Translations under genes and position numbers: made by a program
In this document: positions 1 to 64,000 of the stretch, piece after piece
How the letters are laid out: each line of letters begins with the position of its first letter
How positions within the stretch are numbered: position 1 is the first letter of the stretch
Notes under the pieces: generated by a model
Database searches by the model: none
Told to the model about the DNA's origin: nothing
The model's input: only the letters and a program-made list of their open reading frames with translations
Source of the DNA: Heliomicrobium sp.
Lineage (GTDB): Bacteria; Acidobacteriota; Blastocatellia; RBC074
DNA length: 64,000 bases
Assembly (NCBI GenBank): GCA_021155085.1
Contig: JAJNQA010000027.1
Coordinates: forward strand, 30,058 to 94,057
Direction of reading: 5' to 3'

Positions 1-1170
1 ACTGTCATTGGCGTGGTGATCGGCGTTGCCGTCGTCACGCTGATCGCGGCTTTGCTGGAAGGCGCGGAGAACTACATAAAACAGACTGCATCCGAACTGG
101 GACCCGGGATTGCGCGAATTGACAAGGCGGCGTTTCAGGATTTTATCGGTGACGGACAAGCCTTTGCCGAAGCGCAATCCAAACGCCCGGACGTGACCAT
201 TGAAGATTTAAGAGGGCTGCAGGAAAGATTGCGCGACCGAATGGAAGTTGGCGCACAGCTTGACGCTTCCCTGCCTGTGCAGCGCGGAAACAATTCCCTG
301 CAAGGCATTGCCGTACAGGGCACGACGCCGAACATTGTGGCGCTGACGACGGTCAAAGTTGAACGCGGGCGGCAACTGACTGATTTTGACGACGAGTATC
401 GCCGTCCGGTTTGCGTGATCGGCGCGGACATTGACGAGTTTCTCTTTCCCGACCGCGATCCCCTGGGCCAATTCATCAAGGTCGGTTCGGCGGAATATGA
501 AGTGATTGGCATCGCCGCCAGACGCGGCTCATTGTTTGGCGCGTCGCAGGACGGCTTTGTGCAAATTCCGCTGGGCACGTTTGCCAAAGTCTTTGGCGCG
601 CGTTCCCGCTCCATCTCGGTGCTGGCCAAGGCCAAGCCCGAAGCCAACATTCCCAACGAAGAAGTTGAAGACATTGTCCGTTTTGCGATGCGCACCGAGC
701 GCCGTTTGCAGCCAGGCGAAGCGGATGATTTCAGCGTCGTCACCGCCAAAAGCGTCGAAAAAGTTTCCAAAACGCTGACCGGCTTGGTGGCTTTGATCCT
801 GTACCCGCTGACAGGGATTGCGCTGGTGGTTGGCGGCATTGTCGTGATGAACATGATGCTGGCTTCGGTGACGGAGCGGACGCGGGAAATCGGCATTCGC
901 CTGGCCATCGGCGCGCGGCGCAAAGACATCCTGGCGCAATTCCTGATCGAATCCACGCTGCTGACCCTGGCGGGCGGCGTGGTTGGAATCCTCGCTTCGA
1001 CCGGCGTGGTCTGGACGGCGGCGAAACTCGCCGGTCTGCCGCTGACGATGCCGCTGTGGGCGCTGGGCGCGGCGGTGATTGTTTCCTGTCTGGTGGGAAT
1101 TGTCTTTGGTGTGTTTCCAGCGCGGCGCGCGTCGAAGCTCGATCCGATTGAGGCGTTGAGGAAAGAATGA
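1..1170 (+). CDS. ABC transporter permease, FtsX/MacB family (5' partial, runs off window start)
   Basis: ORF track frame 1; C-terminal FtsX 4-TM permease signature (VMNMMLASVTERTREIGIRLAIGARRKDIL...GVFPARRASKLDPIEALR) preceded by large periplasmic domain. Confidence 0.8.
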   Translation, partial: TVIGVVIGVAVVTLIAALLEGAENYIKQTASELGPGIARIDKAAFQDFIGDGQAFAEAQSKRPDVTIEDLRGLQERLRDRMEVGAQLDASLPVQRGNNSLQGIAVQGTTPNIVALTTVKVERGRQLTDFDDEYRRPVCVIGADIDEFLFPDRDPLGQFIKVGSAEYEVIGIAARRGSLFGASQDGFVQIPLGTFAKVFGARSRSISVLAKAKPEANIPNEEVEDIVRFAMRTERRLQPGEADDFSVVTAKSVEKVSKTLTGLVALILYPLTGIALVVGGIVVMNMMLASVTERTREIGIRLAIGARRKDILAQFLIESTLLTLAGGVVGILASTGVVWTAAKLAGLPLTMPLWALGAAVIVSCLVGIVFGVFPARRASKLDPIEALRKE

Positions 1171-1173
1171 ATT

Positions 1174-1244
1174 AGGTGATAGGTCGTAGGTGGCAGCTTG
1201 TAGGTTGAATGGAAAAAGCATCTGCCACCTGTCACCTACCACCT
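1174..1244. repeat. long imperfect inverted repeat (about 23-bp arms, 25-nt loop) spanning the first in-frame ATG (1209) of the second permease
   Basis: AGGTGATAGGTCGTAGGTGGCAG ... CTGCCACCTGTCACCTACCACCT, 8 perfect + about 12 further pairs by eye. Confidence 0.5.
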
Positions 1245-1253
1245 ACAACCTAT

Positions 1254-2516
1254 ATGCAAAAGCAAATTCTTCGCGACATCGTCATCACCGTTTTCGACAG
1301 CCTGCGCGCGCACAAGCTGCGTTCGGCGCTGACCCTGCTGGGAGTCGTCATCGGAACTTCAGTCGTGGTAATGGTCGGCGCCGTACTGACCGGGTTATCG
1401 GCGCGCGTGGCCGCCATCACCGAACGCAGCGCGCCGAATGTCATTTACTTCACGAAGGAAGAGCGGATCGGGCCATCCTTCAGCCGCCAAACCGCCGAAG
1501 AGCGGCAGCGGAAAGAAATCAGTTATGAAGATGCGCTGGCCGTTGCCGCGCTGGATACTCCACAGGCCGTTTCGCCGCAGAAAATTCGCGGCAGCTACGG
1601 CCCGTCGGCCAACAAGGCCAAAATGACCGCGAAGGGCCGCGAAGCCATCAATCCATTGATTCTCGGCGTCTGGGAGAACTTTCCCGAAATCGTTTCGGTA
1701 CGCGTGGATCGTGGCCGGTTTTTCACGGAAACCGAACGCAAGAGCCGCGCGAAAGTTTGCGTCATCGGCGTGGGCGTCGCCCGGCAGTTGTTTGAGGAGA
1801 CAAACCCGCTGGACCAGGACGTTCGCATTGATGGCGAGATTTACCGAGTGGTGGGCATTCTGGAAGAAGCTTCCGGCGAAGGGGTCATCGGCAGCGATGA
1901 CCTTGACGAACGCACCATCTACGTACCGTTCGAGACCATCGCCAAACAGTATCCGGAAATTGAAGGCACGGTCATTGTTGTTCGCGCGCCGGCAGGCAAA
2001 ACCGACGTGGTGACCGAGCAGGTGACGACAACTTTGCGCATTCGCCGAAACGTGCCGAACGAAGCGCCGAACAATTTCGGCGTCAATCGCGCCGAGCAGG
2101 TTTTTGAAGTCATTCAGCAGATCATCGTCGGTCTGGCCGCCATCGTCGTGCCGATTGCCCTGGCTGGCCTGGTGGTCGGCGGCGTCGGCGTCATGAACAT
2201 CATGCTGGTGTCGGTGACTGAACGGTCCCCGGAAATCGGTATCCGCCGGGCGCTGGGCGCGCGCCGCCGCGACGTGCTGACGCAGTTTCTGGTTGAAGCC
2301 ATGATTTTGACTGGCGTCGGCGGGCTGATCGGCATCGCCATCGGCTTTGTCTTTGCGCTGCTTATCCGCTTCGTCGTTAATTTTCCCGCCGCCGTGCCGA
2401 TGTGGGCGGTGATTGTTGGCTTCTTCACCTCGGCCTCGGTCGGTCTGATTGCCGGGATGTGGCCGGCCATCAGAGCCGCGCGCCTTGATCCGGTTGTCGC
2501 CATTCGCGGCGAGTAA
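1254..2516 (+). CDS. ABC transporter permease, FtsX/MacB family
   Basis: ORF 1209..2516; start placed at ATG 1254 just 3' of hairpin (1209 alternative); FtsX motif VMNIMLVSVTERSPEIGIRRALGARRRDVL...AGMWPAIRAARLDPVVAIRGE. Confidence 0.75.
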   Translation: MQKQILRDIVITVFDSLRAHKLRSALTLLGVVIGTSVVVMVGAVLTGLSARVAAITERSAPNVIYFTKEERIGPSFSRQTAEERQRKEISYEDALAVAALDTPQAVSPQKIRGSYGPSANKAKMTAKGREAINPLILGVWENFPEIVSVRVDRGRFFTETERKSRAKVCVIGVGVARQLFEETNPLDQDVRIDGEIYRVVGILEEASGEGVIGSDDLDERTIYVPFETIAKQYPEIEGTVIVVRAPAGKTDVVTEQVTTTLRIRRNVPNEAPNNFGVNRAEQVFEVIQQIIVGLAAIVVPIALAGLVVGGVGVMNIMLVSVTERSPEIGIRRALGARRRDVLTQFLVEAMILTGVGGLIGIAIGFVFALLIRFVVNFPAAVPMWAVIVGFFTSASVGLIAGMWPAIRAARLDPVVAIRGE

Positions 2517-2534
2517 GTCGGCCAACCGAATTTC

Positions 2535-2570
2535 CCTGAATTGCCTGAATTGCCTGAATTGCCTGAATTG
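2535..2570. repeat. tandem repeat 4 x 9 bp (CCTGAATTG)
   Basis: cctgaattg x4 directly after permease stop codon. Confidence 0.8.
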
Positions 2571-2668
2571 ATTGTAAAACCTGCCGCTCTGCGCCAGAAT
2601 GCGCGCGTTTCGTTCCACCTTTCCTTCAAACACAACTAAGCAGAATTGGACAAACAGGAGAGACCGCA

Positions 2669-3448
2669 GTGTCAGAGAAAATACTCGTCTCGCTGGAAAA
2701 CGGCATTAAACGGATTACCATCAACAATCCCACGCGTCGAAATGCGCTTGATTTCGATGCTTTCCGAGACCTCGCTGATGCCATCAAACAATCCGCCGAG
2801 GATGAAACCAAAGTTATTGTGCTGACCGGCGCGGGCGACAGCTTTTGCGCCGGAGCCGACCTGCAAGGCTTTGGCGGCGATGCGGCCAGTCACGATGTCA
2901 CAGCCAGTTTGCGCTCCGGAGTGAATCCCGGCATTCAGGCGATGCGCGATTTGCCGAAACCGATCATCGCGCGGGTTCACGGGCACGCGGCGGGTGTCGG
3001 CTGCAATTACGCGCTGGCGGCGGACATCATTATTGCTTCGGAGCAGGCTTTTTTCGGCCAGGTCTTCGTCAAGATCGGACTGATGCCGGATGGCGGCGGA
3101 ACCTACTTTCTGCCGCGCGCGGTCGGTTACAACCGTGCGTTCGAACTGATGGCGCTGGGCGATCCGATTCCGGCGCAGGCCGCTTTTGCCATGGGCATGA
3201 TCAATCGGGTTGTGCCCGTGGCGGAACTGGATGCGACGGTCAATGCGCTGGCCGAACGGCTGGCAAATTCGCCCGGCGTCGCGCTGGGACGGATCAAAGC
3301 CGGCTTGAACGCGGCGATGAATTCTGACCTCGCCGCGGCCCTGGACTTTGAAGCCGTCAATCAGGGCGCCTGCTTCCGCTCGGAAGATTTCAAGGAAGGC
3401 GTCGCCGCATTCCTGCAAAAACGGAAGCCGGATTTCAAAGGTAAATGA
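2669..3448 (+). CDS. enoyl-CoA hydratase/isomerase (crotonase family)
   Basis: GTG start with AGGAGAG SD; crotonase signature VLTGAGDSFCAGADLQGF, oxyanion-hole region. Confidence 0.85.
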   Translation: MSEKILVSLENGIKRITINNPTRRNALDFDAFRDLADAIKQSAEDETKVIVLTGAGDSFCAGADLQGFGGDAASHDVTASLRSGVNPGIQAMRDLPKPIIARVHGHAAGVGCNYALAADIIIASEQAFFGQVFVKIGLMPDGGGTYFLPRAVGYNRAFELMALGDPIPAQAAFAMGMINRVVPVAELDATVNALAERLANSPGVALGRIKAGLNAAMNSDLAAALDFEAVNQGACFRSEDFKEGVAAFLQKRKPDFKGK

Positions 3449-3529
3449 GTTTATAAAGAAGGCCGTTAAGCCGCGTCGCGGACGGAACGTCCGCGATCCA
3501 AACCAACCATCAACCGCCAACTACAAACA

Positions 3530-4882
3530 ATGAACGAAAATCAAAGCTCCGCCCAGAATCCGTCCCAGAATCAAGCCTGGTTTGCCCTGGCCATATTATT
3601 CGCCATCAACACGATGAACTTTTTCGACCGGCAGATTGCGGCTTCGGTCGGCAAGCCGATCATTGACGAATTCAAGCTGACGGATTCCGATTTCGGCAAT
3701 ATGGCGATGGCTTTTACGCTGATTTACGCGGCGGTGGGTGTGCCGCTGGGCCGGTGGGCGGATCGCGGAAACCGCTCGCGGATTTTGAGCATCGGCGTGG
3801 CGGCCTGGAGTTTGTTCACGGCGGCGGGCGCCGCCGCCTGGAGTTATGGGTCATTGTTTGCGGCGCGAATGCTGGTGGGCGTTGGCGAAGCCAGTTGTTC
3901 GCCAGCGGGGAATTCGCTGATCGGCGATTTGTATCCGGCCAACAAGCGTGCGCGGGCGACTTCGATCTTTATGCTGGGGCTGCCGATTGGCATCTTCCTC
4001 AGCAATATGTTCGGCGGCGTGATCGCCAAACATTACGGTTGGCGCGCAACGCTGCTGATTGCGGCGGTGCCTGGACTGATTCTGGCCTCGCTGGCTTTTT
4101 TCATCAAAGAGCCGCCGCGCGGCGCAACCGAGGCCATCAAAACCAAACAGCAGGATCACAAAGGCTGGGAGCCTTATCGCCGCGTGCTGAACATTCCCAC
4201 GATGTGGTGGATCATCCTGTCGGGTGCGCTGCACAACTTCAACGCCTACGCGGTCAATTCATTTATGCCGCTTTACCTGGGCCGCTACCACGGTTTGGAC
4301 GTGGCCAACGCCGGTTATGTTTCCGCCGTGGTGCTGGGCGCGGTGGGGGTCGTCGGCTTGCTGGGCGGAGGGCTGGCCGCCGACTGGGTTCGCAAGAAAA
4401 GCCCGAACGGACGAATGCTTCTGTCCGCCTGGTCACTGCTGATCTCAACGCCGTGTATTTTCCTGGCATTGCAAATGCCGAAAGGCTCGCTGACCGCTTT
4501 TATGATTCTGATGGGGATCGGCTGGATGATGATCTACGTTTATTACGTGACGGTTTATCCGGCGGTGCAGGACGTGGTCGAGCCCGGTTTGCGCGGCACG
4601 GCGATGGCGCTGTATTTTTTCGCGATGTACCTGCTGGGTGGGGCCTTTGGCGCAAAAATCCTGGGAAATCTGAGCGATTATTTCGCCCGGCAGGAAATGA
4701 TCAAAGCCGGCGCAACCGCCATGGCCGAATCTTTCAGAGCCGAAGGATTGCACACCGCCTTTTACATCGCTCCGGTTGCTTCCCTGATTCTGGCTCTGGT
4801 GTTATTCGCCGGGGCGCGAACCGTGGCCAAAGACATGGAAAGGCTTCAGCAATGGATGCGCGGCGCGGCGGAAAAAGCCTGA
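3530..4882 (+). CDS. MFS transporter (spinster-like)
   Basis: 12-TM hydrophobic profile, MFS motif GRWADRGNRSRIL, DRQIAASVGKPI. Confidence 0.8.
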   Translation: MNENQSSAQNPSQNQAWFALAILFAINTMNFFDRQIAASVGKPIIDEFKLTDSDFGNMAMAFTLIYAAVGVPLGRWADRGNRSRILSIGVAAWSLFTAAGAAAWSYGSLFAARMLVGVGEASCSPAGNSLIGDLYPANKRARATSIFMLGLPIGIFLSNMFGGVIAKHYGWRATLLIAAVPGLILASLAFFIKEPPRGATEAIKTKQQDHKGWEPYRRVLNIPTMWWIILSGALHNFNAYAVNSFMPLYLGRYHGLDVANAGYVSAVVLGAVGVVGLLGGGLAADWVRKKSPNGRMLLSAWSLLISTPCIFLALQMPKGSLTAFMILMGIGWMMIYVYYVTVYPAVQDVVEPGLRGTAMALYFFAMYLLGGAFGAKILGNLSDYFARQEMIKAGATAMAESFRAEGLHTAFYIAPVASLILALVLFAGARTVAKDMERLQQWMRGAAEKA

Positions 4883-5080
4883 TCGCAAAAGCCTGGGTAC
4901 GCATCGCTTCCAGCGTGCGGACATGGCGGGAAAACCCGGTGGAATCCGAAAAGCAGGTGGAGCGCGCCCGCACGCTGGAAGCGATGCGTACCCAGGGGAG
5001 AGTTGTTTCACTTCCCGGATTGGCTTATGTTCTTGCCGCGAGATTTAGGCTTCGATTACTCAAGTGAAGCAGGGCGAATT

Positions 5081-6160
5081 ATGAAAAGGAATCGCAGAGA
5101 ATTTCTGAGAACCGGGCTGGCATTGGCTGCGACGACTTTGCCGGTTTTCGCACTGGCGCAAGACCCGCAGCAGCCGGAACAGATCGTTTATGTCTGCCCG
5201 ATGCACGCTGACGTATCTTCCAAACTGCCGGGAAAATGTCCGAAATGCAGTATGAAGCTGATAGCTGCAAAAGCTGCAGGCAGCAGCGGCGATTTCTATT
5301 CCTGCCCGATGCACCCCGACATTGTTTCCAACCAGCCGGGGAATTGTTCAAAGTGCAAGATGAAGCTGGTCAAATCAGCGCCGCCAGAAGTCAGCGATTA
5401 CGTCGTCAAAATTCAAACCGTGCCATCTCCGCCGCGCGCGGGCCAGAAAGCGAAGTTTCGCTTCACCATCTTTCATCCGACAACCGATCAGCAGATCAAG
5501 CAATTCAATATTCTGCACGACATGCCTTTTCACTTGTTTGTCGTCAGCCAGGACTTTGAAGCGTTCCAGCATATTCATCCCGACAAACAGGCCGATGGCA
5601 GCTTTACAATCGAGACCAAGCTTCCGAAAGCGGGTTATTACAAAATCTTCTGCGACTTCTTTCCGGCGGGCGGCACGCCGCAGGTCACGCATCACAGCCT
5701 GGTCACCGCAGGTTACAAAGGCGATTTGATGTCGTCGCTGGCGAAACTGACGCCGGATAAACCCGTTGGCGGCAAACTGGTGAAAACGGTTGAGGGGACG
5801 CGCTTTGAACTGAATTTCGAGCCGGCGGAACCTTTTTCCGGAAAATCCGCCGAGTTGCGTTACCACTTGACGGATGAAAAGACCGGCGGGCCGGTGACGG
5901 ATTTGAAGCCTTACCTCGGCGCCTGGGGACACACGCTGATTCTGAGCGAGGATGCGACGGATTATCTGCATTCGCATCCGACCGAAATGATTGACGAAGA
6001 ATTGACCATCGAAGAGCGCGACAAACTGCCTGGCAAGGCGGACGTGGTGTTTGACACCTTCTTTCCGCATCCGGGGAATTACCGCCTCTGGTCGCAGTTT
6101 CAGCGCAGAGAGAAGATCATCACGGTTTCCTTCACCGTCTACATTCCGCGTCTCAAGTAA
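5081..6160 (+). CDS. Tat-secreted metal-binding protein: two CPMHxD...CxKCxMKL heavy-metal-binding motifs + His-rich Ig-like C-terminal region
   Basis: Twin-arginine signal MKRNRREFLRTGLALAA; YVCPMHADVSSKLPGKCPKCSMKL and YSCPMHPDIVSNQPGNCSKCKMKL; HIHPD/WGH/HSHP His clusters. Confidence 0.6.
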   Translation: MKRNRREFLRTGLALAATTLPVFALAQDPQQPEQIVYVCPMHADVSSKLPGKCPKCSMKLIAAKAAGSSGDFYSCPMHPDIVSNQPGNCSKCKMKLVKSAPPEVSDYVVKIQTVPSPPRAGQKAKFRFTIFHPTTDQQIKQFNILHDMPFHLFVVSQDFEAFQHIHPDKQADGSFTIETKLPKAGYYKIFCDFFPAGGTPQVTHHSLVTAGYKGDLMSSLAKLTPDKPVGGKLVKTVEGTRFELNFEPAEPFSGKSAELRYHLTDEKTGGPVTDLKPYLGAWGHTLILSEDATDYLHSHPTEMIDEELTIEERDKLPGKADVVFDTFFPHPGNYRLWSQFQRREKIITVSFTVYIPRLK

Positions 6161-6216
6161 GGATGGGAGGAAGTCGGAAATCCGGACCGGGTTTCATTTT
6201 CCAGTTCCTCGTTCTC

Positions 6217-6269
6217 ATTTTTGATTTGTCATTGGTGAAGAGCCAGCCACTCGATGACAAATCAAAAAT
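6217..6269. repeat. inverted-repeat element copy 1 (ATTTTTGATTTGTCAT-N21-ATGACAAATCAAAAAT)
   Basis: 16-bp perfect arms; same core as copy at 8541-8614; followed about 50 bp later by shared CTATACTCCGCGC block. Confidence 0.8.
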
Positions 6270-6297
6270 GGAAAATAAGTCCCCGACAGCGTTTCTC

Positions 6298-6326
6298 CTG
6301 ACACTCCTTTTCTTTTCGACTATACT
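6298..6326 (+). promoter_or_regulatory. sigma70-like promoter for kinase gene (-35 CTGACA, 17-bp spacer, -10 TATACT)
   Basis: 5/6 + 5/6 matches to consensus, 17-bp spacing, about 90 bp upstream of ATG 6419; part of duplicated module. Confidence 0.5.
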
Positions 6327-6418
6327 CCGCGCACCCCTTTTCAGATAACCGAACATTTAGGTCAGACAGGCAGGCCAGACAGGCAGGCCAAACAGGCCGA
6401 ACAATCAAGGAGCAAGCC

Positions 6419-8524
6419 ATGAACCGCTGCGCGCATTGCTACGGTGATTTGCCGGATTTCGCCGTTTTCTGTCCCTCCTGCGCACGTGCCGACGAACCGG
6501 ACTTTGCCCGGATGCTGCACCAAACCATCGGGGAGCGTTACCGCCTTTACCGCCGGTTGGGGCAGGGAGGGCTTTCGACCGTTTTTGCGGCGACTGATCT
6601 GCAAACCGACGAGGTGGTGGTCGTGAAGGTCAGCGATCCGGCGCAGTTGGTGCAGCGAGAATTGAGTTATGCGATTGATGCCGAAGCCGCGCGCAACTAT
6701 TGGGGCGAGATGCTGGAGCGCATGCGCCGCGAAGCGGAAACACTTGCCGAGATTGATCATCCGAACATCGTGCGATTTTATGACACCGGGTTGATTGGCG
6801 AAGACCTGCGTTTTGTCGTCATGGAGTTTTTGCGCGGGCGGATGCTGCGGGATGAAATGGACGCCAAAGGCAGGCTGGAACCGGCAGCCGCAATCCGCAT
6901 CGCCCTGGAAATCTGCCAGGCGCTGCGCGAAGTCCACGCGCGCGGCATTGTTCACCGCGACATCAGTCCGCGAAACATCTTTCTGGCGGAAGCCAGAACG
7001 CAGGCAGCGGAAAATGAAACCGTCGAGGTGCGCCGCTCCATCATCAAGTTGATTGATTTCGGGATTGCCAAATTTCCGCAGCCGCCCGGCGCACCGCCCT
7101 TCACGCAGCATTCGGTGCTGAGCGGCACGGTCGCCTACGCTTCGCCGGAGCAATGTCAGAGCCGCGAAGTGGATCATCGTTCGGATATTTATTCGCTGGG
7201 GGTGGTGCTGTACGAAATGGTGACCGGGCAGCGTCTGTTTACAGGGCGGACGCCGACGGAAATTGCCCTCAAGCAAATTCAGGCGGAGCCGGTTCCACCG
7301 CGACAACTCAATCCTGATCTTCCCCTGGGCCTGGAGCGGGCGATTCTGCGGACGCTGGCGAAAAATCCTGAAGAGCGGCCACAAACCGCCGAACTATTTG
7401 CTGAAGAGCTTCGGGCAAGTGCCCGGCAAATCGTAATTCCACTGCAGGGCGTTCAAGCAGCGGACGCCGATTCGGTGGAAGGGCAAATCGTTGACGGCGA
7501 AAATGAAGAGTTGATTGACCGCGCGCGACTGGTTCGCCGCCGCCGCCGGCGCTTTGCATTGGCCGTGGCAGCCTTGTTGCTGGTCGGAGCCACGACGGGA
7601 ATGCTGTTTGGCAAAGACTGGCTGGTTTCGCGCCTGGTTGAAGCGCCGTTGGTGTCGCTGGCCAATCTGGGCGCGCAACCTTCGCCATCACCCAGCGAGA
7701 GTGCCGACGCCGAAGCCAACAGCGACCCGGACGCGCTGGAACTCGCGGCCCAGCTTCCGGCGGACAATGTCGCGGGCGTGCCCGGTAACAGCGGCGCGCA
7801 GCCATTGTCGCAACCCGGTCCGTCGAAATTGCCGGAGGCCAAATCAAACTTGTCCGCGGGTTCAAACACTCCATCAATCACACCGGCAAAACCAACGCCT
7901 GCGCCGGCACCTGCCGTAAAATCCGCGCCAGTCGCGTCTCATACGACGGTGAAGACTCCACCCCCCGTTTTGCCCGCTCCGCCACCGACGGTTGCCGTCG
8001 CGCGCGCGCCGCAGCCGGGCAGTTCTGCGCCCGACAGCAGGCCGGAAGCGCCAGGTTCACGCAAAATCGAAGACAGGAATAATCCCCGGCAGAGCGAACA
8101 TTCAACTGAAAACACCGATCACAATAATTCGCCGCAGGTTGCTCGCCGGGATCGTGTCGCCGCCAATCGCCAACGGGAGGAAGACTTTCCCCGCCGCGAA
8201 TCAAACTCGCGAAGGCACGAAGCCGCAGCCGATGCGGACGATGATCCTCAGGACAGGGAAGATTCTCAGCAACTCGGCCCGAAGCTGATTCAATGGAGCG
8301 GCCCGGTCAACCGCGAGCGCGAAATCACCATTGAGTTACCGGGCAAGCCCGGCAGATTGGAAATTCCGCGCGTCTACCGCAACCGTGTCGGCATGGTCGA
8401 ACCGCCCAGCCCATCGAATCGCTGGCGCAGCGCGAAACTGCGCGTCTTTGGACAAGGTGGAGTTTCGTTCGTCGTCCGTTGGTGGCCGGATGTGGTCGGG
8501 CTTTCCCGTCTGGCCGGTCATTGA
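6419..8524 (+). CDS. Ser/Thr protein kinase with N-terminal zinc-ribbon and Pro/Ala-rich low-complexity C-terminal half
   Basis: CAHCYGDLPDFAVFCPSCAR; Hanks kinase motifs GQGGLSTVF...VVKV, HRDISPRNIFL, DFGIAKF, GTVAYASPEQ; TM segment then PAP-rich tail. Confidence 0.85.
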   Translation: MNRCAHCYGDLPDFAVFCPSCARADEPDFARMLHQTIGERYRLYRRLGQGGLSTVFAATDLQTDEVVVVKVSDPAQLVQRELSYAIDAEAARNYWGEMLERMRREAETLAEIDHPNIVRFYDTGLIGEDLRFVVMEFLRGRMLRDEMDAKGRLEPAAAIRIALEICQALREVHARGIVHRDISPRNIFLAEARTQAAENETVEVRRSIIKLIDFGIAKFPQPPGAPPFTQHSVLSGTVAYASPEQCQSREVDHRSDIYSLGVVLYEMVTGQRLFTGRTPTEIALKQIQAEPVPPRQLNPDLPLGLERAILRTLAKNPEERPQTAELFAEELRASARQIVIPLQGVQAADADSVEGQIVDGENEELIDRARLVRRRRRRFALAVAALLLVGATTGMLFGKDWLVSRLVEAPLVSLANLGAQPSPSPSESADAEANSDPDALELAAQLPADNVAGVPGNSGAQPLSQPGPSKLPEAKSNLSAGSNTPSITPAKPTPAPAPAVKSAPVASHTTVKTPPPVLPAPPPTVAVARAPQPGSSAPDSRPEAPGSRKIEDRNNPRQSEHSTENTDHNNSPQVARRDRVAANRQREEDFPRRESNSRRHEAAADADDDPQDREDSQQLGPKLIQWSGPVNREREITIELPGKPGRLEIPRVYRNRVGMVEPPSPSNRWRSAKLRVFGQGGVSFVVRWWPDVVGLSRLAGH

Positions 8525-8540
8525 ACGCCACAGTCTTTTT

Positions 8541-8614
8541 CCCATTTCCCATTTTTGATTTGTCATTTCCACGAACGTATCTTCCGCAATGACAAATCAA
8601 AAATGGGAAATGGG
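8541..8614. repeat. inverted-repeat element copy 2 (27-bp perfect arms CCCATTTCCCATTTTTGATTTGTCATT / AATGACAAATCAAAAATGGGAAATGGG) with GGGAAAT tandem units
   Basis: perfect 27-bp palindrome arms separated by 20 nt; shares core with 6217-6269. Confidence 0.85.
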
Positions 8615-8662
8615 AAATGAAATGCGCTCTGCCGTCAATCCATTCCAGAAGGGAAAAAACAT

Positions 8663-8691
8663 CTTCCCACCCTTTTTTCGTGTGCTATACT
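8663..8691 (+). promoter_or_regulatory. candidate promoter with extended -10 (TGcTATACT), weak -35
   Basis: same CTATACTCCGCGC block as copy 1; about 155 bp upstream of ATG 8848. Confidence 0.35.
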
Positions 8692-8847
8692 CCGCGCCGC
8701 TTAGCCGATAAGAAAAGACGCCTCAGCTGGCAGTAAATCGTTGCCGAAGCCATTGAGCAGTAATCGTTCGCTGAAGACGCGTCATTCAATTGTCCCGGAT
8801 CTTTCCCGTCAACCGCAGTCTCAAACAGCCGAGGAGGAGCTTTCTGT

Positions 8848-11800
8848 ATGCTTTCCAAAGAGTGGAAACAACGAAAAACAACTTACGATTTCATCATCAT
8901 TGGTTCTGGGTATGGAGGCGCAATCACCGCCGCACGCCTGACCGCCGCCACGCCTTCGCCGTCCGTCTGCCTGCTGGAACGCGGGCGCGAATGGGAGGTT
9001 GGCAAATTCCCCGATGACGTTGGTGAAGTCGCCCGCAGCGTCCGCAATCCCACCTTCAATCCCACGGGACTCTATGATTTTCTGCTCTTTCCTGAAATTT
9101 CAGTCATGAAAGGCTCCGGCCTCGGCGGGACCTCGCTGATCAACGCCAACGTGGCCATCGTGCCGGACGAAGAAGTCTTCAGGCAGCTTGCCTGGCCAAA
9201 CGCGATCAAGCTGCCGGAGTTGCTGCCGTATTACCAGAAGGCGAAAACCATGCTGGGCGCAAACCCCCACCCACGCGGAAATCCGGCACAGGCCGATTCG
9301 CTGTTGAAAGTTCGTGGCCTGGATAAACGCGCGCAGGAACTGAGCCAGCGGGCCTTTCCGCTCGACATCGTGGTCAGTTTCAAGGACGGCAAGAACGCGG
9401 CGGGCGTCGAACAGAAAGCCTGCATTGATTGCGGCGATTGCGTGACCGGCTGCAACGTCGGCGCGAAAAACACGCTTTACATGAATTACCTGCCGGTCGC
9501 CGCGCGGCAGGGCTGCGACATTTTCACGAAGACCGAAATCAAATGGATCGAAAAACTCAGCGGCGGCGGCTGGCGCGTTCACGGCGTGCGCTACAAGGAC
9601 CTGAATTTCACGGATGATTTCACGCTCGACGCGGGCAAGGTGATTCTGGCCGCCGGTTCGCTGGGCACGCCGGAGATTCTGCTGCGCTCGGAGTTTCGCG
9701 GTTTATCGCTTTCGCCCAAAGTGGGCACGCAGTTTTCCGGCAATGGCGATTTCTTCGCGCTGGCGTACAACGCGGATCAACAGTTGAACACCGTGGGCTT
9801 CGGCAAAAATCCCGGCCATAAGTGGGCGCAGCGCGGCAATGCGCCCGGGCCAAGCATTGTCGGGACCGTTCGCTACGGCGGGACAAATTCCAGCCTGCCG
9901 TTGGAAAAGCGTATGACGATTCAGGATTTTTCCTTTCCCAGCGCCTATGTCAGCGCGGCGATGATCGCGCTGGATTCGCTGGTCAATCTCGGCGGCGGAC
10001 AGGACACAGACCTCGGCGATGAAAAGGCCGAACGCGACCGCGTCCGGAAGAACAATCCGTTCGACCCTTATAAACAGGACAACGCCGCGTTCAATCACAC
10101 AATGCTCTATTTGATAATGGGGCACGACGACGGGAAGGGCGTTTTGCGGCTGAAGCATGAACAGGGACGCGTCGAAATTGATTGGGACAACGCCGGACGG
10201 CAGCAGGTCTTCAACCTGATCAACGAAGAGATTCGCCGCCATTCCCGCGCGCTGGGCGCAACCTTCGTCACCAATCCGCTGTGGGCCATTACCCCATCCA
10301 GAAACCTGATCACCGCGCATCCGCTGGGCGGTTGTCCGCTGGGCGATGATTATCTGCACGGCGCGGTGGATGAATTCGGGCGCGTCTTCGCGGGCGATGG
10401 CAATGTTCATGACGGATTGTTTGTGGCAGACGGCTCGTTGATTTCGACGGCGCTTGGGGTCAATCCGTTCCTGACCATTTCAGCCCTGTCGGAACGAATC
10501 GCCGACCGAATGGTCCGCCATCTGGGCGGCGAAGCTTACCCGGCGCGCCCGGTAACGGTCCCGGTTGGCGGGCTCGAGCCGGCGGAAATCACGAAGTACA
10601 AGGAAGACGACCTGGAACGCATCTTCAGCCGCGTTCAAACCGGCAGCATCGAAAAGATGGTCAACGGCGGCAAGGTCGAAATTGACGCGGCGCATGGAAT
10701 GATCCGCAACGACACCGTCTGGAAAGGCTTTTTTCCGCGCGGCCACGTGATGGACCGGCTTTCGACGGCATTTTTTGCCAGCTTCAGGAAACGCTTCAGC
10801 AAAACCGCCGATGGCAAATTCATCGGCGTCACCAGCGATTCCGATGGGCGCATCAACGCTAATAACAAGCTCGAAGAGATCACGCTGACCAAACGCACGG
10901 GCACGCTCGATCCGGGCAAATACATCAAATTAAGTTACACGGATCCGCAGTGGGCGGGCTTTTACGACATTTTCAAAGTCGTCAGCGATGACCTGCTGAT
11001 CGGGCGCGTTTATCTGGGACGCTACCCGGACGGCCATCGCCTGTTTACCTTCCCCATGGTCCGCAGCTACGGCCTGGACAATATGACCGTCCCCGATCAC
11101 AAGGCGATTTGGGATCAGGGCGCTGTGCCAGCGAAAGAGCAGTTGAGCGGATTGTGGGAAATGCACATGGTTTCCAACGCGCACAACACCGGCGTAGTGG
11201 CGTATTTGAAATTCGAGCACAAACCTGACGGGCGGCTGGAATCGCATTACCAATTCCTGGGTTTGATTGAAGGGTTGGCGGACGGAAGCTTCGGCCAGGA
11301 TCATTTCCGGATGGATGACTTCACGCGGTTTCACGACGAAATTCGTTTCGTCAATCCAGACATGCTGGTCGGCAAATACGTGACCGACGAACGCCCCGCC
11401 GTATTCAATTTGTTTGGCCCGGATTCGCTGGGACTTTTTCACCGCGAAAAAGGCGCGGACGGCACGACGCGTTTTGGCTTTTATTACTGGCTGAAACGCA
11501 GCACGCTGACCGAAACACCGGCAGTGGGCTTCCTGCGCCCATTGCTCGATACGCGCCTGCCGGAAGGCGTGGGAATGAGTTTTGACGAGGAGATGAACGG
11601 ATATTTCTTCCTAGGCTTCACGCCCCCCCCTGGACGCGCGGGCGATCAGCAGATCGAAGCCAGAATTCCCGCAAGCGGTAAACCCGCCGATGGCGAAGAG
11701 ATGAGTCTGGAAATGCGCATTACCGCGCGCGACCTCAACGAATTCATTGAAAGCACTGAACACGAAGCCCGTTTGGAAGGCACGATTCGCATTCAGAACT

Positions 11801-12249
11801 TCGAGGGGCAGCCGGGACAGACCATCTGCACCATCAACAGCTCGAAGAGTTTCTTCAACTACCTGCGCATCAATCCGGCGACGCAGGAGGCGGAGATTCT
11901 CTACCGCATCTATTTCTTCGCCGGCGTGGGCCGGGAATACCTCTTCTCCGGGCGCAAGTACATGCAAAAAGACGCGCGCGACGTGCAGGAAATCGTCCGT
12001 GATTTCACCACCTGTTACGGGCGTTTGACCGAATTGAAAACGGGACGCGAAGTCGGCGCGGGCCTGCTCCGATTCCGAACCTTTGAAGATCCGGACGCCG
12101 TGCATAGCTTTGCGGAGTACCTGAAATCCTTCCGCGTGATCGGCACGGACAATCCGTTTGTGCAGTCGCAGGCGCAACTTCGATTTCTGGCAGTGACCAA
12201 TCAGTTCGTCGCAAGGGAGTATGACTTGATTGGAAATTTGCTGAGCTAA
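8848..12249 (+). CDS. GMC-family (cholesterol-oxidase-like) FAD oxidoreductase fused to about 570-aa C-terminal region of unknown function
   Basis: GAGGAGGAG SD; N-term DFIIIGSGYGGA Rossmann, GGTSLINANV, C-term GMC motif HPLGGCPLGDD...GLFVADGSLISTALGVNPFLTISALSERIA at about aa 480-560; remaining about 570 aa no recognisable family. Confidence 0.75.
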   Translation: MLSKEWKQRKTTYDFIIIGSGYGGAITAARLTAATPSPSVCLLERGREWEVGKFPDDVGEVARSVRNPTFNPTGLYDFLLFPEISVMKGSGLGGTSLINANVAIVPDEEVFRQLAWPNAIKLPELLPYYQKAKTMLGANPHPRGNPAQADSLLKVRGLDKRAQELSQRAFPLDIVVSFKDGKNAAGVEQKACIDCGDCVTGCNVGAKNTLYMNYLPVAARQGCDIFTKTEIKWIEKLSGGGWRVHGVRYKDLNFTDDFTLDAGKVILAAGSLGTPEILLRSEFRGLSLSPKVGTQFSGNGDFFALAYNADQQLNTVGFGKNPGHKWAQRGNAPGPSIVGTVRYGGTNSSLPLEKRMTIQDFSFPSAYVSAAMIALDSLVNLGGGQDTDLGDEKAERDRVRKNNPFDPYKQDNAAFNHTMLYLIMGHDDGKGVLRLKHEQGRVEIDWDNAGRQQVFNLINEEIRRHSRALGATFVTNPLWAITPSRNLITAHPLGGCPLGDDYLHGAVDEFGRVFAGDGNVHDGLFVADGSLISTALGVNPFLTISALSERIADRMVRHLGGEAYPARPVTVPVGGLEPAEITKYKEDDLERIFSRVQTGSIEKMVNGGKVEIDAAHGMIRNDTVWKGFFPRGHVMDRLSTAFFASFRKRFSKTADGKFIGVTSDSDGRINANNKLEEITLTKRTGTLDPGKYIKLSYTDPQWAGFYDIFKVVSDDLLIGRVYLGRYPDGHRLFTFPMVRSYGLDNMTVPDHKAIWDQGAVPAKEQLSGLWEMHMVSNAHNTGVVAYLKFEHKPDGRLESHYQFLGLIEGLADGSFGQDHFRMDDFTRFHDEIRFVNPDMLVGKYVTDERPAVFNLFGPDSLGLFHREKGADGTTRFGFYYWLKRSTLTETPAVGFLRPLLDTRLPEGVGMSFDEEMNGYFFLGFTPPPGRAGDQQIEARIPASGKPADGEEMSLEMRITARDLNEFIESTEHEARLEGTIRIQNFEGQPGQTICTINSSKSFFNYLRINPATQEAEILYRIYFFAGVGREYLFSGRKYMQKDARDVQEIVRDFTTCYGRLTELKTGREVGAGLLRFRTFEDPDAVHSFAEYLKSFRVIGTDNPFVQSQAQLRFLAVTNQFVAREYDLIGNLLS

Positions 12250-12293
12250 ATCTGCTCCTTTTCGCTTGAACCCGAAACTCACAGGAGATTGCC

Positions 12294-13763
12294 ATGAACG
12301 AAGATTTGAAAACCCTGTATCGCACGGTTGGAATCACCGCTCCGCTGCCGGACGCCACCCGATCGTTTGCCGCCACTGCGGCGTTGAATGCTGACGACCC
12401 GGCGGATTTGCCGCCGCTGGATGCCAATGGGCTGGATCAGCTCGAAGCGGAGTTGAATCTTCATCCGCGCCTGACGCTGGCGCGCGCGCGCGAAGCCTGG
12501 GATCCCGGGCTGACCCAGAAGCAATTGCGTGAAGCCATTGCCACAACCCGCCGGGCGCTGAACGCGCCGGAGCAAGCCGTCGCCGAAATCCAGGCCGCCG
12601 CCCTTTCCCGTTCGGCAATTGCCGCCGCTGCACTGCCGAACGGCTTCGATTTCCCCGGAATGGATCTCGCGGAAATCGGGATTGACCCGGATGATCGAAA
12701 GTTTGAAAACGATGATGTGGTTGGCATTCTCGGTTGGATGTTTGGCGCGGGGCCATACGTTCTGACAAGACCGAAGAAGGAAACCTTTCGATTCCACAAT
12801 CAAGCCTCATTCTCATCGAACTTCATTTATCCGCTGCCGGAACCCGCGCCCGGCGCGCCGCTGGAAATCGCGCTGTTCAGCGATTTCGGCGTCGGGCGGT
12901 ATTACTCGAAATACATCGCCAAACAGCTCAAAACCCGCCGCTTTCCTTATGCCATTCATCTGGGCGATGTGTATTTCGCGGGGCGGCGCTCGGAATTCGC
13001 CGAATACTTCGAACCGCTGATTGATCCCATCCTGGCCGAGACCGGCGTTTTTGCGCTCAATTCGAACCACGAGATGTATTCCGGCGGCATTCCGTATTTC
13101 GAGTACATCAGCAAACGCGCACAGCTTCAGCCCGCCAAACAGAAACAGGAAGGAAGTTATTTCTGCCTGCGCTCGCAGCGGTTTCAAATCATCGGAATTG
13201 ACACCGCTTTCAATGGTCACGGACGCTACAAGGAAGACATCCTGGTCAACTGGCTGCGCGACCGGTTGCGCGAAGGGCGGCAAGCGGGGCGGGTGAACAT
13301 TCTGCTCAGCGCCGATCATCCCTACAATTACGGCGAAAAGAAACTGACGAAGCTGCTGGACAAAGACCTGAGGCCGCTGGTGCTGGACGAACGGCTGGTG
13401 GATTTGTGGTTCTGGGGCAACACGCATTACTGCGCGCTGTACGACCACAGGCCGGCGGCTGCGGGCGAAATTCCCGTGCTGCCCTTTGTCGGCAGTTGCA
13501 TCGGGCACGGCGGCTATCCTTATGACATCGTGAAGCAGGGCCGGTTCCAGCCCACGCCGATTGTCTTTCTGGAGGGAAACGCGCGCTTCCCGGCGGCAAC
13601 GGGGCTGCGGCAGGACAGAGGCAATAACGGCTACTGCGTGCTGCAACTCAATGCGGATGGGTCAATCGGATTGCAATACGTGGATTGGATGAGCAATTTG
13701 CGCTTTGCTGCAATGCTGACCCGCGATGCTGCCGGACAACCGCTGAAAGTGGTGCCAGCCTGA
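12294..13763 (+). CDS. calcineurin-like metallophosphoesterase with about 190-aa N-terminal extension
   Basis: motifs HLGDVYFAG, ALNSNHEMY (GNHE-like), HPYNY, GNTHY; 44 bp after upstream stop. Confidence 0.7.
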   Translation: MNEDLKTLYRTVGITAPLPDATRSFAATAALNADDPADLPPLDANGLDQLEAELNLHPRLTLARAREAWDPGLTQKQLREAIATTRRALNAPEQAVAEIQAAALSRSAIAAAALPNGFDFPGMDLAEIGIDPDDRKFENDDVVGILGWMFGAGPYVLTRPKKETFRFHNQASFSSNFIYPLPEPAPGAPLEIALFSDFGVGRYYSKYIAKQLKTRRFPYAIHLGDVYFAGRRSEFAEYFEPLIDPILAETGVFALNSNHEMYSGGIPYFEYISKRAQLQPAKQKQEGSYFCLRSQRFQIIGIDTAFNGHGRYKEDILVNWLRDRLREGRQAGRVNILLSADHPYNYGEKKLTKLLDKDLRPLVLDERLVDLWFWGNTHYCALYDHRPAAAGEIPVLPFVGSCIGHGGYPYDIVKQGRFQPTPIVFLEGNARFPAATGLRQDRGNNGYCVLQLNADGSIGLQYVDWMSNLRFAAMLTRDAAGQPLKVVPA

Positions 13764-13770
13764 TCAAAAA

Positions 13771-13797
13771 GTGGAACGGACTTCAGTCCGTTCACAG
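13771..13797 (+). terminator. stem-loop GTGGAACGGAC-ttca-GTCCGTTCAC between operon genes (member of GTGG...CCAC hairpin family)
   Basis: 8-9 bp perfect stem, 4-nt loop; no clear U-tract so may be processing/REP-like rather than terminator. Confidence 0.4.
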
Positions 13798-13850
13798 CTA
13801 CCTGGAACAGACCGAAAATCCGTCTCACAAACTTGTTTAAGGAGCAATCA

Positions 13851-14819
13851 ATGGCCAATCTTGGCAAACTCGAACTCACGATCAAAAACACTGTGGATCA
13901 GCCTGCCGCCGATCCCAAAACGCGAATTGAAGTTCAACGTACGGACAATTCCGTCGTCCGCCAATTTAAGAACCTTAACCTGCCGCTCCCCGGCGTATTG
14001 GAGATTCCGGCGTTCCCGCATGAATCCAATTTGCGCTGCACCGTGCTGTCAAAACGCTATCGCCCTTTCAACACGGGCTTTTTCACGCTTTCATCGGCGG
14101 AACCGAAGCGGCTGGAATTGCACGCCCTGCGCAATCCCAAAGAGTGGAGCGCGCAATTCGTCGCCTGGAAGCAACTGCCGGAAGAGTTCAAACCCATTCA
14201 ACAGGTGCTGGACGCTTCGGAAGTAAAAGTCATCAAGGGCGAAAAACTCGGCAAATTTACCGAAGACAAATACGACACGGCCAAGACCGAAAAGACCGTC
14301 CTGGCGAAAACCGCCCTGCTGAACCTGTTCGCCAAACTCACCGTTTTGCCGGAACCGATTGGCGGACGGAATCCCTGGTTTTCGTTTGTGGATCGCGTGC
14401 TGGCGATTGACCGGGAGCGTTTTTACGCGCAGGTGAACGTGGAAATGGGCGAGGTCGTCCGGCATATCAAAGACAACCTGCCCAAATTCAACGGCTACGA
14501 ATCGGCCACCGCCGGCAATCACTTCGACAAATTGCAGGAAACCCTGCCTGAATTCCGCATCTTCAAAACGAAGATGTTCAGCGTCAAAACCGACGATGCC
14601 AACGGCAATCTGCAACTGACGCTGGCTCCAGCCAAAGACGCTGGCGGAAACGACGTGCTGCTGCTGGATGCCGATATGGACGAAAACGGCAAAATGCTGA
14701 AGCACTTGATTGACGTGTTTTTCATTCACCCGTTCAATGGCGGAACGCATCCATTCGACATTCACGAATACCTGGCGCTGGCCCATCGCAACCATCCGCG
14801 CGGGTACGAACTGGTCTGA
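13851..14819 (+). CDS. hypothetical protein (322 aa), third gene of GMC/phosphoesterase operon
   Basis: AAGGAG SD 7 nt upstream of ATG 13851; no recognisable motif. Confidence 0.5.
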   Translation: MANLGKLELTIKNTVDQPAADPKTRIEVQRTDNSVVRQFKNLNLPLPGVLEIPAFPHESNLRCTVLSKRYRPFNTGFFTLSSAEPKRLELHALRNPKEWSAQFVAWKQLPEEFKPIQQVLDASEVKVIKGEKLGKFTEDKYDTAKTEKTVLAKTALLNLFAKLTVLPEPIGGRNPWFSFVDRVLAIDRERFYAQVNVEMGEVVRHIKDNLPKFNGYESATAGNHFDKLQETLPEFRIFKTKMFSVKTDDANGNLQLTLAPAKDAGGNDVLLLDADMDENGKMLKHLIDVFFIHPFNGGTHPFDIHEYLALAHRNHPRGYELV

Positions 14820-14866
14820 GGTTTTCGGGTCGCGGCGATGACTGAAAATCGCCGCGGCCCGGAATC

Positions 14867-16288
14867 TTACGGTCTGGATTTCGGCAGCCGCTCAACCAGC
14901 GGCTGGTAGCGCGGATCGGAACGCAACGTTGCCAGATCCTCATCGCCATCATAATCCGTGCGCGCGCCGAAGTTTTCATTAACCGCCTGCGCCAGCATTT
15001 CAAACGCCTTGTCTTTCTTTCCCAGCCGCGCATATCCACACGCCAGATTGTAGGACGCCAGCCCGCGCGTGTTGGCGCCGGGCGGAATACCAGCGGCAAA
15101 GGCATTCTCATAATTTTTGACCGCCTCTTCGTTTTTCCCCTGGTGGAGTTGTGCGTAGGCGAGCTGGCCGTAAACCTGACTGTTGCGCATTCCGCCGTCA
15201 ACGGCGCGGATCAAAAGCTGTTCCGCTTCAGCCCATTGCTGCCTGCCCAGCCGAATCTGTCCCAGCCCGGCCAGAACGCCCGGATGATCGGAACCCAGGG
15301 CCAGCGCCTTTTCATAGGCGGCGGTGGCTTCGTCCGTTCGCCGCAGTTGCATCAGCGCCCGGCCATAATGCAAATGCGCGTCGGCGTCTTTGGGATGGTC
15401 GGCCACCCAGCGAGAGAGCAAATCGGCTGTCTGCTGCGGATTATTGCCGTATGTCGCGGCGACGATAGCCCGCGCGGGCGAAGGCTGCCACGGCGGCGCG
15501 GGAACCGGTTCCAGATTGGATTTCCAGAACGCAAGACTTTGTTGAATGATCCGGCGCGCGTCGTCATTGTCTGAAAACGCGTCGAAGGCGTGCGGCAGGC
15601 GGCTGGCAAACAATAACGTCCACGGTGCGCCGGCTTCGACGACACGCTGCCACAAACCGGTGAGCGGCGCGCCCAATCCCGGCGCATCACCCGCTGCCGT
15701 AATGAACAGCACCGGCAGGTCGGTTCGCAGCTTGCCCGGCGGAGGCGCGCCGTAATACAGCGCCGCCGCGCGAATGCCGGGAGCGGCGTGTTCGCCGGAA
15801 AGATATTCCGCCGCTCCGCGCACATTGGCCGAAGCGGCGTAAACGCCCAGCCGCGCCGCGTCCACGTGATGTTCCGCGCCCCGCTCGGTCAAAAAGCTGA
15901 ACAGGCCGCGAATGCTTTCCTGAACTTTCGTGGCGTCGGCGTCCATCGAAATCCCGATCATTCCGTGCGCCGCCACCAGTCGCGGCCAGGTTTTATAAAT
16001 CTCCCAGCTTTTGATTTTGCTGTCTGGGCGGTCGCCAATGGCATTGAGGAACACAACCGCAGGGCGTTTCTCTCCGGCTTTCAAACCAGGCGGCAGATAA
16101 ATGTCCGCCGTCAATGCGCCGGAGTAGGGAACGTCCGCGCGGACTTTAACATCGCGCGTGGCGGGAACGTCGTAAACCACGCCCCAGTATGTCGCATCGA
16201 GTGGCGAACGCTCTTGCGCCAGACTGGAAATTGCAAAAGCCGCCGTCAGTAGCAGCAGTCGTGTTGCTCGAAACAGGTGTTGAATCAT
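14867..16288 (-). CDS. secreted alpha/beta-hydrolase (dienelactone-hydrolase/S9-like) with C-terminal TPR repeats
   Basis: start at MIQHL with GGAGG SD; signal peptide; a/b-hydrolase core then TPR-like AYEKALALG.../AYAQLHQGKNEEAVKNYENA. Confidence 0.7.
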   Translation of the reverse strand: MIQHLFRATRLLLLTAAFAISSLAQERSPLDATYWGVVYDVPATRDVKVRADVPYSGALTADIYLPPGLKAGEKRPAVVFLNAIGDRPDSKIKSWEIYKTWPRLVAAHGMIGISMDADATKVQESIRGLFSFLTERGAEHHVDAARLGVYAASANVRGAAEYLSGEHAAPGIRAAALYYGAPPPGKLRTDLPVLFITAAGDAPGLGAPLTGLWQRVVEAGAPWTLLFASRLPHAFDAFSDNDDARRIIQQSLAFWKSNLEPVPAPPWQPSPARAIVAATYGNNPQQTADLLSRWVADHPKDADAHLHYGRALMQLRRTDEATAAYEKALALGSDHPGVLAGLGQIRLGRQQWAEAEQLLIRAVDGGMRNSQVYGQLAYAQLHQGKNEEAVKNYENAFAAGIPPGANTRGLASYNLACGYARLGKKDKAFEMLAQAVNENFGARTDYDGDEDLATLRSDPRYQPLVERLPKSRP

Positions 16289-16420
16289 GGTTGCGCCTCC
16301 GAGTTTGGAAAAGCCGTTGAACATGAAAAAAGCCGGGCACGTGGCCCGGCTGGAAATATAGCGGCGCAAAGGTTGGCCGAATACTGCGGCTCACCGCGCT
16401 CTAACATCTTTTACAAGATT

Positions 16421-18919
16421 TTACCGCCCGCCAATCGGATCGCCCGGTGGTGTCGGCAGGGGACGGCTCGGCTGACGAACAGCGTCCGGGCGGCTCAAAA
16501 AGCGTTCGATGTCTTCCTGCACGGCGCGCCGATGCGCGTCGGTTGCGGCAGTGGTTTTCAGCAATGCATTCAAACCGCGCAGTGCGCCGGAAGCCTCCGC
16601 TCTCACCAGCGGCGAAGCGCCTTCATCCCCCGCCAGAGCGATCAGCTTCTGCGCTGTCACGCTTTGCACCGAACGCTGAATCGCGCGGTGATAAGCGTTC
16701 GTCGTGGCGGGAGCTTTCCAGGTGGCGGCGATGACGGCGTCAATCACTTCCTTGAAATCCGGATTGGCGGCGTTTTCTCCGTGGAACTGAATCAGCCGGG
16801 CGGCGCGATTCGGATCGAGCAGTGCGGTCAAGGTCAGATCGGCGGCAATCGTCGCGGCGGCCAGCGGATCGAACGCCGGGTCGGTGCGGCGGCTGAAATA
16901 TTCCGCCGTGCCGCCTTCGTAGCCGGTGGCAACGGGCGGAATCAGATCGAGAATATTTTGCGGCAGCGCCAGTTCATCCACCTTGATTGTTTCGAGTAAG
17001 GCTTTTAATGCCTCGCGCTGGCGAGCGGCAGGAGCGACTTCGCGGAATTTGGCCGGACTGGGACCATTGGCGGTTTTGACGGCGTAGGTGAAATACAGGC
17101 CGCCGAGCGATTTTGATGCGGCAATCAGTTGGTAGCGGTGATGCAGATACAACGGCAGCAGCTTGGCTTCGAGCGCGGACATCGGCTGGCCCACCGCGAT
17201 GCTTTTCAGGCCGAAATCTTTCAGCCCGATGCGGCGGACTTCCATTTCGTGGCGCAAGGTGGCGATGGCGTCCGTGCCGTTGTCCCAGACGCTGGCCAGC
17301 GGATGCGCCGTGCCTACGCCGCGCGCGTCGCCGTCGTCAATGAACAGCATTCCGTCGGTCAGCCCTTTTTGAATGATCTTTTCCAGTTCCGCTTTTTCAT
17401 TCACGCCGGCAGGGAATTCGGCGTAGGCGAATTTGACCGAAAACTTGTCGAAATCGCCGATGCCGACGGCGTAGGCATTCGACAAATCCAGTTTGCCGTT
17501 TTTGATCTCGACCCACGGCGCGGGGTAATCCATCACCGAACCTCGGTTGTAACTGGACGCCGCGAAGTTATGCGAGAAGCCCAGCGTGTGGCCGACTTCG
17601 TGGGCCGACAACTGGCGAATGCGCGCAAGCGCCATCGCCGCTGAATCGGTCGCCGCGTCGGCCGTCGAAGCGGTCAAATAGTCCATGTCCGGCGAATCGC
17701 CCGCTTCGCACAAATGATTGAATCCGGCATCTTCGGTTGACGCGGTCAGCACGGGGATCATCCCAGTCCCCAGCATGACATCCTGCCGAATGCGCAAACT
17801 TCCCAACGAGACATTGCCCTTGATGATTTCGCCCGTGCGCGGGTCGCTGACCGAGGCGCCGTAGGACCAGCCGCGCGTCGAACGATGCACCCAGTTGATC
17901 ATGTTGTAGCGGACATCCATCGGGTCTGCGTCCGCCGGAAGCACTTCGACGCGGTAGGCGTTTTTGAATCCGGCGGCTTCATACGCCTGTGCCCACCACT
18001 GCGCGCCTTCGACCAGGGCGGAGCGGATCGGTTCCGGCACGCCGTTATCCACGTAATAGACAATCGGTTTGACGACTTCGCTGACCGCCGCGCCAGGATC
18101 TTTTTTCTGCAGGCGGTGACGGCGAATCCAGCGCTTTTCGACCGGTTCGGTAAATGGCGAAGCGTAATCGTGAAACATCATTGGCATCGCGCTGACGCGC
18201 GGGTCGTATTCTCGCGGCTTATAGTTCAAATCCGGCAGTTCGACGAAGGAATGATGCTGGCGCACGGTCACGGATTGCGCTGACGGCGTAACGCTGCGAA
18301 CGAGGCCGCCCGGTTCATCGCTGGCCAGCGTGATGACGGTTTCGACTTCGGTATTTTTCGGAAAGCCTTTGGTGCGTGGCAGGTAAAACGAACTGCGCGA
18401 TTCGTCAAAACGGAAATTGCCCTGCCGCGCGCCGCGCATTCTTTCCGCGACACCGTGCGCGTCGCGCATAAACAGCGCGGTTGCATCCACCAGCACTTTG
18501 CCAGCTTCCGCCGCTTCGACCTTGAAGCCCCAGATGACGGATTTGGCAAAGGAATCGGCGACAGCGCGGCGTTCGGCTTCGTCGCTGGACAGTGCGCGAT
18601 AGCGGTAATTCGGCTGAATCATCAAGACCTTCGACCCGACGCGCTCGAAGTGCACGACAAACGTCCCGCCCAATTGTCCGCGATCCAGGCCGATGGGATT
18701 GGAGCCGACGCCCGCCGGCAGCGAAAGCTGGTAGAGCAGTTCGGTGTTGAACCGGGAAATTTCCATCCACATCTTGCCTTGCGCCGCGTCCCAGTACAGC
18801 GGCACGTAGCCGTCAATCTTTTGCAGGTTGGCGGTTTTGGCGGAAATCGTCGGTGGCGTTTGCGCGCCGACTGGCAGCGCGGCAAATAACAGCAACAGGG
18901 TGAAGAGCAGTTTTTTCAT
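16421..18919 (-). CDS. secreted zinc-dependent metalloprotease (DUF5117/DUF4953-type, HExxH)
   Basis: signal peptide [20 protein letters not shown]; [13 protein letters not shown] zinc-binding motif. Confidence 0.8.
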
Positions 18920-19018
18920 TTATACGTCCTCCGAAGTTTGTGAGTGAGTTGCGTGCGGTGGAATTAGTGCGGTACGCGAGCGTAAGCGAGCGCCATCAGT
19001 GATGAGAGTGGCGCTCGC

Positions 19019-20107
19019 TCACGCTCGCGTACTGTGCGCATCAAGCATCTTGCGAATCAACGGCGCGAGCAAATGCGGCTCGGCCAGAAAGCCATCGTGT
19101 CCGTGGTCGGTAAGGATTTCGGCGTACTCGGCATCCACACCCGCTTCTCGCATCCGGTTACTCAACGCTTTGACTTCCGAAGCCGGAAACAGCCAATCCG
19201 AAGAAATGCCGACCAGCAGCACGCGGGCCTGGATTCGTTCCAGCGCGGCGCGTTCCGACTCATAGCCAACCGTCGGATGAAAGTTATCCATTGCCTTGGT
19301 GATGAGCAGATAGGAATCGGCGTCAAAACGCCGCATGAAAATCGCGCCCTGATAATCCAGATACCCGCCGATGTCGTACCGTCCGGTCAGCGAAACCAGC
19401 GGGGCCTCGCCGTTGCGGTTTGGCCTGCGGGCGTACCGTTCGTCCAACAGCGTTTCGGATTTGTACGACAGCATCGCGATTTCACGCGCCAGCGCCAGCC
19501 CGCCATTTGGGTTATTAAAGATCGCCTGCCGTTGCAGGTGATTGAGCGCCAGTCCCATCGCGGTCAATGGCGCTGCCCCAATTGCCACGCATCGCGGAAC
19601 GCGATGCGGAAGGTCAATGGCCCATTGCATCGCCTGCATCGCGCCAATCGAACCGCCGACCACCGCGCGCAAGGTTTCAATTCCCAGATGATCCAGCAAA
19701 CGCGCCTGTGATCGAACCCAGTCGGAAACACCGACCAGCGGAAAGTCCCTGCCAAATGGTTTGCCGGTCGCGGGATTCCAGCTTTGCGGTCCGGTCGAAC
19801 CGTAGCAGGAACCCAGGACGTTGACGCAGATGACGCAATCGCGGTCGAGATCGAAAACGCCGTTCGCATTTTCCGGTGTCAGAAACAGTTGGGGCCACCA
19901 ATCGCCCGCGCGTGCCGAGCCGGACAAGGCGTGGCAGACCAGAATGGCGTTGTCGCGCTGTTCATTCAGCTTGCCGTAAATTGCGTAATGCAGCGTAACA
20001 GGTTGCAGCGAACCGCCGGAGAAAAGCTGGAAGGGCTGGTCAGTGGCGAAAGCGAAATCGCCTTCGAAGGTGGGTTCAATTGAATTGGGCGTCGCGTTTG
20101 ATGCCAT
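19019..20107 (-). CDS. metX: homoserine O-acetyltransferase
   Basis: a/b-hydrolase MetX family (GGSIGAMQAMQWAIDLP, catalytic Ser), start placed at ATG 20107 (MASNATPNS); ORF extends to 20161 with TTG. Confidence 0.8.
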   Translation of the reverse strand: MASNATPNSIEPTFEGDFAFATDQPFQLFSGGSLQPVTLHYAIYGKLNEQRDNAILVCHALSGSARAGDWWPQLFLTPENANGVFDLDRDCVICVNVLGSCYGSTGPQSWNPATGKPFGRDFPLVGVSDWVRSQARLLDHLGIETLRAVVGGSIGAMQAMQWAIDLPHRVPRCVAIGAAPLTAMGLALNHLQRQAIFNNPNGGLALAREIAMLSYKSETLLDERYARRPNRNGEAPLVSLTGRYDIGGYLDYQGAIFMRRFDADSYLLITKAMDNFHPTVGYESERAALERIQARVLLVGISSDWLFPASEVKALSNRMREAGVDAEYAEILTDHGHDGFLAEPHLLAPLIRKMLDAHSTRA

Positions 20108-20140
20108 TACTGCCTGTGGAAGGGAATTTTCAGGAAGCCG

Positions 20141-20250
20141 AAAGAGGAGAGCACGGAACAAACGGAAATAACGGAATAAACGGAAACTTCAGGGTTGTTT
20201 CTCTTCTTCCGTTCGCTCCGTTATTTCCGTGTGTTCCGTATTCTCCAAAT
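20141..20250. repeat. about 100-bp imperfect palindrome with AACGGAA(T)A tandem units in metY-metX spacer
   Basis: ggaacaaacggaaataacggaataaacggaaac ... gtttccgt / cgttatttccgtgtgttccg mirror arms. Confidence 0.6.
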
Positions 20251-20260
20251 GCATTGCTGG

Positions 20261-21733
<1,473 letters not shown>

Positions 21734-22005
21734 TCAAATTGTCACTAAAATTGTTGAATCATCTGAATGACGCGCGCAGTCTAGGCTATCGTCAACCGCA
21801 CTGTCAAAGTTTTGGATTGAATGCCCTGGATTGCGGACGTTCCGTCCGCGCAGTCGCGTCATTTTGCGCGGACGGAGCGTCTGCGCTCCAGCCTCAATCT
21901 TCTACTTTGGAAAAGAATGGTCTACCATACGGCCACTTCGCAAAAACACTTCAACGTTTGTCGGAATTTCGCATCCGGACTTTGCTTTCAGGGAGGAAAT
22001 TAAGA

Positions 22006-23295
22006 ATGCGTCGTCTCTTGTCGCTTGCGTTATCGCTAATGGTTTTGGGTTGTCTTGCCTCGCTTGCCGCGGTGTCGGCGGAAAACTGGCCGCAATGGCG
22101 CGGGCCGATGCTCAACGGCATCAGCAATGAAAAGAACCTGCCGGTCAAATGGTCCGCGGAAGAAAACGTCACCTGGAAACTGCCTATGCCCGACCGCAGC
22201 GGCTCAACGCCGATTATCTGGGACAACACAATTTTCCTGAATATGGCGGACGGCACAAAAGCGACCGGCACGCTGTCTTTCTGGGCGGTGGATCGCACCA
22301 AGGGCACCGTGTTGTGGAAAAAGCCGCTCGGCGCAGGCGACCACATGATGCGCAAACAGAATATGTCTTCGCCTTCGCCTGTCACGGACGGCAAAATGGT
22401 CTGGGTGCTGACAGGGATGGGTGTGCTGCGCGCCTTCGATTTCAACGGCAATGAACTGTGGATGCGCGACATTCAAAAAGAGTATGGCAAGTTCGGTTTG
22501 AACTGGGGCTACGGCTCTTCGCCGCTGCTGCACGAAAACGCGCTTTATGTGCCGGTGCTGCACGGCATGCGCACGGATGAGCCCTCTTACCTTTTGAAAC
22601 TGGACAAGGCCACCGGCAAAACCATCTGGAAACATGACCGGCCGACTCCGGCCATCATGGAATCACCCGATGCCTACATCACACCGGCCTTGCTGAAAAA
22701 CGGGAACAAACTGGAAATCGTGCTCAGCGGCGGCGACTGCATCACTGGTCACGATCTGGCGACCGGCAAGGAATTGTGGCGCGCTTACGGTCTGAATCCG
22801 CAAAACATACAGTTCAACCGCATCGTCAATTCGCCGATCGTTTTCGACGGGTTGATTTACGCCGGCAGTCGGGGAAATCCGTATCTGGCTCTGCGCGCCG
22901 GAGGAAGCGGCGACATCACCAACACCCATGTTGCCTGGTCGTTCAACAACGGTCCTGATGTGCCAACGCCGGTTACGGATGGCAAGTATCTCTATCTGGT
23001 GCGCGACAACGGCACAATATTCTGCCTGGATGCCAAAACCGGAAAAGAAATTTACGGTAACCAGCGTTTGAAACCTGGCACCTACAGCTCTTCTCCCGTG
23101 CTGGCCGACGGCAAGATATACGCGGCCAACGAAGAGGGCTTTACAGTGGTCGTCAAAGCCGGGCCGCAATTTGAAGTCCTGGCTGAAAACGCGCTTGGCG
23201 ATTACTGCCTGAGTTCGCCTGCGATTTCCGACGGCCAGATTTTCATGCGCACTTCGGGCGCGTTGTACTGCATCGGCAAACGCGTAAAGAAGTAA
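22006..23295 (+). CDS. secreted PQQ-like beta-propeller repeat protein
   Basis: GGGAGG SD; signal peptide [25 protein letters not shown]; repeated W-x-x-G propeller blades. Confidence 0.7.
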
Positions 23296-23303
23296 TGAAA
23301 GCG

Positions 23304-23351
23304 TGGGACAGATTTCAGTCTGTCCACAGTGCCGACAGGCTAAAGCCTGTC
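23304..23351. repeat. two adjacent REP-like hairpins (GTGGGACAGAT-ttcag-TCTGTCCACAG and GACAGGCT-aa-AGCCTGTCCCAC)
   Basis: same palindrome family as 34038, 40235, 41830. Confidence 0.7.
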
Positions 23352-23373
23352 CCACGATTTCCACGGAGCAATT

Positions 23374-25476
23374 ATGCTGAAAGCACGCATCGCAGTTGTT
23401 TCAATTCTCCTACTTATCTTTTCGCTGTCCGTGTTGGCGCAAACCAGGCGTCCGATCACTCACGAAGACGTCTGGCTGATGAAACGCGTCGGCGCGCCCG
23501 TGCCTTCGCCGGACGGGAAATGGGTAGTCTTTTCGGTGGTCGAACCGTCTTACGTCGAAGCGGACCAGGTTTCGGATTTGTGGATCGTTCCCGCCGACGG
23601 CAGCGCCAAACCGCGCAAGCTGACCAACACCAAAGGCGGTGAGAGCGGCGCAACGTGGTCGCCGGATGGCAAAAAGATCGCCTTTTCCACTCGCCGCGAA
23701 GGCGACGAAGCCGCGCAAATTTATCTGCTCAGCGTTGACGGCGGCGAAGCGATGCGTGTGACCCAGCTTTCCACTGGCGCGCGCAGTCCGCAGTTTTCGC
23801 CGGACGGCAAAGCGATTCTCTTTCAAAGCAGCGTCTTTCCCGGCACGCTCAACGACGAAGACAACAAGAAAGCCGCTGCCGACCGCAAGGCGCGCAAGTG
23901 GAACGCCCGCGTTTACGAAAGCTTCCCCATTCGCAACTGGGATCGCTGGCTGGATGACAAGCAAACGCACGTCTTTGTGCAATCACTTGATCCCGGTGCG
24001 AAAGCGAAAGACTTGCTGGCAGGAACGAAACTGGTCGCAGGCGCAGGATTCGCGGGCGTGACCGGCGCTGGCAGTGATGATCTGAATGCCGCGTGGTCGC
24101 CCGATGGCCAGTCAGTTGTGTTCGCGGCAAGCGACAACCGCAATGTGGCGGCTTATGCCGAAACCAGCACGCATCTTTACGCGGTTTCGATTAACGGCGG
24201 CGAACCAAAGCCGTTGACGAACGGACAGGACAGTTACTCCGGACCGAAGTTCAGCCATGATGGAAAAACGCTTTTCTGCGCGCTCAGTCCGGATTCCGAG
24301 AAAGCTTATAACCTGAACCGAATCGCCAGCTTTTCCTGGCCGTCCGTCAGCGACCGGAAAATTGTCACCGCCGGATTTGACCGTGCGCCGTCAAGCTTTG
24401 CGCTGACGCCGGATGGCAAAACGATTTACCTGCTGGCCGAAGACGCCGGACACGAAAAGCTGTTCACGGTTCCGGCAAGCGGTGGGCAAGTGACGCTGGC
24501 GATGGACCTGACGCGCGGCGTTTACACGGGCTTGGCGATTCCGGCCAAAGCGTCAGCAGTGTTTGCCAACTGGGAAAGCGCGACCAATCCGGCGGAAGTC
24601 GTGCGCATTGACCCCGCCTCGAAAACTCACAAGGCGCTGAGCGACTTCAACGCCGAGCGTGTTGCGCAGCTTGATCTGCCGCCGCTGCGCCATCACTGGT
24701 TCACCAGCAAGCGTGGAAAAAAGATTCACAGCTTGATTGTCTTGCCGCCGGGCTTCGACGAAAACAAAAAGTATCCATTGTTCGTCTTCATTCACGGCGG
24801 GCCGCACACGATGACGCGCGACCAGTTCTTTCTACGCTGGAATTATCATCTGTTGGCGCAGCCGGGCTACGTGATTTTGATGACGGATTACACAGGCTCG
24901 ACCGGCTACGGCGAAAAGTTCGCGCAGGAAATTCAGCGCGATCCGCTGAAAGGTCCCGGCGAAGAATTGAACGAAGCCGCTGACGCCGTGATCAAGGAAT
25001 TCAAATGGATTGACGGCGCGCGGCAGGCGGCGGGCGGCGCAAGTTACGGCGGGCATCTGGCCAACTGGCTGCAGGCAACCACCACGCGCTACAAATGTTT
25101 GATCGCGCACGCGGGCTTGATGAATTTGGAATCGCAGTGGGGAACCAGCGACGTGATTTACAGCCGCGAAGTCAGCAACGGCGGCCCGGTCTGGGAACAG
25201 GGCGAAGTCTGGCGGACGCAGAATCCGATTCGATACGCCGCCAACTTCAAAACGCCGATGCTGATCACCGTCGGCGAAAACGATTTCCGCGTGCCGCTCA
25301 ACAATTCACTGGAAAGTTGGAGCATCCATCAGCGGCTGCGCATTCCCAGCAAACTGCTGGTGTTTCCCGAAGAAAATCACTGGATTCTGCGTGGTGAAAA
25401 CAGCCGGTTTTTCTATTCGGAAGTTCACGCCTGGCTGAACCGCTGGCTGAATCCGGTTTCAAGCGCAGGCAATTGA
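23374..25476 (+). CDS. S9 family peptidase (prolyl-oligopeptidase/dipeptidyl-peptidase type) with N-terminal beta-propeller
   Basis: signal peptide; PD40-like repeats (WSPDG x several); C-term a/b-hydrolase GGASYGGHLANWL. Confidence 0.8.
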   Translation: MLKARIAVVSILLLIFSLSVLAQTRRPITHEDVWLMKRVGAPVPSPDGKWVVFSVVEPSYVEADQVSDLWIVPADGSAKPRKLTNTKGGESGATWSPDGKKIAFSTRREGDEAAQIYLLSVDGGEAMRVTQLSTGARSPQFSPDGKAILFQSSVFPGTLNDEDNKKAAADRKARKWNARVYESFPIRNWDRWLDDKQTHVFVQSLDPGAKAKDLLAGTKLVAGAGFAGVTGAGSDDLNAAWSPDGQSVVFAASDNRNVAAYAETSTHLYAVSINGGEPKPLTNGQDSYSGPKFSHDGKTLFCALSPDSEKAYNLNRIASFSWPSVSDRKIVTAGFDRAPSSFALTPDGKTIYLLAEDAGHEKLFTVPASGGQVTLAMDLTRGVYTGLAIPAKASAVFANWESATNPAEVVRIDPASKTHKALSDFNAERVAQLDLPPLRHHWFTSKRGKKIHSLIVLPPGFDENKKYPLFVFIHGGPHTMTRDQFFLRWNYHLLAQPGYVILMTDYTGSTGYGEKFAQEIQRDPLKGPGEELNEAADAVIKEFKWIDGARQAAGGASYGGHLANWLQATTTRYKCLIAHAGLMNLESQWGTSDVIYSREVSNGGPVWEQGEVWRTQNPIRYAANFKTPMLITVGENDFRVPLNNSLESWSIHQRLRIPSKLLVFPEENHWILRGENSRFFYSEVHAWLNRWLNPVSSAGN

Positions 25477-25485
25477 GGTAAACGC

Positions 25486-25908
25486 ATGAAATATCAAATC
25501 TCCACGGACGACCTGGAATTTCAACGGCAGTTTGAGACGGGGAGTTTTCCACCCGCTGAATTCAGTCATCGGGAACATGTGCGGCTTGCTTATGTTTATC
25601 TTTGCGGGAATGAGCCGGAAGCGGCGCACTTCAAAATGCGCCAGGCGCTTCAACAATACCTGGCGCATCACGGCATTGATCCCGGCAAATACCACGAAAC
25701 GATGACGAAAGCCTGGGTGCTGGCGGTGCGTCACTTTATGGAACGGTCTGCGGGGGCTGCGTCGTCGGAGCAGTTCATTGAAAACTGCCCGCTGCTGCTG
25801 GAAAAGGAAATCATGCTGACGCATTACACGAAATCCGAGCTTTTTTCCGAGAAGGCGCGCAGCGGTTTTATCGAACCGGATTTGGAGCAAATTCCCAGAT
25901 ACGCGTAA
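25486..25908 (+). CDS. hypothetical protein (140 aa)
   Basis: ORF only 9 bp after peptidase stop, no known motif. Confidence 0.4.
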   Translation: MKYQISTDDLEFQRQFETGSFPPAEFSHREHVRLAYVYLCGNEPEAAHFKMRQALQQYLAHHGIDPGKYHETMTKAWVLAVRHFMERSAGAASSEQFIENCPLLLEKEIMLTHYTKSELFSEKARSGFIEPDLEQIPRYA

Positions 25909-25927
25909 CTTGCCTGACTGGTAACGC

Positions 25928-25982
25928 AGAAAGCGGCGTCTTTTGTGGATTATATTTCGATCCACGAAAGACGCCGCTTTCT
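25928..25982. terminator. bidirectional stem-loop (16-bp stem AGAAAGCGGCGTCTTT / AAAGACGCCGCTTTCT with nested hairpin) between convergent genes
   Basis: perfect 16-bp arms flanked by T/A tracts on both strands. Confidence 0.7.
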
Positions 25983-25991
25983 TGCATTCGA

Positions 25992-26001
25992 GGGGGGGGG
26001 G
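25992..26001. repeat. poly-G homopolymer (10 nt) immediately 3' of stop codon of TIG-repeat gene
   Basis: gggggggggg at 25992-26001. Confidence 0.9.
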
Positions 26002-26002
26002 A

Positions 26003-29000
26003 CTATTTGATATTCACTCGCACGGTATTGGCGATTTTCCCATTCACCGTGATCACCAAATCCACTTCGCCGCGCCCCAGCAAACTACGCGGAATGCGCG
26101 CGTTGCACTGATCCAGCCCGATGAAACCCGGCGCGTCCGCTGCGTAAAGTACTTCACAATCCACGCCGCCGATTTTCACGCTGACACTGGACAGCGCGCC
26201 ATTGAATCGGAATCCCGTGCCGAACAGCAACGCGAAGACCTGGTCACCTTCCGGTCCCAGATCAATCGGACGCGGAACGAAACGGCCCAGCGAAGAATCG
26301 AACATCGCGAAGGATTCGAAGCTTTGCGCGCCGTTCGCGGTCAAGCGGAAAACGTTCGCCGCCGGAACGCCCACGCCGCTGGCATTCGCTGTGAACAAAC
26401 CCGGCGCAACCGTTGAGATTTGCTGTGTGCCCATCGAAATATTGTTGTCACCACTGGTGACTGTGATTGTCGCCAGGCCATTGGCCGTGCCCGGCGGGAT
26501 CAGGTAATTGATCTGTGATGGCGCGACGAAGAATAGCGGCGAGAGCCGTTCCATTCCCAGACTGTCTCTGACCGAAACCTTGGTTCCCAGCAACATTGTC
26601 GGCAACGGCTGGGAATCGGCGATGGCGACGCCGGTTGCCATCCCTACACCAAAAGCCGCGACAATGGATTCGGCGGCCAGTTCATTGCCGAAGAAACTGG
26701 CGGCGGAAACGCTGGTTACGCGGCTGACAATGTTAAAGGGCTGCGCGTTCGATGTGCCGCCACCCGGCGCGGGGGTGACAACCGTGATCGTTGCCGTCCC
26801 CGCGGTGGCAATGTCGGCAGCAGGGATCGCCGCTGTCAATTGCGTCGCGCTGAGAAACGTCGTTGTTCGCCCGCTGCCATTCCATTGCACCGACGAACTA
26901 TTAACGAAGTTCGTACCGGTGACAGTCAGCGTGAACGCCGTGCCGCCCGCGATGGCAAAACCTGGATTCAGGCTGGCAATCGTTGGCGCAGGCGTTGCCG
27001 CGTTGATCGTGAAACTGACTGCGTTTGAGGTGCCACCACCCGGCGTTGGCGTTACCACCGTCACGCTGGCCGTGCCAGCCGAAGCAATATCGCTGGCTGG
27101 AATCGCCGCTGTCAGTTGCGTGGCGCTGACAAAAGTCGTTGTCCGCGCGTTGCCGTTCCATCGCACGGTCGAACCATTGATGAAATTCGATCCGTTTACC
27201 GTAAGAGAAAACGCCGCGCCGCCCGTCGTCGCCGAATTCGGACTGATGTTGGTAAGTGTTGGCGCAGGGTTGTTGATGGTGAAGCTCAGGTTGTTTGAGC
27301 TTCCGCCGCCCGGCGCGGGATTGTTTACGGAAACACTGGCCGTGCCTGCCGTCGCAATGTCACTTGCCGGAATTGCGGCGGTCAGTTGCGTTGCACTGAC
27401 AAACGTCGTTGTGCGCTGGCTGCCGTTCCACCATACCGTCGAGCTGTTCACGAACCCGCTGCCGTTGAGGGTTAGCGTAAATGCTGCTCCGCCTGCCGCC
27501 GCTGAGTTCGGGTTCAGACTCGTGAGCGTCGGGGCCGGATTGTTGATCGTGAATGTTGCCGCTGCTGTGGTTCCGCCGCCTGGCGCGGGATTGGTCACTG
27601 TCACGCTGGCCGAGCCTGCCGTTGCTATATCCGTCGCGGGAATTGCCGCCGTCAATTGCGTGGCGCTGACGAAGGTCGTGGTGCGGAAACCGCCATTCCA
27701 CCACACGGTCGAATCGTTGATGAAATTCGTTCCATTGATTGTCAGCGTGAATGCCGCGCCGCCTGCCGTTGCTGAACTCGGATTGAGGGTCGTAATGGTG
27801 GGAACGGGATTCTGCGATTGATTGATCGTAAAACTCGCGGAATTTGATGTGCCTCCACCCGGCGCTGGATTCACAACCGTGACAATGGCGGAACCGTTAC
27901 TGGCGATGTCTGTTGCCGGAATGGCCGCTGTCAATTGCGTCGCGCTGCCAAAGGTCGTTGTGCGCGCACTGCCATTCCATCGGACGGTCGAACCGTTTAC
28001 AAAGCCGCTGCCGTTCACCGTCAAGGTAAACGCCGCGCCTCCCGTCGTCGCCGAATTCGGGTTCAATGTTGTTATGCCTGGCGTCGGATTATTGATGGTG
28101 AAGGTGGCCGTTGCGGAAGTTCCTCCGCCCGGCGCGGGACTATTCACTGTCACATTGGCGGTTCCTGCCGTGGCGATGTCGCTTGCCGGAATGGCCGCTG
28201 TCAATTGCGTCGCGCTGCCAAAAGTGGTTGTGCGCGGGCTGCCATTCCACTGCACGGTCGAACCGTTCACAAAGCCGCTGCCGTTGACTGTCAACGTAAA
28301 TGCCGTTCCGCCCGCTGTCACGGCATTCGGACTCAAGGTTGTGATTGTTGGGGCGGGGTTATTGATCGTAAACGTCAGGCTGTTTGAAGTGCCTCCGCCC
28401 GGCGCCGGACTTACTACGGTGACGGTTGCAGTACCCGCGGCAACCAGATCGCTGGATGGAATCGTCGCCGTCAGTTGAGTGGCGCTGACGAAGGTGGTTG
28501 TGCGCGGACTGTTGTTCCAGCGAACTTCAGAATTGCCGGCAAAGTTCGAGCCGTTCACCGTCAAGGTGATTCCACTGCTGCCAGCCGTCGCCGATGCGGG
28601 ATTCAGGCTGTTCAGCACAGGCACCGGATTCGGTTGCTGGACGGTGACCGCTCCCGCCGTGAAAGCCGATGTCAGGGTGTTGGCGGTGACATCGGAAATT
28701 TCGCGGGCGATGGGTTGATCCCCGAAGGTGATCGGGGAAGAGCCTGCCGCCGCGTTGCCGGCAACTGTGAAGGTGACGACGATAAGTTGCCGTGTCCCGG
28801 CGGCAAAGGTTTGTCCCGTTGACAACGCCAGGGCGACGCCCAGACGGCCATTGGCAACCTGCGCCGGATTCACGTTCAGCATTGCTCCGGCGGCGCCGTT
28901 GCCCGGCACGGTTGCCGGAGCGCTGAGGACGGTGGGGTTGAAATTCAGGCTGAAACCGATCGCGTTTTCATTGCCTTGCGAGACCAGTTCCACAGCCACG

Positions 29001-29167
29001 TTGACATTTTGACCCGTGGTGGCGGAAACGTTGACGATGCGCACTTCGCGCGCCTGCGCCGGGCTGGCCTGCGACGAATTCAAGCCGGCGGCAATGGCCA
29101 GTGTTGCGATGAATAATCCGGCCAGTGTTAGAAATGATTTTGCACGATGGAGCGTCTTGGCTTTCAT
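26003..29167 (-). CDS. large secreted surface protein: cohesin-like N-term, 7 tandem IPT/TIG domains, Solibacter-type C-terminal domain
   Basis: signal peptide; seven about 95-aa repeats [66 protein letters not shown]...; C-term SAASFFG...QINYLIPPG... (TIGR03437-like from memory). Confidence 0.75.
26500..28620. repeat. seven near-identical about 285-bp tandem coding repeats (TIG domains); mirror ORFs on + strand are artefacts
   Basis: protein-level repeats >80% identical. Confidence 0.8.
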
Positions 29168-29288
29168 TGTTGACCTCTCTTTGACCGACGATTTGTAACA
29201 ATGGGGAGCTTGTTCGGGCGATGTTTACGCCTGACGTTTGGAAACAAAATTTTGAAAGAATTGCTGAAGTGTTCCGAGGCGTTTTACC

Positions 29289-30026
29289 CTAACGCAGGTA
29301 TTGGCGTTCGACGGCCATGATTTTGGCGACGCGCTTACCGTGCCGCGCTTCGCCTTCAGGCGTGGCGAGCCAGGTCTGAACGACTTCGCGCAATTGCTCG
29401 GAACTGAGCATCCGCCCGCCGAGTGTCAGGACGTTCGCATAATTGTGCTCGCGGCTGTTGCGGGCGGTTGCCGCGTCGTAACACATTGCCGCGCGCACGC
29501 CGGGCACTTTGTTCGCGGTCATGCACGAACCGATTCCCGCGCCGTCCACGATGATTCCCAGATCGCAACCGCTGTCCGCGACAGCGCGCGCGACCGCATG
29601 CGCGAAGTCCGGGTAATCCACTGCCTCCTCCGAAAACGTGCCGAAGTCGCGATGTTTGAATCCGAGTTCGTCGAGCAGCTTTTTCAATTTCTCCTTCGCC
29701 TCAAACCCGCCGTGATCCGAGCCGATGGCGATCACGCGCTGTTTTCCGGAAACGGTGCGCCGTGTGCGGTGACGGATTTCGATGCCGCGTTCACGAATCA
29801 CATCCCGTGCGGCGGGCGTGATGATTGCGCCATCGCGAATCATCAGCTTTGCGTTTGCGGCCAGGTCGCGAACATCGGCTTCCGTAATGACGTTCTTCGC
29901 GGATTCGTCAATGACGGCTTCGGGTTGAACCTGATGAGGCGGGCCGCCAACCTGCTGCTGCAAAGCTTCGCGGACAAGCTGGCGAACCTTCTCACGTGAA
30001 TTGTTTTGCTCTTCGTTCATGTTCAA
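29289..30026 (-). CDS. RpiB/LacA/LacB-family sugar-phosphate isomerase with about 95-aa N-terminal extension
   Basis: C-terminal RpiB core (RVIAIGSDHGGFEAKEKL...GIIVDGAGIGSCMTANKVPGVRAA...); N-term VITEADVRDL..GAIITPAARDVIRERGIEI module. Confidence 0.7.
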   Translation of the reverse strand: MNMNEEQNNSREKVRQLVREALQQQVGGPPHQVQPEAVIDESAKNVITEADVRDLAANAKLMIRDGAIITPAARDVIRERGIEIRHRTRRTVSGKQRVIAIGSDHGGFEAKEKLKKLLDELGFKHRDFGTFSEEAVDYPDFAHAVARAVADSGCDLGIIVDGAGIGSCMTANKVPGVRAAMCYDAATARNSREHNYANVLTLGGRMLSSEQLREVVQTWLATPEGEARHGKRVAKIMAVERQYLR

Positions 30027-30658
30027 TCTTCTTCCAGATGCGCCGGGCCGGAATCACGGCTGAGCCACCATTGATGTCCGGCCAGCATCAACGCCACCCA
30101 GGCGCTGCCAAACATCCACCCGCCAACAATGTCCGTCGCCCAATGCGCACCGACGTGAATGCGGGCCAGATTGGTCAGCAGCAAATACAGCAGGGAAAGA
30201 ACGATTACGGTCTTGCTGAGGCGGGACTTGCCGGCCAACCGCGCCAGATACAACACCACGCCGCCCACCCCCATTGCATTCAGCGCCGTTCCGCTCGGAA
30301 AGCTCAACCCCTTCGACGCCTGATAGATCGTGACCAGATCCGCCGAGGGACGCGGACGCCCGAACAGCGGCTTCAGTTGCGATTCTCCGAACAGGGCGAT
30401 TGGCAGGCACGTCAGACCAAGCAGCAATGCCCAGTCCCATTTGCGCAATCCTAAAAGAATGGCGAAGACGAAATACGGCGAATAGCGCAGCATTTCACCC
30501 ATCACATTCCACAGCAGCCTGACGCCGCCGTTGTAAGGCAGCAGGTTTTGAACAAACTGGGTGAATTCCAAATCGCCCGGCAACGGGCCAGCGCCTTTCG
30601 CCTGCGAACCGAGCAAAATGGCGCACAGCAGAAACACCGCGGAGGCGATGAGAAACAT
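30023..30658 (-). CDS. PAP2-family membrane phosphatase
   Basis: KPLFGRPRP...SFPSGTA...RIHVGAHWATDIVGG motifs; 4-bp overlap with downstream gene. Confidence 0.7.
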   Translation of the reverse strand: MFLIASAVFLLCAILLGSQAKGAGPLPGDLEFTQFVQNLLPYNGGVRLLWNVMGEMLRYSPYFVFAILLGLRKWDWALLLGLTCLPIALFGESQLKPLFGRPRPSADLVTIYQASKGLSFPSGTALNAMGVGGVVLYLARLAGKSRLSKTVIVLSLLYLLLTNLARIHVGAHWATDIVGGWMFGSAWVALMLAGHQWWLSRDSGPAHLEED

Positions 30659-30698
30659 GCGGTAACTTTTCAAGCTCGCTCCTGGCAAAGAAGGGAAG

Positions 30699-31877
30699 TT
30701 AATCATTGAGGAACGACTTGATGCCGCGAATCGCCTGCGCGATGCGCTGTTCATTCTCCACCAGCGCGAATCGCACATACCCTTCGCCGCGTTCGCCGAA
30801 ACCTATACCGGGAGAAACGGCGACGCCTGCGCGCGTGATCATCTGTTTGGCGAATTCCAGCGAACCGTCTTTGGCAAAGTATTCCGGAATTTTCGCCCAG
30901 ACGAACATCGTCCCTTTGGGCGACGGAACTTTCCAGTTGGCGGAATTCAACCCTTTGATGAGGGCGTCGCGCCGCTTGCGGTAGACTTCGACGATTTCCG
31001 GCACGATGGCATCGCAATCCCGCAGGGCGATGACGCCCGCAATCTGCAACGGCTGGAAGATGCCGTAATCCAGATAGCTCTTGAGCCGCGTCAATGCCCC
31101 AATCGCCTGCTTGTTGCCGACGCAGAAACCCATTCGCCAGCCCGGCATCGAATAGCTCTTCGACATTGAAAACATCTCGACCGCGACATCCTTCGCGCCG
31201 GGAACCTGCAAAATGCTCGGTGCTTTATAACCATCGAAAGTCTGATCGGCATAGGCCAGATCGTGAATGATCAAATAGCCGCGTTCGCGCGCCAGCGCGA
31301 CGGCTTCTTCAAAAAAATCCAGTTCGACGCAGGCTGTCGTCGGATTGTGCGGGAACGACAGTACCAGCAGTTTGGGCTGTTCCGAACGCGGGAATTCCAG
31401 GCGGCGTAATTCCTCCATCATCTCTTCCGGGCTGTTATTGATCGGCAGTTTGATCAATTCGCAGCCGGCGATGGTGGCGGCGAAGGAATGAATCGGATAG
31501 CTGGGATCGGGCACGATGACCTTGTCGCCCGGTTCAACCAGGGCCAGCACCAGATGCGAAAAGCCTTCCTTGGCGCCAATGGTGACGATAGCTTCGGTCT
31601 CGGGATCAATGTCCACGTTATACCGGCGCGCGTACCATTTGGAAATTTCCAGCCGCAGGTTCGGAATCCCTTTCGATGCCGAATAGCGGTGATTGCGCGG
31701 ATTGCGCGCGGCTTCGACCAGCTTGTCCACAATCGGGTCCGGCGTGGCCAGATCGGGATTGCCCATTCCCATGTCAATAATGTCTTCGCCCTGGCGGCGG
31801 GCTTCCATCTTCAGTTGGTTGATGACGGCGAAAACGTACGGGGGAAGTTTTTCAATCAGTGGAAATCTGTAGTCCAT
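30699..31877 (-). CDS. class I/II pyridoxal-phosphate aminotransferase (alanine/aspartate aminotransferase-like)
   Basis: start [16 protein letters not shown]; [32 protein letters not shown] (Lys-PLP) motifs. Confidence 0.8.
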
Positions 31878-32079
31878 ACTTCGTCTTTGAGTTTTGAAAT
31901 CCTGGTTAAGATTAAGGCTGAATTGACACCCGGAGAATCGGTCAATATATTGCCGGTTCCCCACGGCAATTCATCATTCACAGCATACGCAAAACATTAC
32001 CAGCCCAAGCATTTGTGCGGGCCATATTTTAATTACCAGCCCTTCTCGAAGGTCGGGCTTTTGTAAGGAGTTTGGCAAC

Positions 32080-32634
32080 ATGTCTGAAACCCGCAACTCC
32101 GTGTCGGAGTTTAACAATCCGGAGCTTGAAGTTCTGATCCCGACCGAGAAGCTACAGGAACGAATCCGTGAACTCGGCCAGCAAATTGCCCGCGATTACG
32201 CGGGACGCCGTCCCGAACTGATCTGCGTGCTGAAAGGCGCGATGGTTTTCCTGAGCGATCTGATGCGCGCGATTGACCTCAATCTGACGATTGATTACAT
32301 CGCCGTTTCAAGTTACGGCAAAGGCGTCAAATCCTCCGGCGAAGTCAAAATCGTCAAAGACCTGGATGAGCCGCTGCAGGGCCGCGAAATCATTTTGGTT
32401 GAAGACATTCTCGACACCGGACTGACGCTCAGTTATCTGGTCAATAGTTTTCATGCGCGCGGGGCGACTTCGGTCAAGATCGCAACCTTACTCAACAAAC
32501 CGGAACGGCGCAAGGTCGAAGTCCATCCCGATTACGTCGGTTTCGATATTCCAGATAAGTTCGTTGTGGGCTATGGGCTGGATTACGCTGAGCGGTATCG
32601 CAACCTGCCTTACATCGGCGTTGTGAAAGGGTAA
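32080..32634 (+). CDS. hpt: hypoxanthine phosphoribosyltransferase
   Basis: PRTase motif ILVEDILDTGLT, full-length Hpt homology. Confidence 0.9.
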   Translation: MSETRNSVSEFNNPELEVLIPTEKLQERIRELGQQIARDYAGRRPELICVLKGAMVFLSDLMRAIDLNLTIDYIAVSSYGKGVKSSGEVKIVKDLDEPLQGREIILVEDILDTGLTLSYLVNSFHARGATSVKIATLLNKPERRKVEVHPDYVGFDIPDKFVVGYGLDYAERYRNLPYIGVVKG

Positions 32635-32747
32635 AAGGGAAGGGAAGCGGGAAACGTCATTGGCCATTGACCATTAGCAATTGGCCATTAACCGACAAAA
32701 GACAGACGCTCTTCCATCGGTTAATGGCTGAATTCCTAATTTCCGGC

Positions 32748-34019
32748 TCAGACGAAAATGTTCAAGTTGTTGAAATTTCCACCCAGCACCTGTGCCGATT
32801 CCGCCGCCGAGTTGCCGAACCAGCCTTGAATGATTGTTGCGTACACGTCGCGGAAATCAATGTTGTGTTTCAAATTGCCTTGTAACAGATCAGTCAGGTT
32901 CGGATCAGTGCCGTACATCCCGCCTTTCACTTTGCCGCCGATGCAATAAAGATTATTTGCCGTTCCGTGATCGGTGCCGTTGCTGGCGTTGTCGGCGACG
33001 CGGCGGCCAAATTCAGACCAGACCAGAATCAGCACTTTGTCGCCGATGCCGTGCGCGACCAGATCGTCATAAAACGCCTTCAACCCCTCGCTTAAGGTTT
33101 TGTGCAGATTCGGCAGATCCTTGTCCTGATTGGCGTGCGTGTCGTAGCCGCCCTGGCTGATGTAAAAGACGCGCGTGCCCAGTTTCGGGCTTGTCGAAGT
33201 CGCCATCTTGGCAATCAGCTTCAAGCCGCCGGCAAACTGATTGTTTGGATACTGCACGCTGCTCGAATAGCCGGTTGCGGCTTGTCCAACCGAATCGGAA
33301 CTGTTCAGCGCATCCAGCCAGGTGCTTTCGGCCAACTCCGCATAAGTTTTCGATGAAACCTCCGGATTGTCCCAGCGCGCGACGGCAAGCTGATTGTTGC
33401 GGTCGCCGTTGTAGCGGCCATCGGTGTTGAACGCATAACCCGACGGATTGCCTTGCGCGTCCGCGCCGATGCCGGAAATCTTCGCGCCCGGCGCATAAAG
33501 CGTTGTATTGACGCCGCCAATGCCCACCGTGTCGAGCGGATTGTTCCCGTTGCCGAACAGCAGCGAATGCCGCCCTAGCCAGCCTGATTGCGCCGTCACC
33601 GAAGGCGCGGGATCGCCGATGCGGTAAATGTTCCGCGAACCGTCGTGCGACAGATTCGGATTCGGATAATGTACGGATTGAATGACCGCCAGCTTGCCCG
33701 CGTCGGCAATCGGTTTGATTGCGCTCAAATTCGGCGACAAGCCCATCGTCGCTGAACCGTACAATGGCAAGACCTGATTTCGCGGAATCGCCAGCCGCGA
33801 ACGAAAGCTGGCGTACGTGCTGTACTGTCCGAGCGGCACAATCGTGTTGAGCGGATCATTCCCGCCGCCGAGTTCGACGACCACTAGAATTCTGTCTTCG
33901 GCGACCAATTCATGCCGCAAAGCTTCGACGACAGTCACACCGTTTGCCTGCCGGGGAAGAATCATTCCCGCGCCAATTGCGCCCGCACCAGTTTTGATGA
34001 AATCTCTTCGTGTGGTCAT
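32748..34019 (-). CDS. DUF1501 family protein (sulfatase-like, Tat signal)
   Basis: MTTRRDFIKTGAGAIGAG Tat signal; paired with DUF1800 upstream. Confidence 0.8.
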   Translation of the reverse strand: MTTRRDFIKTGAGAIGAGMILPRQANGVTVVEALRHELVAEDRILVVVELGGGNDPLNTIVPLGQYSTYASFRSRLAIPRNQVLPLYGSATMGLSPNLSAIKPIADAGKLAVIQSVHYPNPNLSHDGSRNIYRIGDPAPSVTAQSGWLGRHSLLFGNGNNPLDTVGIGGVNTTLYAPGAKISGIGADAQGNPSGYAFNTDGRYNGDRNNQLAVARWDNPEVSSKTYAELAESTWLDALNSSDSVGQAATGYSSSVQYPNNQFAGGLKLIAKMATSTSPKLGTRVFYISQGGYDTHANQDKDLPNLHKTLSEGLKAFYDDLVAHGIGDKVLILVWSEFGRRVADNASNGTDHGTANNLYCIGGKVKGGMYGTDPNLTDLLQGNLKHNIDFRDVYATIIQGWFGNSAAESAQVLGGNFNNLNIFV

Positions 34020-34037
34020 AAACTCCCCTTCGCAAAT

Positions 34038-34063
34038 GTGGGACAGGCTAAAGCCTGTCCCAC
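34038..34063. repeat. REP-like perfect palindrome GTGGGACAGGC-taaa-GCCTGTCCCAC
   Basis: 11-bp perfect stem, intergenic between DUF1800 and DUF1501. Confidence 0.85.
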
Positions 34064-34078
34064 GTTCAGAAATATTTC

Positions 34079-35611
34079 CTAAAAATTCTGCGCCTCCGGA
34101 CGCGACAGCAGCAGGTGAATCAGCCCCCGCACTTTCTTGTCTTTCGTTGTTGCGTCAAGCGTGAACGTGCCAATCGTACCGTTATCGTTTTTCTTCAGAT
34201 AATCAATCAGCAGTTGGCGAAGCTGCGCGTGAATCGGCCCCTGCACCAGCAGCTTGACGAAATAATCCACCACCTGTTCCGCCGTCGAATTCGCGTTCAA
34301 ACCCGCCGTCGCCAGCACGGTGTCTATTGGAATGCCTGGCGGGGCGGGCGCATTCCCGCGCGCTGTCGTCAGATTGTTGGCGAAGTTGGCGCGCGCGAAC
34401 AGTTGCGAAGTCGTGATCCAGTTCTCCTTGCCGGGCCAGCCGAAAACATCCGGCGGATTCAGCAAGACCATTCCCATCGAGGCAATGCTGGAAGGCGCCG
34501 GAATGTTGAATCCGCCGAAACCGCCGCCGTACAACTGGCGCAAATCCATTGTCGCCTGCGTCAATCGCACGGCGTTGACAGCGTAATACACAGGCCATTT
34601 GACCAGCGCGCGCATCGCCCGGTCAGAGTAAAATTCCTTGGTGTTCAGGAACAGATCGCGCAGGATCAACTTGATGTCGAAATCCGTCCGCAAGGCAACG
34701 GCAGCCAGATGTTCGATGACATGCGGTTCCGGATCGTCGTAGGCGAAATACTCAAACAGCTTCTTGCAAATCATCCGCGCGGCAAAGCTGCGCTGCGGTT
34801 CCCGGTCGAAAATCAAATCCACGATGTCGTCGCCATTGAAATTGCCTACCTGGCCGAAGACCGTCTTGTCGGTGTAATCGTGCCGCTGCGCCGCGCGCGA
34901 AGCATCCGGCGTGGCGGGCGGAACTTCGATGACTGCTGCCGGATCGGTGATGGGACCGTTCTGTTCGTTCATCAATTCCTTGTCGAACTGGCAGAACATC
35001 AAATTGTCGCCGCACTTCAAGCCCCAGCCGGTGAACGCCCGCGCCGCCTGCTGCACATCCGGTTCGGTGTATCCGCCCGCGAAAAAAGCGTCCAACCCGA
35101 GCGTGAAAATCTCAAACAGTTCGCGCGCATAGTTTTCATTCGGCGAGCCTTTGACGTTCAGATAATTGTCCAGCCACCACAGCATCGCCGGATCGCGGTT
35201 GATGGCTTTGACCAGCGCGCGGAAATTGCCGGTGGCGTGCTGGCGAAAGGTCAGGTTTTGCCAGTACAGATATTTGTAGCCGTTCGGCGCGCCAACTTTG
35301 CTGACTGCGGTTGCAAAATGATCGTGCCAGAAAATGACCATCCGCTCCTGCAATGGGCGGCGCGTTTTGACCATTCGTTCCAGCCACCACGAAGCCGTGT
35401 CTTCAATCGTCAGCAAGCGGATATTGAACGTTCCGTCGCGCGTCGTCGGCGTAGCGGGAATCGCGGGGTTTTCTACGACGGTTTCGTAGTTGATCAGTTG
35501 CTCCACCGTCGCCGCGAATCCTAGCTTCAAATAGTTTTCGATCTCATCCGGCCTTGCGCCAAACCCGGCGCGGCGCAGCAGATGCGCCATTCTGTCATAT
35601 TGAGTGGGCAT
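34079..35611 (-). CDS. DUF1800 family protein
   Basis: N-term MPTQYDRMAHLLRRAGFGARPDE signature; GGAG SD. Confidence 0.8.
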   Translation of the reverse strand: MPTQYDRMAHLLRRAGFGARPDEIENYLKLGFAATVEQLINYETVVENPAIPATPTTRDGTFNIRLLTIEDTASWWLERMVKTRRPLQERMVIFWHDHFATAVSKVGAPNGYKYLYWQNLTFRQHATGNFRALVKAINRDPAMLWWLDNYLNVKGSPNENYARELFEIFTLGLDAFFAGGYTEPDVQQAARAFTGWGLKCGDNLMFCQFDKELMNEQNGPITDPAAVIEVPPATPDASRAAQRHDYTDKTVFGQVGNFNGDDIVDLIFDREPQRSFAARMICKKLFEYFAYDDPEPHVIEHLAAVALRTDFDIKLILRDLFLNTKEFYSDRAMRALVKWPVYYAVNAVRLTQATMDLRQLYGGGFGGFNIPAPSSIASMGMVLLNPPDVFGWPGKENWITTSQLFARANFANNLTTARGNAPAPPGIPIDTVLATAGLNANSTAEQVVDYFVKLLVQGPIHAQLRQLLIDYLKKNDNGTIGTFTLDATTKDKKVRGLIHLLLSRPEAQNF

Positions 35612-35857
35612 AAAATTTCTCCGAAATCGGCCATCAATTGTTCAGTTGATCCGCTGAAACAACGTCACAAACCGTGCATTTCGGTCAGGAAAGGAAGGCT
35701 TCCGATAGTTTTATTCCGTTTCCAGCATTGACCGGAGATGTGGTACAAAGCGCTGGCGGTTGACGCTTTCAGACAGTGAGTCTTGAACGATGTCATCTCG
35801 CTGCCACTCACCAACTCCATTCGATAACTTTGTTCAGTCAATCCAGGAGGTGTTTCG

Positions 35858-36403
35858 ATGGTTAGAACTGCTCAGCTACTTAAGCAAACTTTCGCCGCGA
35901 TCTTGGCAACTTTATGCCTGTTTTCACTGACGACCGGAACTCAGGTTATTCAGGCGGCTCAGCAGGAGCGAACTTGTAAGGTCTATGAGCAAAGTATACC
36001 CAAAGGTGTGCTTGAGATCACGAAGATCAATAATCTTCAGTCGCCTTCGTTTCCCCAGGATTTTGAAGTTGAGGTGAAGAACATCTCAAACAAGCCGATT
36101 TATTACATCAACATAAACGCCACTCTTCCAGAAGCCTCGCCATACGGATTTATCCTGAAGTATGGCAGACGAGAGATCGCTGGTTTTGAACTTGCGGAAG
36201 AAAAAGATGTCCCCCTCCTTCCTGGTAAATCTGTAATTCTGGGGACCGACACGCCGCTGCGACAGAATAGAATGCCGAGGTTTAAAGACAATGATGCCGA
36301 ATGGGCCAGAGCAATGAGCCGAGTCAATGTGTCTTTTCAGTATCTACACTTCGGGGATGGAACTGGGTACATGATGAGCAAGCCTTATCCGCGCAAAAAT
36401 TAA
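35858..36403 (+). CDS. hypothetical secreted protein (181 aa) in AT-rich islet
   Basis: signal peptide; lower GC than surroundings. Confidence 0.5.
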   Translation: MVRTAQLLKQTFAAILATLCLFSLTTGTQVIQAAQQERTCKVYEQSIPKGVLEITKINNLQSPSFPQDFEVEVKNISNKPIYYININATLPEASPYGFILKYGRREIAGFELAEEKDVPLLPGKSVILGTDTPLRQNRMPRFKDNDAEWARAMSRVNVSFQYLHFGDGTGYMMSKPYPRKN

Positions 36404-36420
36404 GTCTTCACTTCTTGGAC

Positions 36421-36468
36421 AAAAGAAATGGGCGGCAATTGACTGTTGCTGCCCATTTCTTTTGCTTT
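36421..36468 (+). terminator. rho-independent terminator (18-bp stem AAAAGAAATGGGCGGCAA/TTGCTGCCCATTTCTTTT + T-tract)
   Basis: near-perfect 18-bp stem followed by TTTTGCTTTGC. Confidence 0.75.
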
Positions 36469-36578
36469 GCTGGCGGAATGGGTTGATCGCAATGATGACG
36501 CGAGTTTGCATTGTTTTGTCTGATTGGGGACGTGCTATGCTTCCGCCACAATGTTGACTGAGAAAATTGGAGGCTACG

Positions 36579-36806
36579 ATGATTCGGACGATTGAAGCTC
36601 CGCAAATTCAGGTGGAATGGCTAAAGCTGCTCGAAGCTGCAAGTCGAGGCGAGGAGATCATAATCACGCGCGATACCCAACCCGTCGCCAAGCTTGCGCC
36701 AGTAAGCCATGGTGATGGTGATTTACGCTACGGCAGCGCCAAAGGCCTGGTCACAATTCATCCGGATTTTGATGCGCCGATTGAAGGATTTGAGGAGTAT
36801 CAGTAA
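36579..36806 (+). CDS. type II antitoxin, Phd/YefM-VapB-like
   Basis: GGAGG SD; MIRTIEAPQIQVEWLKLLEAASRGEEIIITRDTQPVAKLAPV; stop overlaps toxin start. Confidence 0.7.
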   Translation: MIRTIEAPQIQVEWLKLLEAASRGEEIIITRDTQPVAKLAPVSHGDGDLRYGSAKGLVTIHPDFDAPIEGFEEYQ

Positions 36807-37192
36807 TGCGGTTGCTCTTGGACACGCACGCGCTGCTGTGGTTCGTCAGCGCGGATCCCAAACTCAGCCTGCCTGCGCAACAAGCCATTGCGGATCCCCG
36901 AAATCAGAAATTCGTCAGCATCGTCAGCCTTTGGGAAATTGCAATCAAACACAGTTTGGGCAGGTTGGATTTGCAAATGCCGCTTGCTGATTTCATTAAC
37001 CAGCATCTGACGCCAGGGAAGATCACGCTTTTGTCCATGAGCATTCCTCATCTGCTGAAAGTTGATTTGCTCCCGCACCTTCACCGCGACCCATTTGATC
37101 GCTTGTTGATCGCTCAAGCTTTGACCGAAAACTTATTGCTGGTGAGCGCTGACGCCGCATTTGATCAATATGGTGTGCCACTGATTTGGTGA
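36806..37192 (+). CDS. vapC: type II toxin VapC (PIN domain RNase)
   Basis: MRLLLDTHALLWF...PIN acidic residues D6, E, D. Confidence 0.8.
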   Translation: MRLLLDTHALLWFVSADPKLSLPAQQAIADPRNQKFVSIVSLWEIAIKHSLGRLDLQMPLADFINQHLTPGKITLLSMSIPHLLKVDLLPHLHRDPFDRLLIAQALTENLLLVSADAAFDQYGVPLIW

Positions 37193-37269
37193 TTGTAAAC
37201 GGGCAGCGAGAATCAGTCTCTGCCCGTCAAATTTGCTGCTCCGGCAAAGTAGTTTGAAAGAAGACCAAT

Positions 37270-38823
37270 TCAGAAGGAATTTTTGATATTAAACGAATCA
37301 GGCTCGTCGGCCATCGAGTTGATGACGTTTAACTGCCCGCCCGTGAATTCAAACACCTTCCACAACGTCCCGCCGCCGGTTGGAGCCGTGAATACCCGCA
37401 CTTGGCTGTTTCCGCTGTACACCCGAACTACCACGCCGGATTGCGCGATGCCGGTGCTGCCATTCGTGTCACGGTTGGTGTAGTTGTGAATCGAGAAGCG
37501 ATAGGTGCTGGTTGCGTTTGGAGTAAAAGTCACGGTTTCTGGGCCGGGGCTGCTGCCGTCAATGTCCAGCATCGTGGTCATGGGGGTGAGCAAATCCGTC
37601 GGTTCCAGCCACCAGACGTGGAAGCGGGAATTGCCGGAAGCCGGGCCGGTCATATGCGCGTCGAGGTCAATCGCGCTTTGCCAGGTGACGATGACTCTGT
37701 ATTGCCCGGCGGCGAGCGGGGCTGTCAGCGCAAAGTTGGCGGTGCCTGTCTGGCCTCCGGTGACCATCGCCGATTGCGAGGCGGTAATGAAGCCATTGGC
37801 GGCGGCGGACAAATTGTAGCTGCCCGGATTGATGACGTAGAGATTGAATTTGCCCAGTACGTCGGTCGTGGCTGTGCGCGTGGTGCCGTTGCCAGTGGGT
37901 TGCAGGCTGACGCTTGCGCCCGCGAGCGGCGCGCCGCTGACCGCATTGAGCACGGTGCCGCCAACGGTGCCGAATTCATTGCGGTTCACGATGGCCAGCG
38001 TGGTTGAAAGGCTCTGTTTGCCTTTCAACGAGACAGTAAAAGGCGTTTTCAGATTGGTCGGCAGGCTGGCCGGAATCACCGCGTTGATCTGCCACAGGCC
38101 GACGAAGCCGGGCGCGAGTCCGCTGAATTGGACTTCGGCGGCGATGCCGCCAATTGAAACAGAGGTTGTGCCAGTGGCCACAGCTAGCGGATCGCCGGGA
38201 GCCGCGACGCCGTCCGCGACCAGCGGATTGGTGTTGCCGATGCCGGTGGCGTAAATCACCACGACGTTGCCGGAAGCTTCAGGGCGCGCGCCTGGAGATT
38301 TATCGAAATCGGAGTTGGGCGAAAGATCGGAATTCAGCGCAATGGCCTGGTTCTTGCCAGAAAGATCTGTTGTCAAAATTCCGGGCGCGGCTTCGGCGAC
38401 GTTGGCTGTGCCGGTTCCGACTGCGGCGGCAATGCCGTTGTTGAAGACCTGAATGCTGGAGGTCCCGACCGTTGCGCCGCTGGGCACTTGCAGGTTGATC
38501 TGGTTCGGCGAAACGAAAAAGAGCGGCGCGTCAATGCCGTTGATTTTGACCGTCACGCCGCCCAGCGTTTTCGGCAGCGGCACGGTCGACGCGATGACGG
38601 TTTGCGTCGCCATCCCCGCGCCGAACAACGCGCCGATGGAGCCGGGCGCGACCGCCACATCGTAGCTTGCCGCATTGACCAGCGTAACCGTGCCGGCTTG
38701 GGCGGCTTTGGCTGCCGGCGCGAAGTGAGTGGTTGCGGCGGCGGCATAAACAAACAGCGCCAGAACCAGCACTCGCCGCGACCAAGAACAAGCGGATGAA
38801 TTGAAGATTGCTTTAAGCTTCAT
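37270..38823 (-). CDS. secreted protein: N-terminal Solibacter-type domain (SAASY...QINLQVP) + carboxypeptidase-regulatory-like domain
   Basis: signal peptide; VNAASYDVAVAPGSIGALFG...VSPNQINLQVP; GTVLNAVSGAPLAGASVSL... CarbopepD_reg-like. Confidence 0.6.
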   Translation of the reverse strand: MKLKAIFNSSACSWSRRVLVLALFVYAAAATTHFAPAAKAAQAGTVTLVNAASYDVAVAPGSIGALFGAGMATQTVIASTVPLPKTLGGVTVKINGIDAPLFFVSPNQINLQVPSGATVGTSSIQVFNNGIAAAVGTGTANVAEAAPGILTTDLSGKNQAIALNSDLSPNSDFDKSPGARPEASGNVVVIYATGIGNTNPLVADGVAAPGDPLAVATGTTSVSIGGIAAEVQFSGLAPGFVGLWQINAVIPASLPTNLKTPFTVSLKGKQSLSTTLAIVNRNEFGTVGGTVLNAVSGAPLAGASVSLQPTGNGTTRTATTDVLGKFNLYVINPGSYNLSAAANGFITASQSAMVTGGQTGTANFALTAPLAAGQYRVIVTWQSAIDLDAHMTGPASGNSRFHVWWLEPTDLLTPMTTMLDIDGSSPGPETVTFTPNATSTYRFSIHNYTNRDTNGSTGIAQSGVVVRVYSGNSQVRVFTAPTGGGTLWKVFEFTGGQLNVINSMADEPDSFNIKNSF

Positions 38824-38917
38824 CGCAAAACTCCTGTAAAACGTTTATGGCTCGGTCTTCAGGCGGAAGAGTTGCATTGAAAACCGCTTCCGCCTGAAGG
38901 CGGAACTACAAACCTCA

Positions 38918-40216
38918 TCACATCAAAAAGCCCAGATTCGTGAATTGACCGTTGAGCACTTGTTGAGCCTCGGCAGCGGTGTTGCCGAACCAGCTTTGAA
39001 TGATCGTCGAATAGGCATCGCGGAAATCCAGATTGTTTTTCAGGTTTCCGTTTTGCAGATCGTTCAGTTTGGGGTCCGCGCCGTAGGTGCCGCCTTTGAC
39101 ACGGTCGCCGATGCAATAAATATTGTTGGCCTGGCCGTGATCGGTGCCGTCGCTGGCGTTGTCGGCGACACGGCGGCCAAATTCGGACCAGATCATAATC
39201 AGCGTTTTGTCAGCCAGATTATGCGCCACCAGGTCGTCGTAAAACGCTTTCACGGCTTCGGCCAACGCTCTATGCAACGTTGGCTGATCGTTGATTTGGT
39301 CAGCATGCGTGTCATAACCGCCCTGAGTGGCGTAAAAAACGCGCGAACCCAGTTGCGGATTGGTCGAGGTGGCCAGTTTGGCGATCAGTTTCAAGCCGGC
39401 GGCAAGGTTGTTGCCGGTTGGATACGTGATGGTGCTTTGGTAGGTTGCGGCAGCTTGCGCGACCAGGTCGGCGCTGTTCAGCGCATCAAGCTGGGTTGAC
39501 TCAGACAGATCAATGTAAGGTTTGTTGGATTGCGCGTTGTCAACGGTTCTGGCCACGGCGAGTTGATTGTTGCGGTCGCCCGTGTAGCGGTCATCCGTGC
39601 GGAAAAGATAACCGGAGGGATTGCCTTGCGCGTCATTGTTAATTCCAGAGATTTTCGCGCCCGGCGCATACAGCGTTGAATTGACGCCGCCGATGCCGAC
39701 CGTGTCCAGCGAATTCGTCCTGCTGCCGAACAGCGCCGAATGGCGGCCAATCCAGCCCGTGCCGCCCGCCGCCACGCTGCCGGAAGCATTGCCTTGCCGG
39801 TAGATCGAACGCGAGCCGTCGTGCGACAGGTTCGGATTCGGGTAATGGCACATTTGAATGACAGCCAGTTTGCCCGCGTCCGCAATGGGTTTGATCGCGC
39901 TGAGGTTCGGCGACAAGCCCATCGTCGTTGAACCGTACAGCGGCAGCACCTGTTCTTTCGGAATGGCGATGCGCGAACGGAAGCTGGCGTAGGTGTTGTA
40001 CTGTTGCAGCGGCACGATGGTGTTGAGCGGATCGTTGCCGCCGGCCAGTTCGATGATGACCAGGATTTTGTTGTCCGCCTGCAATTCGTCCCGCAGCATT
40101 TGCACCATTGCCTCGCCCCTGGCGTCGGGGTTGAAGACCGGCAGCAGCATTCCTGCACTGAGGCCTGCGCCAACTGCGGCCGTGCCTGTTTTGATGAAAT
40201 CTCTTCGCGTGGTCAT
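38918..40216 (-). CDS. DUF1501 family protein (paralog 2)
   Basis: MTTRRDFIKTGTAAVGAGLSAGMLLP Tat signal; about 60% identical to 32748-34019 product. Confidence 0.8.
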   Translation of the reverse strand: MTTRRDFIKTGTAAVGAGLSAGMLLPVFNPDARGEAMVQMLRDELQADNKILVIIELAGGNDPLNTIVPLQQYNTYASFRSRIAIPKEQVLPLYGSTTMGLSPNLSAIKPIADAGKLAVIQMCHYPNPNLSHDGSRSIYRQGNASGSVAAGGTGWIGRHSALFGSRTNSLDTVGIGGVNSTLYAPGAKISGINNDAQGNPSGYLFRTDDRYTGDRNNQLAVARTVDNAQSNKPYIDLSESTQLDALNSADLVAQAAATYQSTITYPTGNNLAAGLKLIAKLATSTNPQLGSRVFYATQGGYDTHADQINDQPTLHRALAEAVKAFYDDLVAHNLADKTLIMIWSEFGRRVADNASDGTDHGQANNIYCIGDRVKGGTYGADPKLNDLQNGNLKNNLDFRDAYSTIIQSWFGNTAAEAQQVLNGQFTNLGFLM

Positions 40217-40234
40217 AAAATCTCCTTCGCAATT

Positions 40235-40287
40235 GTGGGACAGGCTTCAGCCTGTCGTCAGTGCGGACAGGCTGAAGCCTGTCCCAC
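40235..40287. repeat. two head-to-head REP-like hairpins forming a 53-bp near-perfect super-palindrome
   Basis: GTGGGACAGGC-ttca-GCCTGTCgtcagtgcGGACAGGC-tgaa-GCCTGTCCCAC. Confidence 0.85.
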
Positions 40288-40302
40288 GTTCAGGAATGAC
40301 TT

Positions 40303-41808
40303 CTAAAAATTCTGGCATTCGGGCCGCGACAGCAGCAGATGAATCAAGCCGCGCACCTTTTTGTCTTTCGTCGTCGCATCCAGCGTGAACGTGCCGATGG
40401 ATCCGTTGTCGGTCTTTTTCAGATAATCCACCAGCGCCTGGCGGACGTTTGCCGCCAGCGGACGCTGGATCAGCAGGCTGATGAAGTAATCGGTGACTTG
40501 TTCGGCGGTGGCGTTGGCGCCAAGTCCGCCTGCGGCCAGTACCGTATCAATTGGAATGCCGGTGTTGCCCTGCGTGGTGCTGCGGTTGGTGGCCAGTGCA
40601 TTGGCGAAATTGTCCCGCGCCAGCAGTTGCGCGGTCGTAATCCATTCCTCCTTGCCGGGCCAGCCGAAAACATCCGGTGGATTCAGCAGCGCCATGCCCA
40701 TGGCGTCGAGCGTCGTCTGCTGTTGCTGGACACGCCCGCCGCCGTTCAAACCGCGCGTGATGATCGAAGCTTGAAGTTGCCGCACGGCGTTGACGACGTA
40801 ATACACAGGCCATTTGACCAGCGAATGAATGGCGCGTTCGGAATAGAACTCCTTGGTGTTGAGGAACAGATCGCGCAGGACGAGTTTGATGTTGAAGTTG
40901 TGGCGCAGGGTGACGGCGGCCATGTGCTCGACGACTGCTTCTTCGGGGTTTTCGTAGGCGAAATGTTCGAAGAGCTTTTTGCCGATCATCTTCGCGGCGA
41001 AGGTGCGCTGCGGTTCGTGGTCGAGAATCAAATCCACGATGTCGTCGCCGTTGAAATTGCGCACCACGCCGAAGACTGTCTTGTCGCCGTAATCGTGATT
41101 TCGCGTGGCCGGCGAGTTGTCGTTCGCATTCGGAGGAATGATGACGGCTTGTGCCGGATCAGTCAGCGGGCCGTTCGGATTGTTGTTGACCGGAACATCC
41201 GCGCCGCGCCGGATCGTCCAGCCGGTGAAAGCGCGCGCGGCTTGTTGCACGTCCGGCTCTGTGTAACCCCCCGCGAAGAAGGATTCCAGTCCGAGCATGA
41301 AAATCTCCAACTGCTCGCGGGCATAGTTTTCATTCGGGCTGCCTTTGATGTTCAGGTAGTTGTCCAGCCACCACAGCATTGCCGGGTCGCGGTTGATGGC
41401 TTTGCACATCGCGCGAAAGTCCCCGGTGGCGTATTGCCTGAAAAGCTGGTTTTGCCAGTACAGGTATTTGAGGCCGTTCGGCACGTTGACCTTGCTGGCC
41501 GCCGTTGCGAAATGATCATGCCAGAAAATGGTCATCCGCTCCTGCAGCGGGCGTTTGGTGAAGATCATCCGCGTCAGCCACCAGGAAGTGGTGTTATCCA
41601 GGTCGAGAATTTGAACGTCCAACCCGCCTCCGGTGGTGGTGGGTTGGGCCGGGACATTGGGCGATTCGGCGACGTTTTCGTAATTGATCAGTTGATCCAC
41701 CGTCGTCTCGAAGCCTTGTTTGAGGTAGTTGTTGATTTCGTCGGGACGCGCACCGAACGCGGCTCGACGCCACAGATGCGCCATTCTGTCATAGGCTGAT
41801 ACCGCCAT
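40303..41808 (-). CDS. DUF1800 family protein (paralog 2)
   Basis: MAVSAYDRMAHLWRRAAFGARPDE; AAGGAGGA SD. Confidence 0.8.
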   Translation of the reverse strand: MAVSAYDRMAHLWRRAAFGARPDEINNYLKQGFETTVDQLINYENVAESPNVPAQPTTTGGGLDVQILDLDNTTSWWLTRMIFTKRPLQERMTIFWHDHFATAASKVNVPNGLKYLYWQNQLFRQYATGDFRAMCKAINRDPAMLWWLDNYLNIKGSPNENYAREQLEIFMLGLESFFAGGYTEPDVQQAARAFTGWTIRRGADVPVNNNPNGPLTDPAQAVIIPPNANDNSPATRNHDYGDKTVFGVVRNFNGDDIVDLILDHEPQRTFAAKMIGKKLFEHFAYENPEEAVVEHMAAVTLRHNFNIKLVLRDLFLNTKEFYSERAIHSLVKWPVYYVVNAVRQLQASIITRGLNGGGRVQQQQTTLDAMGMALLNPPDVFGWPGKEEWITTAQLLARDNFANALATNRSTTQGNTGIPIDTVLAAGGLGANATAEQVTDYFISLLIQRPLAANVRQALVDYLKKTDNGSIGTFTLDATTKDKKVRGLIHLLLSRPECQNF

Positions 41809-41829
41809 AACGCTTCCTCCTTGAAAAAC

Positions 41830-41880
41830 GTGGGAGAGGCTTTCGCCAGTCCCACCGTGGACAGACCGAAGCCTGCCCCT
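41830..41880. repeat. degenerate copies of GTGGGA..GGC/GCC..TCCCAC hairpin family
   Basis: GTGGGAGAGGCtttcGCCAGTCCCAC and GGACAGACcgaaGCCTGCCC. Confidence 0.5.
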
Positions 41881-42066
41881 CGCTGTGTTGAGGGCTGCTG
41901 ATGAAATCTGTTTTGTAGAGCTTGCAGCTTGAGAACGATCTGCGCCGCAGTGAACTTTTCCGCGCTTGTCTTGTCGCGCGTCAGATTCACTTCCGCAAGT
42001 CAGCGTTGTTTGGGAGGAGGTCTTTACAAAAAAAGTCTTAAATATTTTTGCGCCGGCTCAATTTAT

Positions 42067-42855
42067 TCAATCTGTTTTCGGCGCGCCGCCAATCAAGGCC
42101 AGCAATCCGCCATCCACGTCAATCGCAGTTCCAGTGACGAAGGATGCTGCATCCGTCAGCAGGAAGGCGATGACTTCGGCGACCTCCATCGGCTGGGCCA
42201 TTCGACCCATCGGGTGCATGCTCGCGCAGGCTTTGATGACGGAATCCGGATTGGCGTCAAGTGACGCAGACCAGCGAAACATCGGCGTGTCCACGGTTCC
42301 GGGGCAGACGCAGTTGACGCGGATGTGTTCCGCTGCGTAATCCACCGCCATTGCTCTGGTCAGCCCGAGCATCGCGTGCTTGCTGGTGACATACGCAACC
42401 GCGCCACGTTGCGACGCGTGCGATTGCACGGAGCCGACATTGACGATGGCGCCGCCACCGCTCTGCCGTAAATGCGGGATGGCCGCGCGAGAAACCAGAA
42501 ATGCGGCAGTCAGATTTACATCCATCACTTCGCGCCACAATTCCAGCGAAGTTTGTTCCGCATTGCCGTAGCGCTGAATGCCAGCGCTGTTGACGACGGC
42601 GTCGAGGCTTCCGAACGCCTGGACAGTTTGGGCGACAGCGCGCTCGGCGTCTTCCGGCTGAGCCAGATTGGCTTCAATGAAAATGGCGCGTTGATCCTGG
42701 TCATTGAGAGCGGTCAACGCTTCCGCACCTTTGCCGGCCTGCACATCAACAATGGCCACGCGCGCGCCGCGCTGATGAAGCAATTGCGCGGTGGCCAGAC
42801 CGATGCCGCTCGCGCCGCCGGTGACAAGCGCTGACAGTTTGCTGGAGTTGGTCAT
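42067..42855 (-). CDS. SDR-family NAD(P)-dependent oxidoreductase
   Basis: LVTGGASGIGLATA Rossmann, catalytic YxxxK (YVTSKHAM); start at MTNSS avoids overlap with kinase. Confidence 0.8.
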   Translation of the reverse strand: MTNSSKLSALVTGGASGIGLATAQLLHQRGARVAIVDVQAGKGAEALTALNDQDQRAIFIEANLAQPEDAERAVAQTVQAFGSLDAVVNSAGIQRYGNAEQTSLELWREVMDVNLTAAFLVSRAAIPHLRQSGGGAIVNVGSVQSHASQRGAVAYVTSKHAMLGLTRAMAVDYAAEHIRVNCVCPGTVDTPMFRWSASLDANPDSVIKACASMHPMGRMAQPMEVAEVIAFLLTDAASFVTGTAIDVDGGLLALIGGAPKTD

Positions 42856-42859
42856 GGGG

Positions 42860-45811
<2,952 letters not shown>

Positions 45812-46049
45812 AGTGCGCTCGTGTGGAATAAGTCCGAAACTCTAGCCGAGTTTGCCGGGCTGGGCAAGGTAGGCTTCATCCGATCATGATGTTCAAATCA
45901 TTTTGCCAGCGTCATCTCGAACCTTGACGAACCGGGCGCGCAAGGCAACCTTGACTGGCAATTTTCCTGGTCGCGGCAATCCTTCGACAAAAGGAGATGG
46001 GCCAGGCAAAGACGCTTGCGCCCATCTTTTCAGTTGTGATCGCCAATGG

Positions 46050-47936
46050 CTACTTAGGCGGCAAAACGCCCACTTTCAAATGCGAACTCAGTTTCGCTGA
46101 ATGGAATACGCGATGCGTCGCTTTCTGAAAATCGGCCTCCGTCGCGCTGTAGATGTCCACGAATTTCTGCGGATTGCGATCCACCAGCGGGAACCAGGAA
46201 CTTTGCACCTGCACCATCAGCCTGTGACCAGCCTTAAAGGTGTGATTCACGTCCTGCAAGTTGAATTTCACTTCGGTCGGCTGGTTGGGCGTAAAGGCTT
46301 CCGGTTTTGAGAAACTGTTGCGGAACTTGCCGCGCATGACTTCGGCGCGAACCAGCATTTGGAAACCGCCCATCTTCACCTGTGGCGACGTGTTCGGCGC
46401 GTTGTCGGGAGAAACGTCAATCAGCTTGACCACGAAATCCGCATCCGTGCCGGTGATCGAAACAAAGAGGTCAGCCAGAATCGGCCCGGCCAGTGTGATG
46501 TCTTCCGCCAGAGCTTCCGTCTGGAAGGTGAGCACATCAGACCGCCGCGCGGCAAAACGCTGATCTTCGATCATATAGCCCGTGCCGCGATTGTTCGTGA
46601 TTTCGTTGGTGTAGGGGACGGGCTTCGATGGATCGCTGATGTATTCGGCAAATTCGGAAGCTGATGATTTCGGCGCATCAAACGACAACTTGCCGTTCGC
46701 CTGAAAGTAAAGCGAACGCGCTTGTAATTGCGTCGGCGGCCACTGTTCGTAAGATTTCCATTCATTTGCGCCTGTCTGAAAGACCGATGCTTCCGGTAGT
46801 TTCAACTCACCTTTGTCTTTCAGATGGAAATTGAAAAACTTCAGCTCGACGTTTTCCCTGTACCATTCGGAAGGCTTTGAATCGAACCGGATGTTGCCCA
46901 GCGATTCACCCGTCCCGCGCGCCCATCCGCCGTGCGACCACGGTCCCATCACCAGCGCGTTGAAACCTTGCGGATTGTTCTTTTCGAGTTTCTGGTAAAT
47001 GTTCAACGGCCCAAACAGGTCTTCCGCGTCAAACCATCCGCCGACGGTCAGAACAGCAGTGTGGACTTTCTTCAAATGCGGCAGCGTGCTGTGCGACTGC
47101 CAGAATTCGTCGTAGGCGCCGTGGGCCATCACATCGTTCCAATACTTGTTCTGCCCCTTGAAATACTTCTTTTGCGCATTCGCCACCGGGCCGAGTTCGA
47201 GAAAAAACTGATAGGCGTCTGGAGTTCCCATATTGAAACTTTTGAATTGATTTTGCGTCGGTTGGGGACGCGGCATCCCGAAAAATTGATTGAAGCTGAA
47301 ACAGTCAAACAGGAAAAACGCGCCGTTGTGATGATCGTCATCGCCCAGAAACATATCGCCAATCGGAGCCTGTGGCGAAGACGCTTTCAATGCCGGATGC
47401 GGATCGTGCAGCGCCGCCGCCGCGTAAAAGCCTGGATAGGAGATGCCATACATTCCCGCGCGGCCATTGTTGTTCGGGATGTTTTTGATCAGCCAGTCAA
47501 TCGTGTCGTACGTGTCGCTCGCTTCGTCAATGTCGGCGTTCGATTTTTTGTTCGGAATGAAGGGCCGAACGTCTTCATAGTCGCCTTCGGACAGAAACGT
47601 CCCGCGCACATCCTGGTAAACGAAAATATACCCTTCCGAGGTGAACAGGGGGGAGGGGCCAAGCGACGGACGATACACTTCCACGCCATAAGGGCCGGAG
47701 CCATAAGGTGTGCGCGTCATCAGAAATGGGTATTTCTGGGAACCGTCTTTCGGCGAGTACACAACGGTGTACAGCTTCCTGCCATCACGCATCGGAATCT
47801 GATGTTCCGATTTAACGTAGTTCGCCTTGACATCGGCGATGGAACTTTGCGCCTGTACCGGCTGAGCAGGAGGGAAGGACGAAAACGCCAGGACTGCAAT
47901 ACACAGCAGTGGCGCGAGCAATCTGAATAACTTCAT
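46050..47936 (-). CDS. CocE/NonD-family hydrolase (X-Pro dipeptidyl-peptidase S15-like), secreted
   Basis: signal peptide MKLFRLLAPLLCIAVLA; GISYPGFY Ser nucleophile region. Confidence 0.75.
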   Translation of the reverse strand: MKLFRLLAPLLCIAVLAFSSFPPAQPVQAQSSIADVKANYVKSEHQIPMRDGRKLYTVVYSPKDGSQKYPFLMTRTPYGSGPYGVEVYRPSLGPSPLFTSEGYIFVYQDVRGTFLSEGDYEDVRPFIPNKKSNADIDEASDTYDTIDWLIKNIPNNNGRAGMYGISYPGFYAAAALHDPHPALKASSPQAPIGDMFLGDDDHHNGAFFLFDCFSFNQFFGMPRPQPTQNQFKSFNMGTPDAYQFFLELGPVANAQKKYFKGQNKYWNDVMAHGAYDEFWQSHSTLPHLKKVHTAVLTVGGWFDAEDLFGPLNIYQKLEKNNPQGFNALVMGPWSHGGWARGTGESLGNIRFDSKPSEWYRENVELKFFNFHLKDKGELKLPEASVFQTGANEWKSYEQWPPTQLQARSLYFQANGKLSFDAPKSSASEFAEYISDPSKPVPYTNEITNNRGTGYMIEDQRFAARRSDVLTFQTEALAEDITLAGPILADLFVSITGTDADFVVKLIDVSPDNAPNTSPQVKMGGFQMLVRAEVMRGKFRNSFSKPEAFTPNQPTEVKFNLQDVNHTFKAGHRLMVQVQSSWFPLVDRNPQKFVDIYSATEADFQKATHRVFHSAKLSSHLKVGVLPPK

Positions 47937-48097
47937 CAAGCAATCTCCTTGGGGTTGATTTCGACGGCAGAGCATAAACGACGGTCGGCGGGAAATCCAC
48001 GCCTGCAAATGCCTGCCGGCAGCCTGTCAATCTCGCAACCGGTAAGCGAGAATTCGCCGCTATTCAAGCTGTTGATTTCACTTACGGCAGAGGATAA

Positions 48098-49537
48098 ATG
48101 AATAACGAAAACGAGTTCGGCAAACCGCCGCTCCTTCGCTCGCTCAAACTGCGCGATCTGGTTCTGTTCAATTTGGTTGCGGTGCTGGGGTTGCGGCATC
48201 TGGCAATTTCGGCCAACTTTGGCCCCGGCGCGCTGGCGCTGTGGGGACTGGCCGCGCTCTTCTTTTTCATTCCCCAAGGTCTGGCCGTGATTGAACTGTC
48301 ATCGCGATTTCCGAATGAAGGTGGAATCTACTTCTGGACGAAGCAGGCGCTGGGAGAAGGGCATGGGTTTTTGTGTGGCTGGTGTTACTGGATCAACAAT
48401 GTTCTTTATTATCCCAATTTGCTGATCACGTCAGCCGTCATCGCGACGTACATTGTGGGAAAAGGCGACAGCGGATTCAGCGGCAATTGGAGCTACGTTT
48501 TGCCCGCGACGCTAATTGCGTTGTGGCTGGCAGTCATCATCAATATCGTGGGAGTAGGAACGGGAAAATGGCTGCAAAACGCCGGCGCGCTCGGCACGTA
48601 TATTCCCGGACTGATCATCATCCTGCTTGGCATCCACGGCGCAATCTACGGCCCGCCTGCCAACCCGATCAACATTTCCACGCTGATACCGGATTTTTCC
48701 GATTTTGGATCATTGAACTTGCTCTCTGCCGTGGCCTTCGCCTTTGCCGGGCTGGAACTCGTTTCGACTATGGGCGATGAAGTGGAGAACCCAAAGCGAA
48801 ATCTCTCCCGATCCGTTTTTATCGCCGCGCCACTGATTGCGATGGCTTATGTGCTGGGCACGGCAGCGCTGCTCTGGCTGGTGCCGAAACAGGAGATCAA
48901 TGTTGTTTCGGGAATTCTGCAAGCCATCTCAAACGGCATCGGCAATCTTCCTGGAAGCTTGCGCTGGCTGATGCCGGTTTGCGCCGCACTGTACACTCTC
49001 GGAAACATTGGCTGCGTCGGAGCCTGGCTGGTTGGACCGGCGCGCGTGGCATTTGTTATCGGTTTGGATCGTTACTTTCCGGCGTGGTTCGGCAAGGTGC
49101 ATCCAACATGGCGCACACCATATGCCGCCATTCTGGTTCAGGCTTCACTGGCAACGGTTTTTCTCCTGCTTTCAATTCTGGGGAAAGGCACCACCGTTGA
49201 AGAGGTTTATCTGATTTTGCTCGACACGCAAGTGCTGATCTACTTCATTCCCTATGCCTATCTCTTCATCGTTTTTCTGCTTCACCGCATACGCGCTGAA
49301 GCTTGCCAGGGCGTGGTACTCGCGCCAGGAGGTCGTCCAGGCGCGTGGATTATTGGGGGAAGCGGCCTGACTCTGACCTTGTTCGCGATGGTTGTCGCGA
49401 TGATTCCACCAGCGTCCAGTGCCCATCCAATGCTGTTTAGAGCAAAGGTGATCGGGGGCGCTCTGGGTTTCATTTTGGTCGGCGGAGTAATCTACGGAAT
49501 TGCAAAGATGAAGAATAAAGGCACTTTTAGGAAGTAA
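48098..49537 (+). CDS. APC-family amino acid permease
   Basis: 12 TM, APC signature FGPGALALWGLAALFFFIPQGL...NEGGIYFW. Confidence 0.8.
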   Translation: MNNENEFGKPPLLRSLKLRDLVLFNLVAVLGLRHLAISANFGPGALALWGLAALFFFIPQGLAVIELSSRFPNEGGIYFWTKQALGEGHGFLCGWCYWINNVLYYPNLLITSAVIATYIVGKGDSGFSGNWSYVLPATLIALWLAVIINIVGVGTGKWLQNAGALGTYIPGLIIILLGIHGAIYGPPANPINISTLIPDFSDFGSLNLLSAVAFAFAGLELVSTMGDEVENPKRNLSRSVFIAAPLIAMAYVLGTAALLWLVPKQEINVVSGILQAISNGIGNLPGSLRWLMPVCAALYTLGNIGCVGAWLVGPARVAFVIGLDRYFPAWFGKVHPTWRTPYAAILVQASLATVFLLLSILGKGTTVEEVYLILLDTQVLIYFIPYAYLFIVFLLHRIRAEACQGVVLAPGGRPGAWIIGGSGLTLTLFAMVVAMIPPASSAHPMLFRAKVIGGALGFILVGGVIYGIAKMKNKGTFRK

Positions 49538-49682
49538 GCTATGAAAATGAAGTAACATCACTTTCAGAAATGATAACGCGTATTATGGTAAAACAACTCG
49601 TTTCTCACTTATCACGCATGCAAAATATCGATATTGTGTACCATCAAGGCAGAATATATTTTCTAAATGAGAGATTATTTTC

Positions 49683-49711
49683 TTGACGGCCTTCCCGGAC
49701 AGGAGTATAAA
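49683..49711 (+). promoter_or_regulatory. near-consensus sigma70 promoter (-35 TTGACG, 17-bp spacer, -10 TATAAA) in AT-rich leader upstream of tRNA array
   Basis: TTGACG-gccttcccggacaggag-TATAAA. Confidence 0.6.
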
Positions 49712-50095
49712 ACGCGACGGTGAAAGTGAATGAAGTAGCTTTCAGCCAGTTCAAGGTAAAGATCAAATTTTCGGTAATTAATTTTCAAGACACTTTTCAG
49801 GACGCTATGTTGCTCAATGGACACAAAAACTTGATAGCCGCCAACGCGACAACGAAACGTCGCGCCGCCATCTCAGCATGTTGGCAATTTGGCGTCGTGG
49901 TGACCTTGGGAAGCAACCCGAATACGCCATCCAACAATTCGATTGATTCGATGATGCTGCGAGATAAAACCAGACGGGCGGGATCGCCCGAACGTTTAGT
50001 CGGCGGTTATCTCTTTAGTCATCAATGTTAAGCCAGCGGGAGCGGTTTCCCGCTCCCGAAAATTCCAAGTTCAAGTACACCAGGGATTTAAGGTC

Positions 50096-50140
50096 GAGCG
50101 GGCCGCTTCAACGAAAGTTCTGAAGCTTGCCCGCTTTTTC
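50096..50140 (+). terminator. rho-independent terminator/attenuator hairpin + TTTTT just upstream of first tRNA
   Basis: GCGGGC-CGCTTCA-acgaaagttc-TGAAGC-TT-GCCCGC-TTTTT. Confidence 0.6.
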
Positions 50141-50176
50141 CTTTTGCGGCAGCGCCTTCAGCAAAAAGGTTTCGAC

Positions 50177-50262
50177 GCCGGAGAAGCCCGATGGACGGGC
50201 GGCGGACTGTAAACCCGTTGTGGACGTGTGTCTGCAAGCAGGTTCGATTCCTGCCTCCGGCA
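50177..50262 (+). tRNA. tRNA-Tyr(GTA), type II (19-nt variable arm); non-canonical A8-A9
   Basis: acceptor GCCGGAG/CTCCGGC, loop CTGTAAA, T-arm GCAGG-TTCGATT-CCTGC, disc A; A31-C39 mismatch. Confidence 0.55.
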
Positions 50263-50267
50263 TTTCG

Positions 50268-50339
50268 GGGAGTATGTGGTAACTGGCAACCGGTCGGTCT
50301 CCAAAACCGATATTCCAGGTTCAAATCCTGGTACTCCTG
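50268..50339 (+). tRNA. tRNA-Trp(CCA)
   Basis: anticodon arm TCGGT-CTCCAAA-ACCGA, T-arm CCAGG-TTCAAAT-CCTGG, G1-U72; irregular D-arm. Confidence 0.6.
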
Positions 50340-50358
50340 TCAACGTTTGTAGCTATTT

Positions 50359-50446
50359 AGAGGCGTGGCGGAATTGGCAATCGCACTGGTCCGCTAAACC
50401 AGGGAGCTACTACAGTCTCGTGTGGGTTCGAGTCCCACCGCCTCTG
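50359..50446 (+). tRNA. tRNA-Ser(GCT), type II; C33 in anticodon loop
   Basis: acceptor AGAGGCG/CGCCTCT, CTGGT-CCGCTAA-ACCAG, long variable arm, T-arm GTGGG-TTCGAGT-CCCAC. Confidence 0.6.
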
Positions 50447-50465
50447 TCGAGTTATTTTTAGTTAC

Positions 50466-50550
50466 GGAGGGTTAGCCTAATTGGTAAGGCAGCAGTTTCG
50501 AAAACTGCCGTAGGATTGTACCTTTGAGGGTTCGAGTCCCTCACCCTCCT
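50466..50550 (+). tRNA. tRNA-Ser(CGA), type II; CCA encoded (50551-50553)
   Basis: acceptor GGAGGGT/ACCCTCC, GCAGT-TTCGAAA-ACTGC, T-arm GAGGG-TTCGAGT-CCCTC. Confidence 0.7.
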
Positions 50551-50600
50551 CCATTAAGTTCGGAGGTAATCAGCAACGCAATTAAGTTACAAATAGTTAT

Positions 50601-50684
50601 GGAGGGATGGCCGAATTGGCAAGGCAGTAGTTTTGAAAACTACCGGAGGTAACACTCTTCGGGGTTCGAGTCCCCGTCCCTTCG
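50601..50684 (+). tRNA. tRNA-Ser(TGA), type II
   Basis: acceptor GGAGGGA/TCCCTTC, GTAGT-TTTGAAA-ACTAC, T-arm CGGGG-TTCGAGT-CCCCG. Confidence 0.7.
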
Positions 50685-50715
50685 TCAGGTAGTAGTGTGT
50701 CTTGCAGGTACTTTG

Positions 50716-50791
50716 GCACTGGTAGCTCAGTTGGAATCAGAGCGCGGGCCTCCGAAGCCTGAGGTCGCGAGTTCGAGTCTCGCCCGGTGCA
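50716..50791 (+). tRNA. tRNA-Arg(CCG)
   Basis: acceptor GCACTGG/CCGGTGC, CGGGC-CTCCGAA-GCCTG, T-arm GCGAG-TTCGAGT-CTCGC. Confidence 0.7.
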
Positions 50792-50846
50792 TTTGACGTA
50801 AGTCGAACGTTATTTGAAAAGCCGGAAGTTATATTCAAATTACTTT

Positions 50847-50921
50847 GCGGGTGTGGCGCAAGCTGGTAGACGCGCAGCGCTAAGAACGCTGTTATTGGAG
50901 GTTCAAGTCCTCTCACCCGCA
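50847..50921 (+). tRNA. compact (type I, 75 nt) Leu-like tRNA with anticodon AAG
   Basis: acceptor GCGGGTG/CACCCGC, Leu-type D-arm GCG-CAAGCTGGTAGA-CGC, CAGCG-CTAAGAA-CGCTG, 5-nt variable loop, T-arm GGAGG-TTCAAGT-CCTCT, disc A. Confidence 0.5.
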
Positions 50922-50931
50922 TTTGGCGTTT

Positions 50932-51006
50932 GCAGGCATGGCGCAAATTGGCAGACGCGGCAGTCTCAAAAACTGCATTGTGAAGGTTCGAGTCCTTCTG
51001 CCTGCA
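50932..51006 (+). tRNA. compact (type I, 75 nt) Leu-like tRNA, anticodon CAA
   Basis: acceptor GCAGGCA/TGCCTGC, D-arm GCG-CAAATTGGCAGA-CGC, GCAGT-CTCAAAA-ACTGC, variable ATTGT, T-arm GAAGG-TTCGAGT-CCTTC, disc A. Confidence 0.55.
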
Positions 51007-51022
51007 TTATTGAAAGTTTTTT

Positions 51023-51098
51023 GTGGGTGTGGCGCAATTCAGGTAGACGCACCGGTCTCAGAAGCCGGTTGTTGGAGGTTCAAGTCCTCTCACCCACA
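51023..51098 (+). tRNA. compact (type I, 76 nt) Leu-like tRNA, anticodon CAG
   Basis: acceptor GTGGGTG/CACCCAC, D-arm GCG-CAATTCAGGTAGA-CGC, CCGGT-CTCAGAA-GCCGG, variable TTGTT, disc A. Confidence 0.55.
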
Positions 51099-51108
51099 TC
51101 AGATTTTC

Positions 51109-51181
51109 GTCGGCGTAGCTCAATTGGGAGAGCGCGAGTTTGCCAGGCTCGAGGTCGGGAGTTCAAACCTCCTCGCCGACT
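51109..51181 (+). tRNA. tRNA-Gly(GCC); CCA encoded (51182-51184)
   Basis: acceptor GTCGGCG/CGCCGAC, CGAGT-TTGCCAG-GCTCG, T-arm GGGAG-TTCAAAC-CTCCT, disc T. Confidence 0.7.
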
Positions 51182-51193
51182 CCATATTCTTTT

Positions 51194-51267
51194 GCACGCT
51201 TGGCCGAGTGGATTACAGGCGCAGGGCCGCAGCCCCTGTCAGGGCGGTTCGATTCCGTCAGCGTGCT
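51194..51267 (+). tRNA. Cys-like tRNA (anticodon GCA) with Ser-like D-arm, C33 and G37
   Basis: acceptor GCACGCT/AGCGTGC, disc T, CAGGG-CCGCAGC-CCCTG, T-arm GGCGG-TTCGATT-CCGTC. Confidence 0.45.
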
Positions 51268-51278
51268 TCATTTGATCT

Positions 51279-51354
51279 GCCGAAGTGGCGCAAACAGGCA
51301 GACGCGTGGAGCTTAAACCTCCGTCATTTGAGGGTTCGAGTCCCTCCTTCGGCA
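51279..51354 (+). tRNA. compact (type I, 76 nt) Leu-like tRNA, anticodon TAA
   Basis: acceptor GCCGAAG/CTTCGGC, D-arm GCG-CAAACAGGCAGA-CGC, TGGAG-CTTAAAC-CTCCG, short variable loop, T-arm GAGGG-TTCGAGT-CCCTC, disc A. Confidence 0.55.
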
Positions 51355-51365
51355 TTGTCAGTTTT

Positions 51366-51435
51366 TGCGGGTGGGCAAGTGCTCAGTTAGGTCTCATAAG
51401 CCTCGACTCGCTGGGAGCGTTACCCAGACCCGCAA
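51366..51435 (+). pseudogene. degenerate tRNA-like (CAT anticodon loop CTCATAA; non-canonical T-loop AGCGTTA)
   Basis: acceptor TGCGGGT/ACCCGCA pairs; D/T arms irregular. Confidence 0.3.
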
Positions 51436-51445
51436 TCAAAGTATG

Positions 51446-51521
51446 GGGCGCTGGGCAAGTCCGGTGAAGCCGTCGGTCTTTCAAGCTGAAGATCGTGGAT
51501 TCAAATCCCACACGACGCCCT
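51446..51521 (+). pseudogene. degenerate tRNA-like (TTC anticodon loop; T-stem A53-C61 mismatch and 2-nt insertion before 3' acceptor)
   Basis: GGGCGCTGGGCAAGT 5' end paralogous to 51366 copy; TCGGT-CTTTCAA-GCTGA. Confidence 0.3.
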
Positions 51522-51569
51522 ACTGTGTTTAGTTACATGATGTTACTCGGCAAGTAACTCGAAGTTACT

Positions 51570-51642
51570 GAGTCCGTGGCCTAATTGGCAAGGCAACAGC
51601 CTTTTAAGCTGTAAGATGTGGGTTCGATTCCCACCGGACTCA
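51570..51642 (+). tRNA. tRNA-Lys(TTT)
   Basis: acceptor GAGTCCG/CGGACTC, ACAGC-CTTTTAA-GCTGT, T-arm GTGGG-TTCGATT-CCCAC. Confidence 0.75.
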
Positions 51643-51660
51643 TTCGGATTTTTGAAGTTT

Positions 51661-51752
51661 GCTCCCGTAGCTTAAATGGAGAAAGCGGCGCGAAAATGAC
51701 GTGTCAGCATCGAGGGTCGCTGGAAATCCGGGTTCAAATCCCGGCTGGAGTC
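51661..51752 (+). tRNA. 92-nt tRNA-like gene with about 23-nt extra arm and non-canonical anticodon loop (AAAATGA); paralog of 51774 gene
   Basis: acceptor GCTCCCG/CTGGAGT (one C-U mismatch), D-arm GCTT-AAATGGAGA-AAGC, T-arm CCGGG-TTCAAAT-CCCGG. Confidence 0.35.
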
Positions 51753-51773
51753 TTTGTTTTTGGCTGCTGATTG

Positions 51774-51863
51774 GCTCCTGTAGCTCAACAGGCAGAGCGG
51801 CACGCTTATAACGTGTAAGCACCAGATCGGTGCGTGATCCGGGTTCGAATCCCGGCGGGAGCA
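51774..51863 (+). tRNA. 90-nt Ile-like tRNA, anticodon TAT, with about 22-nt stem-loop variable arm
   Basis: acceptor GCTCCTG/CGGGAGC, D-arm GCTC-AACAGGCA-GAGC, GCACG-CTTATAA-CGTGT, extra arm GCACC-agatc-GGTGC, T-arm CCGGG-TTCGAAT-CCCGG. Confidence 0.45.
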
Positions 51864-51874
51864 TCAGGATTTCT

Positions 51875-51949
51875 GGCGGGTGTAGCTCAGGCAGGCAGAG
51901 CGTCTGGCTGTGAACCAGAAAGCCGCCGGTTCAAATCCGGTCACTCGCC
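51875..51949 (+). tRNA. tRNA-His(GTG) with genome-encoded G-1
   Basis: G-1 + GCGGGTG/CACTCGC, disc C pairs G-1; TCTGG-CTGTGAA-CCAGA; T-arm GCCGG-TTCAAAT-CCGGT. Confidence 0.75.
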
Positions 51950-51967
51950 CTGATTTTTGAAGGTCTT

Positions 51968-52039
51968 TGGGATGTCGTCTAACTGGCAGGACGGTAGTCT
52001 TTGAAGCTATCTGTCGAGGTTCGAATCCTCGCATCCCGG
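51968..52039 (+). tRNA. tRNA-Gln(TTG), U1
   Basis: acceptor TGGGATG/CATCCCG, GTAGT-CTTTGAA-GCTAT, T-arm CGAGG-TTCGAAT-CCTCG. Confidence 0.65.
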
Positions 52040-52043
52040 TTTT

Positions 52044-52116
52044 GCACCTGAAGCTCAGTTGGCAGAGCACGCGGTTGATAACCGCGCGGTCGAAGGTTCG
52101 AGTCCTTCCGGGTGCA
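52044..52116 (+). tRNA. tRNA-Ile(GAT)
   Basis: acceptor GCACCTG/CGGGTGC, CGCGG-TTGATAA-CCGCG, T-arm GAAGG-TTCGAGT-CCTTC. Confidence 0.75.
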
Positions 52117-52126
52117 TCGAATTTGT

Positions 52127-52200
52127 GGGGCGTTGGTGTAGATGGTGAACACGCTCGGCTTTCAATCGAGAGATGGCCGGTTCGAGTCCGGTACGCCCTA
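52127..52200 (+). tRNA. tRNA-Glu(TTC)
   Basis: acceptor GGGGCGT/ACGCCCT, CTCGG-CTTTCAA-TCGAG, T-arm GCCGG-TTCGAGT-CCGGT. Confidence 0.7.
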
Positions 52201-52212
52201 CTCAAGTTTTAT

Positions 52213-52286
52213 GGGATCGTGGGCCAGTTGGAGTGGCTGCAGCCCTGTCAAGGCTGAGATCACGGGTTCGAGTCCCGTCGGTCCCG
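52213..52286 (+). tRNA. tRNA-Asp(GTC)
   Basis: acceptor GGGATCG/CGGTCCC, CAGCC-CTGTCAA-GGCTG, T-arm ACGGG-TTCGAGT-CCCGT. Confidence 0.75.
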
Positions 52287-52302
52287 TTTAGGATTTGAAA
52301 AT

Positions 52303-52375
52303 GGATCGGTAACTCAATGGTCAGAGTGCCTGCCTCTTAAGCAGGAAGTTGTGGGTTCAAGTCCCACCCGATCCA
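52303..52375 (+). tRNA. tRNA-Lys(CTT); CCA encoded (52376-52378)
   Basis: acceptor GGATCGG/CCGATCC, CCTGC-CTCTTAA-GCAGG, T-arm GTGGG-TTCAAGT-CCCAC. Confidence 0.75.
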
Positions 52376-52387
52376 CCAAAAAGTTTT

Positions 52388-52460
52388 TACAGGGTAGCTC
52401 AGTTGGCAGAGCGCCGGTCTGTTAAACCGGTCCGCGCGGGTTCGAGTCCCGCCCCTGTAG
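52388..52460 (+). tRNA. tRNA-Asn(GTT)
   Basis: acceptor TACAGGG/CCCTGTA, CCGGT-CTGTTAA-ACCGG, T-arm GCGGG-TTCGAGT-CCCGC. Confidence 0.75.
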
Positions 52461-52465
52461 CTTTT

Positions 52466-52542
52466 CAGAGTGTAGTTGCGGTTTGCGCAGAGCGCACGGC
52501 CCGGGCCCGTGAGGTCGCTCACTTCGAATCCTGCCACTCTGA
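52466..52542 (+). pseudogene. degenerate tRNA-like (acceptor CAGAGTG/CACTCTG pairs; anticodon hairpin CACGG-CCCGGGC-CCGTG; T-stem does not pair)
   Basis: TTCGAAT T-loop present but flanks unpaired. Confidence 0.3.
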
Positions 52543-52617
52543 TTTTAGCGGCGAATGCTGATGGAACTACATCTTGGAAAATGAACGTTTCATCAAATTT
52601 TTGTCGCCGCTTTTTTC

Positions 52618-52690
52618 GTGAGCGAAGCGCTAATGGCAGCGTGCTGGTCTTCCAAACCGGAGGTAGCGGGTTCGATCCCCGCCGCTCACT
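52618..52690 (+). tRNA. tRNA-Gly(TCC)
   Basis: acceptor GTGAGCG/CGCTCAC, CTGGT-CTTCCAA-ACCGG, T-arm GCGGG-TTCGATC-CCCGC; preceded by 8-bp-stem hairpin + T6 (52551-52616). Confidence 0.75.
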
Positions 52691-52695
52691 TTTTT

Positions 52696-52767
52696 GCTGG
52701 TGTAGCTCAACGGATGAGCCGCCGTCTCGTAAGCGGCAGGATATGGGTTCGAATCCCATCGCCAGCT
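52696..52767 (+). tRNA. tRNA-Thr(CGT)
   Basis: acceptor GCTGGTG/CGCCAGC, GCCGT-CTCGTAA-GCGGC, T-arm ATGGG-TTCGAAT-CCCAT. Confidence 0.7.
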
Positions 52768-52772
52768 TTGAT

Positions 52773-52844
52773 TGGGAGATCGTCTAATTGGCAGGATGGC
52801 AGATTCTGACTCTGTTGATTGTGGTTCGAATCCACATCTCCCAG
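52773..52844 (+). tRNA. tRNA-Gln(CTG), U1
   Basis: acceptor TGGGAGA/TCTCCCA, GCAGA-TTCTGAC-TCTGT, T-arm TGTGG-TTCGAAT-CCACA. Confidence 0.7.
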
Positions 52845-52850
52845 TTTTTT

Positions 52851-52923
52851 AGGAACGTAGCTCAGTGGCTAGAGCATTGGTCTTACAAACCAGAGGCCGT
52901 GGGTTCGAGTCCCACCGTTCCTA
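52851..52923 (+). tRNA. tRNA-Val(TAC)
   Basis: acceptor AGGAACG/CGTTCCT, TTGGT-CTTACAA-ACCAG, T-arm GTGGG-TTCGAGT-CCCAC; followed by 15-bp x2 tandem TTGCCCAATGCTTAT (52926-52955). Confidence 0.75.
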
Positions 52924-52965
52924 TTTTGCCCAATGCTTATTTGCCCAATGCTTATTTGAAAGCCT

Positions 52966-53038
52966 GGGATCGTAGCCAAACTGGAAAGGCGCCAGTCTTG
53001 CAAACTGGAAATTGTGGGTTCGAGCCCCACCGGTTCCA
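52966..53038 (+). tRNA. tRNA-Ala(TGC) with G3-U70 identity pair
   Basis: acceptor GGGATCG/CGGTTCC, CCAGT-CTTGCAA-ACTGG, T-arm GTGGG-TTCGAGC-CCCAC. Confidence 0.75.
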
Positions 53039-53048
53039 TTCTGATTTT

Positions 53049-53120
53049 CTGGGTGTGGGGCAGTGGCTGCCCACTTGCCTTGGGAGCAAGCCGACGCAGG
53101 TTCGAGTCCTGCCACCCAGA
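53049..53120 (+). tRNA. tRNA-Pro(TGG)
   Basis: acceptor CTGGGTG/CACCCAG, CTTGC-CTTGGGA-GCAAG, T-arm GCAGG-TTCGAGT-CCTGC. Confidence 0.75.
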
Positions 53121-53126
53121 CTTTAT

Positions 53127-53203
53127 GTTCGTGTAGCTCAGTGGAAATTTAGAGCGCTGGTCTACGAAACCAGAGGCCGAAGGTTCGAATCCTTCCACGA
53201 ACA
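53127..53203 (+). tRNA. tRNA-Arg(ACG)
   Basis: acceptor GTTCGTG/CACGAAC, CTGGT-CTACGAA-ACCAG, T-arm GAAGG-TTCGAAT-CCTTC. Confidence 0.75.
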
Positions 53204-53211
53204 TCAAATTT

Positions 53212-53283
53212 GGTTGGTTAGCACAACTGGCAGTGCGCTCGGCTGAAGCCCGAACGGACGGGGTTCGAGTCCTCGACCAACCA
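53212..53283 (+). tRNA. tRNA-Phe(GAA)
   Basis: acceptor GGTTGGT/ACCAACC, CTCGG-CTGAAGC-CCGAA, T-arm CGGGG-TTCGAGT-CCTCG; followed by 7-bp-stem hairpin 53290-53318. Confidence 0.7.
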
Positions 53284-53324
53284 TCAAATCAAATCTCCGA
53301 TTTCAAATTGGAGATTCGAGATGG

Positions 53325-53399
53325 GGTGATGTAGCTCAGTGGAATCAGAGCGACTGCCTCCTAAGCAGTAGGCCGTGAGTTCAAATCTCACCATCGCCA
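53325..53399 (+). tRNA. tRNA-Arg(CCT)
   Basis: acceptor GGTGATG/CATCGCC, ACTGC-CTCCTAA-GCAGT, T-arm GTGAG-TTCAAAT-CTCAC. Confidence 0.75.
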
Positions 53400-53407
53400 C
53401 TTCAAAT

Positions 53408-53481
53408 GTCCGCATAGCTCAGTTGGAGGCAGCACCCGCTCGGTACGCGGGAGGACGCCGGTTCGATTCCGGCTGCGGGCT
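53408..53481 (+). tRNA. tRNA-Thr(GGT); apparent C33 and 3-bp D-stem
   Basis: acceptor GTCCGCA/TGCGGGC, CCCGC-TCGGTAC-GCGGG, T-arm GCCGG-TTCGATT-CCGGC. Confidence 0.55.
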
Positions 53482-53497
53482 TAACCTGATAATCTAC

Positions 53498-53573
53498 GGG
53501 TCTGTCGTCTAATTGGAATCAAGGCGTCCGGCTTCTAACCGGGATGATGCAGGTTCGAGTCCTGCCAGGCCCT
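53498..53573 (+). tRNA. tRNA-Arg(TCT)
   Basis: acceptor GGGTCTG/CAGGCCC, TCCGG-CTTCTAA-CCGGG, T-arm GCAGG-TTCGAGT-CCTGC. Confidence 0.7.
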
Positions 53574-53597
53574 TCTTGAGCAATCAACGGAGTTGTT

Positions 53598-54155
53598 ATG
53601 GTAATCAGCAGAAAAGTCTTGCTACTCAACGCTTCTTACGAACCGCTCAGTGTGGTGACTGCGCCGAAGGCGTTGACGCTAGTTTTCAGGCACGTGGCCG
53701 AAGTGCTGGAGGCGGATCAAGGACACGTGCTGCGTTCGCCACGGTTTGTTTTCCAGGTGCCGTCGGTGATCCGGTTGACGCAATACATCAATATCCGCTC
53801 GCGGCAAAACCGCGTGGCCAATCGCCATCGGATTCTGGCGCGTGACCATTACCGCTGCCAGTATTGCGGCAAGCGTGGAAGTGCCTTTGAACTGACGCTT
53901 GATCACATCCTACCCAGATCACGTGGCGGTCGAACAGTGGCCGAAAACCTGGTTGCGTCTTGCCAGGCTTGTAACAACCGCAAAGGTGACCGGACGCCGG
54001 AAGAAGCCCGGATGCCTTTGCTGACTAATCCGGCGGCGTTGTTTTATGGATTGGAGCGGGTGGAGTTGCGGCAGGCGGCCGCGAATCGTCCGGAATGGAG
54101 AAAATATCTTTTCCTCGAACACGCGGAAGAGGAACTGGCGGTAATCTCCGCCTGA
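53598..54155 (+). CDS. HNH endonuclease
   Basis: ACGGAG SD; HNH motif DHYRCQYCGKRGSAFELTLDHILPRSRGG...NLVASCQACNNRKGDRT. Confidence 0.8.
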   Translation: MVISRKVLLLNASYEPLSVVTAPKALTLVFRHVAEVLEADQGHVLRSPRFVFQVPSVIRLTQYINIRSRQNRVANRHRILARDHYRCQYCGKRGSAFELTLDHILPRSRGGRTVAENLVASCQACNNRKGDRTPEEARMPLLTNPAALFYGLERVELRQAAANRPEWRKYLFLEHAEEELAVISA

Positions 54156-54315
54156 GGTTCCCAGTCGTCGCTGGCGCTGATTCGAGCAATGGAGTCTGTG
54201 TCGTTCTGCTGCCCGAATCGGCGCTGGCGGGCGAATTTTTTGAACTACATTTTTTGTCTGTCTTGACAGTTTCGCGAACCATCTGCTACTTTCCCGGCTT
54301 CGTTATTAGACATAC

Positions 54316-54390
<75 letters not shown>

Positions 54391-54744
54391 TTTCTCCCGA
54401 TTTCCTGGGAGTTTCTCTTTGGCACATGCCAAAACGTTCAACGTCAGCTCCCGAAGAGTTGCCGGAATTATGCAAAGACGATTTATCTTTAATCGAACTA
54501 AGTAGCTGCGATGATCCAAGCGCCACTCCGGCGCGTTCGTCGCAGCAGCTTTGCATTGGCAACCGCTGGCGTAGGACCTTACCTTAAAGCGCCTATCTTA
54601 CTTGGGCTTTTTGCTTTTGGGATTGTCCGCACCGGTTAATTTCAGATTTGAAATCCGGGGCCTGGGTTTCGTTGTTATGCCCGGGGTCCTGGTTTCAGGC
54701 TACAGACATCCCATCTGTCAGACCGTAAGTTTAGGTAAAAAGCA

Positions 54745-56751
54745 GTGAGCGAAATACAAAATCAATCCAATCAAGCATCGTCGCAAGCAGCAGGGGCTCA
54801 AGCTGTTGTTGGGGCTTCAGCGCTGGAACTTTTGAAGCAACAGGATCGCGAAAGCGCAAAGAAAGCGCTTGCCGCACGTCTTTTCCGCAATGGTGTTCAG
54901 CAGGAAGAGCCTGTTGATTTGAGCTATCAAATTGGTGAAGGTGAACGGGTGGAACCCGTCACGCCAGAATCGCCTGAAGCTCTGGAAGTTTACCGCCATT
55001 CGACAGCGCATTTGCTGGCGGCGGCGGTTTTGGATCTGTTTCCGGGGGCGAAACTCGGTATTGGGCCGGCGTTACTCGACGATCCAAAGGGCGGGTTCTA
55101 TTACGACTTTGTGCGTGAAGACGGTGGGCGATTCACGCCGGAAGATTTACCGAAGATCGAAAAGAAAATGCGCGATCTGATGAAGCGCAATCTCGAATAT
55201 CGGCGAATTCAGATGCCGAAGGCGGAAGCCGAAAAGAAATTTGCCGAGATGGCCGAGCCGCTCAAGTGCGAGTTGATCAAGGAAAAAGCGGGCGAAATCG
55301 TCAGTTGCTACACGATTGAAGGCACGCCCTTCGTGGATTTTTGTCTGGGGCCGCATATTCCTTCGACGGGCAAGATCAAGGCGATCAAGCTGCTTTCGAT
55401 TGCCGGCGCGCACTGGAAAGGCGACGAAAAGCGCGAGCAGATGCAGCGAATTTACGGCACGTCCTTCTTTTCGCAGGAGGAACTGGACGCCTGGATCAAG
55501 CAAAAGGAAGAGGCCGAAAAGCGTGATCATCGTCGCCTGGGGCAGGAGCTTGATCTGTTCAGCTTCAGCGACGCGATTGGGCCCGGCTTGGTGCTCTGGC
55601 ATCCGAACGGTGCGCTGATTCGCAAAGTCATCGAGCAGTTCCTGAACGACAAGCTTTATCAAAGCGGATACAGCTTCGTGAACACGCCGCACGTCACGCA
55701 GTCGGAGCTTTTCAGAATCTCCGGCCATTTGGAGAACTACCAGGAAGGCCTGTATCCGGCGATGCACACGGGCGACAAGGGCGAAAAGGAAGATGTAGAG
55801 TATCGGATGAAGCCGATGAACTGCCCGTTCCATATCCAGATTTTCAAAGCCCGGCAGCGGTCGTATCGTGACTTGCCGCAGCGTTACGCCGAATACGGGA
55901 TGGTTTACCGCTACGAGCGTTCGGGGGTTACGCACGGGTTGATGCGCGCGCGCGGTTTCACGCAGGACGATGCGCATCTGTTCTGCACACCGGAGCAATT
56001 GGTTCACGAAGTGCTCGGTTGCCTGGAACTGGTGGATTATGTTTTCAAGGCGTTCGGTTTTGAGTACAAGGCCGAATTATCCGTTCGCCACGCAACGGAT
56101 CATGAAAAATATTTGGGTTCGGACGAAGTTTGGACGCTGGCCGAAAAGGCATTGACGGACGCGCTCAACGAATACGGCTTGCCTTACGTTCGAATGGAAG
56201 ATGAAGCCGCGTTTTACGGGCCGAAAATTGACTTCAAGGTCGTGGATGCGATCAAGCGGACCTGGCAGCTTTCGACGATTCAGGTGGATTTCAATTTGCC
56301 GCAGCGGTTCGGCATTGAATATACGGGCGCGGACAACAAACCGCATCAGCCGATTATGGTGCATCGGGCGATTCTGGGTTCGTTCGAGCGGTTCTTTGGG
56401 ATTTTGATTGAGCATTATGCGGGGGCTTTCCCGGTCTGGATGGCGCCGACACAAGCCATCGTGCTGCCGATTTCGGATCGTTTCAATGACAAGGCGATGG
56501 AAGTCGAGCGCGAATTGCAGGCAGCCGGTCATCGCATCCAGGCTGATCTGCGCAGCGAAAAAATCGGCGCGAAGATTCGGGATGCTCAGTTGAAGAAGAT
56601 TCCTTTTATGCTGGTGCTTGGCGAGCGTGAGGCGGAGGCCGGGTTGGTTTCAGTCCGCGACCGCATCAAAGGCGACACCGGCGCGGTTCCAGTGGCGGAA
56701 TTCAGCGCGCGATTGAAAGAGTTCGTCAGCACGCGCGCATTGCAGGCTTAG
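54745..56751 (+). CDS. thrS: threonyl-tRNA synthetase
   Basis: class II aaRS motifs, TGS/N2 editing domain ([12 protein letters not shown]), anticodon-binding C-term. Confidence 0.9.
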
Positions 56752-56803
56752 TCAGGTATTAAGTTGTGGACTTGATGCTTGAGATTTCATTGGAGGTGGG
56801 TTT

Positions 56804-57373
56804 ATTAACACAGGATTTTCAGGCGGCGGTTATCGAGGTGGCGGAGGGCGCGGTCAACATCGTGCCCCCCAAGTCCGCGTCAATGAACGCATTCGCACAA
56901 AAGAAGTGCGTGTGATTGACGAGGAAGGGCAGCAGTTAGGCATTATGACGCCGCAGGAAGCGATCAAAACAGCGCGTTCGCGCGGCTATGACCTGGTCGA
57001 AGTCGCGCCGCAAGCGCAACCCCCTGTTTGCCGAATTGTGGATTTTGGCAAGTATCTTTACGAACAGAAGAAACGGGCGCACGAAGCCAAGAAAAAACAG
57101 GTCGTCATTGAGGTCAAAGAGATCAAATTTCGTCCGGCGACCGACGAACACGACTATAATTTTAAGATGAAGCATGCCCGGGAAATTCTGGCCGATGGCA
57201 ACAAAGTCAAAGCCACCGTCAGATTCAGAGGCCGAGAGATTACGCACAAAGAGTTGGGGGCGCAATTGCTTGAACGGCTGGAGAAAGATCTGGCCGACGT
57301 TGGCGTGCCCGAATTCAGGCCGAAACTCGAAGGGATGCAATTCATTCTGATCTTTACACCGAAAAAGCAATAG
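56804..57373 (+). CDS. infC: translation initiation factor IF-3 (AUU start codon)
   Basis: ORF track begins at GTG 56906, but in-frame upstream residues ([26 protein letters not shown]) are IF-3-like; GGAGGTG SD 7 nt before ATT 56804. Confidence 0.75.
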
Positions 57374-57414
57374 GCAAGTTGTTGCCTGTCGCTGACTCAT
57401 ACAACGGAGGAATT

Positions 57415-57618
57415 ATGCCTAAGCTTAAAACTCACCGGGGGGCGGCCAAACGGTTTCGGACGACCGCGACCGGCAAAATCAAGCGCGGCCATTCGCACGC
57501 GCGCCACATTCTTACGAAGAAGACCACGAAACGTAAGCGCCTGCTCGACATTGACGCGCTGGTTTCCGTAAGTGATCAGAAGCGCGTCGAGGCGATGCTT
57601 CCATACGGCAGAAAGTAA
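57415..57618 (+). CDS. rpmI: 50S ribosomal protein L35
   Basis: [24 protein letters not shown]; GGAGG SD. Confidence 0.85.
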
Positions 57619-57687
57619 CGCTGAATCCCTTCCACAAAGATTACGTTCAGCATTCAAAATTATCTTTTAGTTAAGTAAGGAGGGCTT

Positions 57688-58065
57688 ATGCCTCGGGCAA
57701 AACGTGGACCCAAGCGCGTAGAAAAGCGCAAAAAATTAGAGAAACTGTCGAAAGGCTATCGCGGAACCAAGAGCAAGCTGTATCGCTCGATGCGCGAATC
57801 CGTGCAACGCGCACTGAAATTCGCCTACGTTGGCCGCAAGATCAAGAAGCGTGATTATCGTTCGCTGTGGATCGTTCGCATCGGCGCGGCGGCGCGGTTG
57901 AACGGATTGAACTACAGCCAATTCATGCACGGTTTGAAAGTGGCCGGCATTGATCTGGATCGCAAGATTCTGGCCGATCTGGCTGTCAATCAGCCGGATG
58001 CGTTTACCGAATTGGCAAATTCGGTGAAGAAGGCTTTGGAATCGGCGGATAAGAAAGCAGCGTAG
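57688..58065 (+). CDS. rplT: 50S ribosomal protein L20
   Basis: [26 protein letters not shown]. Confidence 0.9.
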
Positions 58066-58161
58066 ACCGGCAACAATCGTTCCCGGTTGAAGAAACCTCA
58101 AGACCCAAGACCTGAAGCCTGAAACTCTTCGAGTCTTGGGTTTTCGTTTACTCTCGAACTT

Positions 58162-59187
58162 ATGTCAGATCGCATTACACAACTGCGCGAAGATTTCGAC
58201 CGCGAATTGGCGGCGGTTGCCAGTGACACCGAAGCGGGTTCGCTGCGCGACCGTTGGGTAGGGCGCAAAAGCGGCTTGCTCACCGCCGAAATGAAGACGC
58301 TCGGCAAGCTTTCGCCCGAAGAGCGCAAGACGGCAGGCGCGAAACTCAACGAATTGAAGAATTCCGTCGAAGTGGCGATTGACGGGCTACTCGGCAGTTT
58401 CGCCGCCAAACGCGAAGCCGAACAGCTTGCCAAGGAACGAATTGACGTGACGCTGCCCGGTCGGCGCATTCAAGCCGGTCACCTGCATCCGATCACGCTG
58501 CTGCGGCAGAAGATCGAAGACATCTTCGTTTCGATGGGCTACGAGATCGAAGACGGGCCGGAAATCGAAACGCATTTCTACAACTTCGATGCGCTGAACA
58601 TTCCGGAAAACCATCCGGCGCGCAGTCCGCAAGACACGTTTTACCTGACCGAACATCTGGCGCTGCGTTCGCAGACTTCGACCATGCAGATTCACGCGAT
58701 GCAGAAACGGCAGCCGCCGTTGCGCGTCGCCGCGCCTGGCCGCGTTTTCCGGCGCGATACGCCTGACGCGACGCACAACCCGATGTTCTATCAAGTGGAA
58801 GGCCTGTTGATTGATCGCGGCATCACGCTCGGAGACCTGAAAGGCACGGTTGAAGAATTCGTCCGCCGCCTGTTCGGACTGGAAACGCGGACGCGCTTCC
58901 GCCCGTCGTATTTCCCTTTCGTCGAACCAGGCGCGGAAATTGACTACACCTGCTTCAAATGCGGCGGCGGTGGCTGCCGTGTTTGCAAAGGTTCCGGCTG
59001 GATCGAAATGGGCGGTTCGGGCATGGTGCATCCGAATGTGCTGCGCGTCGTCGGAATTGATCCAGAAGAATTCTCAGGCTTCGCGTTTGGCCTGGGCTTG
59101 GATCGGTTGTGCGCGTTGATGTATGGCTTGGACGATATTCGGCTTCTGTACGAAAATGACGTGCGGTTTTTAGAACAGTTTAGTTAG
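58162..59187 (+). CDS. pheS: phenylalanyl-tRNA synthetase alpha subunit
   Basis: class II motifs ([31 protein letters not shown]). Confidence 0.9.
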
Positions 59188-59210
59188 TCTGAGTTTCATT
59201 GGAGGGCAAA

Positions 59211-59450
59211 ATGGAACAACAAACACTGACGATTTCGCAGGCTCTTTATCGCAGGCTGGAAACCGAGGCACAGCTTCAAAGCTTGAGTATTGAACAGTTG
59301 ATTGAACAGTGGGAACACCAACTTTCAGAGATCAAGCGACGGCAGGAAGCAGGGCGTGTGATCAAAGAAACTTTCAAGAAAATGAAAGCCAAATACGGAC
59401 TCATGCCGGACAGTGCCGAACTAATTCGCGAGGATCGGGACAGCAGATGA
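59211..59450 (+). CDS. ribbon-helix-helix type II antitoxin (VapB-like)
   Basis: MEQQTLTISQALYRRLETEAQLQSLSIEQLIEQ RHH pattern; ATGA overlap with PIN gene. Confidence 0.55.
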   Translation: MEQQTLTISQALYRRLETEAQLQSLSIEQLIEQWEHQLSEIKRRQEAGRVIKETFKKMKAKYGLMPDSAELIREDRDSR

Positions 59451-59878
59451 CAAATCTGGTGATAGACAGTGGCGTTGCGGTGAAATGGTTTGTGAACGAG
59501 CCAAACTCCGCGGAAGCTGAACGCATTTTCGATGAGTATCTGGCCAGCGAGATTTTCTTATTGGCTCCGGACTTTATCTATGCTGAGTTCGGCAACATCA
59601 TCTGGAAAAAGCAGACGCTTCAGGGATTCAATCCTACAGACGCGGCCAAGGTTATTGATGACTTTCGCACGCGGGTCACAATTGCTCTGACTTCAACGGC
59701 AGATCTGCTTGAAGATGCCTACCAATTGGCTGTCACTCACAGGCGAACCGTTTACGACATGCTTTACCTGGCCTTGAGTCTTCGCGAAGGCTGCCAATTC
59801 GTTACCGCCGATGATCGTCTGGTGAACGCAATCGGCAGTCAATTCCCAAACATCGTTCGATTGGCCGATTGGCCGTAA
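59447..59878 (+). CDS. PIN-domain toxin (VapC-like)
   Basis: MTNLVIDSGVAVKWF...PIN acidic residues; start overlaps antitoxin stop. Confidence 0.7.
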   Translation: MTNLVIDSGVAVKWFVNEPNSAEAERIFDEYLASEIFLLAPDFIYAEFGNIIWKKQTLQGFNPTDAAKVIDDFRTRVTIALTSTADLLEDAYQLAVTHRRTVYDMLYLALSLREGCQFVTADDRLVNAIGSQFPNIVRLADWP

Positions 59879-59890
59879 GAAGCGAGGGAG

Positions 59891-60694
59891 ATGAAACGGA
59901 AAGTCTCGGAATTCGCCTACGGTTTTGTTCTGACACACGAACTGGTGCGCACTTATGGCTATTTGCCGACCGATGTGCCGCTGCCCGGAATGGAAAAGAA
60001 ACGTAAGAAGGCGAAAGCTGGAGACGATGCCGGCGCTTTGCCGCCCAAACAGTATGGTTATCCGCTCTTCCTGCAATTCAAAGCCAGCGAATTTATGAAG
60101 CGCAAGAACGCGGGCGAATCGAAGCTGGTGGGTTTGCCGTATTTCCGGTTTCCGATCTATCGCAAGACGCAGTCGAATCAGCAGCCGTTGTTGTGCGAGA
60201 TCGAAAAGCGCGGTTACCCGGTTTATTACGCAACGCCGAAGATGCACGAAGCGGTCAATTTGAATGGAGCTTTCTTCGACGAACGCGTTGTCGCCCATTC
60301 GCTGTTTGTCAGTCCGCTGGAAATCGGAGAATTGCCGGACAATCTAAATCATCGTGTGGTTTTCAGCGGCACGACGAAAGAAGTTTATTTCTGTCCGAAG
60401 CCACGTCAGCTCAAACGTGCGATTCACGGCGAAGACTTTGCCGAAAAGATCCAGGAAGTTCTTTCCACGCGAGAGCCGGAACTGCTCGATGATGATTTCT
60501 TTCAGCGGCTGGCGAGCGATTTGGTCTCGCTGGTTTCGCCGAACCGCAGAATCTTCGATGAATTATCGCGCGGGAAATTTGAGATGACTGCGGCGACGTT
60601 TGCTAACTATCTGGCACGGACTTTGTTCGATTGCGAATTACTGATCATTCCGGCGAAGGCTGTGGATGAAGACGGAACGACTTTGCACTTATGA
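59891..60694 (+). CDS. hypothetical protein (267 aa) inserted between pheS and pheT, stop overlaps pheT start (ATGA)
   Basis: no recognisable motif. Confidence 0.5.
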
Positions 60695-62745
60695 AAATCA
60701 GCTACAACTGGCTTAAAGAATTTGTGGACGTTGATCTCCCGCCGCGCGATTTGGCGGAGAAGCTGACGATGGTCGGACTGGCGGTGGATGGGGTCGAAGA
60801 GCATGGTGAAGATTTTGTGCTCGACATTGATCTGACCTCGAACCGGCCGGACTGTTTGTCTCATCTCGGCGTTGCGCGCGAAGCAGCGGCGATCACTAGA
60901 AATCCATTGCGAATGCCGAAAGTTGAGTTTGCCGAATCGCAGGCTAAGGTTGGCGAATTGACCTCGGTGGAGATTTTGAATCCGGACCTTTGTCCGCGCT
61001 ACACGGCGCGAATTATCAAAGGCGTCAAGATCGGTCCTTCGCCTGAGTGGTTGGTCAAACGGCTGGAGGTGATGGGACAGCGCAGCGTCAACAACGTCGC
61101 CGACATCACCAATTACGTCATGCTGGAGATGGGGCAGCCGCTGCACGCCTTCGATCTGGCGATGCTGAACTCGCAGCGCATCATTGTCCGTGCGGCGCGT
61201 GACGGCGAAAAGATGACGACGCTCGATGGCGAAGAGCGCGAGCTGACTTCCAGGATGCTGGTCATCGCCGATGCCGAATGCGCGGTGGCGCTCGGCGGAA
61301 TCAAGGGCGGGGAGGACTCGGGCATTACGGACACGACGGTGGATGTGCTGCTCGAAGCGGCGTATTTCACTCCAGCGCAGATTCGCGCAACTTCAAAAAC
61401 ATTGGGTTTGAGCACCGAAGCTTCGTACCGTTTCGAGCGAGGGACGGATCCCGAAATCGTGCCGGTGGCTTCAGCGCGGGCGGCGGCGATGATCGCCGAA
61501 ATCGCGGGCGGGGAGGTGCTAGACGGAATCGTGGACGTTTATCCGAAGCAGGCGGAGCGCCGCCGAATCACGATGCGCCGCGCGCGGTATTCGCAACTGA
61601 CCGGTTTGCAGATTGAGCTTGGCGAAGCTGAAGCGATTCTGCGCGGACTTGGTTTTGAGGTTGAGGCCGATATTGAAAATGATTCGCTGCACACGAACGC
61701 GCCAAGCTGGCGGATTGATATTTCGATTGAAGAAGATTTGATCGAAGAAGTCGCCCGCATCGCCGGGTATGACAACCTGAAAACAACGCTGCCGGGCAGC
61801 GCTGGCGCTGGCGCTTATCTGCCGGGCGAAGAAGGCCGCCGCGCCGCACGCCGCGCGCTGACTTCGTTGGGCTACACCGAAGCAGTCAGCTTCAGCTTCG
61901 TCAACGCCGAAGCGGACGCGGTCGTCAGCGATGCGCCGGATTCCGCGCGGTTGCTGCTGCGAAATCCGATTGATGAAACGCAGTCGCACATGCGGACGAC
62001 GCTGCTGGGTGGGTTGCTGAAAGCGCTCGAGCATAACTTCAACCATTCTTCGCGCAACGTGCGGCTGTTCGAAATCGGCAAGTGCTTTCTTGACGCGGGC
62101 GAAGATCGGCCCCGGGAGACGGAACACCTGGCGTTTGTCGCCACCGGCGCGCGCAATGAATTTGACTGGCAGACGGCCAACGCGAAAATTGATTTCTTCG
62201 ATGTCAAAGGCGCGCTTGAATCCATTGGCGCAGCATTGGGTTTGCCGCCAATGGAATTCACGCCGGTTGAAACCAGAACGTCTTTGCATCCCGGACGCGC
62301 CGCGCTAATATCACTGGCCGGAAATCGAGTAGGACAAATCGGGCAGCTTCATCCCCGCGTCGCTGCAAATTACAAATTCAAACAAGCTGTCTTCGTTGCC
62401 GAATTGGATTTCGGGGCTTTGCTGAATGCCGACCGCGCAGGCGTTCGCTATCAACCGCTGCCGAAATATCCGGCGGTGGTTCGCGATCTGGCGCTGCTGA
62501 TCGAAACCAGCGTGCCGCTTGCCGCCATTGAACGCGCTGTCCACGCCTTGAGTATTTCGGAACTGGCAGGCATCAGACTGTTCGATCTGTATTCGGGCAA
62601 GGAATTGCCGGCTGGCAAGCATTCGATTGCGCTTTCGCTGCGTTATCGCGCGGCGGATCGCACGCTGACGGACGAGGAAATCAGCGTGATGCACTCGCAG
62701 ATTGTGAAACAATTGACCGAAGAGTTTTCGGCTGAAATTCGATGA
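60691..62745 (+). CDS. pheT: phenylalanyl-tRNA synthetase beta subunit
   Basis: [16 protein letters not shown] tRNA-binding N-term, B3/4, B5, FDX-ACB domains. Confidence 0.9.
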
Positions 62746-62764
62746 GGGAATTGTCACAGGAATT

Positions 62765-63040
62765 ATGGCTGCACCGGGGCTGGAAAAATTCGAGAACTTG
62801 TTGGACAAAATCCATCGTTCAGTCGCCATCTGCAATTCTCTCAGACATGAGAAAGAACAGCTCGAAGGTGACCTTCAAAAATTAACGCTAGATTTGGCGG
62901 CGGAAAAGACGGATAACGAGAAGCTGAAATCTCAAATCGAGTTCTTGCTCGAGGAACGGGAAGCCATGAAATTGAAGGTTGAAGGCATTCTCGATGCCAT
63001 CACAATGCTGGAACTCGAAGCCGATTCGGTCAAGAAATGA
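62765..63040 (+). CDS. small coiled-coil protein (ZapB-like)
   Basis: heptad-rich 91-aa ORF between pheT and zapA. Confidence 0.4.
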   Translation: MAAPGLEKFENLLDKIHRSVAICNSLRHEKEQLEGDLQKLTLDLAAEKTDNEKLKSQIEFLLEEREAMKLKVEGILDAITMLELEADSVKK

Positions 63041-63209
63041 GCGGCTGAAGTTTAAGCAGGTCTGCAAAAACAAATTGATATAGACAAGATTCACTGGATT
63101 TTGGCAGGTGTCTTCTCTGCTTTTGTCCATCCTGTTAGTACTCTGATTAATCCTGTCCAGGCTTGGTTTATTTGCCGAGGAAGTAATTGGCTTCCCAGGT
63201 GGAGAAGAT

Positions 63210-63512
63210 ATGGAAATCCCGTCCCAAACCGTGAACGTCAAAATCTTCAACCAGACCTACACCATTCGCGCGAACGACGGCGATGCGGAGCGAACACAGC
63301 GGCTGGCGGCGCTGGTGGATCAGCGGATGCGCGAAATTGCGCAGGGCGCGCTAACCTCCGATTCGCTGAAGCTGGCCATTCTGGCCGCAATTCTGATCGC
63401 CGACGATCTGGAGAAAGCGAACGCCAGATATGACGAATTGAACCAGGAATTGATTGCGCGCAGCGCCGAATGCGCCGAACTGCTGGATCAAATGCTCAAA
63501 GGCGGAAAATAA
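63210..63512 (+). CDS. zapA: cell division protein ZapA
   Basis: [37 protein letters not shown] ZapA fold signature, pheT-linked as in many bacteria. Confidence 0.75.
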
Positions 63513-63602
63513 ATACGCATTGATCGAATCAAGCCTAATCGGGATTGACCTGACCTGATCTCCTGCAAACAGGCTCTTGATGACAAACTTCATGGAGGCA
63601 TC

Positions 63603-64000
63603 GTGAAAAAAATCGTTTTAACAGGCCTGCTGTTTGCGGGCGTTCTGGCAGCGCCGCAAATGGCGACGCAAGCGCAACGCAAGCAGGAGGGCACAACACA
63701 GAACAGGCCGCCGGCGGTTTCGCTGGCGGCGGAAAAACAAACCGGTGAATTCGGCAACGTCGAAGGCATCACCGCCGCGCAGTTGAAAGACTATCTGTAT
63801 TTCGTCGCTTCGGATGAAATGGAAGGCCGCAACACGCCTTCGCGCGGATTGGACCTGACGGCCAAGTTCCTGGCAATGAACATGTCGCGCTGGGGATTGA
63901 AGCCCGCCGGTGACGACGGAACGTTCATGCAGAAGATCGCGCTGACCAGCCGCTCGATTGCGCCGGAACAATCCAGCGCCAGCGTCGGCGGGCAAAGCTT
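63603..64000 (+). CDS. secreted M28-like peptidase, N-terminal fragment (runs off window)
   Basis: GGAGG SD, GTG start, signal peptide, [22 protein letters not shown] motif. Confidence 0.5.

What the first reader, a model, noticed from the sequence alone, without database searches (positions are those of the whole stretch)
49540..50140. AT-rich 600-bp leader with a near-consensus promoter, two hairpins and a terminator immediately before the array
GC in this region drops sharply relative to its flanks. The promoter TTGACG-N17-TATAAA (49683-49711) is among the best sigma70 matches in the window. It is followed by ~400 nt containing a weak 103-aa ORF (GTG at the predicted TSS, unlikely to be coding), a 9-bp GC hairpin (50036-50059) and a terminator hairpin + T5 (50096-50140), 37 nt before the first tRNA. 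This could be a structured ncRNA, an attenuated read-through leader for the tRNA operon, or the remnant of an integration junction.
Basis: seen in the sequence. Interest (0 to 1): 0.55.

Follow-up and report, generated by a model that had tools for sequence, protein, structure and literature searches.

The report
Translated leader switch before tRNA array
The gap in front of this 33-gene tRNA cluster is a conserved control region (promoter, small translated reading frame, switchable RNA hairpins, terminator) that probably lets ribosome activity decide whether the tRNA genes are transcribed, a type of control not described for such clusters.

Summary
The interpretation needs correcting.

- **What it is.** The 640-nt gap (49538-50176) is the conserved head of a long tRNA array plus HNH gene. 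Blastocatellia (Acidobacteriota) relatives either carry this unit or lack it.
- **Conserved in about 40 homologous leaders.**
  - A promoter, TTGAC-N17/18-TATAA.
  - An ORF of 65-78 codons starting at ATG 49807, not at GTG 49720.
  - An invariant GC hairpin, H1, starting exactly 4 nt after the stop codon.
  - A small covarying hairpin, H2.
  - An intrinsic terminator, H3, with a U-tract 37 nt before tRNA-Tyr.
- **The ORF is under selection to stay open.** Only its frame is open (31 of 31). Indels keep the frame. Third codon positions vary most. It has no Pfam match and no confident predicted fold.
- **The switch.** Both arms of H1 are complementary to the 5' half of the terminator, which gives a mutually exclusive antiterminator fold.
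- **Best reading.** This is a ribosome-dependent transcription attenuator gating the array (confidence about 0.5). The direction of control is unknown, and there are no expression data.
- **Classification.** A new variant of a known kind.
- **Rejected.** An integration scar and any known Rfam RNA.

The parts
49538..49651 (+). Non-conserved AT-rich spacer after the permease stop codon (49537)
   Evidence: Homology with L013 starts only at about 49659, and this stretch has no counterpart in the L022/L023 leaders. It is part of the GC minimum of the window.
49652..49682 (+). A/T-rich block upstream of the -35 (GAATATATTTTC...ATTATTTTC), UP-element-like
   Evidence: '(G)AATATTTTC' and 'AT(T/A)ATTTT(T)C' abutting TTGAC are conserved in the homologous leaders. 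The UP-element function is inferred.
49683..49688 (+). -35 hexamer TTGACG
   Evidence: TTGAC is found at the same place in every homologous leader where the contig reaches that far and the regex could be applied.
49706..49711 (+). -10 hexamer TATAAA (TATAAG in most relatives), spacer 17 nt (18 in most relatives)
   Evidence: The transcription start at about 49718-49720 is inferred, not measured.
49719..49806 (+). 5' untranslated region (about 88 nt here, 66-143 nt in relatives), poorly conserved. Partial Shine-Dalgarno AGGA at 49798-49801
   Evidence: A Shine-Dalgarno-like motif is present in the window and L013 lineages but absent in the majority (L022-type) lineage.
49807..50031 (+). Leader ORF: 74 codons plus TAA (MLLNGHKNLIAANATT...GGYLFSHQC)
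   Evidence: The ORF is 65-78 codons in about 31 distinct loci, and only this frame is open (31 of 31). Indels keep the frame. dN/dS is 0.34-0.73. Codon-position entropy is 0.57/0.57/0.73. The family has 97 protein clusters and no Pfam match. AlphaFold2 gives pLDDT 55.
50036..50058 (+). H1: GCGGGAGCGG-UUUC-CCGCUCCCG, 9 bp. Proposed anti-antiterminator
   Evidence: The stems are invariant in all 33 aligned leaders, although only its last 4 nt were part of the search pattern, and also in L152-L155, which were found through the protein. The loop varies in sequence and length (4-6 nt). H1 always starts 4 nt after the stop codon. It occurs once per locus and is not a dispersed repeat.
50060..50089 (+). 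H2: AAAUUCC / GGGAUUU closing a variable 16-nt loop
   Evidence: This helix folds in 35 of 37 leaders, with compensatory variants (AAAAUCC/GGGUUUU, AAAUCC/GGAUUU, AAUUCC/GGAAUU, AAAAUUCC/GGGAUUUU) and loops of variable length and sequence.
50096..50136 (+). H3: intrinsic-terminator hairpin (lower stem 50096-50103/50129-50136, upper stem 50105-50110/50121-50126)
   Evidence: H3 is present in the full-length minimum-energy fold of 32 of 33 leaders. Pairs are kept through compensatory changes (U-A in 9, C-G in 26; A-U in 2, G-C in 35) and several G-C/G-U changes.
50135..50145 (+). U-tract TTTTTCCTTTT after H3
   Evidence: A T-rich tail follows H3 in essentially all leaders (UUUCCUUUUG, UUUGCUUUUUG).
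50036..50112 (+). Alternative (antiterminator) fold: H1 3' arm 50049-50057 pairs with 50092-50102, and H1 5' arm 50036-50045 pairs with 50103-50112, with H2 on top
   Evidence: This is the RNAalifold consensus of the 33 leaders. It is the minimum-energy fold of the transcript cut before the H3 3' arm in 33 of 33 leaders, on average 5.7 kcal/mol better than folds that keep H1. No covariation is possible because the positions are invariant.
50146..50176 (+). Short spacer to the first tRNA, with no conserved promoter
   Evidence: There are 37 nt between T5 and tRNA-Tyr. The sequence is not conserved between subfamilies and no site of at least 10/12 lies there.
50177..50262 (+). tRNA-Tyr(GUA), first gene of the array (context)
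   Evidence: It is the first gene after the leader in the homologous arrays.

Best explanation
The region is the 5' control module of a long, horizontally mobile tRNA array (33 or more tRNA genes plus an HNH endonuclease gene) in a Blastocatellia genome.

**Layout (shown).** A sigma70-type promoter (49683-49711) with an A/T-rich upstream block would start a leader transcript of about 460 nt. The leader carries a 74-codon ORF (49807-50031). Exactly 4 nt after its stop codon come three hairpins:
- H1, GC-rich and invariant.
- H2, small and covarying.
- H3, an intrinsic terminator with a U-tract, 37 nt before tRNA-Tyr.

No conserved promoter lies between H3 and tRNA-Tyr, so polymerases from this promoter must pass H3 to reach the array.

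**The switch (shown by folding).** Both arms of H1 are complementary to the 5' half of H3. 'H1 + H3' (terminator on) and 'unfolded H1 paired with the H3 5' half' (antiterminator) therefore exclude each other.

**How it is thrown (inferred).**
- A ribosome finishing the ORF sits on the 5' arm of H1.
- This frees the 3' arm of H1, next to H2, to capture GAGCGGG of the terminator before the terminator's 3' arm is made. Transcription then reads through into the tRNA genes.
- If no ribosome follows the polymerase closely, because translation is slow, stalled or absent, H1 folds first and H3 forms. The transcript ends at about 50139-50145.

Translation status would in this way gate expression of the tRNA set. 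The opposite polarity (a ribosome at the stop codon favouring termination) cannot be excluded from sequence alone.
For: **Conservation as one module.** The leader is conserved at the head of the array in loci with only 80-93% ThrS identity. It is also conserved in 30 metagenome loci and in loci found independently through the peptide (L152-L155). These sit next to different left neighbours: a permease, a different permease, an RND pump.

**Promoter.** TTGAC-N17/18-TATAA plus the A/T-rich block is conserved, while the surrounding 5'UTR diverges.

**ORF under selection to be translated.**
- Only the +1 frame is open, in 31 of 31 sequences. The other five frames carry 2.6-4.7 stops on average.
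- Gap runs are multiples of 3 in 14 of 17 cases inside the ORF, against 6 of 19 and 13 of 34 in the flanks.
- Third-position entropy is in excess (p = 0.002).
- Peptide positions are conserved across 93 family members.

**Geometry.** The spacing from stop codon to H1 is 4 nt in every sequence seen. This holds despite TAA/TAG switches, different C-terminal residues and different spacer bases.

**Terminator.** Compensatory pairs and a U-rich tail are present.

**Alternative fold.**

**Published support.**
- A hairpin 5 bp after a stop codon is repressed by the terminating ribosome (termination efficiency falls from about 90% to below 10%). A distance above 27 nt escapes this repression (PMC4824070). 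H1 lies within that reach and H3, 64 nt away, does not. This fits a relay through H1.
- Long tRNA arrays are thought to need low default expression and are regulated in Anabaena (PMC8421152).
Against: - There are no expression, 5'-end or 3'-end data.
- H1 and the antiterminator segments are invariant, so the alternative fold has no covariation support. It rests on one observed complementarity.
- The H3 5' arm was fixed by my search pattern in 30 of the loci.
- Replacing the H3 5' half by shuffled sequence changes the truncated-transcript energy of the window by only about 1 SD.
- With H1's 5' arm masked, terminator and antiterminator are nearly isoenergetic at full length. The outcome depends on kinetics that I could not simulate.
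- The ORF is 3-5 times longer than classical leader peptides and has no run of regulatory codons.
- The majority lineage has no Shine-Dalgarno motif.
- Its conserved residues would also fit a small protein that acts in trans.
Confidence: 0.5

Rival explanations
1. An ordinary small-protein gene with its own promoter and terminator sits in front of the array. H1 and H3 only end and stabilise its mRNA. The tRNAs are made by constitutive leak through H3 or from unrecognised internal promoters.
For: The peptide family has conserved residues along its length and is called as a gene in 97 clusters. H3 is a good terminator. The array contains larger spacers at 50792-50845, 51356-51568 and 52462-52617 that could hold promoters.
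Against: - There is no Pfam match and no confident fold even with a 93-sequence alignment (pLDDT 55, pTM 0.13).
- Constraint on the protein is weak (dN/dS 0.34-0.73).
- In every contig long enough to tell, the gene sits at an array head.
- This reading explains neither the invariant 4-nt stop-to-H1 spacing nor the complementarity of H1 to the terminator's 5' half.
- No other match of at least 10/12 to the promoter consensus lies in the array, apart from one inside tRNA-Val.
Confidence: 0.2
2. A factor-dependent attenuator: an RNA-binding protein (possibly the basic leader peptide itself) or another trans factor binds the invariant H1. This factor, rather than the ribosome, decides between the terminator and antiterminator folds.
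For: Sequence invariance of both H1 arms goes beyond what base pairing needs. The two mutually exclusive folds exist. The peptide is basic and conserved.
Against: Invariance is equally explained by each base having to pair in two structures. The fixed stop-to-H1 distance points to the ribosome. No RNA-binding domain was detected.
Confidence: 0.12
3. A DNA-level control: the two GAGCGG...CCGCTC inverted repeats (H1, and the palindrome GAGCGGGCCGCTC at 50096-50108) are operators for a repressor that blocks elongation into the array.
For: The same 6-nt inverted-repeat core occurs twice, about 56 bp apart, and is invariant. The only characterised long tRNA array is repressor-controlled (PMC8421152, PMC10272220).
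Against: - Half-site spacing differs between the two copies (4-6 nt against 1 nt).
- The spacing varies in length among lineages at H1, which is unlike a dimer operator.
- The sites lie 330-400 bp downstream of the promoter.
- The second copy is embedded in a hairpin followed by a U-tract, with RNA-type covariation.
- The Anabaena TrcR-type repeat motif is absent from the window.
Confidence: 0.05
4. A non-coding structured RNA or sRNA ending at H3. The open frame would be incidental.
For: The 3' leader folds strongly (z = -4.24). The promoter plus terminator delimit a discrete RNA of about 420 nt.
Against: The frame-specific openness, frame-preserving indels and third-position excess argue against it. 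There is no Rfam match. The 5' two thirds show no conserved structure.
Confidence: 0.05
5. A decaying integration junction or att-site remnant of the element that brought in the array.
For: GC is low. The array plus HNH is present or absent among close relatives.
Against: The sequence is conserved and ordered in about 40 lineages and in several genomic contexts. The two junctions share no repeat of 9 nt or more. No integrase gene is evident beside the array.
Confidence: 0.02

Closest known systems
Ribosome-mediated (leader-peptide) transcription attenuators of amino-acid operons (E. coli trp, his, leu, thr, pheA, pheST type; from established knowledge)
   Same: A promoter-proximal translated ORF is followed by an anti-antiterminator (1:2), antiterminator (2:3) and terminator (3:4) arrangement with a U-tract. 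The ribosome's position relative to segment 1 selects the fold.
   Different: - The ORF has 65-78 codons rather than 14-30.
- It has no run of codons for a regulatory amino acid.
- The ORF ends before segment 1, so the informative ribosome position is the stop codon.
- The regulated genes are tRNAs, not biosynthetic enzymes.
- The whole of H1, both arms, pairs with the terminator's 5' half.
Coupling-sensing attenuators pyrBI and pyrE of E. coli (from established knowledge; pyrBI is discussed in PMC4824070)
   Same: Read-through depends on a ribosome following RNA polymerase closely enough to interfere with hairpin formation. Longer leader or upstream ORFs are used, and no amino-acid codon run is needed.
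   Different: In pyrBI and pyrE the ribosome physically prevents the terminator hairpin itself. Here the terminator starts 64 nt after the stop codon, beyond direct reach (above 27 nt, PMC4824070), so the effect would have to be relayed by H1. No UTP-sensitive pause sites were examined.
Anabaena sp. PCC 7120 trn operon, an L-type tRNA array (PMC8421152, PMC10272220)
   Same: It is a long tRNA array in one orientation, patchily distributed, with a neighbouring HNH endonuclease gene. It is transcribed from a sigma70-type promoter and kept under regulatory control linked to the state of translation.
   Different: The Anabaena array is controlled at initiation by the ribbon-helix-helix repressor TrcR, which binds direct repeats over the -10 and the start site. 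That motif is absent here. Here the conserved features are a leader ORF and a terminator switch. PMC8421152 listed Acidobacteria among the phyla showing only accretive arrays (A-arrays), not long L-arrays.
T-box riboswitch leaders (tRNA-sensing terminator/antiterminator)
   Same: A terminator/antiterminator leader tied to tRNA biology.
   Different: There is no Rfam T-box hit even at E <= 1, no specifier or T-box sequence, and an ORF is present. It is not a member.

Membership tests
Leader-peptide transcription attenuator | Short ORF in the leader that is translated | tested here: met
   Sequence signatures of selection for translation are present. Translation itself was not measured. The length, 65-78 codons, is atypical.
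Leader-peptide transcription attenuator | Intrinsic terminator (GC-rich hairpin plus U-tract) between the leader ORF and the regulated genes | tested here: met
   H3 at 50096-50136 plus T5 CC T4. It is conserved, with compensatory pairs.
Leader-peptide transcription attenuator | Mutually exclusive antiterminator that uses the terminator's 5' arm | tested here: inconclusive
   It is predicted in 33 of 33 truncated transcripts and by RNAalifold. All positions are invariant, so there is no covariation, and the energy control is weak.
Leader-peptide transcription attenuator | ORF placed so that ribosome position selects the fold | tested here: met
   The stop codon lies 4 nt before H1 in every leader. 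This is within the range where a terminating ribosome blocks a hairpin (PMC4824070).
Leader-peptide transcription attenuator | Run of codons for the regulating amino acid | tested here: not met
   No codon runs appear in any of the peptides. It therefore cannot be filed with the amino-acid-specific class.
Leader-peptide transcription attenuator | Read-through changes with translation of the leader | not testable with these tools
   This needs reporter fusions, Term-seq or a coupled in-vitro system.
Sigma70-type promoter | -35 and -10 hexamers at 16-18 nt spacing, conserved in orthologous positions | tested here: met
   TTGACG-17-TATAAA, a 10/12 match. It is conserved in all leaders with enough upstream sequence. 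The -10 lacks the usual final T. The start site is unmapped.
L-type tRNA array (PMC8421152; array unit of PMC4758250) | At least 20 tRNA genes, one orientation, at least 2 per kb | tested here: met
   33 tRNAs lie in 3.4 kb, all on the + strand.
L-type tRNA array (PMC8421152; array unit of PMC4758250) | Patchy distribution among close relatives, and an HNH endonuclease neighbour | tested here: met
   The array is present in L013, L014, L022 and L023 and absent in L019, L020, L024, L025, L029 and L030 at the same tRNA-Val-thrS locus. The HNH gene lies at 53598-54155.
TrcR-type control of L-arrays (Anabaena) | Direct repeats TGTWNWWNWNNWGTANYNWA over the -10 and the start site | tested here: not met
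   There are 0 matches in the window with up to 1 mismatch.
Any Rfam family (T-box, known leaders, sRNAs) | Covariance-model match | tested here: not met
   The only hit in the leader is Termite-leu at E = 0.35 and 21.7 bits, against a gathering score of 51. Only tRNA matches reach gathering score in L013, L022, L152 and L154.

The most novel reading that the evidence does not exclude
The conserved leader peptide would be a nascent-chain sensor in the manner of TnaC or SecM. Its invariant features are N-terminal M-x-L-K-G-H-K-N, C-terminal G-x-Y-L-F-x-H-Q, and a TAG or TAA stop (never TGA). [quoted passage not shown] That would switch on a complete, mobile spare set of tRNA genes. It would be a direct feedback loop from the ribosome to the transcription of tRNA genes.
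Probability: 0.12. Interest if true: 0.85.

Novelty: new variant of a known kind. Interest (0 to 1): 0.62.

Why it matters
Long tRNA arrays spread horizontally among bacteria and phages. Their regulation is known in only one organism, Anabaena, where a repressor acts at the promoter. Current ideas see them as spare tRNA sets used under translational stress or against tRNA-targeting defence.

A conserved leader ORF plus terminator switch at the head of an array would be a second, mechanistically different solution. It would be ribosome-gated transcription of tRNA genes themselves. I found no description of this in the library searches.

It gives a compact cassette of about 500 nt that can be tested directly in reporters. 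It also extends L-type arrays to Acidobacteria. If the ORF turns out to be only a small gene, the finding reduces to a conserved promoter and leaky terminator, which is ordinary.

Tried and rejected
- **Rfam.** Permissive and gathering thresholds gave nothing in the leader, either in the window or in four homologous loci.
- **Exact look-up of the 103-aa ORF.** It is not on record. This led to the finding that the conserved frame starts at ATG 49807.
- **H1 pattern alone against viral contigs.** There were 28 hits, all unrelated GC hairpins with no arrays. A longer pattern was used for the metagenome scan. One of its 31 hits (L125) was also chance.
- **Long-range helix between N-terminal codons (GAUAGCCGCC) and C-terminal codons (GGCGGUUAUC).** It appears in the window's minimum-energy fold. 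Only about 5 bp survive in the other subfamily on inspection of the alignment, so it was dropped.
- **Energy-shuffle test of the antiterminator.** Not significant.
- **Structure prediction of the peptide.** No confident fold, so no fold search was run.
- **TrcR-type repeats.** Absent.
- **att-like repeats between the array junctions.** None.
- **Promoter between H3 and tRNA-Tyr.** None conserved.
- **The count of structure pairs.** Not run, because MAFFT offsets the H3 3' arm by one column between subfamilies. An alignment-free partner table was used instead.

Full report
**1. Setting**

The window comes from a Blastocatellia (Acidobacteriota) chromosome. The best ThrS matches are Blastocatellia MAGs at 80-93% identity. 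The local gene order is:
- S15/PepX peptidase, 46050-48008, minus strand.
- APC amino-acid permease, 48098-49537.
- A 640-nt gap, which is the finding.
- 33 tRNA genes, 50177-53573, all on the + strand.
- An HNH endonuclease gene, 53598-54155.
- tRNA-Val(GAC), 54316.
- thrS-infC-rpmI-rplT-pheST.

**2.

- **GC.** The lowest-GC 300-nt stretch of the whole window is 49498-49797 (0.347; next lowest 0.43; mean 0.564). The 3' half of the "leader" has normal GC.
- **Promoter.** TTGACG-N17-TATAAA lies at 49683-49711. At 10/12 it is one of 7 such sites in the window, and shuffles give 6.1 +/- 2.7. The consensus match by itself is therefore not evidence.
- **Hairpins.** The hairpins and T5 are as described. 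The 3' 157 nt fold better than 200 of 200 shuffles (z = -4.24).

**3. Comparative evidence changes the picture**

A ThrS-anchored scan of one genome per species returned two kinds of relative:
- Relatives with an array upstream of tRNA-Val-thrS: L013, L014, L015, L022, L023.
- Equally close relatives with only tRNA-Val-thrS: L019, L020, L024, L025, L029, L030.

Homology between occupied and empty loci resumes at about 54262, just upstream of tRNA-Val. The array plus HNH is therefore a gain/loss unit. This matches the "L-arrays" of Santamaria-Gomez et al. (PMC8421152), which often have an HNH neighbour. That paper listed Acidobacteria among the phyla showing only accretive arrays.

Aligning the sequence upstream of tRNA-Tyr showed that the leader is conserved as an ordered set of blocks, even at 80% ThrS identity. 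I then collected more leaders:
- A DNA pattern spanning the end of H1 and the 5' arm of H3 retrieved 31 metagenome loci, 30 of them homologous.
- A profile of the peptide retrieved 97 protein clusters. Four of these were looked up; one (P0094) returned no DNA. The three recovered contigs (L152, L153, L155), plus L154 found from P0085, carry the same leader.

The left neighbour differs among loci: this permease, a 40%-identical permease in L013, an RND pump in L023, L152 and L153. The right flank also differs in L153 and L154. The leader therefore belongs to the array unit, not to the chromosomal site.

**4. What is conserved**

- **(a) Promoter.** TTGAC[G/T]-N17/18-TATAA[A/G] is directly preceded by AT(T/A)ATTTT(T)C, with a second GAATATTTTC block about 20 nt further upstream. 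The rest of the 5'UTR diverges and varies in length from 66 to 143 nt.
- **(b) ORF.** It starts at ATG 49807.
  - The ORF is 65-78 codons long.
  - Only its frame is free of stops, in 31 of 31 distinct sequences. The other five frames average 2.6-4.7 stops.
  - In an unguided nucleotide alignment, 14 of 17 gap runs inside the ORF are multiples of three, against 6 of 19 and 13 of 34 in the flanks.
  - Third positions are the most variable (entropy 0.57/0.57/0.73, permutation p = 0.002).
  - Constraint on the protein is weak (dN/dS 0.34-0.73).
  - There is no Pfam hit. AlphaFold2 with 93 sequences gives pLDDT 55 and pTM 0.13.
  - Conserved peptide positions cluster at the N-terminus (M-x-L-K-G-H-K-N) and the C-terminus (G-x-Y-L-F), with scattered W, G, S and E.
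  - Stop codons are TAG (22) or TAA (9), never TGA.
- **(c) H1.** GCGGGAGCGG-loop-CCGCUCCCG is invariant in every leader. This includes positions not fixed by the search pattern and loci found by other routes. The loop varies in sequence and length (4-6 nt). H1 always begins 4 nt after the stop codon. It is unique in each locus.
- **(d) H2.** A 6-8-bp A/U-rich helix with compensatory variants and a variable loop.
- **(e) H3.** A two-tier GC hairpin followed by a U-rich tail. One pair switches U-A (9 sequences) to C-G (26), another A-U (2) to G-C (35), and there are several G-C/G-U changes.
- **(f) Spacer.** A non-conserved spacer of about 35-55 nt precedes tRNA-Tyr. No conserved promoter lies between H3 and the tRNA.

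**5. The switch**

RNAalifold on 33 leaders did not return H1+H3. It returned a long hairpin in which two pairings enclose H2:
- The 5' arm of H1 pairs with CCGCUYCAGC, the inner 5' arm of H3.
- The 3' arm of H1 pairs with GAGCGGG, the outer 5' arm of H3.

Single-sequence folding gives this picture:
- The full-length minimum-energy structure is H1+H2+H3 in 32 of 33 leaders.
- A transcript ending before the 3' arm of H3 folds into the alternative structure in 33 of 33 leaders. On average it is 5.7 kcal/mol better than folds that retain H1.
- With H1's 5' arm masked, the inner antiterminator helix plus H2 forms in truncated transcripts.

Every base of H1 has a partner in two structures, which explains the absolute conservation without covariation. 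It also means that covariation cannot test the alternative fold. The shuffle control on energy is weak. The two copies of the GAGCGG/CCGCUC core remain the main evidence.

**6. Mechanism proposed**

- **Shown.** The promoter, ORF, H1, H2, H3 and U-tract are conserved in fixed order and geometry, and two mutually exclusive folds exist.
- **Known from the literature.** A terminating ribosome blocks a hairpin that begins about 5 nt after the stop codon. It cannot reach one more than 27 nt away (PMC4824070). H1 starts 4 nt after the stop and H3 starts 64 nt after it.
- **Inferred, with a ribosome present.** A ribosome that reaches the stop codon close behind the polymerase keeps H1 open. The freed 3' arm, held next to the H3 5' arm by H2, forms the antiterminator, and transcription continues into the tRNA genes.
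- **Inferred, without a ribosome.** H1 folds first, H3 forms, and the transcript ends at about 50139-50145.

This is trp-type logic with the stop codon as the informative position. It also resembles the coupling-sensing pyrBI and pyrE attenuators. The reverse polarity cannot be excluded without kinetic or experimental data, namely full antiterminator without a ribosome and terminator when the ribosome masks H1's 5' arm. That polarity would match the induction of the Anabaena array by translational stress (PMC8421152).

**7. Rivals**

The main rival is a genuine small-protein gene with its own terminator. It explains the conserved residues. It does not explain the fixed stop-to-H1 spacing, the complementarity of H1 to the terminator, or the strict association with array heads. 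The structured fields give the weights for these other rivals:
- A trans-factor-dependent attenuator.
- A DNA operator pair.
- A non-coding RNA.
- An integration scar.

**8. Comparison and novelty**

The element works like a leader-peptide attenuator. It fails the "regulatory codon run" criterion, and its ORF is much longer than usual. The regulated genes are tRNAs.

The only characterised L-array uses a promoter-bound RHH repressor, TrcR (PMC10272220). Its motif is absent here.

Library searches for attenuation or leader peptides at tRNA arrays found nothing comparable. This is not proof of absence.

I classify it as a new variant of a known kind. The interest is moderate to high because it offers a concrete, testable answer to how mobile tRNA arrays are kept in check. 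It is tempered by the complete lack of expression data.

Noticed in passing
window 50846-51355 and 51661-51863: Four predicted tRNA-Leu genes are only 77-79 nt, so they lack the long variable arm expected of bacterial tRNA-Leu. Two predicted 'tRNA-Ile' genes (anticodons AAU and UAU) are 90-92 nt with a long extra arm. ARAGORN calls no tRNA-Met in the array.
   Followed up: no
window 51356-51568 and 52462-52547: The two large gaps in the array hold tRNA-like remnants that ARAGORN does not call:
- A Met-like sequence with anticodon loop CUCAUAA at 51367-51435.
- A partial Rfam tRNA hit at 51452-51511, which is Glu-UUC in L011 and L013.
- A degenerate Pro(CGG)-like piece, which is an intact tRNA in L013.

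   Followed up: partly
window 52548-52616: A conserved hairpin RNA of about 63 nt lies inside the array. Its outer stem is GCGGCGA/UCGCCGC and its inner stem GAUGGAAC/GUUUCAUC. In the window lineage it is followed by T6, 1 nt before tRNA-Gly(UCC). It is conserved in L013, L014, L015, L022, L023 and L150. Rfam gives only a weak YrlB (Y-RNA-like) hit at 26.9 bits. It could be an internal terminator or processing element, or a tRNA-like mini-helix.
   Followed up: partly
window 53598-54155: An HNH endonuclease gene (PF14279, PF01844) closes the array. The array plus HNH is absent from equally close relatives at the same tRNA-Val-thrS site and occurs in other genomic contexts (L153, L154). This fits homing-endonuclease-assisted spread, as proposed for L-arrays (PMC8421152).
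   Followed up: partly
L007 1-10000 (JGI 3300014202 contig Ga0181609_131234): In a near-identical strain, with identical HNH and 99.7% ThrS, only the last five array tRNAs remain. An element carrying a tyrosine-type (Phage_integrase) integrase, HTH and Acb5-like genes lies where the rest of the array and the leader would be. This is either an insertion or replacement inside the array, or an assembly chimera.
   Followed up: no
L152 3285-3365: The 5'UTR of the most divergent leader contains five tandem copies of GAGAAGATTC between the promoter and the ORF.
   Followed up: no
L123 and L127, just downstream of the leader: The first tRNA (Tyr) appears interrupted right after the anticodon loop by unrelated sequence, and ARAGORN finds no tRNA there. 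This may be an insertion or intron.
   Followed up: no
window 54263-54292 and 54394-54420: tRNA-Val(GAC), present in relatives with and without the array, has its own promoter-like site (TTGACA-N18-TACTTT) and a terminator-like hairpin right after it. It is probably the resident gene next to which the array sits.
   Followed up: no

What the first reader, a model, noticed from the sequence alone, without database searches (positions are those of the whole stretch)
50177..53573. 3.4-kb head-to-tail array of 36 tRNA-like genes encoding a near-complete amino-acid set
All 36 genes are on the + strand with 5-60 nt spacers. Anticodons by manual folding: Tyr, Trp, Ser x3 (GCT, CGA, TGA), Arg x4 (CCG, ACG, CCT, TCT), Leu-like x4 (AAG, CAA, CAG, TAA), Gly x2, Cys-like, Lys x2, His (G-1 encoded), Gln x2, Ile, a TAT tRNA, Glu, Asp, Asn, Thr x2, Val, Ala (G3-U70), Pro, Phe, plus 3 degenerate copies. 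Only four encode CCA. Many members deviate from bacterial norms (see separate findings). The array sits between an AT-rich promoter/terminator leader and an HNH endonuclease, directly upstream of the conserved thrS-infC-rpmI-rplT-pheST cluster. Dense near-complete tRNA arrays with aberrant members are typical of phage or mobile tRNA arrays.
Basis: seen in the sequence. Interest (0 to 1): 0.85.

Follow-up and report, generated by a model that had tools for sequence, protein, structure and literature searches.

The report
Attenuator-controlled spare tRNA gene array
A soil acidobacterium (class Blastocatellia) carries a 3.4-kb operon of about 33 extra tRNA genes, apparently switched by a ribosome-sensing leader and followed by an HNH nuclease gene; it is a chromosomal relative of the long tRNA arrays known from cyanobacteria, plasmids and phages, but with oddly shaped tRNAs and a kind of control not described for such arrays.

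Summary
ARAGORN finds 33 plus-strand tRNA genes at 50177-53573, and all 33 reach Rfam's tRNA threshold. Three further tRNA-like copies and one Y-RNA-like hairpin lie in the gaps.

It is not the housekeeping set. It has no canonical Met or initiator tRNA and cannot read ACA. Relatives carry divergent dispersed copies of the same anticodons. Sister clades keep the neighbouring genes but lack the array.

It is not a recent phage island either. The same array, leader and HNH gene recur in about 40 Blastocatellia genomes and over 100 soil contigs.

It belongs to the known long tRNA array (L-array) kind. Homologues of its HNH lie in or beside tRNA arrays on a Nostoc plasmid, a Mycolicibacterium plasmid and an acidobacterial jumbo phage.

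Four features look new:
- A translated leader ORF of about 70 codons ends 3-5 nt before an invariant hairpin, with antiterminator and terminator alternatives. The same leader precedes RtcB and Ro60/Y-RNA genes elsewhere.
- The tRNA-Leu genes lack the long variable arm.
- A covariation-supported tRNA(UAU) has a long variable arm.
- The array is a gene-by-gene mosaic of divergent alleles.

Expression, charging and the direction of regulation are untested.

The parts
49683..49711 (+). Promoter-like element: TTGACG (49683-49688), 17-nt spacer, TATAAA (49706-49711)
   Evidence: Conserved as TTGAC-N17-(G)TATAA at the same place in L001, L015, L018 and L024 (alignment A1). Coordinates. The consensus scanner missed it because its rule requires T at the last -10 position. 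Function is inferred.
49807..50031 (+). Leader ORF of 74 codons (MLLNGHKN...GGYLFSHQC*), stop TAA at 50029-50031
   Evidence: A frame of at least 60 codons closes at a stop (TAA, TAG or TGA) 3-4 nt before GCGGGAGCGG in 27 of 27 genome loci analysed. Counted from the conserved Met the ORF is 63-76 codons. In soil contigs, 99 of 107 have a stop 3-5 nt before the hairpin closing a frame of at least 55 codons. The peptide is weakly constrained: differences at codon positions 1/2/3 are 214/213/277. No Pfam, NCBIfam or PHROG family matches.
49950..50023 (+). Hairpin inside the 3' end of the leader ORF (GAUGAUGCUGCGAGAUAAA paired with UUAUCUCUUUAGUCAUC)
   Evidence: Predicted in the window and in L001. 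It coincides with the best-conserved peptide motifs, MMLRDK and GGYLFSHQ. Its role is unknown.
50037..50058 (+). Attenuator hairpin 1 (regions 1:2): CGGGAGCGG-UUUC-CCGCUCCCG
   Evidence: Invariant in 17 of 17 aligned loci and present upstream of arrays in about 35 loci. It forms in the minimum-free-energy fold.
50059..50089 (+). Middle hairpin, which brings regions 2 and 3 together
   Evidence: An equivalent helix with a different sequence occurs in the distant families L043 and L031.
50096..50145 (+). Intrinsic terminator (regions 3:4): GAGCGGGC...GCCCGC followed by UUUUUCCUUUU, ending 31 nt before tRNA-Tyr
   Evidence: Fold of 50027-50150: -53.4 kcal/mol, z = -4.6. With region 1 masked and region 4 not yet made, CCCGCUC (region 2) pairs with GAGCGGG (region 3) as an antiterminator. 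The same happens in L043 and L031.
50177..50262 (+). tRNA-Tyr(GTA), long variable arm, A73
   Evidence: (46.4 bits).
50268..50339 (+). tRNA-Trp(CCA), G73
   Evidence: (56.4 bits).
50359..50446 (+). tRNA-Ser(GCT), long variable arm, G73
   Evidence: (52.9 bits).
50466..50553 (+). tRNA-Ser(CGA), long variable arm, U73, CCA encoded
   Evidence: (60.8 bits).
50601..50684 (+). tRNA-Ser(TGA), long variable arm, G73
   Evidence: (53.5 bits).
50716..50791 (+). tRNA-Arg(CCG), A73
   Evidence: (63.7 bits).
50847..50921 (+). tRNA-Leu(AAG), 75 nt, Leu-type D arm, A73, no long variable arm
   Evidence: (54.0 bits). The orthologue carries GAG in L001, L002, L008 and L018.
50932..51006 (+). tRNA-Leu(CAA), 75 nt, A73, no long variable arm
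   Evidence: (55.6 bits).
51023..51098 (+). tRNA-Leu(CAG), 76 nt, A73, no long variable arm
   Evidence: (56.5 bits).
51109..51184 (+). tRNA-Gly(GCC), U73, CCA encoded
   Evidence: (60.3 bits).
51194..51267 (+). tRNA-Cys(GCA), U73, C at position 33, weak D stem
   Evidence: 43.2 bits with sensitive filters.
51279..51354 (+). tRNA-Leu(TAA), 76 nt, A73, no long variable arm
   Evidence: (47.7 bits).
51367..51434 (+). Aberrant tRNA-like gene with anticodon loop CUCAUAA (CAU), a 4-bp D stem with a tetraloop, and T loop AGCGUUA
   Evidence: Found by relaxed ARAGORN. It folds as a cloverleaf. It is nearly invariant in L001, L006, L008 and L009 (A6), so it is conserved rather than decaying.
51445..51522 (+). 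Degenerate Glu(TTC) copy
   Evidence: Partial Rfam hit at 51452-51511, 34.6 bits. ARAGORN calls the orthologues Glu(TTC) in L001, L006, L008 and L009. The window copy has a 3-nt insertion in the 3' acceptor strand (A6).
51570..51642 (+). tRNA-Lys(TTT), A73
   Evidence: (74.9 bits).
51661..51752 (+). Paralogue of the TAT tRNA with a long variable arm and anticodon AAT; one acceptor pair is broken
   Evidence: 33.8 bits; z = -0.07. The anticodon loop differs among relatives: aat, aaa, aaaa, aaac, gat. It is probably degenerating.
51774..51863 (+). tRNA(TAT), 90 nt, with a long variable arm; 7/5 cloverleaf, 4-bp D stem, A73, A37
   Evidence: (63.0 bits). Present in 26 of 39 arrays. In the alignment, 17 of 25 pairs show compensatory changes and only one cell in total is unpaired.
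51875..51949 (+). tRNA-His(GTG) with encoded G-1 and C73
   Evidence: (65.5 bits).
51968..52039 (+). tRNA-Gln(TTG), G73
   Evidence: (54.3 bits).
52044..52116 (+). tRNA-Ile(GAT), A73
   Evidence: (67.0 bits).
52127..52200 (+). tRNA-Glu(TTC)
   Evidence: 60.7 bits. It is 100% identical to the L009 copy but at most 79% identical to any tRNA of the other relatives compared.
52213..52286 (+). tRNA-Asp(GTC), G73
   Evidence: (59.7 bits).
52303..52378 (+). tRNA-Lys(CTT), A73, CCA encoded
   Evidence: (75.7 bits).
52388..52460 (+). tRNA-Asn(GTT), U1-A72, G73
   Evidence: (66.4 bits).
52466..52542 (+). Degenerate Pro(CGG) copy with a broken T arm
   Evidence: It aligns with intact Pro(CGG/TGG) genes in L002, L006 and L008 (A7). 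Neither ARAGORN nor Rfam detects it.
52548..52610 (+). Y-RNA-like hairpin of the YrlB type, carrying GGCGAAUG
   Evidence: Rfam YrlA 37.5 bits, E = 2.5e-7, below the gathering score of 69. YrlB 26.9 bits, aligned end to end. It is nearly invariant in 10 related arrays. GGCGAAUG fits GNCGAAN0-1G, the proposed Ro60/Rsr-binding motif (PMC4201824). The related contig L248 has Ro60 followed by a fuller YrlA-like RNA of 53.3 bits inside such an array.
52618..52690 (+). tRNA-Gly(TCC), U73
   Evidence: (53.7 bits).
52696..52767 (+). tRNA-Thr(CGT)
   Evidence: (61.1 bits).
52773..52844 (+). tRNA-Gln(CTG), U1-A72, G73
   Evidence: (56.7 bits).
52851..52923 (+). tRNA-Val(TAC), A73
   Evidence: (76.2 bits).
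52966..53038 (+). tRNA-Ala(TGC), G3-U70, A73
   Evidence: (65.1 bits).
53049..53120 (+). tRNA-Pro(TGG), C1-G72, A73
   Evidence: (60.0 bits).
53127..53203 (+). tRNA-Arg(ACG), enlarged D loop
   Evidence: (68.2 bits).
53212..53283 (+). tRNA-Phe(GAA), A73
   Evidence: 54.7 bits. It is 99% identical to the L001 and L006 copies, but no tRNA in L009 or L002 is more than 70% identical to it.
53325..53399 (+). tRNA-Arg(CCT), A73
   Evidence: (70.7 bits).
53408..53481 (+). tRNA-Thr(GGT), C at position 33
   Evidence: (51.7 bits).
53498..53573 (+). tRNA-Arg(TCT)
   Evidence: (54.9 bits).
53598..54155 (+). HNH endonuclease gene (185 aa); GGAG lies 8 nt before the ATG; it starts 24 nt after the last tRNA with no intervening terminator
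   Evidence: Pfam HNH_5 and HNH. Full-length match to phrog_16726, E = 1e-31. Only the HNH domain matches solved structures. The CxxC...DH...N...CxxCN motif is intact. Orthologues follow arrays in about 45 loci. They also end LEADER-RtcB-HNH operons that have no tRNAs.

Best explanation
This is a chromosomal long tRNA array (L-array) that is old within the class Blastocatellia. It supplies about 33 supernumerary tRNAs for 19 amino acids.

Proposed mechanism (inferred):
1. One promoter at about 49683-49711 drives the whole unit.
2. The transcript carries a translated leader ORF (49807-50031) and a three-hairpin attenuator (50037-50145).
3. When no ribosome covers region 1, hairpin 1:2 forms. 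Region 3 is then free to form the 3:4 terminator 31 nt before tRNA-Tyr, and transcription stops.
4. A ribosome sitting at the leader stop codon, 5 nt before the first paired base of the hairpin, melts region 1. Region 2 then pairs with region 3 as an antiterminator, and RNA polymerase reads into the array and the HNH gene.
5. RNase P and RNase Z cut out the tRNAs and the embedded Y-RNA-like hairpin. The CCA-adding enzyme completes the tRNAs that lack encoded CCA.

The same leader also precedes RtcB RNA ligase and Ro60/Y-RNA genes in related contigs. I therefore read the array as the tRNA cargo of a translation-stress or RNA-repair operon, analogous to the Anabaena trn operon and its co-regulated rtcB gene.

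Shown: anatomy, conservation, covariation, redundancy and gene linkage. Inferred: transcription, the sign of the switch, charging, and the physiological trigger.
For: The array is real and tRNA structure is under selection.
- 33 ARAGORN genes, all reaching Rfam's tRNA threshold.
- Discriminator bases and other identity elements are canonical for most isotypes.
- 39 related arrays of at least 15 tRNAs keep cloverleaf structures while HNH identity ranges from 59% to 88%.
- In the tRNA(UAU) alignment, 17 of 25 pairs show compensatory changes.

The array is supernumerary.
- It has no canonical Met or initiator tRNA and no UGU anticodon, so AUG (17.5 per 1000 codons) and ACA (6.8 per 1000) cannot be read. 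It also has no G34 tRNA for GCC, GUC, UCC, CUC or CCC.
- In relatives, array copies and dispersed copies of the same anticodon differ. Val(GAC) copies are 63-68% identical and Arg(TCG) copies 76-79%. The dispersed Arg copy is identical in four genomes, while the array copies differ among them.
- Eleven loci with 78-81% identical HNH have no array; those whose downstream sequence is available keep tRNA-Val(GAC) and thrS.

The leader is an attenuator.
- The promoter motif is conserved.
- The leader ORF stays open, and its stop sits at a fixed distance from the hairpin while the stop codon type varies.
- Hairpin 1 is invariant and the terminator is conserved.
- The 2:3 antiterminator forms when region 1 is masked, in three divergent families.
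- Only 31 nt separate the terminator from the first tRNA, leaving no room for a second promoter.

The stress-operon reading.
- Operon variants found: LEADER-RtcB-HNH; LEADER-tRNAs-RtcB-tRNAs-HNH-tRNAs-Ro60-YrlA; LEADER-tRNA-Ro60.
- The window array holds a Y-RNA-like hairpin.
- In Anabaena the trn L-array, its neighbouring HNH gene and rtcB are co-induced when translation is impaired (PMC8421152).
Against: - There are no expression, processing or aminoacylation data for any of these arrays.
- The promoter is only a consensus match, and the scanning tool did not call it.
- The leader peptide is weakly conserved and shows no enrichment of particular codons. A ribosome stalled far upstream in the ORF would not melt hairpin 1. 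The design could therefore switch the array ON when translation is efficient, not when it is stressed.
- In the window, once region 4 is present the terminator is thermodynamically favoured even with region 1 masked. The model therefore depends on folding kinetics.
- Distant families carry a TTGACA or TTGATA motif and an extra element of about 200 nt after the terminator. This could be a second promoter or a second control layer.
- Several window members are degenerate: the Glu-like, Pro-like and AAT copies.
- Redundancy was shown in relatives, not in this genome, of which only 64 kb is visible.
Confidence: 0.6

Rival explanations
1. It is the organism's ordinary housekeeping tRNA cluster, with most of the genome's tRNA genes collected at one locus next to thrS-infC-pheST.
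For: - It covers 19 amino acids with mostly canonical identity elements.
- It sits beside core translation genes.
- It is widely conserved in the class.
- Cultured relatives (Chloracidobacterium, 46-49 tRNAs; Pyrinomonas, 55 RNA genes) have ordinary totals.
Against: - No canonical Met or initiator tRNA and no reader for ACA, and no G34 tRNA for GCC, GUC, UCC, CUC or CCC.
- Divergent dispersed copies of Val(GAC) and Arg(TCG) coexist with array copies in relatives.
- Close relatives lack the array; those with downstream sequence keep HNH, tRNA-Val and thrS.
- A terminator stands directly in front of the array.
- The array is a mosaic and evolves faster than the dispersed copies.
- It includes degenerate members.
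Confidence: 0.06
2. It is a recently acquired phage or mobile-element tRNA island, spread by the adjacent HNH homing endonuclease.
For: - The HNH family is linked to phage and plasmid tRNA arrays and matches phrog_16726.
- An acidobacterial jumbo phage has 41 tRNAs, including tRNA-Leu genes with a short variable arm.
- GC content is slightly lower than the window (0.54 against 0.56).
- The gene-by-gene mosaic implies exchange between arrays.
- The published L-array concept invokes horizontal transfer.
Against: - No integrase, transposase or phage genes flank it.
- There is no close match in phages, plasmids or IMG/VR.
- Array, leader and HNH occur in all deep branches of the Blastocatellia HNH tree, and array-less loci form nested clades, which points to loss rather than gain.
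- HNH divergence roughly tracks thrS divergence in the close group.
- HNH persists without any tRNAs, both alone and in LEADER-RtcB-HNH operons. It is therefore not simply a homing device for the array.
Confidence: 0.1
3. The array is a bank of spare or decoy tRNAs that protects translation against tRNA-cleaving toxins such as anticodon nucleases, contact-dependent or colicin-type tRNases and phage or defence nucleases. Its odd shapes and rapid allele turnover would be products of an arms race. This rivals the generic translational-stress reading on the selective cause, not on the anatomy.
For: - Divergent alleles of the same anticodon sit at the same array position.
- Array copies evolve faster than dispersed copies.
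- tRNA structural classes are swapped and some anticodon loops are unusual, such as C33 in Cys and Thr(GGT).
- The leader is linked to RtcB, which repairs cleaved tRNAs, and to Ro60/Y RNA.
- A 2026 paper states that mycobacterial tRNA array units are considered a putative anti-defence system (PMC12803027 abstract).
Against: - No tRNase or toxin gene was identified at the locus.
- The HNH was not shown to act on RNA.
- Nothing here measures resistance to cleavage.
- The mosaic could arise from neutral recombination among repeats.
Confidence: 0.25
4. It is a non-functional relic: a selfish or decaying array that is kept silent by the upstream terminator and simply tolerated.
For: - Three or four degenerate members in the window.
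- L-arrays in Acidithiobacillus and Anabaena were first reported as poorly expressed.
- The array was lost in several clades.
- L035 keeps a leader remnant without an array.
Against: - Cloverleaf structures and identity elements persist over family- to order-level divergence, with many compensatory changes.
- The leader ORF stop position and the attenuator are conserved in more than 100 sequences.
- The aberrant CAU gene and the Y-RNA-like hairpin are nearly invariant.
Confidence: 0.05

Closest known systems
L-arrays, such as the trn operon of Anabaena sp. PCC 7120 (Santamaria-Gomez et al. 2021, PMC8421152)
   Same: - Long, same-strand, non-periodic array of 20-40 tRNA genes that adds redundant copies of existing anticodons rather than new ones.
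- A neighbouring HNH endonuclease of the same protein family. Homologues lie on 20 Nostoc plasmids, one of which was checked and sits next to an array.
- A few pseudogenes.
- A link to rtcB.
   Different: - In cyanobacteria the HNH lies upstream of the array; here it is downstream and probably co-transcribed.
- Control in Anabaena is by 9-nt direct repeats over the -10 box. Here it is a translated leader plus a terminator/antiterminator.
- This array is chromosomal, conserved across a whole class and apparently inherited vertically, not sprinkled by horizontal transfer.
- That survey listed Acidobacteria among the phyla with only short accretive arrays.
tRNA array units of Acidithiobacillus ICEs, Mycobacterium chromosomes, plasmids and phages, and Firmicutes (Tran et al. 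2016, PMC4758250; Morgado and Vicente 2018, PMC5966550)
   Same: - Meets the formal definition of at least 20 tRNA genes at 2 or more per kb.
- Adds redundancy of core isoacceptors.
- An HNH homologue sits inside the pCBMA213_1 array.
   Different: - Not on a recognisable mobile element.
- Acidobacteria were not among the phyla reported.
- Leu tRNAs in pCBMA213_1 are the normal long type.
Phage tRNA clusters, such as Tunturiibacter phage Tunturi_5
   Same: - Best phage match to the HNH (44% identity), lying inside a 41-tRNA cluster that also holds RtcB and a CCA-adding enzyme.
- Two Leu tRNAs with a short variable arm and A73.
   Different: - The phage cluster is interrupted by many ORFs.
- No similarity to the leader was found.
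- The phage tRNAs encode CCA.
- No tRNA(UAU) with a long variable arm was seen there.
Leader-peptide transcription attenuators (trp, his, pheST operons; antibiotic-inducible leaders of the ermC or cat type). Compared from my own knowledge of these systems.
   Same: - A short translated ORF.
- Mutually exclusive 1:2, 2:3 and 3:4 pairings.
- An intrinsic terminator just before the regulated genes.
   Different: - The ORF is long (63-76 codons).
- It shows no run of regulatory codons.
- It ends before region 1, so only a ribosome at or next to the stop codon can melt hairpin 1.
- The cargo is tRNA genes or RNA-repair genes, not biosynthetic or resistance genes.
The rsr-yrlBA-rtcBA RNA-repair operon of Salmonella and bacterial Y RNAs (Chen et al. 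2014, PMC4201824; Hughes et al. 2020, PMC7790460)
   Same: - Related arrays carry RtcB, Ro60/Rsr and YrlA/YrlB-like RNAs on one strand.
- The window hairpin has the GNCGAAN0-1G motif and a long stem.
   Different: - No Rsr or RtcB lies in this 64-kb window.
- The hairpin lacks the tRNA-like domain and scores below Rfam's threshold.
- Regulation is not by RtcR and sigma-54.
allo-tRNA(UAU) of Acidobacteria (Mukai et al. 2017, PMC5389517)
   Same: An acidobacterial tRNA with a UAU anticodon and a long variable arm.
   Different: The tRNA here has a canonical 7/5 acceptor/T-stem arrangement, a normal 4-bp D stem with a GG loop, and A73. Allo-tRNAs have 8/4 or 9/3 arrangements, a D arm resembling that of tRNA-Sec, and serine identity elements.

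Membership tests
tRNA array unit (Tran et al. 2016) | At least 20 tRNA genes at a density of 2 or more per kb | tested here: met
   33 genes in 3.4 kb, or 9.7 per kb. Definition taken from the PMC4758250 abstract.
L-array (Santamaria-Gomez et al. 2021) | Long array, all genes in one orientation and close enough to be co-transcribed, non-periodic | tested here: met
   All genes are on the + strand, spacers are 4-55 nt once degenerate copies are counted, and the anticodon order shows no repeating pattern.
L-array (Santamaria-Gomez et al. 2021) | Contributes supernumerary genes that are redundant with a housekeeping set | tested here: inconclusive
   Shown for Val(GAC) and Arg(TCG) in relatives. 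Implied here by the missing Met, initiator and Thr(UGU) tRNAs and by array-less sister clades. The rest of this genome is not visible.
L-array (Santamaria-Gomez et al. 2021) | Sprinkled phylogenetic distribution caused by horizontal transfer | tested here: not met
   Within Blastocatellia the array is present in all deep HNH branches and absent only from nested clades. HNH divergence tracks thrS divergence in the close group. Exchange of single genes between arrays does occur.
L-array (Santamaria-Gomez et al. 2021) | Neighbouring HNH endonuclease gene | tested here: met
   HNH at 53598-54155. It is homologous to HNH genes next to or inside the Nostoc, Mycolicibacterium and phage arrays.
L-array (Santamaria-Gomez et al. 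2021) | Silent by default and induced by translational stress | not testable with these tools
   Only the attenuator anatomy and the linkage to RtcB/Ro60 bear on this.
Prophage or integrative element carrying tRNAs | Flanking integrase, phage structural or conjugation genes; attachment repeats | tested here: not met
   The flanks are a permease, a peptidase, a kinase and thrS-infC-pheST. No close phage, plasmid or IMG/VR relative was found. Attachment repeats were not searched for systematically.
Leader-peptide transcription attenuator | A translated short ORF upstream of the terminator | tested here: met
   The ORF stays open and its stop position is fixed while the stop codon type varies, in 27 of 27 genome loci and 99 of 107 soil contigs. 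Translation itself was not observed.
Leader-peptide transcription attenuator | Mutually exclusive 1:2, 2:3 and 3:4 structures with an intrinsic terminator | tested here: met
   in three divergent families.
Leader-peptide transcription attenuator | Regulatory codons placed so that a stalled ribosome masks region 1 | tested here: not met
   Region 1 lies after the stop codon. No codon enrichment was seen in the peptides, and region 1 has no conserved upstream pairing partner. Only a ribosome at or next to the stop codon could act.
Bacterial Y RNA (YrlA/YrlB) | GNCGAAN0-1G motif in the 5' strand of a long stem | tested here: met
   GGCGAAUG within the stem at 52548-52610. Motif from PMC4201824.
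Bacterial Y RNA (YrlA/YrlB) | Reaches the Rfam gathering score | tested here: not met
   YrlA 37.5 bits against 69; YrlB 26.9 bits against 97.
Bacterial Y RNA (YrlA/YrlB) | Encoded near a Ro60/Rsr gene, on the same strand | tested here: not met
   tblastn with the L248 Rsr finds nothing in the window, and the neighbouring ORFs carry other domains. The condition is met in the related contig L248: Ro60 at 9011-10579 and YrlA-like at 11109-11239.
allo-tRNA (Mukai et al. 2017) | 12-bp acceptor branch arranged 8/4 or 9/3, and a long D stem with a tetraloop | tested here: not met
   The TAT tRNA folds 7/5 with a 4-bp D stem and a normal GG loop in 21 aligned sequences.
Bacterial tRNA-Leu | A73 and a Leu-type D arm | tested here: met
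   All four genes have A73 and the D-arm sequence GUGGCGCAA..GG.AGACGC. E. coli LeuRS needs A73 and D/T-loop tertiary contacts (PMC9976931).
Bacterial tRNA-Leu | [quoted passage not shown] | tested here: not met
   The variable regions are 4-5 nt long. Across the array-bearing loci, 118 Leu genes are short and 10 are long. The rule is quoted from PMC9976931.

The most novel reading that the evidence does not exclude
The array is the tRNA cargo of an undescribed, class-wide translation-rescue operon.
- Transcription is gated by where a ribosome sits at the end of a leader ORF of about 70 codons.
- The constant partner is an HNH nuclease.
- The interchangeable cargos are spare tRNAs, RtcB ligase and Ro60/Y RNA.
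- Its tRNAs have systematically swapped structural class: Leu without the long variable arm, and Ile(UAU) and, in sister arrays, Trp with one. This would make them distinct from the housekeeping pool, for example resistant to tRNA-targeting nucleases or handled differently by modification and charging enzymes.

A sharper sub-case: LeuRS charges the long-armed, A73-bearing tRNA(UAU), so that AUA is conditionally read as Leu.
Probability: 0.3. Interest if true: 0.85.

Novelty: new variant of a known kind. Interest (0 to 1): 0.72.

Why it matters
- **Function of long tRNA arrays.** Their role is still largely unknown; only the Anabaena array has been studied functionally. Here the array is an old, conserved, chromosomal feature of an abundant soil class, which argues for a real function rather than genomic baggage.
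- **A testable control mechanism.** The leader and attenuator form a cis-acting device that links ribosome status to synthesis of spare tRNAs. The same device also precedes RtcB and Ro60 genes. This ties three stress systems, previously connected only by co-regulation in one cyanobacterium, into one physical operon family.
- **Exceptions to tRNA shape rules.** A recent review states that tRNA-Leu always carries a long variable arm outside animal mitochondria. The short-armed Leu genes here break that rule, and the long-armed tRNA(UAU), and the long-armed tRNA-Trp of sister arrays, depart from the usual short-armed form. Both offer natural material for studying tRNA identity and for engineering orthogonal tRNAs.

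Tried and rejected
- **Phage and plasmid nucleotide searches.** Blastn of the whole array found only 70-85% matches the size of a single tRNA.
- **IMG/VR scan for the hairpin-1 motif.** It gave 60 hits, none next to a tRNA array, so these are chance GC-rich palindromes.
- **HNH search in IMG/VR.** Only 3 distant relatives, one of them next to 9 tRNAs.
- **Rfam on the leader at a permissive threshold.** No T-box, riboswitch or other known leader. The extra element of about 200 nt in Pyrinomonadaceae-type arrays also has no match.
- **Consensus promoter scan.** It called nothing, because the conserved -10 is TATAAA.
- **Insertion borders.** Aligning against array-less loci failed, because the intergenic regions are too divergent.
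- **allo-tRNA reading of the TAT gene.** Rejected: it folds 7/5, not 8/4.
- **The leader ORF as an ordinary conserved protein.** Weak third-position excess and no family match. Part of its conservation reflects RNA hairpins within it.
- **An upstream 'region 0' that could pair with region 1,** which would allow stalls far upstream to be sensed. No consistent partner in five families.
- **Not done.** I did not predict the HNH structure or run the large protein-database searches, because the answer would not change the verdict on the array.

Full report
**1. Observation**

ARAGORN reports 33 tRNA genes on the + strand between 50177 and 53573. One more, Val(GAC), lies at 54316-54387. Rfam's tRNA model scores 31 of the array genes at 46-76 bits with default filters, against a gathering score of 29. 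With sensitive filters it also scores the Cys gene (43.2 bits) and the AAT gene (33.8 bits).

The three larger gaps hold further tRNA-derived sequences:
- A CAU tRNA-like gene at 51367-51434.
- A Glu(TTC) orthologue at 51445-51522, with a 3-nt insertion in its acceptor strand.
- A Pro(CGG) orthologue at 52466-52542, with a broken T arm.

Three genes encode CCA, not four. The housekeeping Val(GAC) next door also lacks CCA. The rest of the 64-kb window contains no other tRNA gene.

**2. Organism and surroundings**

Close relatives of the adjacent HNH protein (59-88% identity) all come from Blastocatellia, Pyrinomonadaceae or Chloracidobacterium-like metagenome-assembled genomes of the phylum Acidobacteriota. 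Some records carry inconsistent Firmicutes-type names.

The genes flanking the array are an amino-acid permease, thrS, infC, pheS and pheT. None is a phage or mobility gene. GC content is 0.54 in the array, 0.45 in the leader and 0.56 in the window.

**3. Conservation of the array**

In about 45 of the 61 Blastocatellia-type loci, a same-strand array of 15-41 tRNA genes ends just before the HNH start. In the closest relatives (L001, L002, L006, L008, L009, L015, L018) the gene order matches the window.

Eleven loci with 78-81% identical HNH have no array. Those whose downstream sequence is available keep tRNA-Val(GAC) and thrS. In a neighbour-joining tree of HNH proteins, these array-less loci form two clades nested among array-bearing ones. 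Three more isolated losses are seen, and one of them (L035) retains a leader remnant. The simplest history is an array-plus-HNH unit that is ancestral to the class and was lost several times.

Earlier surveys did not report such arrays in Acidobacteria. Cultured Chloracidobacterium strains (46-49 tRNAs) and Pyrinomonas (55 RNA genes) have ordinary totals, so they probably lack one.

**4. The array is supernumerary, not the housekeeping set**

- It has no canonical Met or initiator tRNA and no UGU anticodon. AUG (17.5 per 1000 codons in the window's long ORFs) and ACA (6.8 per 1000) therefore cannot be read. It also lacks a G34 tRNA for the abundant codons GCC, GUC, UCC, CUC and CCC.
- In relatives where both copies are visible, the array Val(GAC) is only 63-68% identical to the dispersed Val(GAC). 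The array Arg(TCG) is 76-79% identical to a dispersed Arg(TCG). That dispersed copy is identical in four genomes, while the array copies differ among them.
- Array-less sister clades must obtain all their tRNAs from elsewhere in the genome.

**5. The tRNAs look functional but unusual**

Discriminator bases and other identity marks fit bacterial rules for most isotypes:
- His: G-1 and C73.
- Ala: G3-U70.
- Gly and Cys: U73.
- Pro: C1-G72 and A73.
- Asn and Gln(CUG): U1-A72 and G73.
- Leu, Ile, Val, Phe, Lys and Tyr: A73.

U at position -1 is common (22 of the 31 array genes tabulated); from my own knowledge this is the base RNase P prefers at that position.

*tRNA-Leu without the long variable arm.* All four Leu genes are 75-76 nt long. 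They keep a Leu-type D arm and A73 but have a 4-5-nt variable loop in place of the long arm. Across the array-bearing loci, 118 Leu genes are short and 10 are long. Two short Leu genes also occur in the acidobacterial jumbo phage Tunturi_5. [quoted passage not shown] It also reports that E. coli LeuRS needs A73 and D/T-loop contacts, not the arm (PMC9976931). Charging by LeuRS is therefore plausible but untested.

*tRNA(UAU) with a long variable arm.* The 90-nt TAT gene has a canonical 7/5 cloverleaf, a 4-bp D stem, A37, A73 and a 5' half resembling Ile(GAU). It also has a 4-7-bp variable stem. It occurs in 26 of 39 arrays. In an alignment of 21 sequences, 17 of 25 pairs show compensatory changes and only one cell is unpaired. 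It is not an allo-tRNA. AUA is the rarest sense codon in the window, at 1.1 per 1000. The neighbouring AAT gene is a degenerating paralogue whose anticodon loop differs among relatives.

*Mosaic structure.* The array is a mosaic of divergent alleles. Phe is 99% identical to the L001 and L006 copies, yet no tRNA in L009 or L002 is more than 70% identical to it. Glu and Asn are 99-100% identical to the L009 copies, but at most 79% and 74% identical, respectively, to any tRNA in the other relatives compared. Single genes or short blocks are evidently exchanged between arrays.

**6. The leader**

The 640 nt upstream of the array are conserved in array-bearing relatives. They are absent from L011, where the permease and HNH genes are only about 280 nt apart.

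The parts, in order, are:
- A TTGACG-N17-TATAAA promoter-like site (49683-49711).
- An ORF (49807-50031).
- An invariant 9-bp hairpin (50037-50058).
- A middle hairpin (50059-50089).
- An intrinsic terminator (50096-50145), ending 31 nt before tRNA-Tyr.

In all 27 genome loci analysed, a frame of at least 60 codons closes at a TAA, TAG or TGA stop 3-4 nt before GCGGGAGCGG; from the conserved Met the ORF is 63-76 codons. The peptide itself diverges almost freely, with differences at codon positions 1/2/3 of 214/213/277. A metagenome scan with an attenuator pattern returned 120 soil contigs. Of the 107 with enough upstream sequence, 99 show the same arrangement, with a stop 3-5 nt before the hairpin. 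Of the 100 with enough downstream sequence, 77 have a tRNA within 600 nt, most often Tyr.

A stop codon fixed in position but variable in type, closing a frame that stays open in many divergent lineages, is the signature of a translated regulatory ORF.

Region 2 (CCCGCUC) is complementary both to region 1 and to region 3 (GAGCGGG), and region 3 is complementary to region 4. This four-way constraint explains why the sequence is invariant. Folding with region 1 removed gives the 2:3 antiterminator, closed over the middle hairpin, in the window, L043 and L031. With region 1 present, hairpin 1 forms and region 3 is left free for the terminator.

A ribosome with the stop codon in its A site would cover roughly the first five paired bases of hairpin 1. 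This estimate rests on my own knowledge of ribosome footprints. I conclude that the array is controlled by ribosome-dependent attenuation.

**7. What the switch senses**

This is not settled. No upstream segment pairs consistently with region 1. A ribosome stalled far inside the ORF would therefore leave hairpin 1 intact and favour termination. Only a ribosome lingering at the end of the ORF gives read-through. That could mean slow termination or recycling, which is a form of translational stress. It could equally mean tight transcription-translation coupling, which signals good growth.

The gene linkage favours the stress reading. In the soil contigs the same leader precedes other cargos:
- RtcB then HNH, with no tRNAs (L173, L174, L215, L227, L238).
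- tRNAs, RtcB, tRNAs, HNH, tRNAs, then Ro60/Rsr and a YrlA-like RNA (L248, and the first part of this order in L171).
- A single tRNA followed by Ro60 (L185, L258).

RtcB and Ro60/Y RNA are RNA repair and quality-control factors. In Anabaena, rtcB and the HNH gene are co-induced with the L-array when translation is impaired (PMC8421152).

**8. The Y-RNA-like hairpin**

The 63-nt hairpin at 52548-52610 lies between the Pro-like copy and Gly(UCC). It matches Rfam YrlA at 37.5 bits (E = 2.5e-7 in a 121-nt search, below the gathering score of 69). It aligns end to end with YrlB. It is nearly invariant in ten related arrays. It contains GGCGAAUG, which fits the proposed Ro60-binding motif GNCGAAN0-1G (PMC4201824). 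No Rsr or RtcB gene lies in this window, so membership in the Y-RNA family is not established. The L248 operon makes common descent likely.

**9. The HNH gene**

Its start lies 24 nt after the last tRNA, preceded by GGAG, with no terminator between them. It is therefore probably the last gene of the operon.

Homologues (38-44% identity over most of the length) lie inside or beside tRNA arrays in phage Tunturi_5, plasmid pCBMA213_1 and plasmid pNFSY08. They are common in tRNA-rich actinophages and cyanophages, and the protein matches phrog_16726 over its full length. Only the HNH domain has solved relatives, in IscB and Cas9.

The HNH persists alone in array-less genomes and also in LEADER-RtcB-HNH operons. 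It therefore looks like a functional partner of the operon rather than only a homing device for the array. What it cuts is unknown.

**10. Verdict**

The finding is real. It belongs to the known L-array or tRNA-array-unit kind, but it fails one published criterion, patchy distribution caused by horizontal transfer. It adds four features I did not find described:
- A leader-ORF attenuator, shared with RtcB and Ro60 operons.
- tRNA-Leu without the long variable arm.
- tRNA(UAU) with a long variable arm.
- An embedded Y-RNA-like module.

I rate it a new variant of a known kind, with interest 0.72. All functional statements remain inferences from sequence.

Noticed in passing
window 52548-52610: A conserved hairpin inside the array matches Rfam YrlA and YrlB below threshold and carries the GNCGAAN0-1G motif. 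The related contig L248 has Ro60/Rsr plus a fuller YrlA-like RNA (53.3 bits) inside such an array.
   Followed up: yes
window 51367-51434: A tRNA-like gene with a CAU anticodon loop, a tetraloop D arm and a non-canonical T loop (AGCGUUA). It is nearly invariant among close relatives. It may be the array's Met or Ile2 equivalent, or a non-translational RNA.
   Followed up: partly
L173, L174, L215, L227, L238 (metagenome contigs); also L171, L248, L185, L258: The same leader ORF and attenuator precede RtcB-HNH operons without tRNAs, and operons that mix tRNAs with RtcB and Ro60. The leader is therefore a regulatory module of a wider RNA-repair gene set.
   Followed up: partly
L037, L039, L042-L048, L050, L052, L054, L057, L059: between the leader terminator and the first tRNA (for example L044 6585-6782): Pyrinomonadaceae-type arrays carry an extra conserved structured element of about 200 nt. 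It starts with GUUGUUUGAUAACUGAAGU and ends with GCCCUCAUCGUUUUUUACUAUAAC. It has no Rfam match and may be a second control layer or a promoter.
   Followed up: partly
L038 11813-12212; L039 9796-9867; L040 11387-11459; L041 11736-11808; L045 11331-11403; L046 11052-11124; L050 7376-7448; L057 11181-11255; L060 11766-11841: About 1-2 kb downstream of the HNH gene lie 71-76-nt tRNA-like genes. Most share the acceptor sequence UACAUAC, but their anticodons differ between relatives (AGA, UGA, GGA, UAA, GAG, GAA, UUA, UCA, GAC).
   Followed up: no
L044 6874-6961, L047 3882-3969, L048 5480-5568, L054 6284-6371, L059 7171-7258; also L044 6968-7057 and L059 7265-7354: Pyrinomonadaceae arrays hold 88-89-nt tRNA-Trp(CCA) genes with a variable-arm hairpin and G73-CCA. 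They also hold 90-nt genes that ARAGORN calls Ala(CGC). These are further cases of unusual variable arms.
   Followed up: no
L026 4403, L027 7150, L028 2991, L029 478: A second copy of the leader ORF end plus hairpin 1 lies inside these arrays, just before Lys(UUU), with no obvious terminator after it.
   Followed up: no
L248 5558-6499; also L031 4939-5757, L034 9020-9802, L036, L039, L048, L214: A conserved ORF of about 313 aa with no Pfam match recurs between the tRNAs and the HNH gene in several arrays.
   Followed up: no
window 59891-60694: A 267-aa ORF with no Pfam or NCBIfam match lies between pheS and pheT.
   Followed up: no
window 54263-54292: A TTGACA-N17-CTACTT promoter-like site lies just upstream of the housekeeping tRNA-Val(GAC). 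This suggests that gene is transcribed independently of the array.
   Followed up: no
L076 (Proteobacteria metagenome-assembled genome), 4927-11143: A 40%-identical HNH homologue sits in the middle of an 18-tRNA cluster that also encodes a distant Ro60-like protein (22% identity) and a short Leu(CAG). The HNH-array association extends beyond Acidobacteriota.
   Followed up: no

What the first reader, a model, noticed from the sequence alone, without database searches (positions are those of the whole stretch)
50847..51354. Four compact 75-76-nt Leu-anticodon tRNAs lacking the long variable arm
The genes at 50847, 50932, 51023 and 51279 share a Leu-type D-arm (GCG-CAAnnnGGnAGA-CGC), discriminator A73 and Leu anticodons (AAG, CAA, CAG, TAA). 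Only 4-6 nt lie between the anticodon stem and the T-stem. Bacterial tRNA-Leu are universally type II with a long extra arm, so these are either a new compact isoacceptor class, decoys, or non-functional. Together the four anticodons would decode all six Leu codons.
Basis: partly seen in the sequence, partly recalled or inferred. Interest (0 to 1): 0.8.

Follow-up and report, generated by a model that had tools for sequence, protein, structure and literature searches.

The report
Short-armed leucine tRNAs in mobile array
The four leucine tRNA genes really do lack the long extra arm, but they are conserved members of a horizontally spread tRNA gene array of a kind also common in phages, so they are a neglected known kind rather than a one-off oddity.

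Summary
Four 75-76-nt tRNA genes with Leu anticodons AAG, CAA, CAG and UAA sit at the stated coordinates. Each has a 5-6-nt variable loop, A73 and a Leu-type D-arm.

They belong to a 33-gene, same-strand tRNA array (50177-53573). An HNH endonuclease gene follows it, and the block lies upstream of tRNA-Val(GAC)-thrS-infC-pheST in an uncultured Acidobacteriota (Blastocatellia-like) chromosome.

- **Spread:** Syntenic or related arrays with the same compact Leu genes occur in MAGs labelled as five phyla. They also occur in the studied Anabaena PCC 7120 trn operon, on Mycobacterium avium and Variovorax plasmids, and in at least 120 viral contigs and two cultured phages.
- **Conservation:** Among 187 non-redundant compact Leu genes, A73 is invariant, A15:U48 is in 183, and the G18G19-YAGA D-loop on a 3-bp stem is in 174.
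- **Selection:** 19 of 20 stem pairs show compensatory changes.
- **Origin:** Without anticodon and variable region, they score best as type II tRNA-Leu.
- **Contrast:** Ser and Tyr tRNAs in the same loci keep long arms.

Most likely they are functional leucine acceptors derived by arm loss, which bacterial LeuRS tolerates. Charging is inferred, not shown. A bacterial precedent exists in Streptomyces coelicolor tRNA-Leu(CAA), so "universally type II" is wrong.

The parts
50847..50921 (+). tRNA-Leu(AAG), 75 nt, type I (variable loop TTATT), A73, A37
   Evidence: ARAGORN; Rfam tRNA 54.0 bits; parse. It is 87-96% identical to orthologues in L020, L003, L014, L004 and L007. Best isotype profile is type II Leu, 59.8 bits against 45.2 for the next.
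50932..51006 (+). tRNA-Leu(CAA), 75 nt, type I (variable loop ATTGT), A73
   Evidence: (55.6 bits). Orthologues are 85-97% identical. Type II Leu profile 60.1 bits against 54.5 for the next.
51023..51098 (+). tRNA-Leu(CAG), 76 nt, type I (variable loop TTGTT), A73, A37
   Evidence: (56.5 bits). Orthologues are 91-96% identical. Type II Leu profile 63.3 bits against 48.1 for the next.
51279..51354 (+). tRNA-Leu(UAA), 76 nt, type I (variable loop TCATTT), A73
   Evidence: (47.7 bits). Orthologues are 84-93% identical. Type II Leu profile 50.7 bits against 32.6 for the next.
50177..53573 (+). Long tRNA gene array (L-array / tRNA array unit): 33 same-strand tRNA genes in 3.4 kb, with no tRNA-Met; Tyr and three Ser are type II
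   Evidence: ARAGORN; Rfam. Syntenic arrays are in L001, L003, L004, L007, L010, L013, L014 and L020. tRNA columns are 69-86% identical against 41-66% for spacers.
53598..54155 (+). HNH endonuclease gene attached to the array
   Evidence: Pfam HNH_5/HNH. It is 38% identical (E 2e-32) to the HNH gene beside the Anabaena trn operon. Homologues lie beside or within arrays on M. avium pS2b and a Variovorax plasmid.
54316..54387 (+). tRNA-Val(GAC), probably the resident chromosomal gene upstream of thrS that marks the right border of the inserted block
   Evidence: ARAGORN; Rfam 69.9 bits. The same array-HNH-Val(GAC) layout is in L003 and L014.
54745..56751 (+). thrS (threonyl-tRNA synthetase), housekeeping flank showing the array is chromosomal
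   Evidence: Pfam tRNA_SAD, tRNA-synt_2b and HGTP_anticodon. infC, rpmI, rplT, pheS and pheT follow. L014 is 80% identical through this flank.
51774..51863 (+). Array member with the opposite peculiarity: a UAU-anticodon, Ile-like tRNA carrying a 22-nt variable arm
   Evidence: ARAGORN; Rfam 63.0 bits. It recurs in other arrays and viral contigs with covarying arm stems.

Best explanation
The four genes are genuine, selectively maintained type I (short variable loop) leucine tRNA genes. They are members of a long tRNA gene array (L-array / tRNA array unit) with an attached HNH endonuclease gene. This is a mobile module related to phage tRNA clusters. Here it is fixed in the chromosome of an uncultured Acidobacteriota (Blastocatellia-like) bacterium, just upstream of tRNA-Val(GAC)-thrS.

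They descend from ordinary type II tRNA-Leu by loss of the extra arm. C13 largely replaces G/A/U13. They keep the elements bacterial LeuRS is known to use: A73, A14, the A15:U48 Levitt pair, and G18G19 and A20a in a Leu-type D-loop on a 3-bp D stem. LeuRS reads neither the anticodon nor, in E. coli, the extra arm. The arm can therefore be lost in Leu, but not in Ser or Tyr, whose synthetases use it.

The inferred mechanism has three steps.
1. The array is transcribed as an operon and processed.
2. The host LeuRS leucylates the compact species.
3. They act as extra UUR/CUN decoders when the array is expressed, for instance when the housekeeping tRNA pool is damaged or depleted.

**Shown here:** the gene structure, conservation, covariation, identity nucleotides, descent from type II Leu, and distribution.

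**Inferred:** expression, leucylation and physiological role. These rest on published Anabaena data and LeuRS identity rules.
For: **Structure.** ARAGORN and Rfam both call compact tRNAs well above threshold. The parse is and folding finds no extra arm.

**Array context.** There are 33 tRNAs in 3.4 kb followed by an HNH gene. That HNH is homologous to the one beside the Anabaena trn operon and to those beside mycobacterial and Variovorax arrays.

**Recurrence.**
- A strict compact-Leu pattern found 20 loci in species-representative genomes, all inside tRNA arrays. The MAGs are labelled Acidobacteriota, Chloroflexota, Bacillota, Cyanobacteriota and Betaproteobacteria.
- Cultured phages M5.1 and Ci1 carry annotated 77-nt and 75-nt tRNA-Leu genes.
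- The Anabaena trn operon carries Leu CAA, UAG and UAA with 5-6-nt variable loops, plus a GAG copy with a broken T stem.

**Selection.**
- On 61 sequences, 99.3% of stem cells pair and 19 of 20 pairs have double changes. The covariation score is 0.856, against 0.217 when shuffled and at most 0.202 when slid.
- Against five orthologous arrays, tRNA columns are 69-86% identical while spacers are 41-66%. The Leu genes themselves are 84-97% identical wherever an orthologue aligned.

**Identity set in 187 non-redundant compact Leu genes.**
- A73 in 187.
- A14A15 in 180.
- U48 in 186.
- A15:U48 in 183.
- G18G19 followed by 4 nt and a 3-bp stem in 174.

The 69 genes that do not match my search pattern still have A73 in 69 and U48 in 68.

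**Descent.**
- The nearest non-compact neighbour is a type II Leu for 121 of 187, although type II Leu make up only 44 of 1185 comparators.
- A type II Leu profile built without anticodon and variable region is the top isotype for all four window genes and for 158 of 187.

**Specificity to Leu.** Ser and Tyr in the same loci keep arms of 11-23 nt.

**Literature.**
- E. coli leucine identity is A73, A15-U48, G18G19 and A20a. Arm sequence and folding do not correlate with leucylation, and variants without the arm stay active (PMC9976931).
- In Anabaena, 23 of 26 trn-operon tRNAs are detected and aminoacylated in vivo, and all operonic tRNAs tested by RT-PCR were found in the polysomal fraction (PMC8421152). 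The operon has four Leu-anticodon genes and at most three pseudogenes. At least one compact Leu is therefore charged in vivo.
- ScoLeuRS leucylates a type I tRNA-Leu (PMC6614811).
Against: - No expression or charging data exist for this organism.
- E. coli LeuRS and S. purpurogeneiscleroticus LeuRS did not charge the S. coelicolor type I tRNA-Leu(CAA) (PMC6614811). Tolerance of a short loop is therefore not universal among bacterial LeuRS.
- The CUN readers here (AAG, CAG) have A37, not the G37 (m1G37) usual for bacterial CUN-reading tRNA-Leu. This could impair frame maintenance.
- The alpha region of the D-loop is 3-4 nt here, against 2 nt in E. coli tRNA-Leu, and the placement of G18G19 matters for E. 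coli LeuRS.
- Two other slots of this array hold decayed tRNA remnants. Selection on individual members can therefore lapse.
- No sigma-70-like promoter was found by the simple scan.
- The statistics carry selection bias. My pattern fixed part of the D-arm, and my parser required near-complete stems.
Confidence: 0.7

Rival explanations
1. Decoy or sponge tRNAs. The compact species are made but serve mainly to absorb tRNA-targeting toxins or nucleases, or other tRNA-binding factors, rather than to deliver leucine to the ribosome.
For: - The authors of the Anabaena study raise sponge and non-canonical roles for operonic tRNAs (PMC8421152).
- Arrays are discussed as anti-defence elements in mycobacteria (PMC12803027) and in phages (PMC10264068).
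- A37 replaces G37 in 64 of 105 compact CUN readers.
- A PIN-domain toxin gene lies 6 kb downstream in the window.
Against: A decoy would not need an invariant A73, the A15:U48 pair, intact 7-bp acceptor and T arms, and a complete set of distinct Leu anticodons preserved across phyla. Operonic tRNAs in Anabaena are charged, and all those tested by RT-PCR were found in polysomes.
Confidence: 0.12
2. Housekeeping set. In this Blastocatellia-like lineage the array is not supernumerary. It supplies the cell's main tRNA-Leu, so the lineage translates Leu codons with type I tRNAs, as S. coelicolor does for UUG.
For: - The array sits at the same chromosomal place, with the same flanking genes, in MAGs only 65-80% identical at the DNA level. 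This implies long vertical retention.
- The tRNA genes are under purifying selection.
- There is a precedent of an essential type I tRNA-Leu(CAA) in S. coelicolor.
Against: - The array has no tRNA-Met or fMet and no Leu(UAG), so other tRNA genes must exist elsewhere.
- Two array slots have decayed, which suggests redundancy.
- Only about eleven Acidobacteriota species representatives matched, all of them MAGs.
- Published L-arrays are supernumerary (PMC8421152; PMC12803027).
Confidence: 0.1
3. Decaying pseudogenes. These would be relics of a transferred array that lost the extra arm by deletion and no longer function.
For: - Some neighbours in this array are clearly degenerate (51366-51520, ~52470-52546).
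- Arrays were described as cryptic and poorly transcribed in earlier work.
- The Anabaena Leu(GAG) copy has a broken T stem.
Against: - 19 of 20 pairs show compensatory change and 99.3% of stem cells pair.
- The Leu genes are 84-97% identical where spacers are 41-66%.
- The same architecture is kept in five phyla and in phages.
- A73 is invariant in 187 of 187.
Confidence: 0.03
4. Recoding. The compact tRNAs read Leu codons but are charged with a different amino acid.
For: - Loss of the class II arm removes one feature that normally marks tRNA-Leu.
- Aberrant acid-gel mobility of some operonic tRNAs (Phe, Ile) was seen in Anabaena.
Against: - No G3:U70 (AlaRS) is present in the four genes.
- SerRS needs the long arm.
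- The other synthetases read anticodons, and these are Leu anticodons.
- The body scores as Leu.
- No mistranslation was detected in Anabaena at the UUC codons that were tested.
Confidence: 0.03

Closest known systems
trn operon (L-array) of Anabaena/Nostoc sp. PCC 7120 plasmid delta (Puerto-Galan & Vioque 2012; Santamaria-Gomez et al. 2021, PMC8421152)
   Same: - It is a long same-strand tRNA array with a homologous HNH endonuclease gene (38% identity).
- It has four Leu-anticodon genes of 74-78 nt with A73 and an A15:U48-type body.
- Its Tyr and one Ser remain type II.
   Different: - It is plasmid-borne, not chromosomal.
- Gene order differs, and so does the Leu anticodon set (CAA, UAG, GAG, UAA against AAG, CAA, CAG, UAA).
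- It includes tRNA-Met.
- It is experimentally shown to be stress-induced and charged.
- The papers I could read never mention the missing arm of its tRNA-Leu.
Streptomyces coelicolor type I tRNA-Leu(CAA) (Fan et al. 2019, PMC6614811)
   Same: It is a bacterial tRNA with a Leu anticodon and a 5-nt variable loop. It coexists with type II tRNA-Leu, and a single LeuRS leucylates both.
   Different: - It is a single housekeeping, apparently essential gene, not an array member.
- In that system A73 is not an identity element, whereas A73 is invariant here.
- Its sequence relation to this family was not tested. It did not match my strict pattern.
tRNA array units of Mycobacterium and Acidithiobacillus (Tran et al. 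2016, PMC4758250; Morgado & Vicente 2018, PMC5966550; Yano et al. 2026, PMC12803027)
   Same: - They have 20 or more tRNA genes at 2 or more per kb, sit on mobile elements, and embed an HNH endonuclease.
- Their tRNAs are redundant with chromosomal ones.
- M. avium pS2b carries a compact Leu(UAA) of 76 nt.
   Different: - The M. avium and Variovorax arrays mix one compact Leu with one type II Leu. The window array has only compact ones.
- The Acidithiobacillus arrays could not be examined here.
Phage tRNA clusters (e.g. Pseudomonas phage M5.1, Citrobacter phage Ci1; IMG/VR contigs)
   Same: They carry compact tRNA-Leu with the same GCGCAA...GGYAGACGC D-arm, a 5-nt loop ending in U48, and A73, next to type II Ser and Tyr.
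   Different: - They lie in virus genomes interspersed with small ORFs.
- Many phage clusters also keep type II Leu. In an unselected D-arm scan, 61 of 63 non-redundant Leu genes were type II.
Animal mitochondrial tRNA-Leu and engineered minimalist E. coli tRNA-Leu (Larkin et al. 2002, cited in PMC9976931)
   Same: They are leucine acceptors without the long arm, and A73 is retained.
   Different: - Mitochondrial species have degenerate elbows and a dedicated LeuRS.
- Minimalist RNAs are artificial.
- The present genes have canonical D/T loops and are natural bacterial and phage genes.

Membership tests
tRNA array unit / L-array | At least 20 tRNA genes at a density of at least 2 per kb, on the same strand with short spacers (Tran et al. 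2016) | tested here: met
   33 tRNA genes lie in 50177-53573 (3.4 kb, about 9.7 per kb), all on the + strand.
tRNA array unit / L-array | Associated HNH endonuclease gene (reported for mycobacterial arrays; present beside the Anabaena operon) | tested here: met
   ORF 53598-54155 hits HNH_5/HNH. It is 38% identical to the Anabaena array-linked HNH, and homologues lie beside arrays on pS2b and a Variovorax plasmid.
tRNA array unit / L-array | Patchy, cross-phylum distribution indicating horizontal spread | tested here: met
   Related arrays occur in MAGs labelled as five phyla and on plasmids. Within Acidobacteriota, however, the locus is syntenic and looks vertically inherited.
tRNA array unit / L-array | Supernumerary: array tRNAs duplicate a complete housekeeping set elsewhere in the genome | not testable with these tools
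Indirect hints are the absence of tRNA-Met in the array and two decayed slots.
Type I (class I) tRNA | Variable region of 4-5 nt without a stem | tested here: met
   The variable loops are 5, 5, 5 and 6 nt. No extra helix appears in MFE folds. The Rfam tRNA model matches end to end.
Canonical bacterial tRNA-Leu (type II) | Long variable arm of 10 nt or more | tested here: not met
   By contrast, the Tyr and Ser genes of the same array have arms of 16-19 nt.
Bacterial leucine identity set (E. coli rules, PMC9976931) | Discriminator A73 | tested here: met
   A73 is present in all four genes and in 187 of 187 non-redundant compact Leu genes.
Bacterial leucine identity set (E. coli rules, PMC9976931) | [quoted passage not shown] | tested here: met
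   All four genes have U8, A14, A15, a variable loop ending in U, and GGYAGA before a 3-bp D stem. Family-wide, 183 of 187 have A15:U48 and 174 of 187 have the D-loop layout. One caveat: the alpha region is 3-4 nt here against 2 nt in E. coli.
Bacterial leucine identity set (E. coli rules, PMC9976931) | Actual leucylation by LeuRS | not testable with these tools
   Support is indirect only. 23 of 26 Anabaena operonic tRNAs are charged in vivo. A counter-example is that EcLeuRS does not charge the S. coelicolor type I tRNA-Leu.
Bacterial CUN-reading tRNA-Leu | G37 (m1G37 by TrmD) 3' of the anticodon (established knowledge) | tested here: not met
   The anticodon loops are CTAAGAA and CTCAGAA, so position 37 is A in both CUN readers. 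A37 is found in 64 of 105 compact CUN readers.

The most novel reading that the evidence does not exclude
Loss of the extra arm is not neutral streamlining. It is an adaptive hallmark of mobile tRNA sets. Phages and array-bearing elements would carry arm-less, C13-type tRNA-Leu, often with A37, because these escape host factors that recognise the class II architecture or the anticodon loop of resident tRNA-Leu. Such factors include toxin or defence nucleases and nucleotidyltransferases. LeuRS would still charge them, so Leu decoding continues while the host pool is being destroyed.

A second reading that my evidence does not exclude is that this Blastocatellia lineage uses these type I species as its main tRNA-Leu.
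Probability: 0.15. Interest if true: 0.75.

Novelty: new member of a known kind. Interest (0 to 1): 0.45.

Why it matters
Textbooks and current reviews treat the long variable arm as a defining feature of bacterial tRNA-Leu. The only discussed bacterial exception I found is one Streptomyces gene.

This window, and the loci it led to, show that arm-less tRNA-Leu with an intact leucine identity set is a recurrent, selected feature of mobile tRNA arrays and phage tRNA clusters across at least five phyla. Ser and Tyr in the same elements keep their arms.

- **Biology:** It gives a natural test of which tRNA features LeuRS, EF-Tu, modification enzymes and tRNA-targeting toxins really need.
- **Comparison material:** It offers a ready-made panel of sequences, with 187 non-redundant compact genes and 44 type II genes from the same loci.
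- **Annotation:** Isotype models that expect the arm will score such genes poorly.
- **Engineering:** These scaffolds are candidates for compact Leu or suppressor tRNAs.

For this particular window the finding is an ordinary member of that class.

Tried and rejected
- **Whole-array BLAST.** A blastn of the whole array against plasmids and phages gave only single-tRNA matches and no close relative. A blastn of the Leu block against phages mostly hit unrelated tRNA-Trp genes.
- **Initial guess.** I first suspected Acidithiobacillus ICEAfe1, from the GC content and my memory of a 36-tRNA array. No evidence emerged for it. The flanks match Acidobacteriota/Blastocatellia MAGs instead.
- **Promoter scan.** It found no sigma-70-like site. 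By eye, a TTGACG-17-TATAAA lies at about 49693-49722, unverified.
- **Integration repeats.** A direct-repeat search returned only tRNA paralogy.
- **Papers.** Alamos et al. 2018 on ICEAfe1 tRNAs is not held. The supplements of the Anabaena paper are not held either. I therefore could not learn which three operonic genes are its pseudogenes.
- **Unbiased frequency in viruses.** A scan with a general Leu D-arm pattern was dominated by type II genes and by truncated host tRNA-Leu fragments that look like prophage attachment sites. It shows that both kinds are common and that C13 marks the compact kind, but it gives no reliable frequency.
- **Source genome.** The only exact-protein matches are unnamed metagenome assemblies.
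- **ORF upstream of the array.** ORF 49720-50031 has no Pfam match.
Full report
**1. The observation**

ARAGORN finds 34 tRNA genes in the window. All are on the + strand. 33 are packed into 50177-53573 and one more, Val(GAC), lies at 54316-54387. Rfam's tRNA covariance model confirms them.

| Gene | Coordinates | Rfam bits (gathering 29) | Variable loop |
|---|---|---|---|
| Leu(AAG) | 50847-50921 | 54.0 | TTATT |
| Leu(CAA) | 50932-51006 | 55.6 | ATTGT |
| Leu(CAG) | 51023-51098 | 56.5 | TTGTT |
| Leu(UAA) | 51279-51354 | 47.7 | TCATTT |

An explicit cloverleaf parse gives the following for each gene:
- a 7-bp acceptor stem, then U8 and G9;
- a 3-bp D stem GCG/CGC enclosing C13-A14-A15-(3-4 nt)-G18G19-Y-A-G-A;
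- 5-bp anticodon and T stems;
- a variable loop of 5-6 nt;
- A73.

MFE folding shows acceptor, anticodon and T arms and no additional helix. The composite pattern occurs four times in the window and never in shuffles. In the same array, Tyr and the three Ser genes have 16-19-nt variable arms. The shortness is therefore specific to Leu and is not an artefact of the gene finder.

**2. Context**

The array is chromosomal.
- Upstream lie a Ser/Thr kinase with PD40 repeats, an S15 peptidase and an amino-acid permease.
- Downstream lie an HNH endonuclease gene (53598-54155), tRNA-Val(GAC), thrS, infC, rpmI, rplT and pheS.
- A small ORF plus a PIN-domain ORF follow, and then pheT.

The only exact-protein matches are unnamed metagenome assemblies.

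A strict DNA pattern for a compact Leu (fixed D-arm, 24-29 nt to the T-loop) was scanned against one genome per prokaryotic species. It returned 20 loci, every one inside a tRNA array. The records are all MAGs except one genome record (Floridaenema evergladense BLCC-F167). The labels are:
- Acidobacteriota, mostly Blastocatellia and Pyrinomonadaceae;
- Chloroflexota (Caldilineaceae, Promineifilaceae);
- Heliobacteria-type Bacillota;
- Cyanobacteriota (Phormidium, Floridaenema);
- a betaproteobacterium.

Several Acidobacteriota loci share the window's gene order: Tyr-Trp-Ser-Ser-(Ser)-Arg-Leu-Leu-Leu-Gly-Cys-Leu-...-Lys-Ile-Ile-His-Gln-... They also share its flanks.
- L003 and L014 align at about 80% through the peptidase or thrS flanks.
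- L001 and L004 align at 65-72% through the permease.
- L020 is 92-93% identical over the array.

The window therefore comes from a Blastocatellia-like acidobacterium in which the array has been retained at one chromosomal site for a long time.

**3. The array belongs to a known kind**

It meets the published definition of a tRNA array unit (20 or more genes at 2 or more per kb; PMC4758250). It also fits the L-arrays of Santamaria-Gomez et al. (PMC8421152).

The attached HNH endonuclease is 38% identical (E 2e-32) to the one beside the Anabaena PCC 7120 trn operon. Its homologues lie next to or within arrays on M. avium pS2b and a Variovorax plasmid. An embedded HNH gene is a conserved feature of M. 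avium arrays (PMC12803027).

**4. Compact tRNA-Leu recurs in such elements**

- The Anabaena trn operon carries Leu CAA, UAG and UAA with 5-6-nt variable loops, plus a GAG copy with a broken T stem.
- M. avium pS2b and the Variovorax plasmid each carry one compact Leu(UAA) and one type II Leu.
In those contigs 169 parsed Leu genes are compact and 60 are type II, while Ser and Tyr are almost always type II.
- Two cultured, annotated phages carry such genes as 'tRNA-Leu': Pseudomonas phage M5.1 (77 nt as annotated, including the encoded CCA) and the T4-like Citrobacter phage Ci1 (75 nt).

A scan with a D-arm pattern that does not fix position 13 returned mostly type II genes and truncated tRNA-Leu fragments that look like prophage attachment sites. 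Among 63 non-redundant Leu genes, 61 were type II and 1 compact. Compact Leu is thus a distinct, common family in phages but not the majority form. It is marked by C13, which is present in 161 of 187 compact genes, in 45 of the 69 outside my pattern, and in 2 of 44 type II genes.

**5. Are they functional genes?**

On 61 sequences from the window, the genome loci and Anabaena:
- 99.3% of stem positions form standard pairs;
- 19 of 20 pairs show changes on both sides;
- the covariation score is 0.856, against 0.217 in shuffles and at most 0.202 when partners are slid.

Against five orthologous arrays, tRNA columns are 69-86% identical while spacers are 41-66%. The four Leu genes are 84-97% identical wherever an orthologue aligned.

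Caveats apply. The set mixes paralogues. My parser demanded nearly complete stems. Relatedness inflates shuffle tests. The compensatory changes and the gene-versus-spacer contrast do not depend on those choices.

**6. What amino acid?**

Among 187 non-redundant compact Leu genes:
- A73 is invariant;
- A14A15 is in 180;
- the last variable nucleotide is U in 186;
- A15:U48 is in 183;
- G18G19 followed by four nucleotides (mostly YAGA) and a 3-bp D stem is in 174.

The 44 type II Leu genes of the same loci show the same signature. The 69 compact genes that do not match my search pattern still have A73 in 69 and U48 in 68.

These are the elements listed for E. coli leucine identity: A73, A15-U48, G18G19 and A20a. 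Arm sequence and folding are reported not to correlate with leucylation, and arm-less variants stay active (PMC9976931).

I compared the genes with the anticodon and variable region removed.
- The nearest non-compact neighbour is a type II Leu for 121 of 187, although type II Leu make up only 44 of 1185 comparators.
- In a simple per-isotype profile test, the type II Leu profile wins for all four window genes and for 158 of 187. The scores were 59.8, 60.1, 63.3 and 50.7 bits, against 45.2, 54.5, 48.1 and 32.6 for the runner-up.

None of the four has G3:U70, and SerRS needs the arm. LeuRS is thus the only plausible synthetase.

Published Anabaena work detected 23 of the 26 operonic tRNAs and found them aminoacylated in vivo. 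All operonic tRNAs tested by RT-PCR were also found in the polysomal fraction. With four Leu-anticodon genes and at most three pseudogenes, at least one compact Leu is charged in vivo. Probably three are, since the GAG copy and a 71-nt 'Ser' look defective. The paper never mentions Leu or the arm.

**7. Mechanism proposed**

The extra arm was lost from type II tRNA-Leu genes in mobile and phage tRNA sets. Bacterial LeuRS, unlike SerRS and TyrRS, does not use the arm. C13 and a class I-like loop (often G46, always U48) rebuild the core. The array is transcribed as an operon, and the compact tRNAs are leucylated and supplement decoding of UUR and CUN codons. By analogy with Anabaena, this would matter under translational stress or attack on the tRNA pool.

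Structure, conservation, identity nucleotides and descent are shown here. Expression, charging and role are inferred.

Points against:
- E. coli LeuRS and one Streptomyces LeuRS fail to charge the S. coelicolor type I tRNA-Leu.
- The two CUN readers here have A37 rather than the usual G37.
- The D-loop alpha region is one or two nucleotides longer than in E. coli.
- Two other slots of this array have decayed.

**8. Rivals**

The rival readings are a decoy or sponge role, a housekeeping (non-supernumerary) role, pseudogenes, and recoding. They are weighed in the structured fields. None is favoured, and the first two cannot be excluded without experiments or a whole-genome tRNA census.

**9. Novelty**

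The premise 'universally type II' is wrong. S. coelicolor tRNA-Leu(CAA) is type I and has been studied in detail.

L-arrays are known, and compact tRNA-Leu genes are already deposited and annotated in phage and plasmid records. In the array, phage-tRNA and identity papers I could search, I found no statement that array or phage tRNA-Leu lacks the arm. That library is incomplete. Alamos 2018 and Puerto-Galan 2012 were not available.

I therefore file the window's genes as a new member of a known kind. The generalisation, arm-less Leu as a hallmark of mobile tRNA sets, is a modestly interesting and apparently under-described pattern.

Noticed in passing
window 51774-51863 (+); homologues in L001, L003, L004, L007, L014, L016, L020 and viral L034, L063, L070, L075, L104, L126: This is the mirror-image oddity: an Ile-like tRNA with anticodon UAU and A73 that carries a 22-nt variable arm (AAGCACCAGATCGGTGCGTGAT). 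In 13 non-redundant homologues the arm stem covaries (GCACC/GGTGC, GCGC/GCGC, CCCC/GGGG, CAA/TTG). Every hairpin loop holds a centred GAU, usually CAGAUY, which is the triplet of the tRNA-Ile(GAU) anticodon. One idea is an anticodon-mimic hairpin that lets IleRS accept a U34 AUA-decoder without TilS. This is untested.
   Followed up: partly
window 51661-51752 (+); L020 1612-1703, L003 2639-2729, L004 4323-4413, L007 5639-5731: A 92-nt tRNA-like gene is called Ile(AAU). Its anticodon loop is AAAATGA (A at position 33 instead of U), it has a long variable arm (CAGCATCGAGGGTCGCTGGAAAT), and its discriminator is C73. ARAGORN calls the orthologues with 4-nt anticodons. It is conserved across arrays, and its function is unclear.
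   Followed up: no
window 51366-51520 and about 52470-52546: These are decayed tRNA remnants inside the array. One is a Glu(UUC)-like sequence with a disrupted acceptor/T junction (Rfam partial hit 51452-51511, 34.6 bits). One is a piece with only acceptor-like ends. One is a T-arm/3' remnant in the slot that holds Pro(CGG) in L003 and L004. Together they suggest some array members are dispensable.
   Followed up: partly
window 53598-54155 (+): This HNH endonuclease gene at the end of the array is homologous to those beside the Anabaena trn operon and to those beside or within the M. avium and Variovorax arrays. It is a candidate homing or mobility factor for the whole module.
   Followed up: partly
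window 50880-50886 and 51057-51063 (anticodon loops); family-wide: CUN-reading compact Leu tRNAs often have A37 instead of G37. This holds for 64 of 105 non-redundant genes and for both window CUN readers. They would therefore lack m1G37, which normally guards the reading frame in bacterial CUN-reading tRNA-Leu.
   Followed up: partly
viral loci, e.g. L032 (next to a 75-nt Leu(UAA)); also L027, L046, L050, L127: ARAGORN labels several genes 'Pyl(cta)'. The L032 copy has a compact-Leu-like body, up to 74% core identity to the window Leu genes. It may be a leucine-inserting amber suppressor in a phage. The other copies were not examined individually.
   Followed up: no
window 59211-59878 (+): A 79-aa ORF and a 143-aa PIN-domain ORF (a VapBC-like toxin-antitoxin pair) are wedged between pheS and pheT. 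PIN/VapC toxins commonly cleave tRNAs, which is notable beside a tRNA array.
   Followed up: partly
L020 (CAZMXG010000222.1), also L013 and L016: Contigs binned as Heliomicrobium/Heliobacteriaceae MAGs carry arrays. The L020 array is 92-93% identical to the window's acidobacterial array. This is either mis-binning in co-assemblies or very recent inter-phylum transfer.
   Followed up: no
window 50177-53573: The array encodes no tRNA-Met, initiator tRNA or lysidine-type tRNA-Ile(CAU). It does carry a tRNA-Leu with A34 (AAG). The orthologous gene in sister arrays has GAG, so the wobble base toggles between G and A.
   Followed up: partly
L002 3370-3739 and L005 254-1019: Some arrays hold type II and compact Leu genes side by side. 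In L002 these are UAA at 83 nt and CAA at 85 nt beside GAG at 76 nt and UAG at 74 nt. The bodies are related, which gives possible snapshots of the arm-loss transition.
   Followed up: no
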